Part shown: positions 1 through 64,000 of the stretch, in pieces
Position numbering within the stretch: position 1 is the first letter of the stretch
How the letters are laid out: every line of letters begins with the position of its first letter
DNA from: Amphiscolops sp. MND2022
Lineage: Eukaryota
DNA length: 64,000 bases
NCBI GenBank assembly: GCA_964187785.1
Contig: CAXLNC010001225.1
Coordinates: 1 to 64,000, forward strand
Direction: 5' to 3'
The notes under the pieces: generated by a model
The model's database searches: none
Told to the model about the DNA's origin: nothing
Seen by the model: only the letters and a program-made list of their open reading frames with translations
Translations under genes and position numbers: made by a program

Positions 1-410
1 CAAGATGACAAAGACAAAAGCTAGGAAGTCTAGAGAGATGGACATGATGTCTGAACATGATGATTGGGAATGAAAATATTAATCCTATTGAAAGAGACCT
101 AGCTAATACAATTGAAGGATCAGTAAATAATTACGACGCTGAATCCAATTCTCATCCTAGGAGAAGTTCCTGTCAGGAAAAAGAATTTATAGGTTTTGGT
201 CACGAGAATGCAATTCCTAGGCAAGATAGATTCCTTCAGTCCATGGGAACTTTCACAAATGAAATTAACTAGAGGTTGTCTCAAGAAATGGACTCCATGA
301 TATTCATGATGCATTCGCAAATTAATAGGGCCAAAAGCTCTGCCATAGTTGAAAGAGTAATCCCAGAGTTTTCAAAACATGGTGAGCTCATTATCTTCAG
401 GAAACAGAGA
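1..410 (+). pseudogene. Decayed LTR-encoded Gag-leader fragment (LTR remnant of a family related to element A)
   Basis: Translation across stops and frameshifts gives ...KARKSREMDMMS...EINxRLSQEMDSMIFMMHSQINRAKSSAIVERVIPE. By eye this aligns with element A's LTR ORF (KEKRARQSDVLSD...EISYQMNRKIDELKRNLDTQITESINSAIHDSILPSIQ). Confidence 0.5.
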
Positions 411-584
411 CACTGAGTTTTTCATCTGAGAGACACGGAGGATCTTATTCCCTACACTATTCTAGGTTGAAATGACTGATGGAACGGCGATGAGGTTACT
501 ACTCTAAAATAGACCACTAACAGTTTTGCAGTATTAGGATCTAATAAAGAACAAGCCGGGACCAGTCCAAGTCCGCGCCATATC

Positions 585-1200
585 TATGGCTCAAAATAGC
601 AAAAGGACTTCAAAGTGTCAAAGTGTTCTTTTCTACAGCACCCGAAATGTTTTTTAAAAATGTCTCACAATGCCAAACAAACTGAAACGTGGGTCCCTTT
701 AGTCTCGCCCAGTATTGTATGTTACGCGGAAAAAAGGAAAAACATGCAAAGTTTTATCGTTGATCATTTTTTGTCATTTGCACATTTTTAGTCGGTGCTT
801 TTCCTAAGTAAAGAGTCGACTATATTCATGGCTTTTCGTCAGTGTTTTTTCGATATACCTGAAGTGAGTAAAATAATTCTACCAAAAGTTCTACAATATT
901 TTGAAATGTTCCTGTTGGCTCAAAGAACTGAACCACAAAGGGCTTTCTTTTTTTCTTGCGTAACATACAATACCGGGCGAGACCAAAGGGAGACACCTTT
1001 CAGTTTTTTTCGGCATTGTGAGACTCTATTCTCGAAAAAATGTTTCCCCAAAGGGTTCCTCTTTCAATTTTTCTGGAGTTTTGTGACAGAAGGGATGTTG
1101 AAAAATCCCAAAGGGTCTACCCGTTCAGTTTTTTCGGCCTTGTGAGATTTTTCCCAACAATGTTTTTCACCAAAGGGTCCCCAAAATATCAATACTTTGA
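585..1200. repeat. Dispersed repeat family (GGGACCC(TTT) / TTTTTCGGCA(C/T)TGTGAGAC motifs), probably a non-autonomous DNA-element derivative
   Basis: The same motifs recur at 33800-34330, 36335-36484 and 51171-51560. The string ctcaaaatagcaaaaggacttcaaag at ~589 matches ctcaaaaatagcaaaaggacttcaaag at ~36340. Confidence 0.55.
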
Positions 1201-1482
1201 CTTTTTGAAGTTCTGCCAGTTTGAGCTTTATATATAGCGCCGACTTGGGCCGATCCTGCTTGTTTAATCCAGAGATGACGAAACTATTTTTCCTTCTGTT
1301 CCTCATTACTTTAACAAACGGTCGGTTTCTACGTTTAATTTTGTTTCAAATTTACAGTAACTCAACCACTGAACCAGATCAAGGTTCAATGATGATTGAA
1401 TCTTTCCCAAATCACTCAGCAGCTTTGTTACGTTTCGAGTTTCGCCAAGTTGTAAATGATTAATCGCCTACGTTAATATCAA

Positions 1483-2130
1483 CTACCCGAAATTTGATTT
1501 TGTGGAAGATTTTTTTGTTTTGTTTCTATAAAGAAGGACAAGATGAATGTCATGGTCATCCCTACATTCTAATGAGCTTAATGAGCAGTCTCTAGATTGG
1601 GGATGATTGTTTGAATTTGATTGTACTCTACATTTAGTATTTTCCCATACACTTTGTTGTTTATTACCTTCGGTGTTCCTGCTCAGTCTACTAGACCTTG
1701 AGTCCACATTTGCCCCTAACCCACTATTTTGACCTGACAATGAATTTTGGATTGAAGGAAGGATCGAATCATGAGTTGCTAAGTTAATAGATTCTGTAAT
1801 TTGTGTGTCCAAATTCCTTTTCAGTTCATCTATTTTCCTATTCATTTGGTAAGATATTTCCTCAGAGATGAGTCTATTAGTTTCCATTGTCATTTCACAT
1901 CTATTTCTATCTTCTGAAGTTAATAACGTCCTAAAATCCTCACAATTTCTGACCATGTCGGTCCTTGTCCCATTAGACCTTGAGTCCACTTCTACATTTT
2001 CATTCAGATCAACGTCTGATTGTTTTTCTGGGTAATTTCCCAACATTACATTCATATTTTCAAGATCAGACAATACGTCTGATTGCCTCGCTCGCTTTTC
2101 CTTAGCTTTCTGTTTCCTTGTGGAAGGCAT
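1483..2130 (-). CDS. U5-encoded Gag N-terminal leader in the 3' LTR, reading out into flanking DNA
   Basis: 215-aa ORF MPSTRKQKAKEK... Its first ~194 codons lie in the LTR and match the Gag N-terminus at 16281; the last ~21 codons come from the flank beyond 1548. Confidence 0.7.
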   Translation of the reverse strand: MPSTRKQKAKEKRARQSDVLSDLENMNVMLGNYPEKQSDVDLNENVEVDSRSNGTRTDMVRNCEDFRTLLTSEDRNRCEMTMETNRLISEEISYQMNRKIDELKRNLDTQITESINLATHDSILPSIQNSLSGQNSGLGANVDSRSSRLSRNTEGNKQQSVWENTKCRVQSNSNNHPQSRDCSLSSLECRDDHDIHLVLLYRNKTKKSSTKSNFG

Positions 2131-3124
2131 TCAGAAGGTGTTGACCCAAACAATAATTTATTGTTTGTAGCAATTTTATCAACAACTGAACAACGTATAA
2201 ATGAGAACTAATATCATTATTTGAAATAACACTGACAAAGTACAGGTGGACGTTGAGTACAAGAATGAACAAATTATTGCAAATAATCACTGATTGAGAT
2301 TTTGGTGTGAGTATAGTTTCTCGAATGTTTGTCGGTGACCTGTGGTCCCTGTATATATAGTTAGGATAGTATGACACGCAAAATTGTTGCCATCACTTTC
2401 CCAAAATAGCATCTTGTCCTGACGTCACAATGACGCAACGGACGTAAATCTAAAATTAGCACTTCTTTGTGGGCAAGTAGGGCTAAGTGCTAAAAATAGC
2501 AACAATTGATAGACTCAAAGGCTAATAGCACATCAAACGACTAAATGGGGGGGGGTTAGCCTACCAATCATCACTTTCATGATGTCCTAAACTATATTAT
2601 TTACATAGTAGTAATAACACGTACATGTAGTGGACTGTCGGTCCAAAGCAACTAAGCGAGACTAATGGTGAACAAAGCACTGCAATATGATTGGTTAATT
2701 GGTTAATGTACCACACGTCTAAGTTGGCCAATGCTGACTACGATTTGAACACGTTTCCAATTAATCGTACAGTTTGCTTTATCGTTTACATTTCTACTGC
2801 TATTCCAATTTCAACTAACTGGTTTACATGATAAAGTATACTATATTACATGTATAATCAAACTAATATAATGTACAATGTTAGCTCCGGATAGGTAATG
2901 ATTTGACTATACGTCTATTGTAGACAGGTCGACCTAAGGTCCATAAGCTAATAAGTAATTGGTTAAAACAGTACATAAGAACAGCATAATAATAAGGGTT
3001 GTTTTAAATGTACTAGCAGTCTCCATACTTTAAAGTGGCAACACTCCAGTAGGGAGGTATAATCCGTTGGCTTCATTTGGGGCTACTTGGTAATTGTTTC
3101 CATCGCAGGCGGCAGTCTGCGACA
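1548..3124 (-). repeat. Element A 3' LTR (1577 bp)
   Basis: Near-identical to 15699-17276: about 15 differences counted by eye, including one G-run length change. TG/CA termini. Confidence 0.96.
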
Positions 3125-3851
3125 GTCCCCGGGGGACGAGAACGAAAGCGCCCGCCTGCATTCCGGCTTGAAAAGCGTGTCGTCGTCGTTGTCTTGTCTC
3201 GTATGACTCTCCGGCCCGATGCGTCTTTTCTAAGTAGTTGAAAGTTACCTCCTCTTGGATTATGTCTGCCGATTTGCCACACACCAAACAGTCTCCATGT
3301 TGTACAAGGTTCTGTTCGCCACAGTGTCCGCTCATCTTTACCGCAACTCCTGTGATATGCGAATATGGAGGCCAATCGATTTCTTCTTGGCCCCAGTGGG
3401 GCATCTCAGGGGCGGGTCGATAACCTCGTTCATGTGGTGGCGGCGACTGAGGAGATTCCGGCAGTGGTTCTAGTTTACTGCATCCTGCTATTAGATGACT
3501 GTCCACGACGGTTGGCCCTCCAGTCAGTGGTTGTAATCCCAGTACTAGATCGATCAACTCGCTGCTGGGTTCAGAGTTGAAGTAAGATCCTTGACTACAA
3601 AAGGTACTACCTTGAGATTCGCTGCTTGCACAACTGGATAAATCTAGTGTCATGCCACGTCCTCCCATTTTCTTGGGGATTGATACTGGAGTTTCCCTGT
3701 AACACGCGATTACCTCAATGTCGCTGTCACGGTCTGGGTTCTCTCCGGTTTCAGACAACGGGCAATCCACCTCCATTTCATCGTCGGATGACAGATATGA
3801 GAGGCTCACCAGTGGTTGGATGAGCTCGTCGACAGAGAATTGCAAAGACAT
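3030..3851 (-). CDS. Element A sense accessory ORF of unknown function, ending inside the 3' LTR
   Basis: Uninterrupted 273-codon ORF with an acidic/Pro-rich N-half and a C-x7-H-x2-C-x2-C cluster (HCGEQNLVQHGDCLVC). It crosses the LTR boundary at 3124/3125. Confidence 0.7.
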   Translation of the reverse strand: MSLQFSVDELIQPLVSLSYLSSDDEMEVDCPLSETGENPDRDSDIEVIACYRETPVSIPKKMGGRGMTLDLSSCASSESQGSTFCSQGSYFNSEPSSELIDLVLGLQPLTGGPTVVDSHLIAGCSKLEPLPESPQSPPPHERGYRPAPEMPHWGQEEIDWPPYSHITGVAVKMSGHCGEQNLVQHGDCLVCGKSADIIQEEVTFNYLEKTHRAGESYETRQRRRHAFQAGMQAGAFVLVPRGLSQTAACDGNNYQVAPNEANGLYLPTGVLPL

Positions 3852-5133
3852 CTCGGCTAGGTGTCTATTGAGAAGCAGTTTTTTAGCTATTTTGCTAGGT
3901 TAAGTGATCGGTAGTGACTGAATCTGATGAAAATTGTAAGTTGAATGATTCTTCGATTTTCACCCTTTTGCGAGATTTCCTTTCAGTCGGCGGGGAAATC
4001 AATGGCGGGTTAAATGGAGAACTATTCCCAAACATTTCCTTTTCTGGAGCCTCCGTAATTTTGCCTCTCAATTTTGCCTCTTTATTACTCCTAGCGTGAT
4101 GGTAGCCACTCGTTCTGATAGCCCTTGAGGCCTCTTCAAGTGTTTACCGTTATAAATTAGGTGTCGTTAATTACTAGCGAAAGTGTTTATTAACACTAAT
4201 ATCCAGTCATCAAAGACTACCGGTCCGCCTCAACAAATGGCGACCTGCTAGCCAATTAAATTCTAGTGGTAAATGAGTGAATTTCCTGAATGAAAATTTT
4301 GAATGGCTGAGTGAAATAATGGAAAATGATGAAACTAATTTGAAAATAGTGGCAAAATGATGTACTAAAGGTGGTAGATGGTAACAAATAAATAAGGACT
4401 ATAATCTAATCAAATAGAAAGTGTACTTCTCTGGCAGGTTCGGTAACACTTCATATCACAATAATAACGCAGTTTTAATTGATATCAGATAAGTAGGTAA
4501 GTTAGCGTACATGTAGCCACGACGTCCTTTAATTCATAATGGAATAATAATTATGTAATTAACCGTCTTGACAGTCGAAAGTGGTAGTGATAAGTAAGCA
4601 TTGTGTATATTGACTACTAGTCCGTTCAACGTAAACCACTGTAAACCAGTGTTTCGCAGTAGTGAGTCTTCTATTGTTTGAATTAAAGTGCAACAAATCA
4701 GCTCCCCGTTTCCACGTTTGAATTGTTATTAATCTTCAATTCACATTTTACCAAGCCAATTTGGGTTACTCCCGTCTTTGTAGCAGTATCGCCCACAGAT
4801 TGATAATCTTTAGACTATTAGTCTGTCCGACCTACTTCGACCTGAGTTCACATATTGCCTTTGAGCTAGATATTCCAGTTCTGTTGCATTTCAACAAGTT
4901 CACCTGTGTGACGCAAGCATCAATCTTCCAACTTTGCAGCTGTAGCCTGAATTTCAAATTCTGCGTGTCAATTTGGACAAACATCAGGTTGGTTTTTTTG
5001 AAATGGTTTGTCAATTTTGAGCTTGATCAGGGCTTTCCATTGACTTAAGGTCACTTCCTCCATCGTGAAGTATTCAGCCGTAAGCGTGAACATAAAATTA
5101 ACTTGCTTTCTAAAGACTCTCTAACGCGATAAG

Positions 5134-8100
5134 ATGGATTTCTTTAGCGGAAGTGGATCGCGAAAATTTATTTCTTTCCGTTTAGACAAAGAAATGGACG
5201 GCCAACCTAGTCAAGACGCTACTGAGATTATGGAATTCGATACTCCTCAAGCCGCTAAGGCACCGGAACCCGAGGTCACAGAAGTACCAACGGAGAAAAG
5301 GTCATTGGTTGAACTGTCATCAACCACTGATACGGAAAGTTGTGAAGCATATATCAGCCGGACCGTTGAACTATTGGCCAATGTCGAGCCTACTGCCACA
5401 AACCCAAACAATGAATCTCCTGACGAGGTCAAAGCCAGTACAAGTGACCCACTTGCAGTCACTCCTGGATTGAATGAATTACTTCCCAATGAAGAAGTGC
5501 CTGAAGGTGTCCCTAGAGTTGTGTTTTTAGACAAACCTGACGAGAAAAGCACCCCTGCAGTAACAACCCCTGAGGGACAGGACGAGCTGGTTGGCCCAGA
5601 CCAAGGTGTAGGAGTTGTCTCCATTGCCAGTACAGTCGTTCAACAGGAACAAGCGGAGGAAGAAACAGCCGAGAATATTTCGCATGATGAGCAGCTGTTC
5701 AACCAAGTCCCCAAGGACTACCGGTCCCAAACTGACGAAGATACCTGTTTTGGAATGGAAACTGACACAGGTTCATTGGCGCGATCTACTCTTGCTCAAG
5801 CCCTCTATCGCCCTGCTGAGGTCCAAAACATCGTTTGTCCCGGAGGCTCTAGCAGTGAGACCGTACCTTCGGAGGTACGAAAGGATTCAGACCCAAACCC
5901 ATTATCTGCTACTAGTAGGGACATAATAAAACAGTGTTTTACTGAGACCAATCCAATTTGCCTTGATCCTGGACATCCCGTCGCCGCGTTCAATCAGGAA
6001 CAGATTACCAGCATCCTCAGGATCGTTGCTGACGAGAGTGCAAGGGCTTCGTTTGAGATGTTAAACAGTGTTGTTCAGCGGGCGAGCAGGCTGAATTTGG
6101 GCAGCAATACTAAGACTAGGGCTCATCGTCCTACTCGTTCTGTCTCCGGGATAGATACTGGCACGGATGTCGGAAGTGTATCTGCCATTACGTTTGACCC
6201 CCATAGGGACAACTCGAGCATTGGGTTCACAAGTGAGGCAGAATCGCACCCAGACTTCCAGTCAAGCGTTACTTTACCAACACCGCCTACGTTAGGAGAT
6301 GCCGGTCTTGTAGACCTTGGGTCTAGAACAGATTCACCAGCCATATCTAGTCCTGGCACACAAACTCTTGCTGCAGTAAGAAAAGAAGCAATAAACGAGC
6401 AGAGGCAAACGTGTAAATGGGTAGCTACTCGAATCAAGACTAGCGGACAAGGACGACCCAGGAGAAGAGTTGAGTTGGTAGAGTCATGAAGGAGGAGTAT
6501 TTTGAGTCTATGCCATGGACCAGAGTTTTCGTGTCTGGTCCAGTTGACCCTCGATGGAACAAGCACAAAATCTACTGCCAGATTTGCAAATGCAACGTTT
6601 CCATCCGAGCCAAGGGTCCTAAAGAGATCTTGCGACATTATTCGACTGAACGTCATCTCCGAAAGGATCAGCGTTGGAGGTATGAAAACCTCACAATTGA
6701 AGACCCTCTTACCAAACGGCTGCGATATCAAGTCAGGGGAAGAGATGGTAGAGTTCTTACTAATTACCAATTGCAATTAGGACTACCTCATTTCATTGAG
6801 AGCGAGTTGGTTGACATTGGCACTAAGCTACCATTCTATGACGACGCTATGGCTGGTAGAGACTACATGACATCCTCTCCTCAAAATCGTGCTAGGATAC
6901 AGATATCTGTGCTTGGACACTTCCTCCCTCTGTCTGGGGATATCCAGGTCCTACGGGCGTTATGGCAACAGATCGGTACAGCAGTCAACCATCAGGCGAT
7001 CTTCAGTGACATAGACTGGGGTACTGCCAGACTTTCTGTGAGTAATCTTCTGTTTTAACTAGGCTCTTTGCTTTCATACGAACGTAGTTTTGTGACTTCG
7101 ACCAAATAGGCCGTCAATTGTAATCTTTCCACTGCTACTTAGCGTTTATCCGCTATCTTGTACTCCTTACAGGTTCTGTTATAGGTGTTGTTTCATCACT
7201 TGTTTCAACAAATTATCCCCATCCTTGGTAACGAAATCCTCACCGCAGGGCAGTATTCAGTAGAGTTCGAGCCACAAGGGGTATTCCTACTGCTTCATCT
7301 TCGATTTTGGAAAGCCAACAGACTGTGCCGTGTCTACATGCTGAGGACCGGTAGGGTCTATGGACAGACTTCCGCTGAGTTGCATCTAGTGGCTACACTT
7401 CTCGCTGCAATATCCACCGAAGCTGATCTGGTTTGTTGTTCTGGAGCTACCCACAACCTTGTTCAGTTGCTAGATCGAGCGCCTTTTAGTCGACATGGCG
7501 TCCAACGACCAACGCTGTTCAATGAAATTACCATCAAAAAACTGATGCACAAAGACAGTTACAGCGTGTTTGGACGAATTGAGTTCTTTTCCGTTTTGCA
7601 ATACTTAGTCATCTGTCTTAGCGGCACCCTGCAGATGGAATGGACTTTGTTTACTCCAGAATTAACCAAGGTTAGACCTTTGGAATATTCTCCTTTCATC
7701 AGGTGCGGTCCCTACTCTGCTTCAGTGTAGTTCTTTTCTTTTTAAAGGCAATCAAAACTGGCAATCTTGATGTATCTTCAATTCCTTCGTTGTGCCAAGA
7801 GTTGATGGCCCACTGGAAATCAGTGACGGGGTTTTTAACCGCTCACGCTGCTCAACAACAGATGCAGGGAGTCAGAAACCAGGTAAGTCGCGATTCTTCT
7901 TGTATACTCAGGGTCGGTAATAAGGCGTTCCTACTGCAATCTTTTTTCTTTCAGCCCCAAAACTTCGAGTGGTCGGTAATTCATGACGAATTCTTCCCTT
8001 GTCGGCTTGAGCTCTTCGGAAAATTGGTGCGAGATTGTGAGTACTTTCCTATAAATTTGTATTCGCAAAACTCTCTATTGGGATTGAGTACTTTGATATG

Positions 8101-9381
8101 GTATTCGGCGTGGAATATATTCGGTTTTCTGGAATCATCCTATGAGTGTCCTTAGTTGCACCAGACTTTGATTATGTGAACGTACTGTGTACTTAGCGCG
8201 ACTACTGATCTCATATTGTCCCAATTTATGTTCCAGATACTACCAACTTCTCTCTCAGTTTGAGTGGACGTCGAGACAGGGCCTTCTACTCCTTCCGGCA
8301 GCTCTGTTTGTATCTCCGTAAACTGGCCAAGCTCGTCGTCATGCCATCTGCCCTCCCAGAAGAGGATGAGCTGGCTTCGATTTTGGATCTGGACGTCATG
8401 AAAGCACCAGCCCTGAGTGTGACAGTTTTCCTCAATCGTATGAAGTTTGGTGCTAAGTTGGACCATGCTTGTAAACTGAGGGCCGAACTAGAGCAACATG
8501 ACCAGAAAGGAGAGAAAACCACTATTGCCGAGCTTAAGGATAAGGCAAAAGAAGATTTCGGGAGGTTAGCCAGAAGCTACACTACTCATTTATTCAAAGA
8601 GACTCTAGGCCACTTTAACTTCACCACCAACATAGCTCAAGGGTTGGGCAGCTTTGACCTTGAGATTATGTTGAAATCTCCTTTGACTTTGGCTACCCGG
8701 TGTTATAACAATCTGTTTACTACATTCCGACTGCGCAATTATTTCACTCTCGACCAGGAGTCTCAAGCTCAAGAGGAATATGTATCCTTCATTGATGAAA
8801 TGCGGCTGAAGTTTGCTGAGTTCGACCAACCTACATTGTTAGTTCCTGATACGATTGATTTCCTTATGGAACAAACTACTCTCGCTACCCGGCCCCTTCT
8901 ATTGCAGAGTTTCAAGTTGGCCTGCCTATGTTTAGATGAGCCATTTCGTCCTTTGCCTCCAGTCAAGTTTAGTTCTATTAACACTGAAGATCCTACTAGT
9001 AAGTTGGTTGACGTCATCCTGCCGGTTCAGTCTTTCTTTAAGCATGTGGTTAATTCTATTGAGTCTGCTACTTCTGACGCTTCCATTTCCGAGTTCCTTG
9101 AATTGGAATCTTCCTTTGGTCGAAGTGCTTTAAGCGACACATACAATCCGTGGGTAGGACTGGACAATTTCGGAAAGACCACTATTTTGTCGAAGTTGGA
9201 CCCTGGAAACAAATTCAGGAGTGCAGCCGGAAAGGAAGGGATCACTAAGTCTGCCTCTGTCCAGCAGTCTCCTAGTACTTTGCAATATTCCAAGAAGAAT
9301 GTTCGTCCGACTACTCTGCTCTCTGACTCTGAAGTTTCCCAGGCTGCTAAAAGTCTACGCCAATGCGGCAGTAAGGACTAA
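5134..9381 (+). CDS. Element A antisense spliced accessory gene (~1250 aa): acidic disordered N-terminus, C2H2 zinc finger, hAT-transposase-like body
   Basis: Exons 5134-7037, 7185-7670, 7748-7882, 7955-8036 and 8237-9381 are joined by four GT-AG introns with compatible phases. There is one frameshift near 6470-6486. Zinc finger CQICKCNVSIRAKGPKEILRHYSTERH. Confidence 0.8.
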
Positions 9382-9544
9382 TTGTATATAGTGTACATAT
9401 GTACACTTCTAAACTTTTGACTTTGTTGTAGTTATTTGTATTTTATTTGTCTTTCATTATTGTATTCATGTTGTAGTTGAGTCTAAAGTCAGATTGGTCT
9501 CAGAGTCAAAATAGTAAATGGGGACCGGCAATAAATGTATCTGG

Positions 9545-10990
9545 CTAATATCTGTATTCATCAGTAAAGTTGGGGGTGGGGTTAGGTCGTAGGTTGTATT
9601 TTCCTCCCCTAGGGCTTTCATTTTCTACAATCATATCATCATTTTCGCTTTCTAATACTTCGGGCACGATAGTATCGCTCCCCCCTGAAGAAGTTTTATC
9701 ATCATGAAAAGATTGAGCATCATCTTCTTGTGATATGGGGTTGGGGAAAATTTCGTCAGTCGTCGAACGTCCCGTGGACCGGAGGTCCACATCTGTTAAA
9801 ATCTGGTCGGGCTGTTCTACAGCCTCGGTATCATTACTACTATTAGTAGTTCGTTCATGGTTCGGATCATATGTTCCGTTACGATGATCAGCCTGTAGGT
9901 CGCCAAAATTGGTTTCCCATGTGATAACGTATAGGTCATCTTGAGGAATAACAATTTCTTCATCCGGCTGTAAGTTGCCTTCGGGTCGTTCGTCACGTAA
10001 CGTGACGTTGGGTTCATATTTGCGGAGGCGAATGCGATGTAAAATTTGTGTCTTGTTAGAGTTGAGTTTGCGCACGATATAGTTTTCGTTAGGCAAGGCC
10101 TGTTCGATGACATAAGGGCCTATCCATCTAAATTCTCTAAATGGTATTTTTGATCCTTGATGATCCGCTATAGGTTGTAGTATAAAACAATAATCGTTTT
10201 GCTTTAAAGGCGAAGCTTTAGCCTTCCGGTCGTAATACTCCTTGTATTTTAAGTAAGATTGCATGATGTTCTTTTTCGTATTGTCAAGTAAAATTTGCGT
10301 TCGTCGTTGAAACTCTTCTGCAAAATCCGTCGTTGGTAAGATAGTAGGATTTGGATTGAGTCCTAATTTGTAATCGAGAATGTTGTAGGGTATTCTGCCA
10401 TGAAAAATCCTTGAAGGCTCACAGCCCAATGTCGAATGATATGATGTATTGTAGTTTAATACTGCTAAAGGTAAGTATTTATGCCACTGACGTCTGTACG
10501 CCCCGGAGGCCATTTTGAGATTTGTTTTGAGACTTGCATGAGTTCTCTCCAATTTCCCTATGGTCTGCGGGTGTTTTGTGGTCGCACAACGAATCTGAAT
10601 TCCCAGTATTTGCGCAATTTCAGCTACTAACTTCGAAGTGAATGCAGATCCTTTGTCGGTTATCAAAGTGGTCGGCAAATAGGTGTGTTTGGTCATTATG
10701 TCGATAATAACCTTGGCCGTATTTGCAGCTGATGCGTCAGCGACTGGATAGGCGAAAAGATATCGTGAGAAGACGTCCATAGCGGTAATAATATTCTCAT
10801 ATCCTCCGCTCGGCGGGAGGTTCGGTAGGAGGTCTATTTGCATTGCGTCTTCTGGACCTAAGGTCCATTCCGGTAGATTTAGTAGTTCAGGAGTTATCAA
10901 TTCATTGCTGATTCTCTTGTCTTTAATGCATGTTTCGCATCCATTTACCCATTTGCGGACAAGTTTGGCTATTCCCGGGTAGTAATATTT
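9545..10990 (-). pseudogene. pol: Element A integrase (HHCC, DDE core, long acidic C-terminal tail)
   Basis: H-x5-HPG before the stop at 10994, then CETC, QIDLLP, ITDKGSAF and IGKLERTH. Separated from RT-RH by a stop or frameshift. Confidence 0.93.
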
Positions 10991-10993
10991 ACA

Positions 10994-13320
10994 TCATATT
11001 TCTTGGAGCATCTTGGCAATGCCCGGGTGTCGATTTGCCTTTCCGTGGAGAGATTCAAGGAGTTCATTTACCAGGTGTTTAGGTAAGAGTATTTGATTGT
11101 ATTTGACGTTTCCTGTTTCATCATAGTATTGTCTGGTGATGATGTCATTTTGAATGGACAGGCGGTCCAGCTGACGTAGGTAGTGTTGGTATCTAACATC
11201 TTGTATAAGGGTTGTTTCAGAGTACTCTTCCTTTTGTAGTTTGAGTTTAAGTTGTTGAAGGATAACATCGTTATTTTGTTCTATGGCTACCGTGTTGATG
11301 TTAGTCAATTTTTGACAGACTGAGAGTTTTTGTACATTGCTGTGGTGGGTGTCAAATTTTTCAAATGAGATATCTGGTGACTGATGTGAGGGGTTTTCTC
11401 TTGCCAGTTGCTTTCGTTGCCAGATTTGTTCTTCAGTTTCATCGTCATCGTCGGTGTAGTATATTTGCTCTTCCTCGGCGACTCCGGCCGATTGGACATG
11501 GAGTTCAATTGGTGTTGTTGGTATATCTTCACGGATTCTAAGAATCAGCTTTTCTTTAGGAGAAATTTCCAGACGGGACAGGTAATCCGCGGCTGTGTTA
11601 TTCTTGCCGGGAATGTGGGCAATAGTGAAATTAAATTGTATTACATAGTCACAAGCGTTCCATAAGGATGGTGGAATAATTTTTGTTTGAAAAAAGCGAG
11701 TGACCGACTTATTGTCCGTTAGTAAAATGACCGGTTTTGGTGTTCCCCAGAAAATATGTCCGAATTCTTTGAAGGCGAAGAAAATTGCTAGGAACTCTTT
11801 GGCGTATATGGACATCTTGAGTTGTGCGGGACTGAAGGTCTTGTAGCCGTAGGCCACCGGTGCGTATGCTTTCCTGGTTGATGTATATTTCTCCAGCGGA
11901 TCGTCCTCGATGAGAACTGCATATCCAGCCGCCGTAAAGCTCGCATCAGTCATCAGGGCGATTTGTTTGTTGGGCAAAGGTTGTTTAAGTGCTAGTTCAC
12001 AACATCGATCGAGAGCTTTGTTAATTTCAGAGAATCTGTCCAATAGGTCCGGGGTCACCATGACCTTCTCGTCTTTGGTGAGCAGTTTGAAAAATGGTGT
12101 TAGTTTTTCAGATAATCTAGGAATGTAATTTCGATAATAATTTAAGAATCCCAGGTAGCGCTGTAATGCCAACTTAGATTTCGGGAATTTTGTGTTTTCC
12201 AGAAAATTTTGGACTCGTGGTCGTTGTGGACGTACGCCGTCCGGAGTGATCGTTCGACCCAGGAAGTCGATTTCCGTGGCTCCGAAATGGCACTTGTGCA
12301 TAGTGAGCTTCAGGCCTGCATGTCTAATGCATTGGAAAGTGGCCCGGAGGTTTTTAATGAGTTGTTCTGCATCATTGGCGGCAATGCCGATGTCATCGAC
12401 GTATTGCGCGCATTGATCGGCCTTGATAACTTTGTCGAGGTATTCTCGCATAAAGCTAGAAAAGGCTGACAAACCACGGCTGAGTCCTTGAGCTAATCGG
12501 CGGTAGGCGAAAGTTCTGCTAGCGAAATTGAACGCCAACATCTCTATGGACCGTTGGTCCGCCATTGGCAGGCAATGATATGCCTGTGAGCAATCTAGCT
12601 TGCAAAAGAGTTTTTTGCCTGCCATGTGTTGAGCTGCATCACTAAGCGTACTGACAGGATGATTATTGTTGATATAGTCATCTGAAATAAGGTTGTTTAT
12701 TTTCCGAAGGTCAACTAATAGTCGCAATTTACCATTTGGTTTTTTTGGGCAAAAATGGGAGTGGCATATTTGGAGAATGGGAGTGTTGTGATAATCCCAT
12801 AGCGCTGTAGGAGGGCTAATTCAACAAGGATGTCTTCCTTGAGGTTGATAGGTGTCGGTAATTTTTGGCTATAGGCCGGGGAATCGTCTTTTGGCGTAAG
12901 TTTAACCGTGAATTCCTCGTTCATGCCAATGTCAAAGCGGTGTCTCGCAAATATGTCGTGGAATTCGACAAGTAAGTCCTCAATGCGTGCAATTTCATTT
13001 GGTTGCAGTGTCGAATCAGTCCAATCAAAGTTGGTCAAGAATTGTCGTCTGGACTCAGGGTCTTCCTGAGGATTCAGTTTTTCAAGTTCCTGAAGATTGA
13101 GTATTTCCTTCAGTATCCGTTTTTGAATGGGTGTGTGTTGTTGTGGATCCCCAGGGTCCTCTGGAGTAGGGAACCAATAACTTTCTTTAAAATCTTCTGG
13201 TTTGGAAGATTTAATCAAGCTGCTGACATAGAAAGCCGCATTTTCAGGATCATCCTGTAAGAGGTGCCATGTGGTCACTGGGTCGATGGGTTTAACGTAT
13301 TTCATCTGCCCTGGAGTCAT
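10994..13320 (-). pseudogene. pol: Element A reverse transcriptase and RNase H (frameshifted)
   Basis: LLVDLRKINN, KLDCSQAYH, LAQGL, QYVDD, LMTDAS, EFLA, LLTDNK and AADYLSR. Split between ORFs 12715-13320 and 10994-12727. Confidence 0.95.
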
Positions 13321-14572
13321 GACAGCGAAATTGGCAATGTGCGAACCGCTCTTGAGAGTATAAGGGTGGTCAGTGAAATTATTGAGCGGAATTTCTACTT
13401 GACCGGAGGTCAGTGTGACTAAGGCCGCACAAAAGGCGACATCGCCATCCTCAGTGAGTGCATTGCTCGGTTGGAGTGGTTACAGTGGTATCGTCGTACA
13501 TTTGGGATGTCAGTGTTACCATTTGTCTATCATTAGGGGGAATTGTAATATCCTCCTGGGTAGAGATAGGTTCCATGACATTAGTGTACTTGTGATCCGC
13601 CGTTTTCAATTGCATGGAGAAGAATGGGAAGTTTAGGACTCCCTGGCGCATGTCCAGTATGGTATTGTTTCGTTGTAAAAACGAAAGGCCAATCAATGGG
13701 CTTGTCAATTTTTCCATGACAATGAAGATTTCGTGAAATTCAATGTCACCGACTTCAAATTTTAATTCGACTGTGCTCTTTGGAGTTTCTAATTGCCCAT
13801 TGGCTACCATTATTGGGAAGTTGGGTGCAGGGCCCTCTTTGACAATGGACTGAGGGGCTAATAATCGGATTTTACGTAGATCAGCTTCAGGGATTGCGCT
13901 AGATAGTGCCCCCGTGTCTACAAGGCCATCTAATGTAAGTTCGCCGAAATCCATTGGAAAATAGAGCATTCGTCTTTTGTATTTGAGTCCGAGATTGGTT
14001 GTCAGCGGTACGTAGTCTGGTTCACATTGTCTGGTGACCAGTGTGTTCGTAAATCGTGCTTCGACTGCTGTAGTCAAAGAGACCTGTGGTCCCAAGCTGT
14101 CAAATTGGTGTCCCTGGGTAAGCTGTGCCGTTAGAGTGCAGGGATTGGGTTTAGTTTGCCAGGCATCGACTGATGCGTTCTTTAGAACGCTGTTAAGGGC
14201 ACTATCGGTTGCCGGACAATCAGGTTCAATATTTGTTGGATGTTTGGTGAAGTCGGTATAGAAGGATAAATGATGTTGATTGTAGAGATGGATGTCCCAG
14301 TAGGGGTCAATGCCGTAGTCCGGATCTGTATAATAGGGGTTATAGTCTGGTATTTCTGGAAGAAGACGGATGAAGCATGAAGTCGAGTCAAGTCCGTTGG
14401 ACCTAAGGTCCACAGTGCAGAATTGGTTAGGGATGTTTCTCATTTGCTGCTGCCAGTCAGCTGATGATATGCCCTTGAGTGGTGAATAATATTCAGTGTA
14501 GAATACAGTAGACGGATCAGAAATTATATATTGTCGGACGCGTAATTTTGTATCAAATTGGAGTCGTGGCAA
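13321..14572 (-). pseudogene. pol: Element A pol N-terminus: ~200-aa transframe region, aspartic protease, beta-rich linker
   Basis: LVDTGALSSA protease motif and LIGLSFL. Frameshift near 13451. Confidence 0.9.
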
Positions 14573-14577
14573 ATCTA

Positions 14578-14593
14578 GTTTTTTGGGTTTTTT
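14578..14593 (-). promoter_or_regulatory. Tandem -1 ribosomal frameshift heptamers (A AAA AAC x2) at the element A gag end
   Basis: Minus strand reads TTA AAA AAC CCA AAA AAC TAG. The -1 frame (KKLDLPRLQ) is the pol frame. Confidence 0.75.
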
Positions 14594-15680
14594 AAGATAG
14601 AAGTAGTTTGTTTGTTATTGGTTTCGGATTGGCTGGGAGACGTGTTGTCTGGTTTTGCTTCTTCGATTTTGAGGTTTTTGGGCTTGAGGTGGGCTCCAGC
14701 GCCTTTCCAACATCGTTCCGCCGGGTGGTTTGTTTTGTCGCACGTTGGGCATTTGGGATATTCTTTTTTAGTATCCTGCCCATCATTGCGTCGTTCTTCC
14801 TCCTTTCGTTTGAGTTTTCGGCATTCGTCTTTGACGTGGCCAGGTTTTTTGCAGTAATTGCAGGTGATATTGGGATCAATGCCAGAAGAGAGGAGGCCAG
14901 TTCCCGGTCGTGTCGCTGTAGGGGCAGTAGACATTGTAGGTACAGTAATGTCGTCACCTCCCTCAAGTCCGTTGAGTTCGAGTTCGCGTTCCAAATGGGT
15001 AACGATCTCTTCATATGAGGCATTCTCAAGCCGTGCCATATTGACCGATCTCTTGAGTTTGGGGGGCAGTTTAGCGTATAAAAGGCTGTCTATCATTGCT
15101 TGGGCATTTTCCCCAAACGCTTTCTCTGCTCCCTGGTTGAGTTCTTCGAGAAAATCTGGAAGTTTCATAGTGTTGGGGTCGAACACTAATTTATGCCATT
15201 TGTGTTTGGCAGTGGCTTGAGATTCCGGCTTGACGTACTTTCGTCGGAAGACCGCGAGTACGTCTTCTAGTGTCTGCCTATTGGCAGAGTTGATGTTACT
15301 AAAGGTTTGTAGTGCATTTTTACGTAGGAGGGAATGAAAGTGGTTAACTTTCATTGTTTCAGTCATTTCTGGTTGCATTTTTATCATTGTATGAAAAAGG
15401 TCTTCAAAAGGTTCGAATTTTTCAGATTTCCCGTCAAAGGTCAGTGTAGTTGTACTGACGGGTCGTACCATGAGTGTTTGTGGGGTTTGCTTATTGGTCA
15501 TGCCCGTTAGAACATTAGCAAGGCGTGTGAGGGGGTCTATAGCCGGACTGTGACCAATGGTCTCCTGGTCTTGGGGTGACGTAGTCGGAGACTGAGGATC
15601 TATAGTGTCTTGGCTTTGTGGGTTATCTCGGGATTGCGTGGGTCGTCCAGTAAGAAACTCAGGAACCATACGAGGGGTGG

Positions 15681-15698
15681 GGTTGGCTCCTGTCACCA
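15681..15698 (-). promoter_or_regulatory. Element A primer-binding site TGGTGACAGGAGCC (possibly tRNA-Leu type)
   Basis: TGG directly abuts the LTR terminal CA. One mismatch to the TGGTGTCAGGAG complement of vertebrate tRNA-Leu(CAG); the tRNA identity is inference. Confidence 0.8.
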
Positions 15699-17276
15699 TG
15701 TCATGGTCATCGCTACATTCTAATGAGCTTAACGAGCAGTCTCTAGATTGGGGATGATTGTTTGAATTTGATTGTACTCTACATTTAGTATTTTCCCATA
15801 CACTTTGTTGTTTGTTACCTTCGGTGTTCCTGCTCAGTCTACTAGACCTTGAGTCCACATTTGCCCCTAACCCACTATTTTGTCCTGACAATGAATTTTG
15901 GATTGAAGGAAGGATCGAATCATGAATTGCTGAGTTAATAGATTCTGTAATTTGTGTGTCCAAATTCCTTTTCAGTTAATCTATTTTCCTATTCATTTGG
16001 TAAGATATTTCCTCAGAGATGAGTCTATTAGTTTCCATTGTCATTTCACATCTATTTCTATCTTCTGAAGTTAATAACGTCCTAAAATCCTCACAATTTC
16101 TGACCATGTCGGTCCTTGTCCCATTAGACCTTGAGTCCACTTCTACATTTTCATTCAGATCAACGTCTGATTGATTTTCTGGGTAATTTCCCAACATTAC
16201 ATTCATATTTTCAAGATCAGACAATACGTCTGATTGCCTCGCTCGCTTTTCCTTAGCTTTCTGTTTCCTTGTGGAAGGCATTCAGAAGGTGTTGACCCAA
16301 ACAATAATTTATTGTTTGTAGCAATTTTATCAACAACTGAACAACGTATAAATGAGAACTAATATCGTTATTTGAAATAACACTGACAAAGTACAGGTGG
16401 ACGTTGAGTACAAGAATGAACAAATTATTGCAAATAATCACTGATTGAGATTTTGGTGTGAGTATAGTTTCTCGAATGTTTGTCGGTGACCTGTGGTCCC
16501 TGTATATATAGTTAGGATAGTATGACACGCAAAATTGTTGCCATCACTTTCCCAAAATAGCATCTTGTCCTGACGTCACAATGACGCAACGGACGTAAAT
16601 CTAAAATTAGCACTTCTTTGTGAGCAAGTAGGGCTAAGTGCTAAAAATAGCAACAATTGATAGACTCAAAGGCTAATAGCACATCAAACGACTAAATGGG
16701 GGGGGGGTTAGCCTACCAATCATCACTTTCATGATGTCCTAAACTTTATTATTTACATAGTAGTAATAACACGTACATGTAGTGGACTGTCGGTCCAAAG
16801 CAACTAAGCGAGACTAATGGTGAACAAAGCACTGCAATATGATTGGTTAATTGGTTAATGTACCACACGTCTAAGTTGGCCAATGCTGACTACGATTTGA
16901 ACACGTTTCCAATTAATCGTACAGTTTGCTTTATCGTTTACATTTCTACTGCTATTCCAATTTCAACTAACTGGTTTACATGATAAAGTATACTATAATA
17001 CATGTATAATCAAACTAATATAATGTACAATGTTAGCTCCGGATAGGTAATGATTTGACTATACGTCTATTGTAGACCGGTCGACCTAAGGTTCATAAGC
17101 TAATAAGTAATTGGTTAAAACAGTACATAAGAACAGCATAATAATAAGGGTTGTTTTAAATGTACTAGCAGTCTCCATACTTTAAAGTGGCAACACTCCA
17201 GTAGGGAGGTATAATCCGTTGGCTTCATTTGGGGCTACTTGGTAATTGTTTCCATCGCAGGCGGCAGTCTGCGACA
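15699..17276 (-). repeat. Element A 5' LTR (1578 bp) with TATA (16503-16510) and AATAAA (16308-16313)
   Basis: Direct repeat of 1548-3124. On the minus strand the order is TATATATA, then AATAAA, then the gag ATG at 16281. Confidence 0.96.
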
Positions 17277-17882
17277 ATGAATTCAATAGAGTGAGAGTAT
17301 TTTAAAGAAGAACAGCGAATAGGCAGTTCAAGGGCTGAGAGTGTGGCATAAAATGAATGAAATCAAATTTTGCCGTAGGATTACCAAAATCTGAACTTTT
17401 GAGTAAAGTTGCTTGATGTGAGAATTCCTCGGGACATTCTGAGGAACTTTCAACTTCTTCTTTAACCAATGCCCAGTTCTCTTCATTCGATTGAATTCGG
17501 GAGAAATGTCTGGGAGAAACTCTAAAACTTTGAAACCACTACTATTAGGTTCAATCTCAAACTTTCTACGGATTCTGGTCCCAACCTTCAGAATATTCGT
17601 TATACTCTAGAACTGAACCGCTTTGTCTTAGAACAAAAAAGCGGAAAGAAAATTGCAGAAAAAAGATAAACCACAGGCAGATTTATCCCAGATTCCCTAG
17701 TCGAAAATGATGGATCATTTTACATACTGCTGTTCGGCATGTCGGTAATATTAATTCTGAAGAAAAAATAGGGAGTTTTGGATCGCATTGCTCGTGGGTT
17801 GACACAGGATGTACAATCATTTTTAAATTCGTGCCTTTACCGAGACGACCACGTTGTTTTCACACTTTGGCTTCACTGCTCG

Positions 17883-17962
17883 TCATCCGGTGTGAGCACC
17901 GCTTCTCAGACAGCACGCTGAAGATGACGTTAGTTCGCAATTTACGACGTGACTGAAGTTGT
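17883..17962. repeat. Short dispersed repeat with a second copy at 28151-28230
   Basis: Both copies share tgtga(g/t)caccgcttctca(g/a)acagcacgct...tgacg...acgtgactgaagtt. Confidence 0.55.
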
Positions 17963-18188
17963 TTTTCTTTGAAAGTGTGGTATATCGATGAAGTCTCAGC
18001 AGCAGCAAGTAAAAATATACCCAATACATAATTAATCCTGCAAAAATTGACATTGTTAGCGAATTATCTCCAGTTTTTGACGAACATTGATAGAAAAAGG
18101 ATTACAACAAGAAAGTAGTAAAGTTCTCAGCAAACTTTGAAAAATGGGAACAATTAAAGCAATTTGAACGCAGTTTGCAAGAAACGCC

Positions 18189-21100
18189 TGTTACATTCGG
18201 GTTCATTCCGATTCATGACCTTACCAAGATTCGGTTCTAGAACTACAAACTTTTAGTTATATGTCTAGAATACCTGCTAGTGTTGATAAATACATATTGC
18301 ATCAATACTAAGTTAGATATTTCATTTACAGTACATTGATATCTACAGCCTATACCGATACCAAAGAAATTCTCTCTTAGTGACCTTTCTTTTCTTAACC
18401 ACTTAGTTTGTTAGAATAGAACATTGCACAGTCAGCCGATTTTTAAAGCAATTGAAACCTTCCGAACAAACCGAAACTACGGCAGAAAAGAAATCGTACC
18501 AAACCTCGAAACTAAAGCCACAGACGGAAATCCGGTGATTACACCGAGACAATGGCTGGAAAGATTCAAACAATTTACAAAACGGGAACACAAAATTGAT
18601 ATTACACCCTTACTCAAAAAAGAAGAAATAACTGATTCCGCTTGGGGCGCGAAAGAACAAGCAATACAAGAAGATTTGATCTTGGGAGTGGGACCGGAAG
18701 CACTCTTCCAGATAACCCGAGCAGAATATAAGACAGACCTGGACAGCAAAAAAATAAAAGACCTAATCCGGTTAAATACCGAATAATATTTACCGAAACG
18801 AAACACTTACCACGACCGAGGAGATTTTTTCTGAGCGAAACAATCAGAAGAAGAAACACCGGAGGAATTCTGGAGACGACTGATTGAAGTTGAAAAAGAA
18901 TGCAACTTCGGCACTATCTCAGCCGAAAAAATACTAATTTCCAATAATATGACTGCAATAACTTATGCAAAATTAGCTTGTAAATTTTGACTGTTTTACA
19001 CTATTTACTAACTACGCATTTTGACTGGAATTCACCGCGTTCATATTACACTGTGCTGCACCACTACACGAGTGGATTACTACAGTCTTTGACCAATTTA
19101 CAGTAATTGACTATTTTACCCAAAACACTATTTACACCAAGTGATCACTTTCCACTTTTGCGGGACATGTATCGTAATGAACAAGAAATTACGGGACAAA
19201 ATAATGGAAAGCAAAACACTGGAATTGAAGAAAATAATTGAACTGATTAAGTAGAACACATACGAAAAGAAAAATGAAAAGAATACAATCACGGAAGCGC
19301 TAATCTCATCAAAGGAAGAACAATCGATAATAGAAGAACCGATACAGAGAATGGAAAGATTAGGAACAAAACCGAAAAACAAACAATTCGGAAACCGACC
19401 GTGGAGATTTTGCAACGCACCAAATGAGTCACCAATACATAAATGTCCGCCACTAGAAGCAAACTGTAACAAATGCGGAAATAAAGGCCATTTCGCAAAA
19501 GCATGTAGACAAAGAACGTACAATAACCGAACAGTGAAAAGACTAACCGAAAACGAAACTCAACAACCGAGCAAATCAACTAGCGAATCAGAAGAAAGCA
19601 TACACCACATCAAAGAAGTAAGAACAACTGAAGAAAAGAACAAACACTACACGGCAACAATTAGAATAAACGGAGTGAAGAAATAAGTTATCAAAAACAC
19701 CGGACCACCAATAACCGGCGAAGGCCACCCGACGAAAGAATCATAAAACACGCCGAAATTCAGAAAATAACAAACCGATACCAAGGCGTAAATAAAATTG
19801 AAGTAAAAGTTCGGGGAAAAACTCCGGTGAATATCGAGTACGAAAAGAACAAACAGAAATTGGAAAACCTGATAACCGAAAGAACAGATATAACACCATT
19901 ACTCGGGTTGGACTGGATGAAAACATTCAAACTAACTATCGGAAGAATACAATTGGCCGAGAACAACCAATCAGAAAAGGAGAAAATCATCAATAGACTT
20001 CCGGACTTGTTCGAAAATAAGCCGAACATGGAAGAACTGTCAAATCAGATTTTGGTAGTAATAACACGCGACCGAACAATCCAACTATTCATTTCTAAAA
20101 CAGATTTAGACTACGCATACGGGCAAATGAAGTTATCCGAAGAAACTAGCCGACAATGCGTATTCGCATAAACTGGAGGAAAATTTAGTGGCTATTACAG
20201 ATTCAAAAAAGGATTTTACGGACTCGACGATATACCCACATTATTTCAAGAAACAAATGACTGAACACTCGGATACTGCACCTTAGCTTGGTTGGGCGAT
20301 ATAATAACAGTAACACGCGGAAACAAACAGGATCACAAAAAAAACTATTGGACGTCCTAAACAAGCTAGACAAAGCCGGTTACTGAGCTAGCAAACCCAC
20401 CGGAAAATACCAAAGAATTAAAATTATTTCTCGGAGCAATACAATACGTTGCAAAATTTCTAACGAAATTTTCAGAAAGAACAGACCGGCTACGGAAAAT
20501 ATTGAAAAAGAATGAAACATGGAATTGGGGAACCGAACAAGACGAACATTTCGGAAAAATAAAGCAGATGCTAACCGAAGGTCCGTGTTTAGCACACTAC
20601 GCAAAAGAGAAAGACAATATAGTAACAACCGATGCTAGCACAACCGAACTGGGAATATACTATGGCCAAACCAAGACAACGGAAACACAAAACCGATAGC
20701 TTACGGAATAGGTATTTGAACGATACCGATATTCCCTCGGTGAATTAAATTTACTGGCAGTAGTGTGGGGACTGGAGAAATTCCGATTTTATCTCTACAG
20801 AAAAAAGTTCACCTATATACGGATCACCAAGCCTTAGGACAATTAATTAAAAGAAACCGGAGTAAAAACAATACAGTGCGAAGTTAACGAGTTGGTTAGA
20901 CCGCCTAACGCATTTTAATATAACAATACAGCATATAGCTGGAAGCAATTCGAAATTTACCGATTATCTCACTAAAAATCCGGTGGGCGGAGCCACGCCG
21001 GAAAAAATTACGATGATAAATACGTAAAAAATGTACTTGCCGAACAAGCCGAACTGAAATTGAAAAACGGACAATTATTCGGGGACCAATCAAAACACAA

Positions 21101-23350
21101 CAAATGCACCACCAAAAGAATAAAGAACGATTCCGAAGACAAAATTGAGCACAAAACGGACCAATTACAAATGAACGGAATATTCGAGAACAAAAATCAC
21201 GTGAACGAAACCGAACAAAATACGAGAAAAACATCCGGGCAGTCTGATATTAGCACTTAGAAAGACAGTCAAACATCAAAAGTTGAAAATTCGACAAAAT
21301 GGACCGCGAAAACTTTTACCACTGGGGAGCCACCCGAGATCTAATGATATTATTAGAAGGAGAAACAACAGCCCGGAGACAAGAAGGTTGGTTGAACAAC
21401 GGAATACGCTATCACGACCCGGCACATTGAGACGCCGGTATGACCATCAGACGGAACGTACGGTTTTTGCTCCGTCCCGGCCGAACAAGCGCAGCAGCGA
21501 AGAAATTGCTGAAACTGATGCCGAACTAATCCGGAGAGCAAACAGACTGGGAGGACTTGAAGATGGACTTGAAGACGCTGATATCAAAAACAGCAATCGA
21601 CCCGAAGCTAACCCGAGTAAGAACCAGTATGCGCCGAGAAGACAGAGAAACCATCCCGGACGGCTACCGCACAGTTTTCGCTATACTGCCAATCAGGTGG
21701 GGCCTAGAATTCTTCGACGAACAAATCGTCGTACCCATTGACCTCAGACGGCGACTACTAGACATTCTACACTTCGGTCACTCCGGCATCACAAAAATGA
21801 CATCAGAAGCCATGCTATTCTGTTGGCCGAACAGGAAACAAGACATCGAAACGAAAGTCAAGGATTGCACAGCATGCCTAGCATCAGATAAAAATCTTAA
21901 TCATCAATTACCAAAAAATATTACGGAAAACAAGCAAACCTATCCGAACCCAGACAAGAAATACAACTTGAATTTACCGTAAAACTACACAATAAAAATC
22001 TAAGCGGAGAAACACGAATACTCATCGCGGTAGATAAATTTAGCAAGTGGCCGACAGCGAAAATCTATGAAACTTCGGAGACAAAAGAAGTAGCAAACTT
22101 TCTGATATATACAAAAAAACCAGAAAAGATAAAGTCTGACAACGGGGGAGCATTGATTTCAAAAGAATACCAACAAATTTGCAAAAATCGAAAAATAGAA
22201 ACAGAATATTGTACACCCCGAATGCATACCGGAAACGGAGTAGTGGAGAGAGCAATTCAAACAATCAAAAATCTAATAATAGGGATATGGAGGACGGACT
22301 CAGCCTAACGAAGAACGAAGAAAAACAGATGGGAGAAAACATAAAGTCACCAAAGAAGAAAGATTCTGTTAGATATCCATTTTCATTTGTCGAAAAAAAC
22401 TATAACAAAAAATCTCTAGAAGGGAGGTTCCAAAACAAAATAAAAACCGCAATAGGCGGAACTGAGAGCACCGTAGAAACGTAATTAACCGAAAATTCAT
22501 TTCGGGACCACTATTCAGACTGAAAAGAAAAAACGAAGAGAACCGGCGACCAATACCAACGGCGACATCAATCCGAAAAACAGGCACTGCCTCCGAGGTC
22601 TTGAAGGTAAATACGGCAGATGGGATGAAATACTCCGTGACATACTAAACGGAAAATTGAAGATCGTGCAGAACCGAAAGCAAACGGGAAGCGACACGGA
22701 AGAAGAAGACAACTATGACGATACCAAAGAGATGCCGGAAGAAATCGGGACACCAAAACCAAAAATATATGATACCTCCGAACGAGACGGACGATATGCG
22801 CCAATCCGGAGAAGCCCGGAAGAGGACGCACTACAACTGCATACCAACGGTGAGATATCGGGTGAGAACCTAAAAACAAATATAAGACGGTCCGCCCGAG
22901 ACAGTAAAAATCCGAACAGATACGGTACCATACCTTATACTGGAAATTTTTGGGGTTAGAAAAAAATGACTAAAAGGAGATTATATTTGTTACAGGAAGC
23001 CTGTGGACCCGAACAAAGCGAACACCAATGCCGGAGAAAATTCAAAAGCCAGAAGAAGAAACGCCCCCAGGACCCTCAAACCAGAAGTAAGGAGGAGAAA
23101 AGAAAGAGGGGGAAATGTTACGTTCGGGTTCATTCCGGTTCATGGCTTTACCGAGATTCGGTTCTAGAACTACAAACTTTTAGTTATATGTCTAGAATAC
23201 CTGCTAGTGTTGATAAATACATTTTGCATCAATACTTAATTAGATATTTCATTTACAATACATTGATATCTACAGCCTAGACCTATACCAAAGAGATTCT
23301 CTTTAAGTAACCTTTCTTATCTTAACCACATAGTTTGTTAGAATAGAACA
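18189..23350 (+). mobile_element. Element B: decayed 5.2-kb Ty3/Gypsy LTR retrotransposon
   Basis: 235-bp TG...CA LTRs at 18189-18423 and 23116-23350 (~17 mismatches). TSD ACGCC at 18184-18188 and 23351-23355. PPT GAAAAGAAAGAGGGGGAAA before 23116. Confidence 0.95.
18424..22959 (+). pseudogene. pol: Element B gag-pol remnants
   Basis: Fragments: CNKCGNKGHFAKAC knuckle, TPLLGLDW, SKTDLDYAYGQMKL (RT), VTTDASTTELG (RNase H) and LHFGHSGITKM...CTAC (IN zinc finger). Many stops and frameshifts. Confidence 0.9.
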
Positions 23351-24279
23351 ACGCCAAAAATTAAAATGATGAATTTTCAACGTTTTCAAAGCATTCTCAG
23401 ACTGAATTTTACCTCACATTGTACCGCAAGCACAAAAACAGGGAAAATACGAGGTTGAAAAATTTGAGGTTTAATTGTTCCTTGGAACAACAATCATTGT
23501 GGTCGTCAGTCGTGGCCAGTCATTTGAAGAATGAACTAGCTGTTGTTCATACACTCATGGAGTCGTTACTTTGCTCTAGAAGAGTCGTTTAGTGATATTT
23601 GAAGAAGATATTATGTTTGAATTCAAATAGAACAATTTTGGACAAAATTATCAATAAATCTTAATTAAATCAGATTGTGTCGATTCTCCGTTGATTTTAC
23701 GATTTCATTTACAGTTATTGTTATAAAGAACAGAGATAAGTTTTTGATGAATCCAGAAAGAAGTTAGATTTAATTACCATATTTTTTGGAAGAATCCATA
23801 AAAGTGTTCAAGAATTCAGAAAAGTAATCAAGAATTCAGAAAAGTAAACAAGAAATGACAAAATGCGAAGAATCCTCACACCAATGATGTTACACGTGCA
23901 GCATAGATTATCATTAAAATGAAGAATCCACAAATCAATTTTCTCGTTTCTTGAAAATTTCAATTTTGCACTGCTAATATTAGTGTGTGAATTCTTCAAT
24001 CATTTTGGCGGCACTACCATTTTCTTTGAAGTGCACAACTTTTGTGATTTCTTGAAAACACATTTTGGTAGGTGAGAAAACCAACTTTTGTCAATTCTTG
24101 AAAAAATCAAAACTTCCCCGATTGGCGTCGTAATGATTTTTGTCTCTTACCGTCGAAATGATGCAACGCTCGCCAGCCTAAGTAACGTGACAGAACATTT
24201 GCCAGAAAGAAGTTTGTCAAAATTTCGAAGTATCGTTCAAAAACATGGCCGACTTGGCAGGTACCTAAAATCAGTCTGG

Positions 24280-24317
24280 AAGACGTATAAGACGTATAAG
24301 ACGTAGAAGACGTATAC
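24280..24317. repeat. 9-bp tandem repeat (aagacgtat)n
   Basis: About four adjacent copies are visible. Confidence 0.8.
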
Positions 24318-25303
24318 AGACAGAGAGAAAGAGAAGGGATTGAGGAAAAATGAGAAACTTTACCCACTTTTCAACACACCTTTGCAGTGCCATCTCGTGC
24401 CAAAGAACGCGTATAGACGTCATGTTCTGTATTTGTCTGAAAGTTATGATCTGCCAGATCCCTTACTTTGATCACTTTTACCTTATATAGTGTATTTAAA
24501 AAAAATCCCCCAGGAGTTTTGGTAGAAAACTGATGTTTAGGATTGTACATTGACCATAGTCCCCTGTCTAAGAAACCTAAGCATTGTCGTCCCAGCTCTA
24601 GCATGTGCTCCTTTTGCATAAGGTTACATTTGTAGAGCCCAAAACTTCATGGCAAACAACAACAACAACTGGAAACCGCATGCCCGATCACGATGCAACT
24701 GATGAGCAAAACCTGTCGTGAACTACAAAATCATTACCTGAACACGCTACAACCACCAAAGTACAAGAAAAAATTTCTGCTAAAGTAGTCAAATATTATT
24801 GCTCAATCTGTGTAATATTACAATTTTTTGTGATGTCCAATATTTTTAGAAAAGTTTTTTACTTTTATTTTTTTAATAATACGTTTTTACACTGCCCTCC
24901 ATATATGATTTACATTTTAGATATTTTATATGAAAAAATACAGTGTTTTCTTTTTTTTTGTGAACGGAAACCGATAAATTACGGTAGATGTTTGATATTA
25001 GAACCGGATCTGTGAGCTGATTCACCAAGATTGTTGATATCTATTTTAAAATTCAACACATGATCTGATAAATATATAGTCTTTACCATTTGGAAACAAA
25101 ATTTTGATGTTCAAGATTATTCAAGTTTCAGTGACAGAGTTGTTTGTTTAATGATACAGTACACTGAAGTACAAATTAATTGAATTAATTATCAATTAAC
25201 ATTTTAATGGGGCCAATAAGTCAAACTAGGAGCAGCAGTTGAAAACAGAAAACGCATTAATGATAAATCGCAAAGTTTTTCACAAAGGTGCTTGTGAAAA
25301 TTG

Positions 25304-25364
25304 GTGACGTCATCTCCTGTGTGACGTCATCTGCTGTGTGACGTCATTTCCTGTGTGACGTCAC
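25304..25364. repeat. 17-bp tandem array, each unit holding a perfect TGACGTCA (CRE/ATF consensus)
   Basis: TGACGTCA at 25305, 25322, 25339 and 25356. Confidence 0.85.
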
Positions 25365-25980
25365 ACTGCGGCCTGTTTTGATGCGGCTCGCAACAATTCT
25401 GGGGTCCAGATGGTATGTCCCTGCATTCGCATTCGCTTCTGGGGCATGGGAAATCTGAAGGCCAGGTCAGAATCTCTTTTGCCAAAAATACCTGCTCAAA
25501 AAATGTAGCTTCACACAAACTCAAAAAAGAACGAAACATTGATTGGATAGTCTTTCCATTAAATACAAAATTTTATGGTTGTATGCTAGTTCAGAAATTG
25601 TTGAAAATGTGAGATTCCGTCATCGAAGAGAGCCAGTTTGATTAAAGTCTAAGAGGAGAAATGTTAGTAAGAAAACAAGGTAAAATCAATTTTTTTATTA
25701 AAAATTCCTGGAAACCGACAAAATTATAAAGTTAACAAAATGGCGGTGTTTAGAGCATGACTTGCAAAATATATCCAAAGAAGTGTAAAGAGATTTTTAA
25801 CAAAACAGAAGAATTCTCATGGGATCGAAGATTGTTTCGGAAAAGTTTTACAAAAATTTAGTTATAAGCCGCGATTAGTGTATCGGAAACCGCTTTTAGC
25901 AGCAAATTTCGACAAAAATAGATATTGAATTGCAGCTCTAAGTCAGGTTACTATGTCAGGTTCAGTTTGAAAAAAGTTTC

Positions 25981-26040
25981 GGCGCTGGCAAGATTCGAAC
26001 TCACAACCCACTGCCTACCAGTCAATGTAACAATTCACTA
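25981..26040 (-). repeat. tRNA-derived (SINE-like) fragment
   Basis: The minus strand carries GAGTTCGAATCTT, a B-box/TpsiC-like motif. No complete cloverleaf. Confidence 0.35.
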
Positions 26041-26899
26041 GAAGCACAGACCGTCAATCTAGTATTGGCAGGGGGATTTGCCAGGGGCGTTTGGTGCAGC
26101 ACAAAAAAAACAGCTAAAATGAAGATCTTAAAAAACAGAACATGATGTCAATTGTGAAATGAAATGTTTGAATGAAGATGACCCACCAATCATACGCTGG
26201 TACTTCTCTTGAGCTACTGTCTGCTCCGTGCTCACTGAGATGACAATCAGAACCAACAGAACAACCTTGGTCGACACCACAAAACTCCTCGCTTCTTCAC
26301 TTCGAGACATCTCTAAACACAAACATCAAATAAGTGCCTACTACCAACCAGCGAACTAGAAAAAACGGAATGCTTTGAATTAACGACGTAACAAAAATTG
26401 CATATTCCAAGTTTTCTGAAAAAATTGTAACTTTATCTTTTTACGACATAAATACAATGAATTTTCGCGTTTTTGAATGTAGCTGACGAAAAAGATGTCT
26501 GTTTAACTCAGTGAAATACAGATTTGTTTTTTTCTCTTTCTTGGATCAGGATTAGTTTCTCAAGAAGAAATGAGCAGAAGACGTGACTGCCTCAATGCTT
26601 ATAAGATTTTCCATGATTTTCCAAGATCCAAGGTAGTTTTAAAAAACTTTTCTCGCAGGGCTCCTGATTTTTTGATGCTTCATTTGTTTATTCATTTGCT
26701 TACAAAAAACTCACAACATTCTCAGCTAGGGGATACATAAATTTCACCAAGGACTTTTTTTACTGGACCCTTTTTCAGTAATCTTGGTTTTTTCAGGAAT
26801 CTTTAATTGGAAAGAGGATGAAAACAATTGCCTGTTTGAATAATGTTTCCATGTTTCAAGCTAAAGAACTCAAACTTGTCAAAAATGTTCACGATCTTT

Positions 26900-27640
26900 T
26901 AGCCCGTACTGACAAAAATTTGAATTCCAGGACTGCCAAGGATTCCCAAGGTCTGGTAAGGACTTGTCAAGTTCTGGACTAATCCTTACATGTGCCACTT
27001 TTAGCCTTACAAGCCCTGGACCAGTCCTTACAAGTCCTGCGGAATCCTGGAGATACGCTGACAAGGACTGGAACACGGAAAAATCCAAAACCGATTCAGG
27101 GCCTATCAGGGCCGAATATGTGCTATATTTAGTTTTAAAAAAGTGTAATTGGGTGCCATAGGAAGGTTTTTCTAGTATGTTACCTTACGAAAATCGTGAA
27201 AAATAGTCTCTCGTCAAATAGTCATAAAATATTTTAGATCTTATTCCCCCTCTCCGGGAAAAGCTCATTTTCTATCATTATATCCGGCACTATTGAGCCC
27301 AGACATAGTCTCGACTATGGGAATAGTACCGGAACACTTATCCTGACAATAACCCAGTGCTCATGGGGCATAATTGATACGAAATACACTTGATAATGAT
27401 AGGAAATACAAGCAACTAGTTTTTTCCTACTCAAATTCAAAATGGCCGAACCCTGTATGCAACTTCGAATTTTTCATCGAAATTTCTGAAGCACTGCTAA
27501 GGACTGCACCAGGACTGGTGAGAACTTGCGAAATTTTCGAAAATTGGGGAAATTCTTGACAGTCCTTGGAATCCTTGAGTTATCCTGTCAAGGACTTGGA
27601 ATCCTTGAGTTGTCCTGGCAAGGACTTAAGTCCACTGGAG
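26900..27640. repeat. Degenerate AGGACT/TCCTTG-rich minisatellite-like dispersed repeats
   Basis: Recurring aaggact, gaatccttgag and agtcct units, including the direct duplication tggaatccttgagtt(a/g)tcctg(t/g)caaggactt at ~27567-27628. Confidence 0.45.
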
Positions 27641-30577
27641 TGTCAGTACGGGAGGCGTGATAAGAAAAGACTCAATTGAATATTAGATGGCATGAATACA
27701 CAACTTCATCAAGAATAAAGTTTCAACTGTTTCAACTTGACAACCTATTTCAAGACTTTTAGAAGTATAAATTGCAAATTGTCAATTTTTAGGGGCTATG
27801 ATAAAAACCAGGAGCATCTAGTCATGATAATCCGTGCTTCCGAGTTATAAATCAATGGTTTTCGTGCTAATATATCCTGTAGGTGCCAGGATTATTCTTT
27901 CGAATTCTCTCACCTGTAAACAAATCGGTTTTGTTTGTGGGTAGCAAGAATCACAAAAATGATTTTTTGTCTGGACGTTCCAGTTTGAGGACCTATTGCA
28001 GTGCCCTAGTCGAGACTGCTGGAATTTTTTCATGCTTCAGACCTGAATGCACGATTACTTTTAATATAACCTAATTAAGTCAGCATCCGGTAGTAAATCT
28101 ATTATTGCAATTAAAATTCAAATGTGTTCACACTTTGTTTTCTCAACTTCTCATCTGATGTGATCACCGCTTCTCAAACAGCACGCTAAATATGACGCTT
28201 ATTTGCAGTTCATTACGTGACTGAAGTTATTTCGCATCAAAATGGCAGTTGAACAGATAGCAAATTGTTTGTTTTTATTGTAGCTGCGATACAGGAATAG
28301 TATTGAAATCTGAATCATTCAACTTTTTTTCAGTTCAACAATTTTTGTCTGATTACGAGTACCTATTGAAAAATTCAGATATTTTGTACGGCAGTGAGTA
28401 TGAGCGTGATATTTAAATTTCCCAAGCTGCCGAAAACAATTCGTTTCTCGTGCGATGGAACGAGCGAGTAATACTTATTCATTCGTACGCGGAGTTCATT
28501 GAGATGCACCGTGCGAATGTTCCTAATTATGCTTTCGTACACCAAGTTATTGAAATAAAGCAGCGAGTGTTAATTATTCGTCCGCCGGGAGCTTCGCCGG
28601 CATTCAAATGCGAATGTGAAACTTCGTCTACGTTTGTAGTTATATTATGTTGAGTCCGAGAGGAATTAAAGGCGGTGTAAACTGGTAGAGTGATTAAATG
28701 AGTTGATTAATTGAACATGAAAACCTAAAAGCACAAATAGTACTGTGCGCCGCAGGGGCCTATTTCTAAAATAAGGACTGTTTGAGTACCTGAAAATCGA
28801 ATACAACAGCGGAAGATGTTCGATTGAAAGTTTCCGTAAGAATTTCAGAAAATCATAATTTAAATTGCTGGCGAAATTGAGGTGATTACAAACAAGTTCA
28901 AGCGATTTCAACAAGGGTATATCCCAGAACCACCAGGCTTCTCGCATTGACCTGCAAATCTACTCATTGGGTAAAATGGCCCGTTTTCAGGTAAACTTAT
29001 GGTAACTCAGCTCACTTTTATGATACCTTTGTCCCTTTCCATGGTTTTTGAAACTTATCGAGTCTGTGCAGAACTGCAGGATTTTTTGCAGGGTTCTGCA
29101 AAGATTATTGCACCGAATTTTGCAGAATCTTTGAAAAGGTGTGCCGATTTTTTTCAGAGATTTTTGCAGTAAATTTTTTTTCTGCAGGTTCTACGAAACC
29201 AATGTATGCATTTTTCGACTTTCTCAACTACTTTCCTGAGTTTTGTTTAGCTGATTAAAGTTCAGTCAGCGGAAACTCTCCTTCACTCCAAATTCTCGAG
29301 CGGGGAAGCTTGTCCCTATCTCACGGTATTTTTTGTGTCTGGAGAAAGTTCGGTTTTGGTTATTCCTGGTAAGGTATCCATTTCACTTGAACTTTCCGGA
29401 AGTGATTGTTGAACTTAGAGAGGCTCGTTTGCTATATTGACATAGTTTTGGCGGATAAACTTAGACATGTGGCAGCCGTCCGGTTTGTTGAGGTGTTGAG
29501 AAAGTGCTGTTTTGGTAATATTTGGGGTACATGGTTCGATTTTGTCATTGTTGGTAACTCCGAATGCTTTATAGTATTTTATTGGTCTTTTCAGTTCCTA
29601 CAAAGATCTGTATATTCAGCATTTTTCGATAGATCTGCAGAATTCTGTAAAGTTCTCCAAAGATCTGTACAAATTGTTGCAGTAAACTGTTTCGTCATTT
29701 CGACACAAATGAGATTTCTCACCAGTTATAAAAATTTTGATTATTTGTTTGACATTTCTGAGGGGTTTTTTAATTGTGTTTTTGATTAGGTCATTTTTTC
29801 TTCGACTAGCACATATCTCCACAGTTCTGCAAAATTTCTTCAGACCTGCACAAAATCGCAAAGGTCGAAACCTGGGTTGTGAGGTTGTGAGAGAGTTTTC
29901 CAGATTTGTCCACAATGTTTTTAGGAAATTTTGCTTCGATAAAAGTGAAAATCTCCTAAAATTAATGTCTCTAAGACAAAAATCTCCTAAATTGAAAGAA
30001 GTAACAAAAAGTTGGTTGCTTCCGTGGCACTTAGCGTCCATCCGGGTAGGTCTTCGTCAAAAACAACCGCTGGTCTAGCAGTAGCGCGTCAGTGCGTTTT
30101 GTTCCTGCATTCCGGGCACTAGCTGTATGTGAACATAGCTAATGACTATTGCATAACTAGGGAGAGTTTGACCTATAACGATTTGCTTTTTTTAGTTTTC
30201 CTTTCCTTCAAATGCTTTTTATTAAAGTTTCAGAAACAATAGACGTTTATTTCCTGAATTACGTCAATTAGTGATTGCTGTTGAATAGTGACCAATTACA
30301 AAAAAAGAATATGATATTTTATGATTTCATTACAAGTTGTATCAGGAAAAACGTCTGACTTTTACAACTCTGACGTTGAAAAAACAACAGATCAAACGAA
30401 CTCCCTACCATGTTTTCGGTAACGAATCGAGTTTTATCAGCTACATAGTAAATAAATTAATTGCTCGAAAATACAGATCGGTTCGCATGAAAATGAAGAA
30501 GCAGGAAAAATTAATTTGACTTGAAATTTACACGACAAGTCATTGTTGATTCGTTAAAGTGTCGTTCAAGTGGGGGC

Positions 30578-30722
30578 GGAAATTTCGTCGCCAGATAGTT
30601 CGTCGTCGGGAATTTCGTCGTAGGAAATTTCGTCGTATTAGCAAATCCAGAAATTTCGTCGTAAGAAATATCGTCGTAAGAAATATCGTCGTAAGAAATA
30701 TCGTCGTCAGAATTTTCGTCGT
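30578..30722. repeat. 15-bp tandem repeat (gaaat(a/t)tcgtcgtaa)n
   Basis: About eight variably conserved units. Confidence 0.85.
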
Positions 30723-30979
30723 TTTGATTAGAATTAACAGCGTTCACCATAAGAAACAATTTGACCTTTTCAATTACTTAATTATTAATTATCTTTGCAT
30801 CACCAATATTGAGTCAAAAAGTTAATTGCATTCAATCAACTAATCAAGACGCTCATTGAGCAATGATATATTTTCAGTTCAGAACCATTCCATCTGTGTG
30901 CGTTCATTTCACCCCAATGAAAAAGTAGAACACAAAAAACCTTGCTGAAGATTCTCACCATACTGGATCAACCATGAAA

Positions 30980-31305
30980 GACGGGAGGACATAAAAATTT
31001 TGCTTTTCAAAATCGTAACATTTGTACACAAGGCGTGAATTTTGTGTTGTTTTTTGTCATTCATCTTTTTTGTTGCTCATTCTAATTCATGGCGGTGAAA
31101 AATTGATTTAAAATTTAGCATAAAATTGGAGCTTGTTCCTGATCAGGAACAAGCTCCAATTTTATGCTAAATTTTAAATCAATTTTTCACCGCCATGAAT
31201 TAGAATGAGCAACAAAAAAGATGAATGACAAAAAACAACACAAAATTCACGCCTTGTGTACAAATGTTACGATTTTGAAAAGCAAAATTTTTATGTCCTC
31301 CCGTC
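30980..31305. repeat. Perfect 326-bp spacerless palindrome
   Basis: The 163-bp arms are exact reverse complements, centred on CCTGA|TCAGG (31142/31143). Confidence 0.95.
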
Positions 31306-31645
31306 ACTCGAGTGAATTGTTGCTCAAACAGTTGCTCATTCTATACAGTGGAAAGATATTCCCAAACCTTGTGTCAATAATCGCGGTTAAATATATATAT
31401 CCCCTCACATATATTTGTTCACACAAGAAGTTTTATCAACCATAAAAATTGCTTTCATGTTGGAGGATTGGTGAGGGCTCTGTGCGCCGCTGTAAGAAAA
31501 AAGGTGTATCTGGGGGGATGAGGAACATGTTTCGAATTTTTTTCTCTTGAAACCATAACTAAAAGTGGTCAATGATAGCAACAACTGCACAATTACCGAT
31601 AATTATTAGGATAAGTAGACTCAATGTTATTAGACGATTCCTAAT

Positions 31646-33050
31646 CAGGGGTTGTCAAACATTAATTCGGCCAATTACATTGCCAATTAATTGCAATTAA
31701 TTAAATGATTTTTGGCTGTTTACAATTACAATGAATTGATTTAACGTGAGCCAAATAATTGCAATGTAATTGTGTATAAAATTTATAGGCTACAAACGTG
31801 TGGCCACCCAGGCGTCAGTGCTTGTTTAAATGAGAGACATTATCTCTCTAACACAAAATCAAAGCGTGAACGCGTGAACAAATACCTTTCACACGCTGCA
31901 GCCGGGGATGGAGATAATTCACGCTCATTGTCATTATCTTTATTCGATTGGAACATTTTATGAACATAACGGAGTGATTTTCATAAAAAGGGCATTTGCG
32001 GAAATTTCATTTACATGGCGCATTCTGATTGGCTAAACTTCACGGCATTGCACGGAATTCAACAGCGTGAATTAATTCCAACTCTGGTTGTGTCGTATAC
32101 AACTACATCGGCTCTGCTTGCTTGTTATATATTCCATGTCCTCAGCTAAAGATACTTGCTTAAAGGATTTCAAACTAGAAAACGACGAAGATCAGAAATG
32201 GATTTGCAACTGGGGAAAAAACTTTCCCAGAAACGAAATCATGGGTGGACATGAAGGAAAGTAGTTTCACTGCCAAAGATCATTATGGTCTATTACTTGG
32301 GGTTCGTGATCTTTACAAAAAAACCTCAGGAAAAAAATATCAAATATTGGTGACAACGCGGAGATCAACAATGCACTTGCGAATTGTTCTGCCAAACCAC
32401 TAATTCTTTGCGCTTCACATAGATTCCTTTTGCCAGTTAACTTGTTTCTGTAGCCTTACGAAGATTTGATAAAACGTAACAATTGCTCAATGCTTAAATT
32501 GAAAAACATCAAGCTATGAGAACTTCGCGAAAAATTGAGTCTGTCTTCTTCAGTTTTTATGAACGAAACACGCCGGTCTGGTGTGTATTTTATATGCTTC
32601 ACCTATCTATGGAGTTGTTCCTTTTTGTGTATGAAGATGATAATAATTTCACTGAACAATTGTTATCGCCGAGAGAGCAAGTTAAGGTCATTTCTTTAAT
32701 GGAGCCTATGAAGGTTCTAAACCTGATAACAGTATCTTTGCAGGATTGGAAATTGGATCTTCCGGATGTGAAAAATCTCTTTGAAAAAGGTTGCAAAAAC
32801 ACCCCAGAATGGAAAAGTATTGGTCCGGAAGGAAAAAGATATTTCACTCGCCAAATTTCGAGTCTACTATTGTAAAAACTCAGAAAGAAAGAAGTAAAAA
32901 TGAACGAGATCGAAGTATTTAAAACTAAGTCACTGAAACTACCAGTGGTAAATCAAACTCAATCAAGTCGCTGTTCGGACGAAAATTTTGCTCTCAGCGC
33001 TCTAAAATGCCGGAAACTTGATACGTCAAAGAATGAGTCGCAATATATAT
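31646..33050 (+). mobile_element. Decayed hAT DNA transposon (left end and transposase remnant)
   Basis: CAGGGGTTGTCAAAC hAT-like terminus at 31646. GDNAEINNALANCSAKPLILCASHRF (DN...CxxH motif) at ~32350-32425, then LLSPREQ...TVSLQDWKLDLPDVKNLFE in ORF 32516-32875. No right TIR found. Confidence 0.55.
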
Positions 33051-35234
33051 CAAAAAATACATATCACTTTTTTCAATTATCGACCGTTTTTTACTATTTC
33101 TGTTTTTTGAACGTTATAGCGGGTATGAATATCGAAAAAGATTTTTTGGCAGAAAAATATTCGAGTTTTTATGACGGTTTTAGTAGATTTTGTGAACTTT
33201 TTCGGACAAATTTTGAAAGCAAAAAATTGGCGTTGTTGTAATCGGTTATACCGTTTATTCTTTTTATAACGGTTTCTGACATTGACATGGCGCAACCAAC
33301 AATGATATTTTTCCACAGTAAAACAGAAAGACAAAACAGTATGAGCACTTTCGATGTTTTCACTTTCCACTAAATCTAATTTTCGTCCGTGTTTTTTTTT
33401 GCTGATTAACTTAGAATTGACGTTAAGTTTGTTTTTAGGACAAAAATTAAACTTCGTGATTTTACTTTTAATCGTCGGATCAAAAAAATTGGTCAGTCTT
33501 TTTGAGAATTTTGACTTTTTTTAATTACTAGAATTTTCCAATTGTTCTTAAAAAATTCGAAGCACCTTAACTCCAAAAAATTTGATGCTACCAGAATCAC
33601 AAAACACATTAGTCTAGTATATTTCATGACAATCGTTTCCAGCTTGGTTGCCTCAGTTTGGCCCCTTAGCTTGCTCAGAATTTTTTTATGTTTTGGAATT
33701 TTCCTCTCTCGTTTCAGTTTTTGATCAAATTTTTCCCCTAAAAAGTTTGCAAAACACTTGGCATGGCTTCATTCGAATGAGGTTGGGATTGAATCCCAGT
33801 AACTTATTTCAAGCAAACTTGATGTTGCAATGTTTTTGTACAAAGCACGAGGAACCAACAAGACGGGAACGTCTAAAGTCGGCGCTATATCTAAGGCGCA
33901 AAAAGCGCAAAACATTTTTTTCGAAATTTTTTTTCGAAAAAAAAGTCGCACAGTGCCGAAAAAAATTCGAAAGGGGGGACTCTTTAGTCCCGTCCGGTTT
34001 TGTAGGTTACCTTGAAAAAGTAAAAAAATGAAAAGGGGGACCCTTTGCACTAAGTTTTCCTCGGCCCCTTTGCCGGACTGGGCGCTTTAGGTGGTTTAAG
34101 GATTGTTTCTAAAAAGTGGACCGATCAGTGTGAGGATTGTAGTCTGAAGAAAAAAAACAGTCACTGCTAGAGTCGGGCATTTTTCCCTTAATGGAAAAGC
34201 GCCGACTAAAAAACAATCTCGCCAGGGTTTGTTCAAAATAGAGGTAGTTTTGTGGTTTGTTTTGGGAAAAAAATTCAGAATTGGCTTTTCCACCAAAATA
34301 CTCGCCAAATATCTCGAATCAGCAACAAAAATGCTATCAATGAATTGGGGCATCCGAGAAAATTAATGTTTCAAATGTCTTTTCTCGTCGAAATTTTAAA
34401 ATTATCCATGTCCTGCTAAGCATGTTTCGTACTAAAGTACAAATAAGTTCGGTATTGTCATTGCCTTTTTTGTTTTTTTAGGATTTGAATTGTGAGAAAT
34501 ATATCTCAATTTTTTCATAACATAAAACGGTATAATACATAAAAGTATCGGTTTATAAAAGTTTTCCGTGTTGTCGACTGTTGGCAATGGGATTTATCCG
34601 ACGTACAGTGTATGGCTGTAGCGCCCTTTGATACTACGTGTTTGAAACGAAAATGTTTTGACTAAGTTTTAACATTAGAAGATAACAGCTATACTTTTTT
34701 TGAGCGTTAAAGTTTCAAAATTCGTTCACAGCTTGTTCTCTTTGTTCTCGTGTGATTGTTAACAAGAATGTTTTTCTTTTAGTCGGCGCTATATAAAGTA
34801 AAGACCAAGTGTCGTAGGGACGGTGAGTTGGTTTAATTTTCAATAATTTTCCAAAGAAGTCGCCAAAATTACACCACTGAGTATTTAACCTATTCTTAAA
34901 TTTCATGGGTGAAACAAAACTCGGCAATTTTTCACGAATGGGTCTTATATGAAAACAGCGTGAAATTTGGAAAAATCGTTCTTGAAAACAACTTTCAAAA
35001 CATTGGAAAAATTGAAAATCCAGGAAAGACTGAAACCCCAAGGCAAACGACCAATGGCCATCTATGGACCACCAATAGCCTCCGGTGGAAACGAATTTGC
35101 CTTTTCATTTCTTTTCCCGCCAGTTGCCATCGGTGGAAAAATACATGGAACCAAGAGTTTTGTTTCATTTTCACAGCTCCACGTTTCAGCTGAAACCGAG
35201 GCACTTGAAACATAAATTAAGATCCGTCCAAGAA

Positions 35235-35395
35235 ATGTCTTGACCTGCAAGAATCTTGCAAGAACCGTCTGAATCTGCAAGAAATGTCTGATCTGCAAGA
35301 ATCTGACAGGTTTGTCTGAAATCCAAGATTCTTGCAAGATTCTTGCAGATAGTGTCTGATATGTACCACTTCTGCAAGATTCTTGCAAGAAATGT
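35235..35395. repeat. Minisatellite built on the palindromic 10-mer TCTTGCAAGA
   Basis: Multiple exact and degenerate copies. Confidence 0.7.
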
Positions 35396-36484
35396 ATGGG
35401 AGTTCGACTGTATGGGAAATCACATATTTTTGTAATGATGTACTTTGTTGGTCGCGGAAGAATTTGGGAGCACTTACATGCACTGCAAATTTTGGAGCTG
35501 CTCTGCTCTGTAAGCCGTGTTGCATAGCAAAAATTGCTGAGTAAAAGCTAACAAACTAAAAGCGCAAATGATGGAGTCGTTAAGTTGTAGCAATTGCTTG
35601 TACAAAACATCGAGTCTTTACGTTTCTATTTCTAACAACGAAAGTTAAAAAAGACAGAAATTCCTAGCGTCTGGCATCTCGGAATTCTTGACAAGGTCTT
35701 GATATGATTATTCGGTATATTGGATAAATCTTGAATGCGGAAATCCTGCCAAGATCGCCAAAATTAAGCTGGAGTCTGGCCAAGATTGCCAATATTGCCT
35801 GAATTAATCGGAAATCTTGTCAAGACCGCCAAGATGAGGACGGAATCTAGCTAAAATTGCCCAGATTGAGCTGGAATCTTATTACGATAACCAAGACTTA
35901 CCGGGAATCTTGTCAAAAATACCACGACTCAGCCAAAATTGCCCACTTTCAGAAATATTTTCTCTAAAAACGATCACGATAACAACTAGAAAATCCAAAC
36001 AACCGGTAAACAATGTCGGCAACTCAATAATCATCGATCGTCGATTTCTACAGGGGATTGACAGATCGAAAACATGCTTCTTGCCATTGGCGGAGTTATT
36101 CACCTACCACCGGTAGAAAAATTACCCTATTGACTGCACTAAAAAGACGAGAATTAGATAACAACGAGGTTCAATCGCGTTAACGTCATCATCTCAGTAA
36201 TTTCACAGTTGTTTAAAAGCTGCAGACCGAAAATACGGTTTTTGACACCTGCAGCGCTACCTGCGCGCAAGTGTAAAAATCCCATCCACACTGAGAGAAA
36301 CAAGACGGGAACGGCATAAGTCAGCGCAATACCTAAAGCTCAAAAATAGCAAAAGGACTTCAAAGTTTTCTCTTCTACAGTACCCGAAAAACCCAAAAGT
36401 TGGACCGAATTGGCGCGCTAAAAGAGGAACCCTTTCGGAGTTTTCAACATTTCGGTAGCAAAATCAACAAAATTGAAGAAGGAC

Positions 36485-37498
36485 TGTCATGCCTGACGCA
36501 TGTAAAATACAAATAATAATGTAGGAAATCATCCTACATATTAAAAGATGAAGAAGAAAACAGCAAACAGCAAATGGAAATTAGGAATGTGGTGAACCAA
36601 ACCACATCACAAAACTTGAACTCGAATTTGTCAAGTGCATCATTTTTATTCAATCCCTAAATAACCTTGCCTCATTTACCCATTTTCATACATTTGATAC
36701 ATTTATTCTGTAAACTGAATTCGCATCATTTTTAGTTGATAGTAAAGTAATGTGGATGACACACCATAATTAGATTACATTTCAATACTATTAGTCCTGT
36801 CTTCAATATATAGAATAGCTATTCATTCATATGATGCTATTAATGTAACCACATCATAACACCAGTATTGAGTCATGTAACTATGACAACGCAATTGCAG
36901 TTTATTTCCGTGCTATGATGAAATTGCGCAATTACCAACAAAAGTGCGAAAGTGCGCAGCGGTATGATTGGTTAATGTAGTCACGTGACCAACATCACCA
37001 GAATTGATACCAAGTATTATAGCGTAATCAGTAGAATCTGTAGAGATATTACGTGCAGTTACTAACCACATCAGTATACCATTATAACCAAATTTCACAA
37101 TCCTTCAATTCTCCATTACAAATACTCAATAAAACTTAAAACTTCATCGTTTCCTTCTTTCACCCATGGTTAATACTAGATCCAAAAGAGCCAAGTACAC
37201 ATACTCGAATATGAACGGAACCGATAGACATAGTGATGATGAAAGTGAATGTTCCAGAAGTTCTTACGAGAGAACAAATGAATGAATTCGAGAATGAGAT
37301 TGTTAGACTACAGAAACACAGATAACCGTCAAACTGTTGATCAACGATTCACTGAGATGAACAGACAGATTAGTGAACTAACGAATTTAGTCTTAGCGTT
37401 AACCGAGAAAATATCATCAAATGATACGTTACCCTCTAATACTAGAGAAGGGAACGTACCCAACACTATGTCAAATGAACATGGTGCACGTTCCGACA
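36485..37498 (+). repeat. Element C 5' LTR (1014 bp)
   Basis: Direct repeat of 50165-51170. AATAAA at 37128-37133 is followed by the ATG of MVNTRSKRAK at 37166. Confidence 0.95.
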
Positions 37499-37516
37499 TG
37501 GTGACAGGAGTTTCAA
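37499..37516 (+). promoter_or_regulatory. Element C primer-binding site TGGTGACAGGAG
   Basis: Directly abuts the LTR CA. The first 12 nt are identical to the element A PBS. Confidence 0.8.
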
Positions 37517-38676
37517 CAACTAACCCTCTGCCGAACCCACCACGACAATCTACTTCACAATACCCTCTACCACCCGCTCACCAGTTCGATGATATTGTCA
37601 CTGAAATTCACCACCTGAGGGACACTATGACGGACATAGTACAACATCCGAAAATCCTTCAAACCCAAGTCCCATTATTCAGAGGGAATCGGGAAAAATA
37701 TAATGAGTTTGAGCATCTACTGCTCAATCATCTTCGGCCACACCAGCACAAACTGTCAGAAGAACAGAAACTGACATACTTCCAAAGTCTGCTGCGTGAC
37801 GACGCCATTGAATTTTGGCAATCACTGAAGATGACGAACCAGAGACATTGGCCCAAGTCTTGCGTTACTCCAAGAAGGAATACGCAAAAGAAGACTTGAA
37901 AGAAGTAGCCAAATACAAATTTGACCAGATGCGCTACGACCCTTCAGCCGAGACCTTTAATGACTTCCTCAACAAGTTCAAAAAAGTGGCGAAACAAGCA
38001 TTTGGAGACAAGTCCAGTGACATAACAGAAACCTTCCTGTTCGCCAAACTCCCCGTCCAAATGCAAAAGAAACTACACATGGCAGGCAAACACGACGCAT
38101 CGATGGAAGAGATCCGGACATTTGTACAACGAAGATGTCAATATGCCCAGCTCATCCCAAACACAATCAGTGCGCAACCATTCAATCAGATAAGCGCACC
38201 ACAACCCAATGCAGCCACAACTCCGACATCAACCGCCCAACCTCAACAAACCCGAGAGACGAAGAGAAATTCGACCGGCAATGCCGTCATTGCGGCATAC
38301 ATGGACACAAGTGGGCGGAATGCAGAAAACAACTGCGAGAAGTTGCACAAGCCAAAACCGCCAACCAAAATAGCCAGCAACCAAATCTAGCTACGCAGAA
38401 CCCAGACAATCGATCCAAGTTCAACTCAAAACTCGTGTGCCAAATATGCGGAAAGGTGGGACACTCTGCCCGAGACTGTTACCACAGGAACTCGACCACC
38501 TCAGCATACAGAAGCGTTCCGTACACCAAATAATCAACAGAAGAAAACAAACAATTCCGAAGGGACTTTAGACAAAACAACCAGAGAGTATACACCACCA
38601 ATGAACTGTCCCACACTGGCGAGGAAAACATCAACGACAATGATGAAATAGAACGACACGATGACGTAGAAGGCCC

Positions 38677-38683
38677 AAAAAAC
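38677..38683 (+). promoter_or_regulatory. -1 frameshift heptamer A AAA AAC at the element C gag end
   Basis: Gag frame reads CCA AAA AAC TTC TGA. The -1 frame from 38683 is open without stops into the 38881-43623 ORF. Confidence 0.75.
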
Positions 38684-41600
38684 TTCTGAAGCCACGTCAT
38701 CCTCCTCGAACCTACAAAAGTGCGCTACTAAACCAACAACAACAAACTACACCTCAGACTCGACTACATACTGGAAACTACACGGGGTGGCAGTCCCGTC
38801 CTTCAACCTACACTAAAGAGACTACAAACTTTGTCATCACAAGACATTCCACTGACAACTACACAATCAAACCAAAAGAGATGAACCGAAGTACCGAAGC
38901 AAACAACAAACAACCAATGCGGCAAGACGACACGCCACCTAAACGGCCAAATGATGACAAACAAACTACATCCTCCAAAACTCACAACCCAAGGAAGAGA
39001 CCACAAAACGAAATCCGACAGCTGAGTGCCACATTGCAACTCAACCGAAAAGATAAAATGCTGTATGTACCCCTCCAATTCCGTGCTTACGAAAACTTTG
39101 GTCTCCTCGACACTGGCGCGATCCAGAGCGCACTGTCAGAAGCAGAACTCAGGCGGATTCTCTCAGCACACCCAGCCGCCCTTCTCCAAGAACTCCCCGC
39201 ACCAGAGTTCAAAGTCCAGATCGCCAATGGGAGCATCGTCCCCGCCAGAAAGCAGGTATTACTGCGTTTCTTCATTGGCGGCAAAGTCTTCGAAGAAACA
39301 TTCATGGTTCTCCCGACGATGGGAAATGTTCTCATCGGAATGTCATTCTTCAAGAAATACTCAATCACCCTTGACTTAGCAAACAACATAGTGAAATTTC
39401 CCGACATCACCCTCCAACTACGCTCAGTCAACGGGAAATTCAAAAACAAGCTACTTGAGCTGAAAACAACTCAGAAAATGGTGATCCAGCCCAACCAACA
39501 AGTATTCGTCCCTGTGGTGATTGAACGTGATCTGGGGGACATCACTGGCACCGTTGAAGGACTGCCCGCCTTCGAACGACGTACCCACCTCCTGGTATCT
39601 CCGGCTCTCAGCGAGAGCCGGGAGGGCCGCACCCACGTGCAGATCACCAACCCACTAGACTACCAGATCACGATCAATGTGGGGACAGCAGTGGCGTCAT
39701 TCAAGATTATGACTCCAAAACAAGCGAACCACTTGCAACCGGTGACAAACCACCAACTCAACCTGATCACAAAATACCCAGACGAAGCTACTGCAGTTTT
39801 GAACCACATCTTTCAGGACCCAAACGAGAAAACTGATAGACGGGGGTACCCTACCCCTGAGACATGCTACGACCCGTCGAAGCTAAACAAGATTGAAAGA
39901 CGAATCTACGACGAGATCGTCAAACTCAGGACGGACGAAAAACTGGACCCAACTTCGAGTGAAGAACAACGACAAGAATTCCTGGCGAACTTCAAATGGG
40001 AACAATCAATACTGAACCCTCACGAGAAGCAAGAGATAGAGGCATTATTGGTCAAGTACCACGACATCTTCGCGAGACACAGACTGGACATTGGGATCAA
40101 CACTGAATTCAAAATCAAGTTGACTCCCAAACACGACGAACCAGTCAACGCCCAAAGCTTGCCCACACCAACAAATTTGAAGGACGATTTATTGGTAGAA
40201 CTGGCACTGATGCAAGATTACGGTATCATCACTACATTACCATATAGCAAAAACTCTTCGCCCATCTTCGCACAACGCAAGCCAAACGGGAAACTCAGAA
40301 TCCTTGTCGATCTCAGAAGAATTAATCTTCTACTGAAGAATGATTACAACCAGCACAACCACCCTGTGACAACGATCGCCGATGCAGCGCAACACATGGC
40401 TGGCAAGCGTTATTTTTGCAAGTTGGACTGTTCGCAAGCATACCATTGCCTCCAGATGGCGGACGAACAGTCAGTCCAGTTGCTCGCGTTCAACTTCGGA
40501 AGTAGGACCTTCGCCTTCCTGAGACTAGCTCAGGGTCTAAACCGGTCCCTGTCAGCCTTTAACAGTACAGTTCGTGAGTACTTGGACCCCTTGGTCAAGG
40601 CAGACAAAAGCGCCCAATACGTTGACGATATCGGCATTGCCGCCAACACTGCCGAAGAGCTGGTCAACAACATTGAAGCAGTATTCACTAAAATCAGACA
40701 GGCCGGTCTGAAACTGTCAATGGCGAAGTGTGCCTTTGGTCATCCCGAAATCGAATTCCTTGGCAGAAGCATCACTACCAAAGGCATCGCTCCAATCGAA
40801 GACAAAATCGACAAATTCCTGAAGAACATCAAACTGCCAACATCCGTGAAGTCACTACAACGGTATATTGGATTCGTACAGTTCTATCGCCAGTACATCC
40901 CGAGACTAGCTGAGAAACTAGTTCCTCTATACAAGTTGTTGCAGAAGGATGTCAAGTACGAACTTACCCATATACACAAGGATGCGATCTTTGACATCAA
41001 TGAGAACTTAGCAAACGCTGCCAAGATGTCACTGAGATTACCACTTCCTGACAAACAGCTAGTGCTAATGTGTGATGCTAGCGAACACGCAGCGGGCTAC
41101 GTTCTCCTGATAGAAGACTACACCGAAACCAATGATGGACCGACGAAGTCATTTGCGCCAGTAGCCTTTGGATCTAAAAGGTTCACCGAGGGCCAGATGT
41201 CACTTACAATGTACGCGAAGGAGTTCCTAGTTATGCACTTCGCATTTGACGAATTCGCCCACATCCTGTGGGGAGTGAAGAAACCAACGATTGTTATGAC
41301 TGACAACAAGGCACTCACCAGATTCTTCCAGTCTAAACGAATACCACCAAAATTGTGGAACTACTGCGACCAAGCCCTCCAATTCGACTTCGTCCTGGCC
41401 CATGTACCTGGTGTCGAAACTCCAGCTGCTGACTACCTGTCCAGAATCGACATCCACCCGAAGGACAGAATCCACCTCAAACTACATGATGAGATACCAG
41501 TCTTCAAAGTCGAAATTGACATGGCTTCAAAAACACCTAAGCAGGATGACGAAGAGGAAGAATACATCCCAGAAGAGGTGGATGTGCCTGATGCAACAAC

Positions 41601-43623
41601 ATCATCAAACCCGACAATGCAGTCACTCTTGGCGATGTTCCCTCAATGGTGTTACGAAGACGATGAAGAGTACTGTAGACGCATCGATGACATCAAAACC
41701 CAGGTTCAACCATTTGTAACGCCCTCTGACCCAACACTCTTCTTCACTCGATTCTACCAACGGAACCAGTTTCACACGGTAAATCAGGTATGCCCTTCAG
41801 GGGATTCAGAAATTGTTAAGGCTCAAGGCGAAAACAGTGACGTTCAACGGGTAATTAGGATCCTTACTGCGCAAGAAACACCTCCGAACCAAGTTACCTT
41901 TGCAAGTACCTTTTTCCAGAAACTCTTCAAAAACCGTAAAAGACTTGAAGTAGTCAACAACGTGTTGTACAGGCAGTTTTTTAACAACATAGGAAACCTA
42001 GCTCATCGACAAATTGTAGTTCCTCCAGAAACTACGGAAGCCATAATCAGGACGATGCATGGCGACCCCATGCAGGGACATCCTGGCGCTTCCAAAATGC
42101 TAAGTGAACTAAGAAAAAGGTACTACATCCCAAACCTAACCGAAAAAGTCCAAGTATTTGTTAACAACTGCCAAGAATGTATTAAAGCGAAACCTGCAAA
42201 ACCACCGAACACTCTGATACCTCCACTCAAACCAATTTATGACCCTTGCAACGGTCCTGAAGATGTTCTCGAAATTGATCTCGTAGGTGAGTTACCGCGA
42301 TCTAATGGGTACTCACACATTCTGACGGCATGTGATTATTTTTCGCGTTACCTGTTTGCGATTCCAATCCGCAAACCTGAGACGAAGCCCGTCGTCGATG
42401 CTCTGCTAGACATTTTCACAAAACACGCATACGTACCGAAACACCTTATCACCGACAAAGGTTCTGCATTCACGTCGCAGGTCATAACTGAACTGATGAA
42501 CAAAGCTGGAATCAAAGTCTCTCACGCTACGATTAAACACGCCCAAACTATTGGGATGATCGAGAGGTCACACCAACGCCTGAAACAGATCCTGAAAATA
42601 AACGTTTCCGTAGACCGACCACAAGGGGACCGATACGTCAATCTCGCTGTGATGGCGCACAATACAACTTACCATCAAACTCTGAATTGTTCACCGACTG
42701 AGGTTTTCCACGGCCGTGTACCGTACAACGCACTGGACCTAAAACTTGGCAACCCCCTCAGCCCACCGAGAAACGCCACCGATACACAGTCGGTAGTGGA
42801 CAATCTGAACACCAAATTTAAAGAAACCCATGCCAACATAATCCGTGCTTTCCACAAGTACAAGGCGTTCTACGACAGGAAAGCGCAAGCGTCACCCTTA
42901 AAAGTAAACGACTTTGTCTTTTTACTGAACCCCAAAATTAGCGAGCAATCCGAAAAAATCCCTTTCAATTCCTTCAAATGGGAAGGGCCTTACAAAGTTG
43001 TCAAAGTCTTGACACAATCGAATTATATTGTCAGAAAAGTCGGTACATTCAAAACACAGTGTGTACATAGAATGCGGCTTCGCCCATTTGTACCACATGA
43101 TCCGATCGAGGATTTACACGACGATGCATCCCGTCACTATAGTGACCCCGACGCAATTGACGATCAGTCAATATTCAACGATAATCTGCCTTCACTCGAA
43201 ACGCCACCGTCGGCTGAAAACACAGTAGAAATAGACACAAACGAGACTGACACAATCGACTCTGAACATGGAACAATCTATTACGAACACAAAAGGGTTC
43301 ACGAGGTACCACCTCCGCATAACCCTCTACCTGAGACCATTCACACTGACCGTACGCACCAATCTGAAGCTGAAAATCAACCTGATGAAATAGACATACC
43401 GTCTCCTGATCACGAGCCTGAACAACGCACCCAACCAAATAATGTTGCGGCATCGACCACATCATCTGCCGAAACATCCCAGCCAATCACACGAAATAAC
43501 ATCACTCGATACAGCCTTCGCGAGGCACCCGTGCCTAAAACGTTTGATAACTTCCTTGTTCATGAACTGCAAGCGAAGCCCGCACTCTTAAAATTCATGC
43601 AACGCAAATCTGCAGACCAATAG
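38683..43623 (+). CDS. pol: Element C Pol polyprotein (PR-RT-RH-IN), open frame
   Basis: LLDTGA, KLDCSQAYH, QYVDD, MCDAS, MTDNK, H-x6-H...CQEC, EIDL/ITDKG/IERSH (DDE). Confidence 0.96.
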   Translation, partial: LLKPRHPPRTYKSALLNQQQQTTPQTRLHTGNYTGWQSRPSTYTKETTNFVITRHSTDNYTIKPKEMNRSTEANNKQPMRQDDTPPKRPNDDKQTTSSKTHNPRKRPQNEIRQLSATLQLNRKDKMLYVPLQFRAYENFGLLDTGAIQSALSEAELRRILSAHPAALLQELPAPEFKVQIANGSIVPARKQVLLRFFIGGKVFEETFMVLPTMGNVLIGMSFFKKYSITLDLANNIVKFPDITLQLRSVNGKFKNKLLELKTTQKMVIQPNQQVFVPVVIERDLGDITGTVEGLPAFERRTHLLVSPALSESREGRTHVQITNPLDYQITINVGTAVASFKIMTPKQANHLQPVTNHQLNLITKYPDEATAVLNHIFQDPNEKTDRRGYPTPETCYDPSKLNKIERRIYDEIVKLRTDEKLDPTSSEEQRQEFLANFKWEQSILNPHEKQEIEALLVKYHDIFARHRLDIGINTEFKIKLTPKHDEPVNAQSLPTPTNLKDDLLVELALMQDYGIITTLPYSKNSSPIFAQRKPNGKLRILVDLRRINLLLKNDYNQHNHPVTTIADAAQHMAGKRYFCKLDCSQAYHCLQMADEQSVQLLAFNFGSRTFAFLRLAQGLNRSLSAFNSTVREYLDPLVKADKSAQYVDDIGIAANTAEELVNNIEAVFTKIRQAGLKLSMAKCAFGHPEIEFLGRSITTKGIAPIEDKIDKFLKNIKLPTSVKSLQRYIGFVQFYRQYIPRLAEKLVPLYKLLQKDVKYELTHIHKDAIFDINENLANAAKMSLRLPLPDKQLVLMCDASEHAAGYVLLIEDYTETNDGPTKSFAPVAFGSKRFTEGQMSLTMYAKEFLVMHFAFDEFAHILWGVKKPTIVMTDNKALTRFFQSKRIPPKLWNYCDQALQFDFVLAHVPGVETPAADYLSRIDIHPKDRIHLKLHDEIPVFKVEIDMASKTPKQDDEEEEYIPEEVDVPDATTSSNPTMQSLLAMFPQWCYEDDEEYCRRIDDIKTQVQPFVTPSDPTLFFTRFYQRNQFHTVNQVCPSGDSEIVKAQGENSDVQRVIRILTAQETPPNQVTFASTFFQKLFKNRKRLEVVNNVLYRQFFNNIGNLAHRQIVVPPETTEAIIRTMHGDPMQGHPGASKMLSELRKRYYIPNLTEKVQVFVNNCQECIKAKPAKPPNTLIPPLKPIYDPCNGPEDVLEIDLVGELPRSNGYSHILTACDYFSRYLFAIPIRKPETKPVVDALLDIFTKHAYVPKHLITDKGSAFTSQVITELMNKAGIKVSHATIKHAQTIGMIERSHQRLKQILKINVSVDRPQGDRYVNLAVMAHNTTYHQTLNCSPTEVFHGRVPYNALDLKLGNPLSPPRNATDTQSVVDNLNTKFKETHANIIRAFHKYKAFYDRKAQASPLKVNDFVFLLNPKISEQSEKIPFNSFKWEGPYKVVKVLTQSNYIVRKVGTFKTQCVHRMRLRPFVPHDPIEDLHDDASRHYSDPDAIDDQSIFNDNLPSLETPPSAENTVEIDTNETDTIDSEHGTIYYEHKRVHEVPPPHNPLPETIHTDRTHQSEAENQPDEIDIPSPDHEPEQRTQPNNVAASTTSSAETSQPITRNNITRYSLREAPVPKTFDNFLVHELQAKPALLKFMQRKSADQ

Positions 43624-44605
43624 AAAAAAACAAATACATATAATCAAACCAATGTAGTTTAATCCACCACATGCAACTATCATTCTATTGAATTCTTCTA
43701 ATTACTTTCCACCATTCAGTGACGACTGATACTCACTGTCCTACATAAATTAGTTTACCGGCAGAGTAAAGTGTTACTCTCTACCGAGACAGCTGAGCGC
43801 GAAAGTAAATACATGTAATGTGGTCACATACACCACATCACTCCAACCGGAAATCGTCAAGTACATGTAATTACATACAAACGAGCTACTAATTTATGCA
43901 ATTCACGGAAAATTCCAACCACTCAAATTCAAAGGAATTGCTCTGCATTTCTGCACCCATCAATCCTGAATCAACTAAACTAAACTGTTTTCAAACACGT
44001 ACCTGTCCACAGCTGAGAATGCAAAAGGAGCAGCTGACTCGTTTAAGTTACGTCGCCAGAATCTAGACTCACACTTCCGCCCTCACAAACCATGATGTGG
44101 TTCGGCTGTGTGGGTGCGTCATCAAAAGCGCGTCTGTGTGGTTGTGCAAACATTCAGATGAAGCTTGCTCTTTAGCAAGTGGATTCGGTGTTAGTTTCGT
44201 ATGGGGTTTTGCGACGGCAAAAACCTTCCCAATCAACGAAAACAAAAACACTTTTAAAAACACACAAAAACACAAAAACGCTTCGCCTCGCGTCAGAAAG
44301 GACAACGGTACAACATACATGTAGACACTATCACCACATGATCGAAATTCGGAACAAGGGATGGATCACACCACCCCTTGCCAAAAAATGTAATGGACAT
44401 GGGGAAACCCATTTTCCATTAAACTGACGTTAACATTTGACACACGTCACGAAGGATGACGTCTCATGACACACATCAGCGTTGACGACGTCAGAGCTAA
44501 CGCTCAACTTGACAACTAAAATAACACATGTAATATGCAAATTGATTGACACCTTAGAAGGACACCCATGTTGCTAAACACCCGTTAAAACACACGCACT
44601 TAGAG

Positions 44606-44772
44606 TATATATAGCATGCAAGACATTAGTTCGATCATTGGGAAGGAGCGGTGCAGCTCCGTTCATTCACCTTGGTGTAACCACAGGGCGTCAATACCAC
44701 TTTCCGAGACCTGTGGGTAAACCTCCGTGAATGAAACTCTGTCTTAATTGGTGGCTACGTGAGTAACCACCA
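44606..44772 (+). ncRNA. Candidate structured RNA downstream of an internal TATA box in element C
   Basis: TATATATA at 44606-44613 and an Inr-like TCATT at 44635. Stems at 44645-49/44656-60, 44662-70/44727-35, 44681-87/44710-16 and 44749-58/44763-72 (GTGA tetraloop). Confidence 0.4.
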
Positions 44773-45210
44773 TGCAATCTCACTGGAAGAAACAACATCT
44801 CTACTCAGCTTCCCAACAAAATGAAACCAGCTAACGAAGTTCACATGCAAAAAATTAGTATAACATAGGCAACATGTAAATTCACATGTAAACATGTACA
44901 TACAAGCTGAACATCCAAATCAGCAATCATTCCTCAGTACGTAACTCAGATTGTAACATATTCAAACTCTGTCAGCAAAACAATAGAACTACATCAATCA
45001 AAGGTTAGATCAAAATAGCACATATAATCCAGTACAAACAAAACAAAAAAAACAGCAGTTTCTAACACAATAGTTTCTATCAGCAGTTTAGTCACATTCA
45101 GCTACTTTCCTCAGGCGAGTCTAATTCTCTACGACTATGTCGCTTTTTCCCTTTCGCCACAACTCCTTCATTGTCAGAACCGTCATCGGAACCGTCAACA
45201 CTAGCAAGCG

Positions 45211-48200
45211 TTAAGCTCTTTTTACCCCTCGGACTCCGCCGGTACGACGTCCGCTCGGATGACGAGAAACAGCAGTTCCGCGACTTGATGAAGGCGTACC
45301 GACCACTTTAGCACACTTAGGATCCGACTTACGGCCCTTGCGACCAGATGACACTGCAGTAGAACTACTGGCACCAATAGCAACGTCGTTTTGTAGTCGA
45401 GCACCCTTCTTGCCAGTTGACACATTAGCTGCAATAGGGCTACTACACCTCCCGGGCCGCGGAGGACTCATCACTTCCACTAAGTTTAATTGCGCCAACA
45501 CACTTGAGCGATAATCATCGATTGGCACAGTAGGAGTCGTAACAAGCGCATTTGACAACACAGAATTGCCTAACGATAGTGCTTCTCCCAACCCCGACTT
45601 GAGTAGTTGGTCCCATGGTCTCGACCTCGCATCTTTAGCGAGACGGGACACCTGCATATCGCTCGTCTCACAAACCCGTAATAGGCCAGTAACAGTCTGT
45701 CGTGTATGACCCGCGTAGGAATGGCGCAACCAACTCCGCACAAGATGTAAGCTAGAACGCAGGGTGTCCGCAGGCATGGCAACATCCACCTCGTCAATGA
45801 AGTCTCGCACATACGTTCCGTTAACATTTAGCCCAAACAGGGCCTTGACAACAGTCAACAATTCTTGACATCGAAACCAATACGTGTAGGACAGCCATAA
45901 TGAAACGACGTCATAAACCACAGGTGAAAGATCAGTCAATGCCAACTTCTTTTTGAAAAATTGGGTTACTTCTCGATACTGCCTGAGCACTGCTGTCGAA
46001 ATACTGTCGTCCATCAAGTGGAAACGTGAGAGAGTTCCGCACGTACCAACTAAGGAATCGATGCAGCGATCGTCGGAGCCGCGGTGCACCAAATCTGGAT
46101 CAAATGGTGTCAAACTAAGATATCCATTCGTTCCTTGCTGCCACGTACTGGACAGCTCACGGCAAATGGCTCCCAATACCTTCTGAACAGATCTGTAAAA
46201 ATAAGGCAACAGCGTCCGTACATCGTACCTGAAGTACTGGCCGAAATGAAGCTTGTAGAGATTATCGGCCACAACCACGTACTCATGAGTTACAGGTTTC
46301 ATCAAGGCTTCGACTTCATATTCGGCAGGAATAACGGAAGCGGGGTACACGAAGCTCATCAGCTTGCGGTTGAATTGAGACAGTTCACGTTCTGACATCA
46401 TGTTGCTATCTCTCCCACTTCTGCACAAGCGCGGACACGCCTCGACCACTGTAAACAACACACATGAAATCTCAGCTGAATAGACACGCCTGTGTTTGTT
46501 TCCTCTTCCTCAAAACTTCATTGCGTCTACTACAGCTTCCTACTTGAGTAAAAAACCTCGACCCCCCCCCCTCCCCACCAACGGGCGACAAACTTCTGAC
46601 TCTAAACATCCTTCGTAGAGGAAACGAACATGTAATACATGTAAAATCACTAACACAAATCCAAAATCAGCCTCAAAACAGCAAAACGCGGACGCATCAT
46701 CGCATCGTCGAAGACTTGCCCTTCTAGTGGAGTCACCAGACGCAGTTCAGAGGTCACATTAGGACGATGCGTGCCGAAATACACAACCAGATCGTTCCAA
46801 TAATCAACGACCTCCACGCACAATGATGCCAGCACAGTCACTTCACTACCACCGAACCGAATAAACTAAAACAGCAACACGAAACCGATTAGGCCGTACA
46901 CTGCGTCTTTGAAAACACCACTTCCTTACAAAACAAAAAAAGGGGCGAAAAAGATGTTTTTAGAAACCACATCAGCTAAACATGTCACAAAAATAGTCAC
47001 TCGACGTAATTGGGGCAATCGATCCAAGAAGCTCCCCTGTACAACAGACGCTAAACGCACATGCAGATAGTCAAGAACACTGAGCGGATCGAGACCACCA
47101 AACTCTGCCAAGAACTGTTTCCGTACCAAATCCAGTAACCACGCTCGACCAACATGACCGATCACCAACGGCTCCGCCACTCCAATTGATGCAGCAAGCG
47201 CATACCCGACACGCGTCGCGGACTCAGTACTGTACATCGTGATGTTCCCAGCATGCTGTAAACTGAGTAACACAGGAACCACATTAGCGATCATCTGAGA
47301 TTCCCACCCAGTCCCATCAACCACCACACCCAGCACTGCAGTTTTGATCGTACTGTGGATGACCACGTGATACTCACATAGCCAGTCCGATTCATGTCGC
47401 CTTACACTCACACACACACACACTTTCACCACGGGCTCGCACACTGTCAAGCTGTTCCATGATGAAGCGATACAACCCATAAAGCACTAGACTCTGTAAA
47501 CACAAACAAACACCATGATGTTAGTTAGACCTCTACACCACCACGTTTACGAATCGAAAAGCTCTAACTACATAACCACCCTTACCCCCTTTTTTGTCCT
47601 TTCTTCCAAACGAATCGCATGAACAGCATATGTCCAACCCGGATACATGGTAGATCTTGACTAGCAAAATCGCATACGTACCTGACATCGCGGATATGTC
47701 AAAGAACGAAATTCGACCCGTAATTCCGTACTCATGTTGTCCCGCCACAACTCCAACATTCGCATGACTGCTCCGAAAGACGTCGTGTTCACGAAACTGC
47801 TGACGAACTGTCCTAGCCACAAGAAAGACACACTCTCCGCTGACAACGCTGGCCTCTCCGATGAGGACGCCTCTGCTTCCTCTATGGCGATACGCTCGTC
47901 CACGGACAAGCTCAACTCAGACTCCAGATAGACGGGCGGTTCAAGACACCTAGCAAAACCGTCCACTACTCGTTTGTGTCGGGGAAAACCGACAAAGGTC
48001 CCGACAACCCCTGACACGAAATATGAAGGCTTCAGTGTTTTCACTTTCTTCACTCGGGCTAAAACAAGCAAAACATTCGCTCTGAACGAAAAAAAAAACG
48101 TGTATGTGCCTTGAGCGTAGGATAACCACTAAAACCCCTCCCATGATCTTTTGAGATTTCCTTACCAGGTTTAGCAGTTGTGGCGGGCCCTCCATCATTT

Positions 48201-49328
48201 GACACCACGGACCGCAAGCCACCGAAAGCAGTCGGTACTTCTGAAATCAGCCTGACAGAGGCGGGACCACTCAAAGCAAATAGACTCCCAGGAACCTCTA
48301 CGGGGACTGGCGATGCAACAACCGGTGACTGGACTTGAACGGCAGCAACCTCACAAGACGCAATAGTATCATCCAGCTGACCCATGGCAGTACGCACCTT
48401 CTTTGAACTTTCCTCCAGAGATTGCACACCAGCGGAACCCAAATCTCCTAACTTCGACTCTATCACAGCCTTGATAGTTTCGGACAGTTCCTTGGTTGTC
48501 TTCTGCAGTACGACTTCCAATTCCGCTTTGGTCACAGGTGCACCCATAGAAGAACCTAACAACAGCCAATTTTCTACTGCATGTACATTGCACCCACCTA
48601 GTTGCCAATTGCGGTTCTCCTCACTACACCATCCGATAATTTGGGATTGATTGCCTACAATGTGCAAAGAACGACCACTTACCCAAACGATCAGCGACAT
48701 AGCTACTGAAGCGCTCCTCGATAGCAGTTTTAGCTGGCGAACCAGTAGTCCCACTCCCACGACTGGCAGACAGAAAGGCACGAAGTACATGCACGACACT
48801 CACTAACGACAATTCTTCTGCAACAAATTAAAAGAGATGATGCCCTTGAAACGACATCAGTTACCGAGAGCATAATATCCCGGGAAGAACAAGAGTTACC
48901 ATGTTAATATCGCCTACATATTAGCATAAGAAGAATCCAAAATGGTCTGATGTGAACAACTCTCCAATTGATTAATGCAAAATACTACTGCCTATAACCG
49001 AAGCGTAACTACACTACCCTACACGCAAAGATTTGAAACCAATCGGGAAAAATGAAAAATACAAGTACTTACGGAATTCATTGGATAACGCAATTTCCAA
49101 TAAAGTATTGGCAGCTTCAACATTAGCAGCAGTAACTTTGTCTGCAAAACGGCAACATTGTTTTAGAGTTTCTCCCCTGAGAACTTCTTCTACTCCGGCA
49201 GGCAATTCACTTCCAATAGAAGAAAAACTTAACTGCTCGATCTCCGCAAGAACGCTTTCTGCAGCTACAACAACGGCAGAAACATCAGGCTCATCCTGGA
49301 GTGGATCCTCTTGGGACGGCGACGCCAT
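45211..49328 (-). CDS. Element C antisense spliced accessory gene, homologous to the element A antisense gene
   Basis: GT-AG introns with compatible phases at 49072-48818, 48682-48556 and 48165-48059, plus a donor at 47681. The later exons are in ORFs 46926-47480 and 45211-46461. Motif pairs match element A. Confidence 0.75.
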
Positions 49329-49439
49329 AACGATAACAAACACACAAATCTGTAACACAAAATAAGCAAGTGAGGCCTTTAAATGGGAAGCATACAGTCG
49401 GTTGTGATCTGCTGAGGTTCAAAGTATTTTCCAACGATC

Positions 49440-49827
49440 ATGTGGACTGATCACCCGCATTATCCCACCGGAGAAAACTACCAACTCATCCAAAAGGATT
49501 TATTCAATCCCGAAAATTACCTCACAATTGCCTTCATCAAAGGGAAGATATTACCCGAAAACGAATACAAAATCACACCCAACTTCCTAGCGTAACCTAA
49601 TTACAGCCCACTTGATCATTGCTACCGTTACTCAGTATGCCACGATTGAACTGATCTGCCAGTGGTTATCTCAAAATAACTATGACACAATGGGAATGCT
49701 TCTCGTATTTGGCATCGACGAGGATTTGTTTACAAAGCGCACGACTATCTCCACTATTCTCTTCAGAATGATTCTGGAAAGAGCCCAGTTATTATATACG
49801 CTGCCACGTTACATTAATTTCCGGTGA
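49440..49827 (+). pseudogene. Element C sense accessory ORF upstream of the 3' LTR (split)
   Basis: MWTDHPHYPTGENYQLIQKDLFNPENYLTIAFIKGKILPENEYKITPNFLA* (49440-49595) is followed by the protein-like ORF 49612-49827 in another frame. Confidence 0.4.
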
Positions 49828-50164
49828 TTTCAACTTTCATTCTTCTTCTACTGCTAACAACAATGCGCACAACCGGATGACGTGGCTAATATCACCACAT
49901 CAACTAACTATTTACTCTCGACCGAAGTGGTTCGGTCCATGCGCGAACACCATTTCCTCCTCTCGCTCACCGATACGAACAACGAATTGACAAGTTGACC
50001 TTTCCAGTTGTGAAACCGAATGACCGCCACCAATGTGGTTAATATGACAACATCACTGCCATCCCTAATGAACGATTACTGCCGAGTTCAAACTTGCTCA
50101 CCGGAATACGAGAGACAAATTTGCACCATCCCCATTTCATGTTCTTTTCAAAAAAGACCCGGAG

Positions 50165-51170
50165 TGTCATGCCTGACGCATGTAAAATACAAATAATAAA
50201 GTAGGAAATCATCCTACATATTGAAAGATGAAGAAGAAAACAGCAAACAGCAAATGGAAATTAAGAATGTGGTGAACCAAACCACATCACAAAACTTGAA
50301 CTCGAATTTGTCAAATGCATCATTTTTATTCAATCCCTAAATAACCTTGCCTCATTTACCCATTTTCATACATTTGATACATTTATTCTGTAAACTGAAT
50401 TCGCATCATTTTTAGTTGATAGTAAAGTAATGTGGATGACACACCATCGTTAGATTACCTTTCAATACTATTAGTCACGTGTTCAATATATAGATTAGCT
50501 ATTCATTCATATGATGCTATTAATGTAACCACATCATAACACCAGTATTGAGTCATGTAACTATGACAACGCAATTGCAGTTTATTTCCGTGCTATGATG
50601 AAATTGCGCAATTACCAACAAAAGTGCGAAAGTGCGCAGCGGTATGATTGGTTAATCTAGTCACGTGACCAACATCACCATAATTGATACCAAGTGTTAT
50701 AGCGTAATCAGTAGAATCTGTAGAGATATTACGTGCAGTTACTAACCACATCAGTATACCATTATAACCAAATTTCACAATCCTTCAATTCTCCATTACA
50801 AATACTCAATAAAACTTAAAACTTCATCGTTTCCTTCTTTCACCCATGGTTAATACTAGATCCAAAAGAGCCAAGTACACATACTCGAATATGAACGGAA
50901 CCGATAGACATAGTGATGATGAAAGTGAATGTTCCAGAAGTTCTTACGAGAGAACAAATGAATGAATTCGAGAATGAGAATCTGTTAGACTACAGAAACA
51001 CAGATAACCGTCAAACTGTTGATCAACGATTCACTGAGATGAACAGACAGATTAGTGAACTAACGAATCTAGTCTTAGCGTTAACCGAGAAAATGATACG
51101 TTACCCTCTAATACTAGAGAAGGGAACGTACCCAACACTATGTCAAATAAACATGGTGCACGTTCCGACA
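50165..51170 (+). repeat. Element C 3' LTR (1006 bp)
   Basis: Direct repeat of the 5' LTR with a 10-bp deletion and a 2-bp insertion. Confidence 0.95.
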
Positions 51171-53329
51171 GGGACCCTTTGAAGTCATTGAAAATTTTTC
51201 GAAAAAAATGTCTAACAATGCCAAAAAAACTGAAAGGGGGACCCTTTGGGATTTTTAAACATTTCTGTCGCAAAAGATCAAAAACATTGAGGGGGGACCC
51301 ATTGGTGTAAAAAACGAAAAAAGTCCCACAATGCCGAAGCAAAACTAGAAGAGGGACCCTTTTGCCTCGCCCGGTTTTGTAGATTACACGAAAAAAGAGG
51401 AAAAGCCTTTTTGGTTCAGTTCGATGGGCCAAATGGTTCAATTTGACTCAATAAAACTTCGTAGAACTTTTAAGAAATACTTTGGTCAGTTCGTGTGAAT
51501 TGAAAAAACCATTAGTATAGTCGCGTTTCACTTCATGAAGCGCCGACTGAAAAAAAAACAATAAAGAAGTAAGTATCAGCGATGTCAAAATCCCAATCTT
51601 GTTTCGGACTTAGTGGTGGCGCGATTTAGAGCAATGCTAGGTGGAGGCCTAAACAAAACGTTGGAACGTTTTTTAGTGAAGAAAGAGAAAAGTGATATTT
51701 CCGGCTACCTCTTTTGTGTAAGTTGTTCCGGGGTTCAGCAAAGTATCATCCTCCTGCCGAAAAAAGTAAACTGTGATTGCATTCAAGTCAACAAAAAGGT
51801 ATACTGAGCGGCACTTTTTTGGCACGGTCTTTTCACGCGTAGATTCCACAACTTTTTTGTTATCAAGCACCATTGGCCTAGCGGCCACCGTGTAGAAGTT
51901 ACAGATGAAAAATGTCGTATCCGAACCAAAATTCGCTATTTCCGGCTTTTTGTCACAAAAACAAAGGAGAATATTTTGCGAGAAAAACATCAGAAGAAAA
52001 AGGATCACAGGTTTTTGAGATACACCTGCATGAAACTTTTCAGCCAATACTTATGAGTGAATTCGGGATTGACTCCGCATCGGGAGAGGTAAGAATCGAT
52101 ACTTATTTATCGCAATGTTTTTGATGGGCATCCCCCTTGACCACCTGGATGGCCAAACAAGGGGTTGCCGAGCAGACTCAAGAAACGGTCCCACTCACGA
52201 CAGGCAAGTTTGGAACGAGGAAGGGAACTCAAAGAGTCGACCAAAATCTATTGCCTGAATTTCAGTTTTCTCATTAATTTTTAGGAAATTGCTCGCCTAA
52301 ATTACGCTCTCATTGTTCTCTATAATCTTAGGCCTAACCACGTGTGAAAAAAAGGCATCTGCAGCTCATTCTTATACAAAATCTTTTATTGTCTGGGAGT
52401 TCATTGCTCTTTTTTGCAAATTATGTCTAGTACGTTTCCCTATCATTTGGACATAAATGCAGAACTGCAAGCCTTTTAGAGATTGACAGCAGCGCAGTTT
52501 TAAAACCAAAATGGACAGGCCAAGACCGTTGTTCGACCTTTTATTGGAAACTGCCAAACCTCAAACATCCCAGAAGAATATGAAACTTACATGGTCAAAA
52601 AGAACTACCAACTAATGCCCTGCTTCTTACTTTAGTCATGTTATTTCATATTTGTTATTTTGATTTCAAACTGGGCTCCGTTTTACATTGTTATACATTT
52701 GAAGTATTAGATGAGCAAATTTTATTCATCATTACATAATCATATGACTCATAATACTTCACACAGTTTGTGAGTGCTAAACAAATGCTAATAAATAGAA
52801 CTTTTGTAAACTATAATGTCATCATGAGGATTTACTATTGACAAGTATGCGGCAAAATGCAATTTGACTACTGATGAGTATGCGGCATCATGAGGAATTC
52901 ACAGTGACGACTACACGTCACTATGCAGCTTTTGAATAATGAATATGCGGTATTATAGTTTTTGATGTCTGGTGAATATACGTCATTATATGTTTCTGCA
53001 CAAAACATCAGTGCAATACTGTACATTTTGATGCTTAAAGATCAATTGTGAAAACGCGCATCTATAAGTGACGTTTAAACGGCAGTGTGCGTTTTTCGAA
53101 GGATTTCATTGTTCGTTTTGTTTTACTGTTTGCAATGTCATGTGGCTGTTTTAATTTGATTCCTATCAAAAGGATTACACCATTTGACGTAAGTCCATTT
53201 AAATCTTGTTAGTGTATGACGTCTCAGAGAAGGAGTGTCATCGTGTCATGCTCGATATTTTTTATATTTGTTTAACTCTCAAATTTTGATTTGACATAAC
53301 CTCACGAAAAAACTCAAACGCTTCCTAGC

Positions 53330-53946
53330 TCTAAAACCTACGTTTCTGTTAACCGAAGTTGGAAAGTGAAGAAATGGAAGATCCAGAAGACTAGAAAGCT
53401 CTTCATCGGAGAGAGGAGAGATACAAACAACACTGAGGTAGAAACATCAAACGCTGGTAATGTGACTTCAATTATTGATAACATTGATTGCCAAAAAAGT
53501 TTAGATGAGAACGTCTTAGGTTCTCAATTGACTGAACCCAGTCAAATAAATAATGAGAACCAAAGTTTGGACTCAAGTGATTGAGCAGAAGAACAACAAA
53601 AGAATTGGAAAATGAGACTAGAAATGGAAGAAAAGTTTGATGTATTCCTTAAGGAAATAAGGTCAGATAAAAGTATAATACAATATGGTCAATTATTGGC
53701 GCTTCAACAGTAACGAACTGCAGATCTTAAACAAGTGATGTACAAAATTCGCAACCTACGGGGTCCAAAAATGGTAGTCTTTAGGAGTTCACCTATCCGA
53801 TTCTGGAAATTCAGGCTCAGAAGATAAATATTATCGTCTAAGAGCCTCAGAACTGAGGGGTTTGAGACATCCTGTCAAACCAGTAGTCCAAAAGGAACTA
53901 AACTTAGACGAAACCATAATAAACCCTGAGAAAGAGTATTATCACA
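53330..53946 (+). pseudogene. Decayed LTR-encoded Gag-leader fragment from another related family
   Basis: Broken frames read GRSRRLESSSSER...SLDENVLGSQLTEPSQINNE...EQKNNKRIGKMRLEMEEKF...LRASELRGLRHPVKPVVQKELNLDETII. It ends in tatcaCA with no PBS or gag after it. Confidence 0.45.
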
Positions 53947-55239
53947 CAACTGAGAGTTAGACTAACTTTTGGATACCTTAAGCACCCATTAAGCTAACTT
54001 TCAGGCTTTTCTTATCTTTCAAAACAATCGCGTTTTTGAAGAACTTTATGACTGTTACGATGACTAATTTTACATTGAATAGCAAATAATTACATCATTG
54101 CTCCATTTCAGCTTAAACAAGGCGCCGATTTGCGAAAATCTTGTAGTTTATAGAAAAGTAAGCAAAAATAAAAGAAAACATTGAAAAATCAACTTTTTGA
54201 GCGAGTTAATATAAAACGAAACCTCACGAATTGATTTCATAGGTTCAATAATATGAGAAATCATAGTCGAAGCTTCAATTTGAAACTTGGTTTTCAACTT
54301 ATATAATTTCGATTCGATGTGAAAAATTTCAGGTGAAATTTGATAACTTTCTAATCACTTACCAAAAGCTGCTTGTCGGTCGCGAGGAAATAGACGAAAA
54401 AATGATAAAGGTAATCGTGGGCTGCCTGCTCGATTTTTGAATCAAAATCTAAATTGATATGAGCTGAGTTTGGTTCAGATCTGGGGTGATTTCAATTAAT
54501 GGAAACGGGATTTTTGGGCCAGATCATAACAAGTGACACGCAATCCATTAACTTCGGGGTCAAGTGTCAGCTGGTAGGAATCAAACAGCATCCAACTCCT
54601 GGTCTTATTCAGGTCAACTTAGATACAAGGAGCAGCAAACGCTTCGCTAATGGATTGCGCCATATTCCGAAGTATGTCTAACTTGGCATTTTAGGTCAAA
54701 TTACGAACTGAGAGTTGATGAAGCAAAGCAAGAGTATGAAATTAGTATTTTGATATAGACACAACCTTTCTTCAGCTTTCTGGTATGGAAGTTATTGAAA
54801 GTAATCAAAAAGAATACAAAATGTACAAAAGTGAGAAAGAATTCTGGTTCTTTTAATTTGCTATGTCGGAATACTGATCAGAAAAAGCGATGAAAAGTGT
54901 CACAATGTAAGGAAGTTGTGAAGAAGTATCTAGCGCGTAAAATTAGGAATTTATGATTTTGATCAACCATAAAATTTGATTGTCAATCACAAAATTTTTT
55001 TCCAGTTGTAATTAACCCAAAAAATATTTTAGCTGTTTTTAGACACTAAAGTGTTCGAAAAATCTGGGTTTTCAGTAAAGTAAGTTAGCTTTCGATTAGT
55101 ATAGCCCCGTAATGAACTGTATCCCTTTGCAATTAAGTTCCACTCTAATCAAAAGACAGTTACATTTTTCATGTTTCACTGTTGTTTTCAAGGAGCTCTG
55201 AAGGTTTGGTTGTCATTAGGTCGGTTTGAAACCATTTTT

Positions 55240-55680
55240 AACCTGAAACGAACAAGGTTGTTCTAGTTTGTCAGAGCTTCACGAAGTTTTTTGAATTTTA
55301 AAGAAAACGTTTTTAAAGCGTTCCAATGACCAGTTCTCAACTGTTTTAAATGAAGTTTTACCTCATCTATCGCTGTGCGTTGTAACGAATAGTTTGCACA
55401 TTGGCTAGAACATTTTGCTCCAAGTGTAAATCGATTAAATTTATACGTTGATAATTGTTCCATTGAATTTGGCAAGAAAAAGGAAATCAATAGACTTCTA
55501 CCAAACGGGCTCTTACCAGCAGTCAAAAGGGTCTTTGTCAATTATTCTGAAGACGCTTTCTCGAATCAAAAAGGTTTCCAAAGTGACTCGGCAGAAATTG
55601 GGGACCAAACAAGAGGCTTTTGTTCAATGAACATTTTTAACTTGTTGCATTACAGACGCGTGTCACTTTTTCAGTTTGTT
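55240..55680 (-). pseudogene. BEL/Pao retrotransposon RT fragment
   Basis: KVTRVCNATS...SLNKSLLFGP and YKFNRFTLGAKCSSQCANYSLQRTAID match the BEL/Pao RT motifs KVRRVxNAAS and FGAxxSPxCANYAL. Confidence 0.65.
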
Positions 55681-56367
55681 GTGACTAATGATCACTTGAA
55701 GTCTTTTGGAGTCTCTGCAGATCAATGTTTCTCTCTGATGCAACCTGAGTAGTAAGAGGGTGAGTAGATCAGGTGGGAGGGGGGGGTGGAGGACCCACAT
55801 GTTTTAACATAGGCTATAGCCGTTCGGCTCGAGCCGAGAGCCGAAAAGGGTCCTCCACCCCTGGTTTCGCTTAGGTTCGATTCTGACGACTCGGGTGTGG
55901 GTGTATACCCTTGGCTGCCGACTCGGGTCATGCTCAATTCTGATTGGCTGACGACTTGATTCAAAGGTATGTAGCTGACTGTTTGCTAATGTATCAAGAT
56001 GTGTTCAATGTATAAAGATAGGGAATAGCTTTGGTAATGTTTTAAGGTAGGGAATAGGGTTTTTCGGCACTGTGGGACATTTTCGGCACTGTGAGACTTT
56101 GGGTAAAAAATGATTTTTTGCTGGGTCCGGCCGCCGGCGGGAATAATTTTACGCGCCCCCGCAATATTTGTCCACCTGCGGAATATTTTTTCCGCCACCT
56201 TAATATTTTATCCGCCACCGGATTATTTTATCCGCCATAAAGGTTGAGCTAATTACTTGAATACTGTGCTGAGGAATAATATCATGTTTAAATAGAAAAA
56301 TTTCAATTTATAATGTATAAACGTACTACAATCACATGTATAAACTGCACTTTACAATAAGCATGAG

Positions 56368-56757
56368 TTACATATAATTACTAATAAAAGAGAGTACGTT
56401 AACATCGTGAACTCCTGTAAGTTGCTCTTGCTGGAACTTGAAGAGATGAAAAGCTGAATATATGGCATAGAATCCGCACACGCTGGGATGTGACTGCAAC
56501 TTTACTGGAACCATCTTTTGGTAGTCTTACTTGAGAAAATTGCATGATCCACTGAGAGAGTCTGCAAAATACAATTGCTGTTTAAATTTGGCAATCATTA
56601 CCCAGTGCTCGCCAGACATGAAATTTGGTTCAGTATTGACAATGGCAAATGTATCATTTGGCAGATTAGGGACAAGATCAGAGGGAATTGAGCCGAGGTA
56701 CCGATACTTGAGGAGAGGAATACGATCAATAATCTGTCGCAATGCAATGTCATCCAT
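56368..56757 (-). pseudogene. Adenain-like cysteine protease (frameshifted near 56527)
   Basis: GEHWVM (His), YFADS (Asp) and LQSHPSVCGFY (Gln/Cys). Confidence 0.88.
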
Positions 56758-56758
56758 A

Positions 56759-58063
56759 TTAGTTATTTTTACCAACAACACCAAACTTCTCAACTGCAAC
56801 CGACGACATTCGTTCACCCAAGTTGAGTTCCAGTCGCAATGGTTCGCCAATCAATTCCGGATAGTGGCAATGTTCAGTAGCGTCTTGCATTGATGTCAAA
56901 TCAAACAAGAGCACATAGTGATCCTTGAAATTGTCAATTGGGATTGACGGTAAACCGTCATGAAAGTTCATTGCTCTCATTGTTGTAACATAGAAACGGC
57001 AATTATCGGACGTGTCATAGTCAATAACAGATTGACCCCTGCGTAGTATTCTTATATGTCTCAATCCAAACTGTTGATACCAGTATGGATTTTCAGTAAA
57101 GGAATCCGTAAAGGCAGAATTTGTATTCATTGCGATGGCGATACGACAGATCGGTGCATTGTTGAAAAGGTTTTCTTGTATAAATTGATTCTGTCGGGCA
57201 GGAATGATAAAAGTCTTGGCAAGTGCTTCCAAGTAGTTATATTCTACTGGACTGTATGCTAGCATATCCATTCGCTTCTTGTGATAATCGTCTTTGAGTG
57301 TAATACGGCGATTATAAAGCGAACAATCCACAATTCCAAGGCTAACGTTAGGATTGTCACTAATCATGTAAGAATTGGGTCGAGCTCTAATGAGTCGAAT
57401 TCTAACTTTCATGTTTGGGTACAATAGCTCTGAAGTGGTGAAAAAATCGCCACCCAATTTACCATACAGCATAAATCCGTCAGGTTTGGAGAACATTTTC
57501 ATTCTCCTTGGAAAGAATGGATCCTCCAAGGGGTTATCCATAGCGTCTTCTGTACTTGCTTCAAAGTCATAACCTTCACAATGTAGCACTCCCTTGTACT
57601 CAGAGATGGCTCCTTCAAAATTGTTGGAAACGTAAGATTTATGAGCATAAAGTCCATTTGAATTGTAAAATTGCTGATTGTTTAAATGAACTTCCACATT
57701 GGAGAAAATGGAGAGCATAATGTTGTTCACATGGGTAATTAAGGGATTCTCGTTGTCACCGGCGGCATCAGCCTCTTTATCTTCTGCTTCATTGTGCTCC
57801 TTTTTGGCTTCTTCTTTGTACGAATCAAATCCACGATGCTTCACCAATTTGGGTACCAAAGACAAATACGCTTGACGCAAATCAGTGTAGATGTTGCGAT
57901 CAGTTTGAAATTCAAACTCGATACTGTTTTCATCCAAGGCCGTTGTAGGATAAATTTGTTGTTCATGCGACGAAAGTACGTCATCGACAACTGGGACTTT
58001 ACCGCCAACACTTCCAAAAACGGCTACAAAAGGTTGCTACCGAAACTTGTTTTGTGAATTCAT
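56759..58063 (-). pseudogene. Polinton major capsid protein (double jelly-roll, PY/hexon-like), with an early stop
   Basis: In-frame ATG at 58063 with a TAG at codon 9. The 392-aa open part contains SIEFEFQTDRN, NNIMLSIFSNVEVHLNNQ and LLFDLTSMQD, typical of Polinton capsids. Confidence 0.85.
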
Positions 58064-58065
58064 GT

Positions 58066-58425
58066 TTAGCTTGAAATGTTTGTGAAAATGTCTCTGCGCG
58101 AGCGACTGTTTATTATGGTGGATTTTATAGGAATGAATCTGCGCGTTCTCTTGCTACCGCCACCTAGTTGTTTTCTCAACGTCTTTTTGCCAACATTTGT
58201 TACAGCCGATTTTATTTTTTTCTTTCCACTAATTACTTCTGCCATTTCAGGTACAGCATAATCCAACAAGTCAGCTCCAACTCTTCGTGCAGCTGGGACG
58301 ATAAATTTTTTAACAAAAGGAACTGCGGTTCTCCCAATAACTTGGGCAAGTGCTCCAAATCCTCTTCCGCGTTGTATTGTCACTCCTCTATAATACGGTA
58401 GTTCAAGTTCTCTTGAGGCAACCAT
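58066..58425 (-). CDS. Small basic core/membrane-active virion protein (QRGRGFG type)
   Basis: YYRGVTIQRGRGFGALAQVIGRTAVPF; Lys/Arg-rich C-terminus; lies between penton and MCP. Confidence 0.7.
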   Translation of the reverse strand: MVASRELELPYYRGVTIQRGRGFGALAQVIGRTAVPFVKKFIVPAARRVGADLLDYAVPEMAEVISGKKKIKSAVTNVGKKTLRKQLGGGSKRTRRFIPIKSTIINSRSRRDIFTNISS

Positions 58426-58443
58426 TTCGCACGGTGTTTATTG

Positions 58444-59247
58444 TTAGTAATCAATGTCTGAAACTTTTCTAATCACTAGCACAAGACGCGTGATTCCAAC
58501 AGAGACAAATGTAATCATTTTACCCGAGGTGTCCCTCAGATCAATATGTATACTAAGAAAGGATTTTTTCAAAAGGCGACGAAACTGAAGGTTACTAAAA
58601 GTTTGGTAATTCATGTATTGTCCAGTAGTGATTACGTCTCCGGATTTCAGCTTGGAAATGAAAGGGAAGCAACGTAATAGGGGAGCTTTTGTGTCTCCAA
58701 CAATGTTGTTTTCCAAAATATCAGTGTAAACCATTAGCGATTGAACACGAACAATATCGTACGCAAACTTTGGCTCATGAGGTCCCTTACCTCGCATCAA
58801 AATCCCCTTGTCGTCTCCAACATCGCCACCAAATATGTTTCCCAAGTCTGTACTGAAAATGACTAGGCTAGAGTCGTCACTAATGAGTGAAAGTTCAATT
58901 TTTTGTGTGCGACGAGATACTTTAACAGTAATGCAATTTTCATTGTGATTGTTTCTCTCTTGTATAAGCAAATTCCTTGCTTCAACAATGTCGGGTACGG
59001 AAGAGTACAGCCCAGGTTCCAAGTAATAGGCTGTTGCCGTTTTGTAGTAAATTGCGTCATAAAATAGAATATTTCCATCTGTAACATTCTGGTACAATGA
59101 AGGGAAGGAAATTTCCGAAATTACAACTTCCCATTGCCCTTCCAAATTGACTTGATCTGGACAAAAGTTTGTAAATGAACTAAGTGTATTGTCAGGAAAC
59201 AGTTCAGATGACGCATTAGAGACCAACTCTATTGTAAAGGAATCCAT
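58444..59247 (-). CDS. Polinton minor capsid (penton, PX)
   Basis: FTIELVSNAS...FPDNTLSSFTN...LEGQWEV...ISEI and LMVYTDI...IVGDTKAPLLR...IDLRD motifs; open 267 aa. Confidence 0.85.
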   Translation of the reverse strand: MDSFTIELVSNASSELFPDNTLSSFTNFCPDQVNLEGQWEVVISEISFPSLYQNVTDGNILFYDAIYYKTATAYYLEPGLYSSVPDIVEARNLLIQERNNHNENCITVKVSRRTQKIELSLISDDSSLVIFSTDLGNIFGGDVGDDKGILMRGKGPHEPKFAYDIVRVQSLMVYTDILENNIVGDTKAPLLRCFPFISKLKSGDVITTGQYMNYQTFSNLQFRRLLKKSFLSIHIDLRDTSGKMITFVSVGITRLVLVIRKVSDIDY

Positions 59248-59249
59248 AA

Positions 59250-60129
59250 CTAAATGACTCTAATCAACTCCTTTTCATAAAACTTGCCTTCAAAAACTTC
59301 GCCTTGTTCATCTTGTATATTATATGTGGGCGGTTTGCGTGTAGCAAGTGCAACAATTTCGAAAATTTCGATTGTAAAGTACGGCTTGTATCCTTTTCTG
59401 AACGGTAAATCTTGCTTGGAAATTCGGACGCGGTATCCAACCTGGAACTTTGGTTTGTTAAAGTCTCTGATTGGTTTTTTGTATAGCACAGACATAAAGT
59501 CAGAGTTTTTAACATTGCTCGGCTTCATTTCTATTGATCTATTCCTTCTCGTATTCAACGTTGTAACAAATTGAGGCAGCTTGTGAATATACTTGTATCC
59601 ATAGTCTTCAATTTAGCGATACAAAACATTTTTCAATGAACGAATAGCTCTCTCGGCGAATGCTGCCTTTGTTTCACTCATTGTTGAATAAATCTGTATT
59701 CCTTCTCTGTTGCAAAAGTTTTTGAATTCATCAGCAATTTTTTTCCCTTGTCATTCCAAATCTTTTGTGGTCTTTTCCGCTTTGTAATCATTTGCACAAA
59801 GGCTCTAAGTGTCTCCTTAGAGTCCTTTTTTTCAATCCTCTCATGTCTATTGTTTTGTCAAACACGTCCTAGTGAACTAGCAAGTACTTTATTCCGCTGT
59901 TATCCTTTGCCAGTTTATCAACATATGCCAAGCCCATACACCAAATTTCATTCTTGTATCTAGCAAATGCTCTCACGTCTAAACTTGCGTGCTGCAAGTG
60001 TAACTTTTGTATAAAAGTCTTTTGATTGTAAAAACTGTCTAACCTTGGGAACGGGTAGCTTGCTAGTATTGCCAGATTTCGCACAGAGCCATATGCTGCA
60101 GGACCATGTGTACATAGTCTTTGAAGCAT
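59250..60129 (-). pseudogene. Polinton retroviral-like integrase (frameshifted)
   Basis: GPAAYGSV, NEIWCMGLAYVDK, KAAFAERAIRSLK, KPKFQVGYRVRISK and GKFYEKEL. Confidence 0.88.
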
Positions 60130-60136
60130 TTGTCGC

Positions 60137-60547
60137 TCAGATTTTGAAAGGGATCCAGTTTCCTCTCTCTTTTGCTTTGGCATTCTGGTTGAGTACTATA
60201 CTAGGAGAAATGTCGGCTGCCTCCAGTAAAGTAAAGTAAATGTCGGGTACGTCAGCGTTCTTTCTACGCAAATGTTGAGCAAAATCGTGCAACAAAACTC
60301 CAGAATCTGTACCGTCTAGCACGATAGTGTTCGAGAGAGACAACTTTATGCGTGGAATGCTAAAAGTTTATCAACCAAGGAATCAGCCTTGGCAAACAAC
60401 TTTTTGTTTTTATCCTTCTTCAGCGAATCAACTTGCGACGTAGGAGTTTGTTGAGGTTGATATTTGGAAAGGTCCACTTTTAACGTCGTGGACTTTGTTG
60501 TGTTTACCTTGTTGAGAAGTGAAGCAGGTACAAGAACAAACTGTTCC
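60137..60547 (-). pseudogene. Conserved Polinton ORF of unknown function (split)
   Basis: MEQFVLVPAS...KKLFAKADSLVDK / LSNTIVLDG...RRKNADVPDIYFTLL spans two ORFs and is co-oriented with the module. Confidence 0.6.
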
Positions 60548-60595
60548 ATATCAAGACAAGTGATTAATGACAAGTGGGGTAATGGTATCAACCAG

Positions 60596-60853
60596 TTATA
60601 ATCCTCTCTCTGACGTCAAGAGATCTCGTCTCCGATTCCATGTAGTCCGCTTCAAAGAGAGTAGGTGCAACTCTCCTTTATACTTAATAACGTGACGTCT
60701 TTTTACGCTTTGCAAGTTTCCTTGGAGTATATTTACTATGCACTCGCTTAGAAACCGAATAAACTCTTTTGGACACGATTGGAGAAACTGCTTTTTGCAG
60801 TTGCGGGAAATTGATTGGAACGCGTGGAGAATAGAGAGATTTTGTGTGCTCAT
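60596..60853 (-). CDS. Small Polinton virion/core-type protein
   Basis: CPKEFIRFLSECIVNILQGNL...LLSLKRTTWNRRRDLL resembles the small conserved Maverick ORF found next to the ATPase. Confidence 0.55.
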   Translation of the reverse strand: MSTQNLSILHAFQSISRNCKKQFLQSCPKEFIRFLSECIVNILQGNLQSVKRRHVIKYKGELHLLSLKRTTWNRRRDLLTSERGL

Positions 60854-61315
60854 CGTCCAAACTTGTCAAATGCTTCAAACTTTCTGGCACGTAAAACTTT
60901 GAAGGAGTTTTTCCACTATTTGTGCAGTAACGTAATCTATCGTCTGTTCGCGGCGATAAATCAATGAGCAAATGACCAAAAAGAACAGACGTTGCATCTC
61001 TGTACTAATCCACTGGAGAGGAACCTAGACCTAGTTGTATACTAAGTGTATTTATTTGCATAACATCCCGGGGCGACTTGAACAATGCAATGTGTGTAGT
61101 TTGTAGCTCAATATCGCGTCCGAGCGTGCTCTTGTGAAACAAGTTGTGTTTAATGTATATAGTGCTAAGTCCACGGCGTCTTCCAGCTGTGGCAATTTTG
61201 ACAAACTCTTTGGAACTTCACACTTGCTCACAAGAATCGTCAAAAATGAGGAGATATTTTGTTCCGTTGTTTTTCAATGAATCAATTAACTCAAAATTCA
61301 CTCCTTTGACAAACT
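60684..61315 (-). pseudogene. A32/FtsK-like packaging ATPase, 5'-truncated with stops
   Basis: KYLLIFDD (Walker B), ATAGRRRG, HNLF, FKSPRDVMQ and GHLLIDLSPRTDDRLRY. Walker A is not present. Confidence 0.85.
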
Positions 61316-61405
61316 GTTAGTCTCAGTCATCTAGCTTGCTAGCGTGAGTGTATCTTTAAGAATGAATCCTAAATGGAAAAAATTAGGTTGAACAAAAATT
61401 TTGAA

Positions 61406-61841
61406 TTATTTTGAATGAGTAATACAAAGGCGTACAATAAATTTACAAATTGAAATGTTGCACAGTCCATTCTCCAAACGCTTTTGCTTTCCGCTCAGCA
61501 CAGTGTAGATTTGTCTTGTGTCTGTAGGGATAGCTAGTGCACAACCAGTCAGTGTTTGAATGTTGAATCTTGGGGCAACGATAGTCATCCAAGTTTTCCA
61601 CTTCCTTACCCAGTTATGTGCTCAAAAGTTTACACTTTTCCAATCCTTTTGCAAAGTACTCGGCTCTGTATTGTCGCAATTCAGCCAACATGGTGTTGAT
61701 ACGGCTATAGTCCAGTGAGCCACTTTTCCAATCAATTTTGTGCAAGTTTTGGGTACACCAGAGTGTTTGATGTGTTGGTTGATAATTTTTGGGCGGTTTA
61801 AAGGAATATCCAAATACTTGTCCGTCAGTATAAACACCCAA
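61406..61841 (-). pseudogene. Polinton accessory ORF remnant (FKPP...W...G...Y...AKG.EK type, possibly nuclease-fold)
   Basis: YSFKPPKNY...LWCTQNLHKIDWKSGSLDY...YFAKGLEKCKLL resembles a recurrent Maverick ORF. The fold assignment is inference. Confidence 0.45.
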
Positions 61842-62255
61842 TTGCTTGACTACATTCTAAATGGAAATGAATGGGAACTCACTCATGGGAATTCACTCTA
61901 ATTCCAAAGGGAATAGCTTTGGTAATGTTTTAAGGTAGGGAATAGGGTTTTTCGGCACTGTGGGACATTTTCGGCACTGTGAGACTTTGGGTAAAAAATG
62001 ATTTTTTGCTGGGTCCGGCCGCCGGCGGGAATAATTTTACGCGCCCCCGCAATATTTGTCCACCTGCGGAATATTTTTTCCGCCACCTTAATATTTTATC
62101 CGCCACCGGATTATTTTATCCGCCATAAAGGTTGAGCTAATTACTTGAATACTGTGCTGAGGAATAATATCATGTTTAAATAGAAAAATTTCAATTTATA
62201 ATGTATAAACGTACTACAATCACATGTATAAACTGCACTTTACAATAAACATGAG

Positions 62256-62645
62256 TTACATATAATTACTAATAAAAGAGAGTACGTTAACATCGTGAAC
62301 TCCTGTAAGTTGCTCTTGCTGGAACTTGAAGAGATGAAAAGCTGAATATATGGCATAGAATCCGCACACGCTGGGATGTGACTGCAACTTTACTGGAACC
62401 ATCTTTTGGTAGTCTTACTTGAGAAAATTGCATGATCCACTGAGAGAGTCTGCAAAATACAATTGCTGTTTAAATTTGGCAATCATTACCCAGTGCTCGC
62501 CAGACATGAAATTTGGTTCAGTATTGACAATGGCAAATGTATCATTTGGCAGATTAGGGACAAGATCAGAGGGAATTGAGCCGAGGTACCGATACTTGAG
62601 GAGAGGAATACGATCAATAATCTGTCGCAATGCAATGTCATCCAT
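62256..62645 (-). pseudogene. Adenain-like protease, second tandem copy
   Basis: Matches 56368-56757 at offset 5888, with the same frameshift. Confidence 0.88.
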
Positions 62646-62646
62646 A

Positions 62647-63951
62647 TTAGTTATTTTTACCAACAACACCAAACTTCTCAACTGCAACCGACGACATTCG
62701 TTCACCCAAGTTGAGTTCCAGTCGCAATGGTTCGCCAATCAATTCCGGATAGTGGCAATGTTCAGTAGCGTCTTGCATTGATGTCAAATCAAACAAGAGC
62801 ACATAGTGATCCTTGAAATTGTCAATTGGGATTGACGGTAAACCGTCATGAAAGTTCATTGCTCTCATTGTTGTAACATAGAAACGGCAATTATCGGACG
62901 TGTCATAGTCAACAACAGATTGACCCCTGCGTAGTATTCTTATATGTCTCAATCCAAACTGTTGATACCAGTATGGATTTTCAGTAAAGGAATCCGTAAA
63001 GGCAGAATTTGTATTCATTGCGATGGCGATACGACAGATCGGTGCATTGTTGAAAAGGTTTTCTTGTATAAATTGATTCTGTCGGGCAGGAATGATGAAA
63101 GTCTTGGCAAGTGCTTCCAAGTAGTTATTTTCTACTGGACTGTATGCTAGCATATCCAGTCGCTTCTTGTGATAATCGTCTTTGAGTGTAATACGGCGAT
63201 TATAAAGCGAACAATCCACAATTCCAAGGCTAACGTTAGGATTGTCACTAATCATGTAAGAATTGGGTCGAGCTCTAATGAGTCGAATTCTAACTTTCAT
63301 GTTTGGGTACAATAGCTCTGAAGTGGTGAAAAAATCGCCACCCAATTTACCATACAGCATAAATCCGTCAGGTTTGGAGAACATTTTCATTCTCCTTGGA
63401 AAGAATGGATCCTCCAAGGGGTTATCCATAGCGTCTTCTGTACTTGCTTCAAAGTCATAACCTTCACAATGTAGCACTCCCTTGTACTCAGAGATGGCTC
63501 CTTCAAAATTGTTGGAAACGTAAGATTTATGAGCATAAAGTCCATTTGAATTGTAAAATTGCTGATTGTTTAAATGAACTTCCACATTGGAGAAAATGGA
63601 GAGCATAATGTTGTTCACATGGGTAATTAAGGGATTCTCGTTGTCACCGGCGGCATCAGCCTCTTTATCTTCTGCTTCATTGTGCTCCTTTTTGGCTTCT
63701 TCTTTGTACGAATCAAATCCACGATGCTTCACCAATTTGGGTACCAAAGACAAATACGCTTGACGCAAATCAGTGTAGATGTTGCGATCAGTTTGAAATT
63801 CAAACTCGATACTGTTTTCATCCAAGGCCGTTGTAGGATAAATTTGTTGTTCATGCGACGAAAGTACGTCATCGACAACTGGGACTTTACCGCCAACACT
63901 TCCAAAAACGGCTACAAAAGGTTGCTACCGAAACTTGTTTTGTGAATTCAT
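62647..63951 (-). pseudogene. Major capsid protein, second tandem copy
   Basis: Same as copy 1 except about three amino-acid changes (M/L, Y/N, I/V); same early stop. Confidence 0.85.
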
Positions 63952-64000
63952 GTTTAGCTTGAAATGTTTGTGAAAATGTCTCTGCGCGAGCGACTGTTTA

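Follow-up and report, generated by a model that had tools for sequence, protein, structure and literature searches.

A spliced gene antisense to pol in a Ty3/Gypsy lineage of Amphiscolops sp. and its likely relationship to hAT transposases

In a Ty3/Gypsy retrotransposon of Amphiscolops sp. MND2022, a long, intron-containing gene occupies the strand opposite to that of the element's own genes. The question raised by this locus is where such a gene came from and how it might serve its carrier. The window analyzed was the first 64,000 nucleotides of contig CAXLNC010001225.1 (assembly GCA_964187785.1). A sequence-only reading had located the gene in the interval from pol to the 3' LTR, which was borne out, and had likened its product to a catalytically dead hAT transposase.

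The host element and the exons of its antisense gene

The carrier, element A, is a 15.7-kb Ty3/Gypsy LTR retrotransposon on the minus strand (1548-17276). Its 3' LTR (1548-3124; 1577 nt, TG..CA) and 5' LTR (15699-17276) differ by 14 mismatches and one indel, and the element is flanked by the TSD ATGAA (1543-1547 and 17277-17281). The primer-binding site adjoining the 5' LTR (15687-15698) is identical over its 12 nt in element B, a Gypsy element on the plus strand of the window (36485-51170). TG..CA LTRs, a TSD of 4-6 nt and a PBS are terminal hallmarks of Ty3/Gypsy, and the order gag-PR-RT-RH-INT was found by Pfam in both elements. In element A, the minus-strand gag frame (14575-16281; DUF1759, zinc knuckle) starts within the 5' LTR, and the minus-strand pol (9545-14614; PR, RT with YVDD, RH, INT) carries stops and frameshifts. 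The label "giant" was dropped; PMC6431247 sets that bar at 20 kb, and element A falls below it.

The four plus-strand introns proposed earlier (7038-7184, 7671-7747, 7883-7954 and 8037-8236) are all GT..AG and leave a single stop-free frame that runs from the frameshift to the stop at 9381. Judged by comparison among copies, these introns are real. Canonical splice sites were found at 338 of 343 positions in 45 copies compared with the element A gene; across these other loci, donors were GT in 168/172 (one GC, three other) and acceptors AG in 170/171, intron lengths were distributed over all three phases, and relatives lacking a given intron were colinear through the junction. The five-exon model had overlooked a fifth, 5' intron (intron 0; 4988-5185, GT..AG, 198 nt), which contains highly conserved palindromic and inverted boxes and is present in 38 of 46 loci at lengths of 191-205 nt. 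Because ATG 5134 falls within it, the likely start is 5194, giving a product of ~1,230 aa in place of the ~1,250 aa counted from 5134. The frameshift noted earlier was confirmed as a small insertion near 6467 that is specific to this copy: it is absent from all 19 other aligned copies, and the exon-1 frame is open over 642 codons in sibling copies.

Exon 1 (5186-7037) runs from an acidic N-terminus of low complexity, which includes a small helical block that is conserved, through a basic, NLS-like stretch (found ahead of the finger in all families) and a BED-like C2H2 zinc finger (6576-6656; C-x2-C-x16-H-x5-H) to a helical linker. Exon 2 (7185-7670) holds a predicted RNase H-fold core, exon 3 (7748-7882) is helical and resembles an insertion domain, exon 4 occupies 7955-8036, and exon 5 (8237-9381; stop codon 9379-9381) forms an all-helical C-terminal part. 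A candidate poly(A) signal, AATAAA (9530-9535), lies 3' of this stop and shortly before that of pol. An alternative intron-1 acceptor at 7172 was discarded, as it yields a stop and is unconserved, as was an apparent N-terminal RVxF motif that the intron-0 acceptor sequence had created artefactually. An env-like ORF was also rejected, the gene being antisense to pol and its product free of any membrane helix (maximal 19-residue hydropathy, 1.59, with exons 3 and 4 outside the scan).

A second accessory ORF (3030-3851, minus strand, 273 aa), sense to pol and extending into U3, had been overlooked. It features an acidic N-terminus with a conserved D[ST]DI[EQ]V[IL], which we take to be SUMO-interacting-motif-like, and a Cys/His-rich C-terminal domain; the ORF had no Pfam match. 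It is found in 20/20 copies (38-97% aa identity), with dN/dS of 0.06-0.39 in 8 of 10 pairs and saturation in the other two. The two divergent accessory genes are separated by an AT-rich spacer (3900-4987) that terminates within the antisense gene's 5' exon and is likely an internal promoter region.

Element B carries a homologous antisense gene (45211-49327, minus strand; 17-21% aa identity) that had likewise escaped attention. Three junction positions are common to the two genes, and in the B family exons 3 and 4 form one uninterrupted exon. The element B copy has lost its finger and contains a microsatellite frameshift.

Copies, selection and cassette exchange

The earlier reading had asked whether the gene was confined to one copy; it is present in hundreds of copies genome-wide. 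The last exon was antisense in 9 of 10 copies selected by RT only (the tenth had N-terminal-like sequence by eye), and 52 of 54 carriers had the gene antisense to RT; in the remaining two, the stretch contained no RT. Every A- or B-type locus with a match (54 in all) lay in an LTR-element context, and no single-copy host gene was among the best 150 matches listed. The gene marks one RT lineage, in which it is near-obligate, and the element A gene is a probable member of the antisense extra ORF class of Gypsy elements (aORF-3R). A search of JGI metagenomes returned 111 pattern matches, none of which was confirmed, and no longer homologs of exon 5 were found.

Purifying selection, which dN/dS across family copies was proposed to reveal, was evident. 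Of 35 pairs compared over the core, seven had dS of 0.08-0.47 and a dN/dS of 0.10-0.21, and for the three closest pairs dN/dS was 0.30-0.50; in the other 25, dS was saturated and dN was 0.14-0.43. The finger exon is the best-conserved part of the gene. Core dN reached 0.40-0.43 vs. 0.06-0.11 for pol, making the core ~4-7x faster evolving.

The gene is also exchanged between lineages as a cassette. In 6 of 35 copies, pol dS was 0.15-0.38, yet accessory dS was saturated; at one locus (L045), accessory alleles were 60-70% identical and the flanking LTR and pol 90-97% identical.

The predicted fold and its relation to hAT transposases

The finger ligands C, C, H and H are kept in 44, 43, 44 and 41 of 45 loci, respectively. 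The structure model is that of the N-terminal half of a homolog (P0128; 27-30% identical, pLDDT 76) and stands in for the window's own protein. It comprises a finger (pLDDT >90) and an RNase H core of beta1-3/alpha/beta4/alpha that follows a helical DNA-binding/dimer region, the RNase H fold being common to many families. When this model was compared to the PDB in Foldseek, ranks 1-11 were all Hermes (E 2.5e-3 to 2.2e-2), and in BFVD rank 1 was a viral hAT protein (351 columns, E 1.2e-3, prob 0.99); no Foldseek match attained E 1e-3 or better. VIA aligned model residues 11-312 to Hermes 21-426, covering the Hermes BED region (Z 5.9, 170 residues, rmsd 11.2), and gave Z 6.3 for Hermes 4d1q (108 aligned residues, rmsd 4.5). 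These values tie with or trail those of ISCth4 (Mutator-type, 7.0), integrases (6.5-6.9) and sugar kinases (7.1-7.2).

No significant hAT match was obtained by Pfam, PDB sequences, the ESM atlas (no usable match for exon 2 or exon 5) or profile-profile tests. Against hAT profiles, hhalign returned nothing significant, with a finger-only match at E 0.007, and zf-BED matched 1 of 34 homologs under the cut-off (E 0.0099). An HMM and our own PSSM, run against 22 hAT frames and 462 controls, were not significant; the best PSSM z was 4.1 for P0162, one of nine, with the other eight <2. A DUF4371 search of the same genome was silent, as was its control. That genome holds many intact hAT frames, in which the insertion-domain motifs CxxH and RW are invariant; by eye, and in an uncertain register, these motifs were not seen at matching places of the antisense protein. 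The proposed hAT resemblance is retained for the N-terminal half, as the best fold-search match in two libraries, and not at the level of sequence or profile. The narrower Buster assignment, made by eye, gained no support; by eye, a Tip/ZMYM-like hAT of this genome (L089) appears equally similar. The antisense protein likely descends from a hAT DNA transposase.

The C-terminal part had been matched by eye to the hAT dimerisation region. The best hhalign match for exon 5 falls on that domain (PF05699), with P=0.08 and shuffled controls not exceeded; Pfam found no PF05699 in the antisense product. The exon-5 model was of low confidence (pLDDT 52) and had no meaningful fold match, with Hermes absent among the rows listed. 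Exon 5 appears dimerisation-like by eye only.

Putative catalytic positions were placed using VIA offsets and the residue numbering of Hermes. At putative site 1, 44 loci had Glu (28), Val (11), Ile (3) or Gln (2); at putative site 2, 45 loci had Ser (42), Phe (1) or Leu (2). Asp occurs at neither in any copy, in agreement with the earlier claim of substitution, and exon 2 of element A has Glu and Ser. An alignment of 45 loci contained no invariant Glu after the dimer-like helix. The DDE triad of a hAT transposase is accordingly missing from the sites so placed.

Possible functions and known systems

Our leading, still tentative, account is that the antisense gene is likely hAT-derived, lacks Asp at the presumed catalytic sites and encodes a likely nuclear DNA-binding regulator that would enhance the expression of the element family carrying it, most plausibly as a transactivator or anti-silencing factor. 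An ancestor of the Gypsy lineage would have acquired a hAT gene in reverse orientation. Introns antisense to the genomic RNA escape loss in reverse transcription; with the genomic RNA being the opposite strand, those of the gene would therefore survive. Both the gene and the divergent second ORF may be driven from an internal promoter located between the former and the 3' LTR, and the spliced mRNA would specify ~1,230 aa: an acidic disordered arm, an NLS, the zinc finger, a modeled RNase H-fold scaffold and a helical domain. The finger might bind short motifs in element DNA, for which the palindromic boxes of intron 0 are the best candidates. Intron 0 contains an invariant GGAAG(T/C) and its inverse, and its boxes are the most conserved non-coding ones; GGAAG(T/C) is absent from the LTR and the spacer. 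PMC10368747 reports that the Hermes BED domain binds AAG(T/C), often as palindromic pairs. The boxes could alternatively mark an RNA element. A stable RNA was rejected: the mean folding z of intron 0 was about -0.3 on both strands, and a wobble test was split; Rfam gave only two chance-level snoRNA rows, both located elsewhere. The acidic arm, in turn, may recruit activators or displace silencing. Selection would work via element copy number, and the gene would therefore be kept in nearly all copies, with better alleles spreading by recombination. Selection and allele swapping themselves are observed.

A bolder version of this account, which we regard as doubtful, is that the lineage domesticated a dead hAT transposase whose spliced antisense product binds the palindromic boxes and, together with a second, SUMO-binding protein, constitutes an exchangeable counter-silencing module. 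Were it true, an animal retrotransposon would possess an anti-silencing system made out of another transposon class, and the lineage's thousands of copies would have an explanation. Independently of that version, the antisense gene, with its modeled DNA-binding finger, its candidate sites, its five introns and natural alleles by the hundred that recombine as modules, makes transposon-by-transposon domestication and element-encoded counter-silencing testable in an animal-type genome. Because genes of this kind go undetected when exons are searched one by one, annotated genomes may conceal more of them.

It is unlikely that the hAT-derived protein acts instead at integration, tethering or chaperoning the pre-integration complex while its finger chooses or protects insertion sites. 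The near-obligate presence of the gene and the conservation of the finger exon would suit such a role, as would the multimerisation of hAT transposases, which gathers BED fingers on DNA (PMC10368747). However, alleles swap freely among pol lineages, as the six copies with saturated accessory dS attest, and nothing therefore points to co-evolution with integrase; moreover, a separately transcribed gene works in trans and need not travel with its own particle.

A self-limiting repressor, which binds the internal promoter or intron-0 boxes or whose antisense RNA dampens genomic RNA to keep transposition tolerable to the host, seems quite improbable. Antisense transcripts have been proposed as LTR-element regulators (PMC7264820), and it is the first intron of the gene itself that houses the best-conserved non-coding boxes, as autoregulation would predict. 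The predicted antisense transcript would nevertheless end near 9530 without pol overlap, the rapid evolution of the protein relative to pol fits host conflict better, and copy numbers are very high.

With respect to origin, we give still less credence to a source in another finger-plus-RNase H transposase (Mutator, P or Kolobok-like) or in a domesticated host ZBED-type factor, as opposed to directly in a mobile hAT. ISCth4 scored above Hermes by VIA (Z 7.0 vs. 6.3), a sequence-level hAT match was not found, and capture of a domesticated host gene would account for both introns and dead catalytic sites. Against this, hAT came top of the Foldseek ranking in two libraries, the alignments to Hermes and to the viral hAT protein extend from finger to core, and the matching loci (54/54) sit in LTR elements with no single-copy host gene among the best 150 listed.

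We consider very remote the notion of a dominant-negative inhibitor of active hAT transposons kept for host benefit: the genome holds many intact hAT frames and dead subunits could poison multimers, but divergence from the resident hATs is beyond profile detection, and an advantage to the element accounts better for selection acting across hundreds of mobile copies. A decayed nested hAT insertion carried as a passive passenger, to which the frameshift in element A and the deletion in element B might point, is refuted by the core dN/dS of 0.10-0.21, by canonical splice sites retained at 30% aa identity and by a compensated start-codon shift.

In the model, the antisense protein resembles Hermes and other hAT transposases and the domesticated ZBED1/DREF and DAYSLEEPER in its succession of zinc finger, helical linker, RNase H fold and helical insertion. 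It differs from Hermes/hAT in lacking Asp at the putative sites, in its acidic arm of 400-650 aa, in being carried by an LTR retrotransposon and in having no detectable sequence similarity. In foamy viruses (tas/bel2), the region from pol/env to U3 holds an internal promoter as well as two accessory ORFs, one of which enters the LTR. Element A has a similar layout, with two accessory ORFs, one running into the LTR, and a probable internal promoter; however, the foamy accessory genes are on the sense strand and are not transposase-derived, whereas the element A gene is antisense and env is absent. The RT of element B matched foamy Pol (E 5e-31) ahead of Ty3 (E 2e-22) in the PDB, a ranking that says little given the few Gypsy RTs there.

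Arabidopsis VANDAL VANC, to which the sequence-only reading had pointed, is likewise an element-encoded accessory protein with proposed trans action on element DNA (PMC6719617). Its gene belongs to a DNA transposon, and its action is restricted to its own family and depends on tandem arrays of a motif. A family-specific mode of this kind is weakened here. Element A has no tandem arrays (only two-copy repeats of 11-13 nt), and alleles move between families: those only 60-70% identical occur between near-identical (90-97%) LTR and pol, which argues against tight protein-LTR specificity. PMD, a chromatin-related domain that occurs in host genes and DNA transposons as well as in extra ORFs of Gypsy elements (PMC5418596), is not a transposase core, whereas the antisense protein is predicted to be a near full-length transposase-like fold.

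The closest counterparts in arrangement are the antisense ORFs of plant Tat/Retand elements (Grande gene23, RIRE2, Retand TRP28), which, like the element A gene, lie between pol and the 3' LTR in most copies (PMC7264820, PMC11963269). The Grande ORF has its own internal promoter and encodes a nuclear protein of unknown function (PMC7264820, PMC11963269); according to PMC7264820, these ORFs show no similarity to other TEs and neither where they come from nor what they do is known, and the word "intron" occurs 0 times in PMC11963269. The element A gene, unlike them, has five introns, a product of ~1,230 aa, a predicted hAT-like fold and no TRP28 match. Among the papers listed by the literature searches, which did not extend to subscription journals or Repbase, none described an LTR element with an antisense gene of hAT origin. 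Here, unlike in the plant cases, an antisense accessory ORF has a traceable probable origin in a class II transposase.

Structure of element A and its antisense gene

Element A (1548-17276, minus strand), a Ty3/Gypsy LTR retrotransposon, was bounded by a pair of 1,577-nt LTRs that have TG..CA ends, differ by 14 mismatches and one indel, and are flanked by the TSD ATGAA. The PBS adjoins the right-hand (5') LTR, and Pfam matches were in Gypsy order: gag (DUF1759, zinc knuckle), protease, RT, RNase H and integrase. In this copy, pol is broken. The sequence-only reading had termed the element giant; it measures 15.7 kb, which is large yet below the 20-kb bar in the consulted portion of PMC6431247. 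The gag frame begins within the LTR (1483-2130 and 15976-16281, minus strand); it stays open for 215 codons in the 3' LTR copy and is interrupted by a stop (15976-15978) in the 5' LTR copy. A short G/C palindrome (3125-3145), with no clear polypurine tract, precedes the 3' LTR.

The spliced gene on the plus strand, between pol and the 3' LTR, is real and more complex than it was first taken to be. All four introns proposed for it (7038-7184, 7671-7747, 7883-7954 and 8037-8236) are GT..AG, and splicing them out leaves 803 codons uninterrupted by stops, in one frame, between the frameshift and the stop at 9381. In 45 other loci of the genome, hand-chosen to span the identity range, GT was found at 168 of 172 scorable donors (one GC, three other) and AG at 170 of 171 scorable acceptors. 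The intron sequences have diverged between copies and their lengths cover all three phases, with the splice sites kept. Two junctions were confirmed by natural intron-less forms: exon 1 continues into exon 2 in the database homologs P0128, P0155, P0156 and P0013, and exons 3 and 4 are a single exon in the family of the neighboring element B. Window exons 1 and 2 aligned gaplessly to P0128 residues 11-182 and 183-344, respectively. The reported frameshift is present near 6467 in the window copy but in none of the 19 other aligned copies. One near-identical copy (L035:3922-4917) carries a ca. 920-nt insertion within intron 3, its exons intact; in L141 the gene is partly duplicated in tandem, and a deletion in one unit has taken out the beginning of exon 2 together with most of intron 1.

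A fifth, 5' intron (intron 0, 4988-5185) had been overlooked. It was present in 38 of 46 loci, with a length of 191-205 nt, and the ATG formerly taken as the start (5134) falls inside it. An in-frame ATG lies 16 nt upstream of the donor in 22 of the 38; the remaining 16, including the window, have one just past the acceptor instead (5194 in the window), and no locus has both or neither. Because these 16 loci are one lineage, the shift was counted as one compensated event. Where matched, the ATG at 5134 is in frame in 35 copies (two with a stop ahead of the acceptor), so the unspliced form may also be used.

Copies, selection and module exchange

The expectation that the gene occurs family-wide and under constraint was borne out. 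In its own genome, exon 5 had 108 scored matches among 7,557 candidates (59-100% amino-acid identity) and the finger region at least 150, with further subfamilies found by additional searches. The window copy was compared with 35 copies: core dN/dS was 0.10-0.21 in seven pairs with dS of 0.08-0.47 and 0.30-0.50 in the three nearest pairs, while dS was saturated in 25 of the 35, where dN was 0.14-0.43. Against distant families, dN was 0.40-0.43 for the core and 0.06-0.11 for pol.

Of 64 loci scanned, 54 carried the gene, antisense to an RT in 52 and without an RT in the stretch in two; the other ten were RNase H-bearing loci lacking it. A quick RT tree (midpoint root, long branches, ten loci without a usable RT row omitted) placed 48 carriers on one side and six non-carriers on the other (SH-aLRT 99). 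Since carriers had been selected through the gene, ten copies were also sampled by RT alone, none from the B-family match list; nine had the last exon, and retention of the gene is near-obligate. In public data, the finger-exon profile matched 560 clusters at 50% identity; the ten looked up were ENA proteins, some probably from the same species.

A second accessory frame (3030-3851, minus strand, sense to pol, 273 aa) was found in 20 of 20 copies (38-97%) under purifying selection; none was detected in the B family. It had no Pfam match, and its alignment showed a Cys/His domain and an acidic N-terminus with a box that we take to be SUMO-interacting-motif-like. Codon-like conservation extends ca. 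14 codons upstream of its ATG (3030-3899), which may reflect a further exon on the 5' side or splicing of the frame out of a longer transcript.

Twenty copies were compared along the element. L045 was 90-97% identical in LTR, sense frame and pol, and only 60-77% over the antisense gene; L044 and L046-L049 had pol in common (85-98%) with different antisense-gene alleles; L036-L039 shared gene and pol and differed in U3 and sense frame. These mosaics point to three recombining cassettes: gag-pol, the antisense gene, and the sense frame with U3.

Element B (36485-51170, plus strand) carries a homolog of the antisense gene with 17-21% identity and three junction positions in common, which forms its own family (117 matches among those listed). 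Its pol frame is intact (1,652 codons), its LTRs are 97% alike and its TSD has one mismatch. The B gene has additional 5' introns, a loss of ca. 175 nt including the finger, and a GT-repeat frameshift. In the PDB, its RT-RH (40045-41400) had a better score with foamy virus Pol than with Ty3, and its identity to the genome's other sampled RTs was just 22-32%; it has a YVDD motif, and a long acidic linker precedes integrase. A sub-cut-off Pfam match of the element B gag frame (37282-37896) to Stonustoxin_helical, at E 0.002 and without any stretch that passes, is likely coiled-coil noise.

Elsewhere in the window, 56020-64000 is a tandem repeat (period 5,888 nt, 99.8% alike) whose ORFs resemble by eye Maverick/Polinton capsid and neighboring genes; the two scanned had no Pfam match. 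A perfect 163-nt inverted repeat without spacer lies at 30980-31305. At 18189-23350, 235-nt direct repeats (93%) flank a decayed, strongly A-skewed coding region, possibly another LTR element.

Probable relationship to hAT transposases

The proposed likeness to hAT transposases held moderately in structure and was not significant by sequence: neither Pfam nor PDB sequence searches nor the ESM atlas gave significant support, and in profile comparisons against 7-21 hAT frames the one exception was a finger-only match (E 0.007). An AlphaFold model of P0128, built on a 65-row alignment including the window exons, had pLDDT 76 and pTM 0.44, with a confident finger domain, helices and RNase H topology. 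Foldseek against the PDB placed Hermes chains at ranks 1-11 (E 2.5e-3 to 2.2e-2, TMq about 0.2), followed by HIV integrase (3.5e-2); in BFVD, a viral hAT protein ranked first over the whole query (E 1.2e-3; runner-up 9.3e-3). VIA-align did not single out hAT (Z of 5.9-6.3 for Hermes, 7.0 for ISCth4, 6.5-7.2 for integrases and kinases), although Hermes 8edg was the only listed row spanning finger to core (11-312 on 21-426). The C-terminal hAT dimerization domain gained no significant support: the best hhalign placement fell there with P=0.08, not above controls, and fold searches with a weak exon-5 model (pLDDT 52) found nothing. Overall, hAT ancestry is probable.

Catalytic sites were located by VIA offsets and presumed Hermes residue numbering. 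Consistent with the substitutions originally suspected, neither putative site was ever Asp: Glu, Val, Ile and Gln occur at the first (44 loci), and Ser predominates at the second (45 loci). By contrast, each of the four finger ligands is retained in 41-44 of 45 loci. The protein is therefore not an active hAT transposase. The finger, linker and strand motifs of L089, presumably a Tip/ZMYM-like hAT, appear by eye closer to the accessory protein than those of Ac-type hATs; a profile test was not significant.

Proposed role and known systems

The protein may work like a domesticated hAT transposase. It has a basic stretch ahead of the finger and no membrane helix, and would be nuclear and bind DNA; transcription would start from a putative internal promoter in 3900-4987 and end at a candidate poly(A) signal at 9530. 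A dead transposase that keeps its finger and bears a long acidic arm looks most like a factor acting in transcription or on chromatin, and a gene under selection on mobile copies would be expected to benefit them. On both grounds, we tentatively favor transactivation or anti-silencing, at a little under even odds, over four rivals. That the protein targets integration is unlikely, and self-repression of the element somewhat more so. A different origin is marginally less probable than self-repression, and inhibition of hAT elements is very improbable.

Boxes in intron 0 are nearly invariant even at 30% protein identity; several are palindromic or inverted pairs, and a covarying lower stem was seen. 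Across 28 sequences, folding energy did not exceed that of shuffled controls for either strand (mean z about -0.3); wobble pairs favored no strand, and Rfam gave no match. The boxes may be bound as DNA or may form an RNA element. Because the Hermes BED targets AAG(T/C), often as palindromic pairs, in the consulted text of PMC10368747, they are candidate sites for the antisense protein, as a lead only; such motifs are absent from the element A LTR.

VANC, named as a possible analog in the sequence-only reading, is the model of an element-encoded anti-silencer, going by the part of PMC6719617 consulted. A strict VANC-like family code is weakened by the absence of arrays and the swapping of alleles between lineages. 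Excerpts of PMC5418596 describe a PMD common to Gypsy ORFs, MULEs and host silencing genes. In the literature searched, which leaves out most subscription journals and Repbase, no report was found of an LTR element with a spliced antisense gene derived from hAT. Antisense ORFs of plant Gypsy elements have the same position, orientation and prevalence as the present gene, and neither their origin nor their function is known according to the portions consulted of PMC7264820 and PMC11963269. The present gene is a variant of this antisense-ORF type, probably of class II origin.
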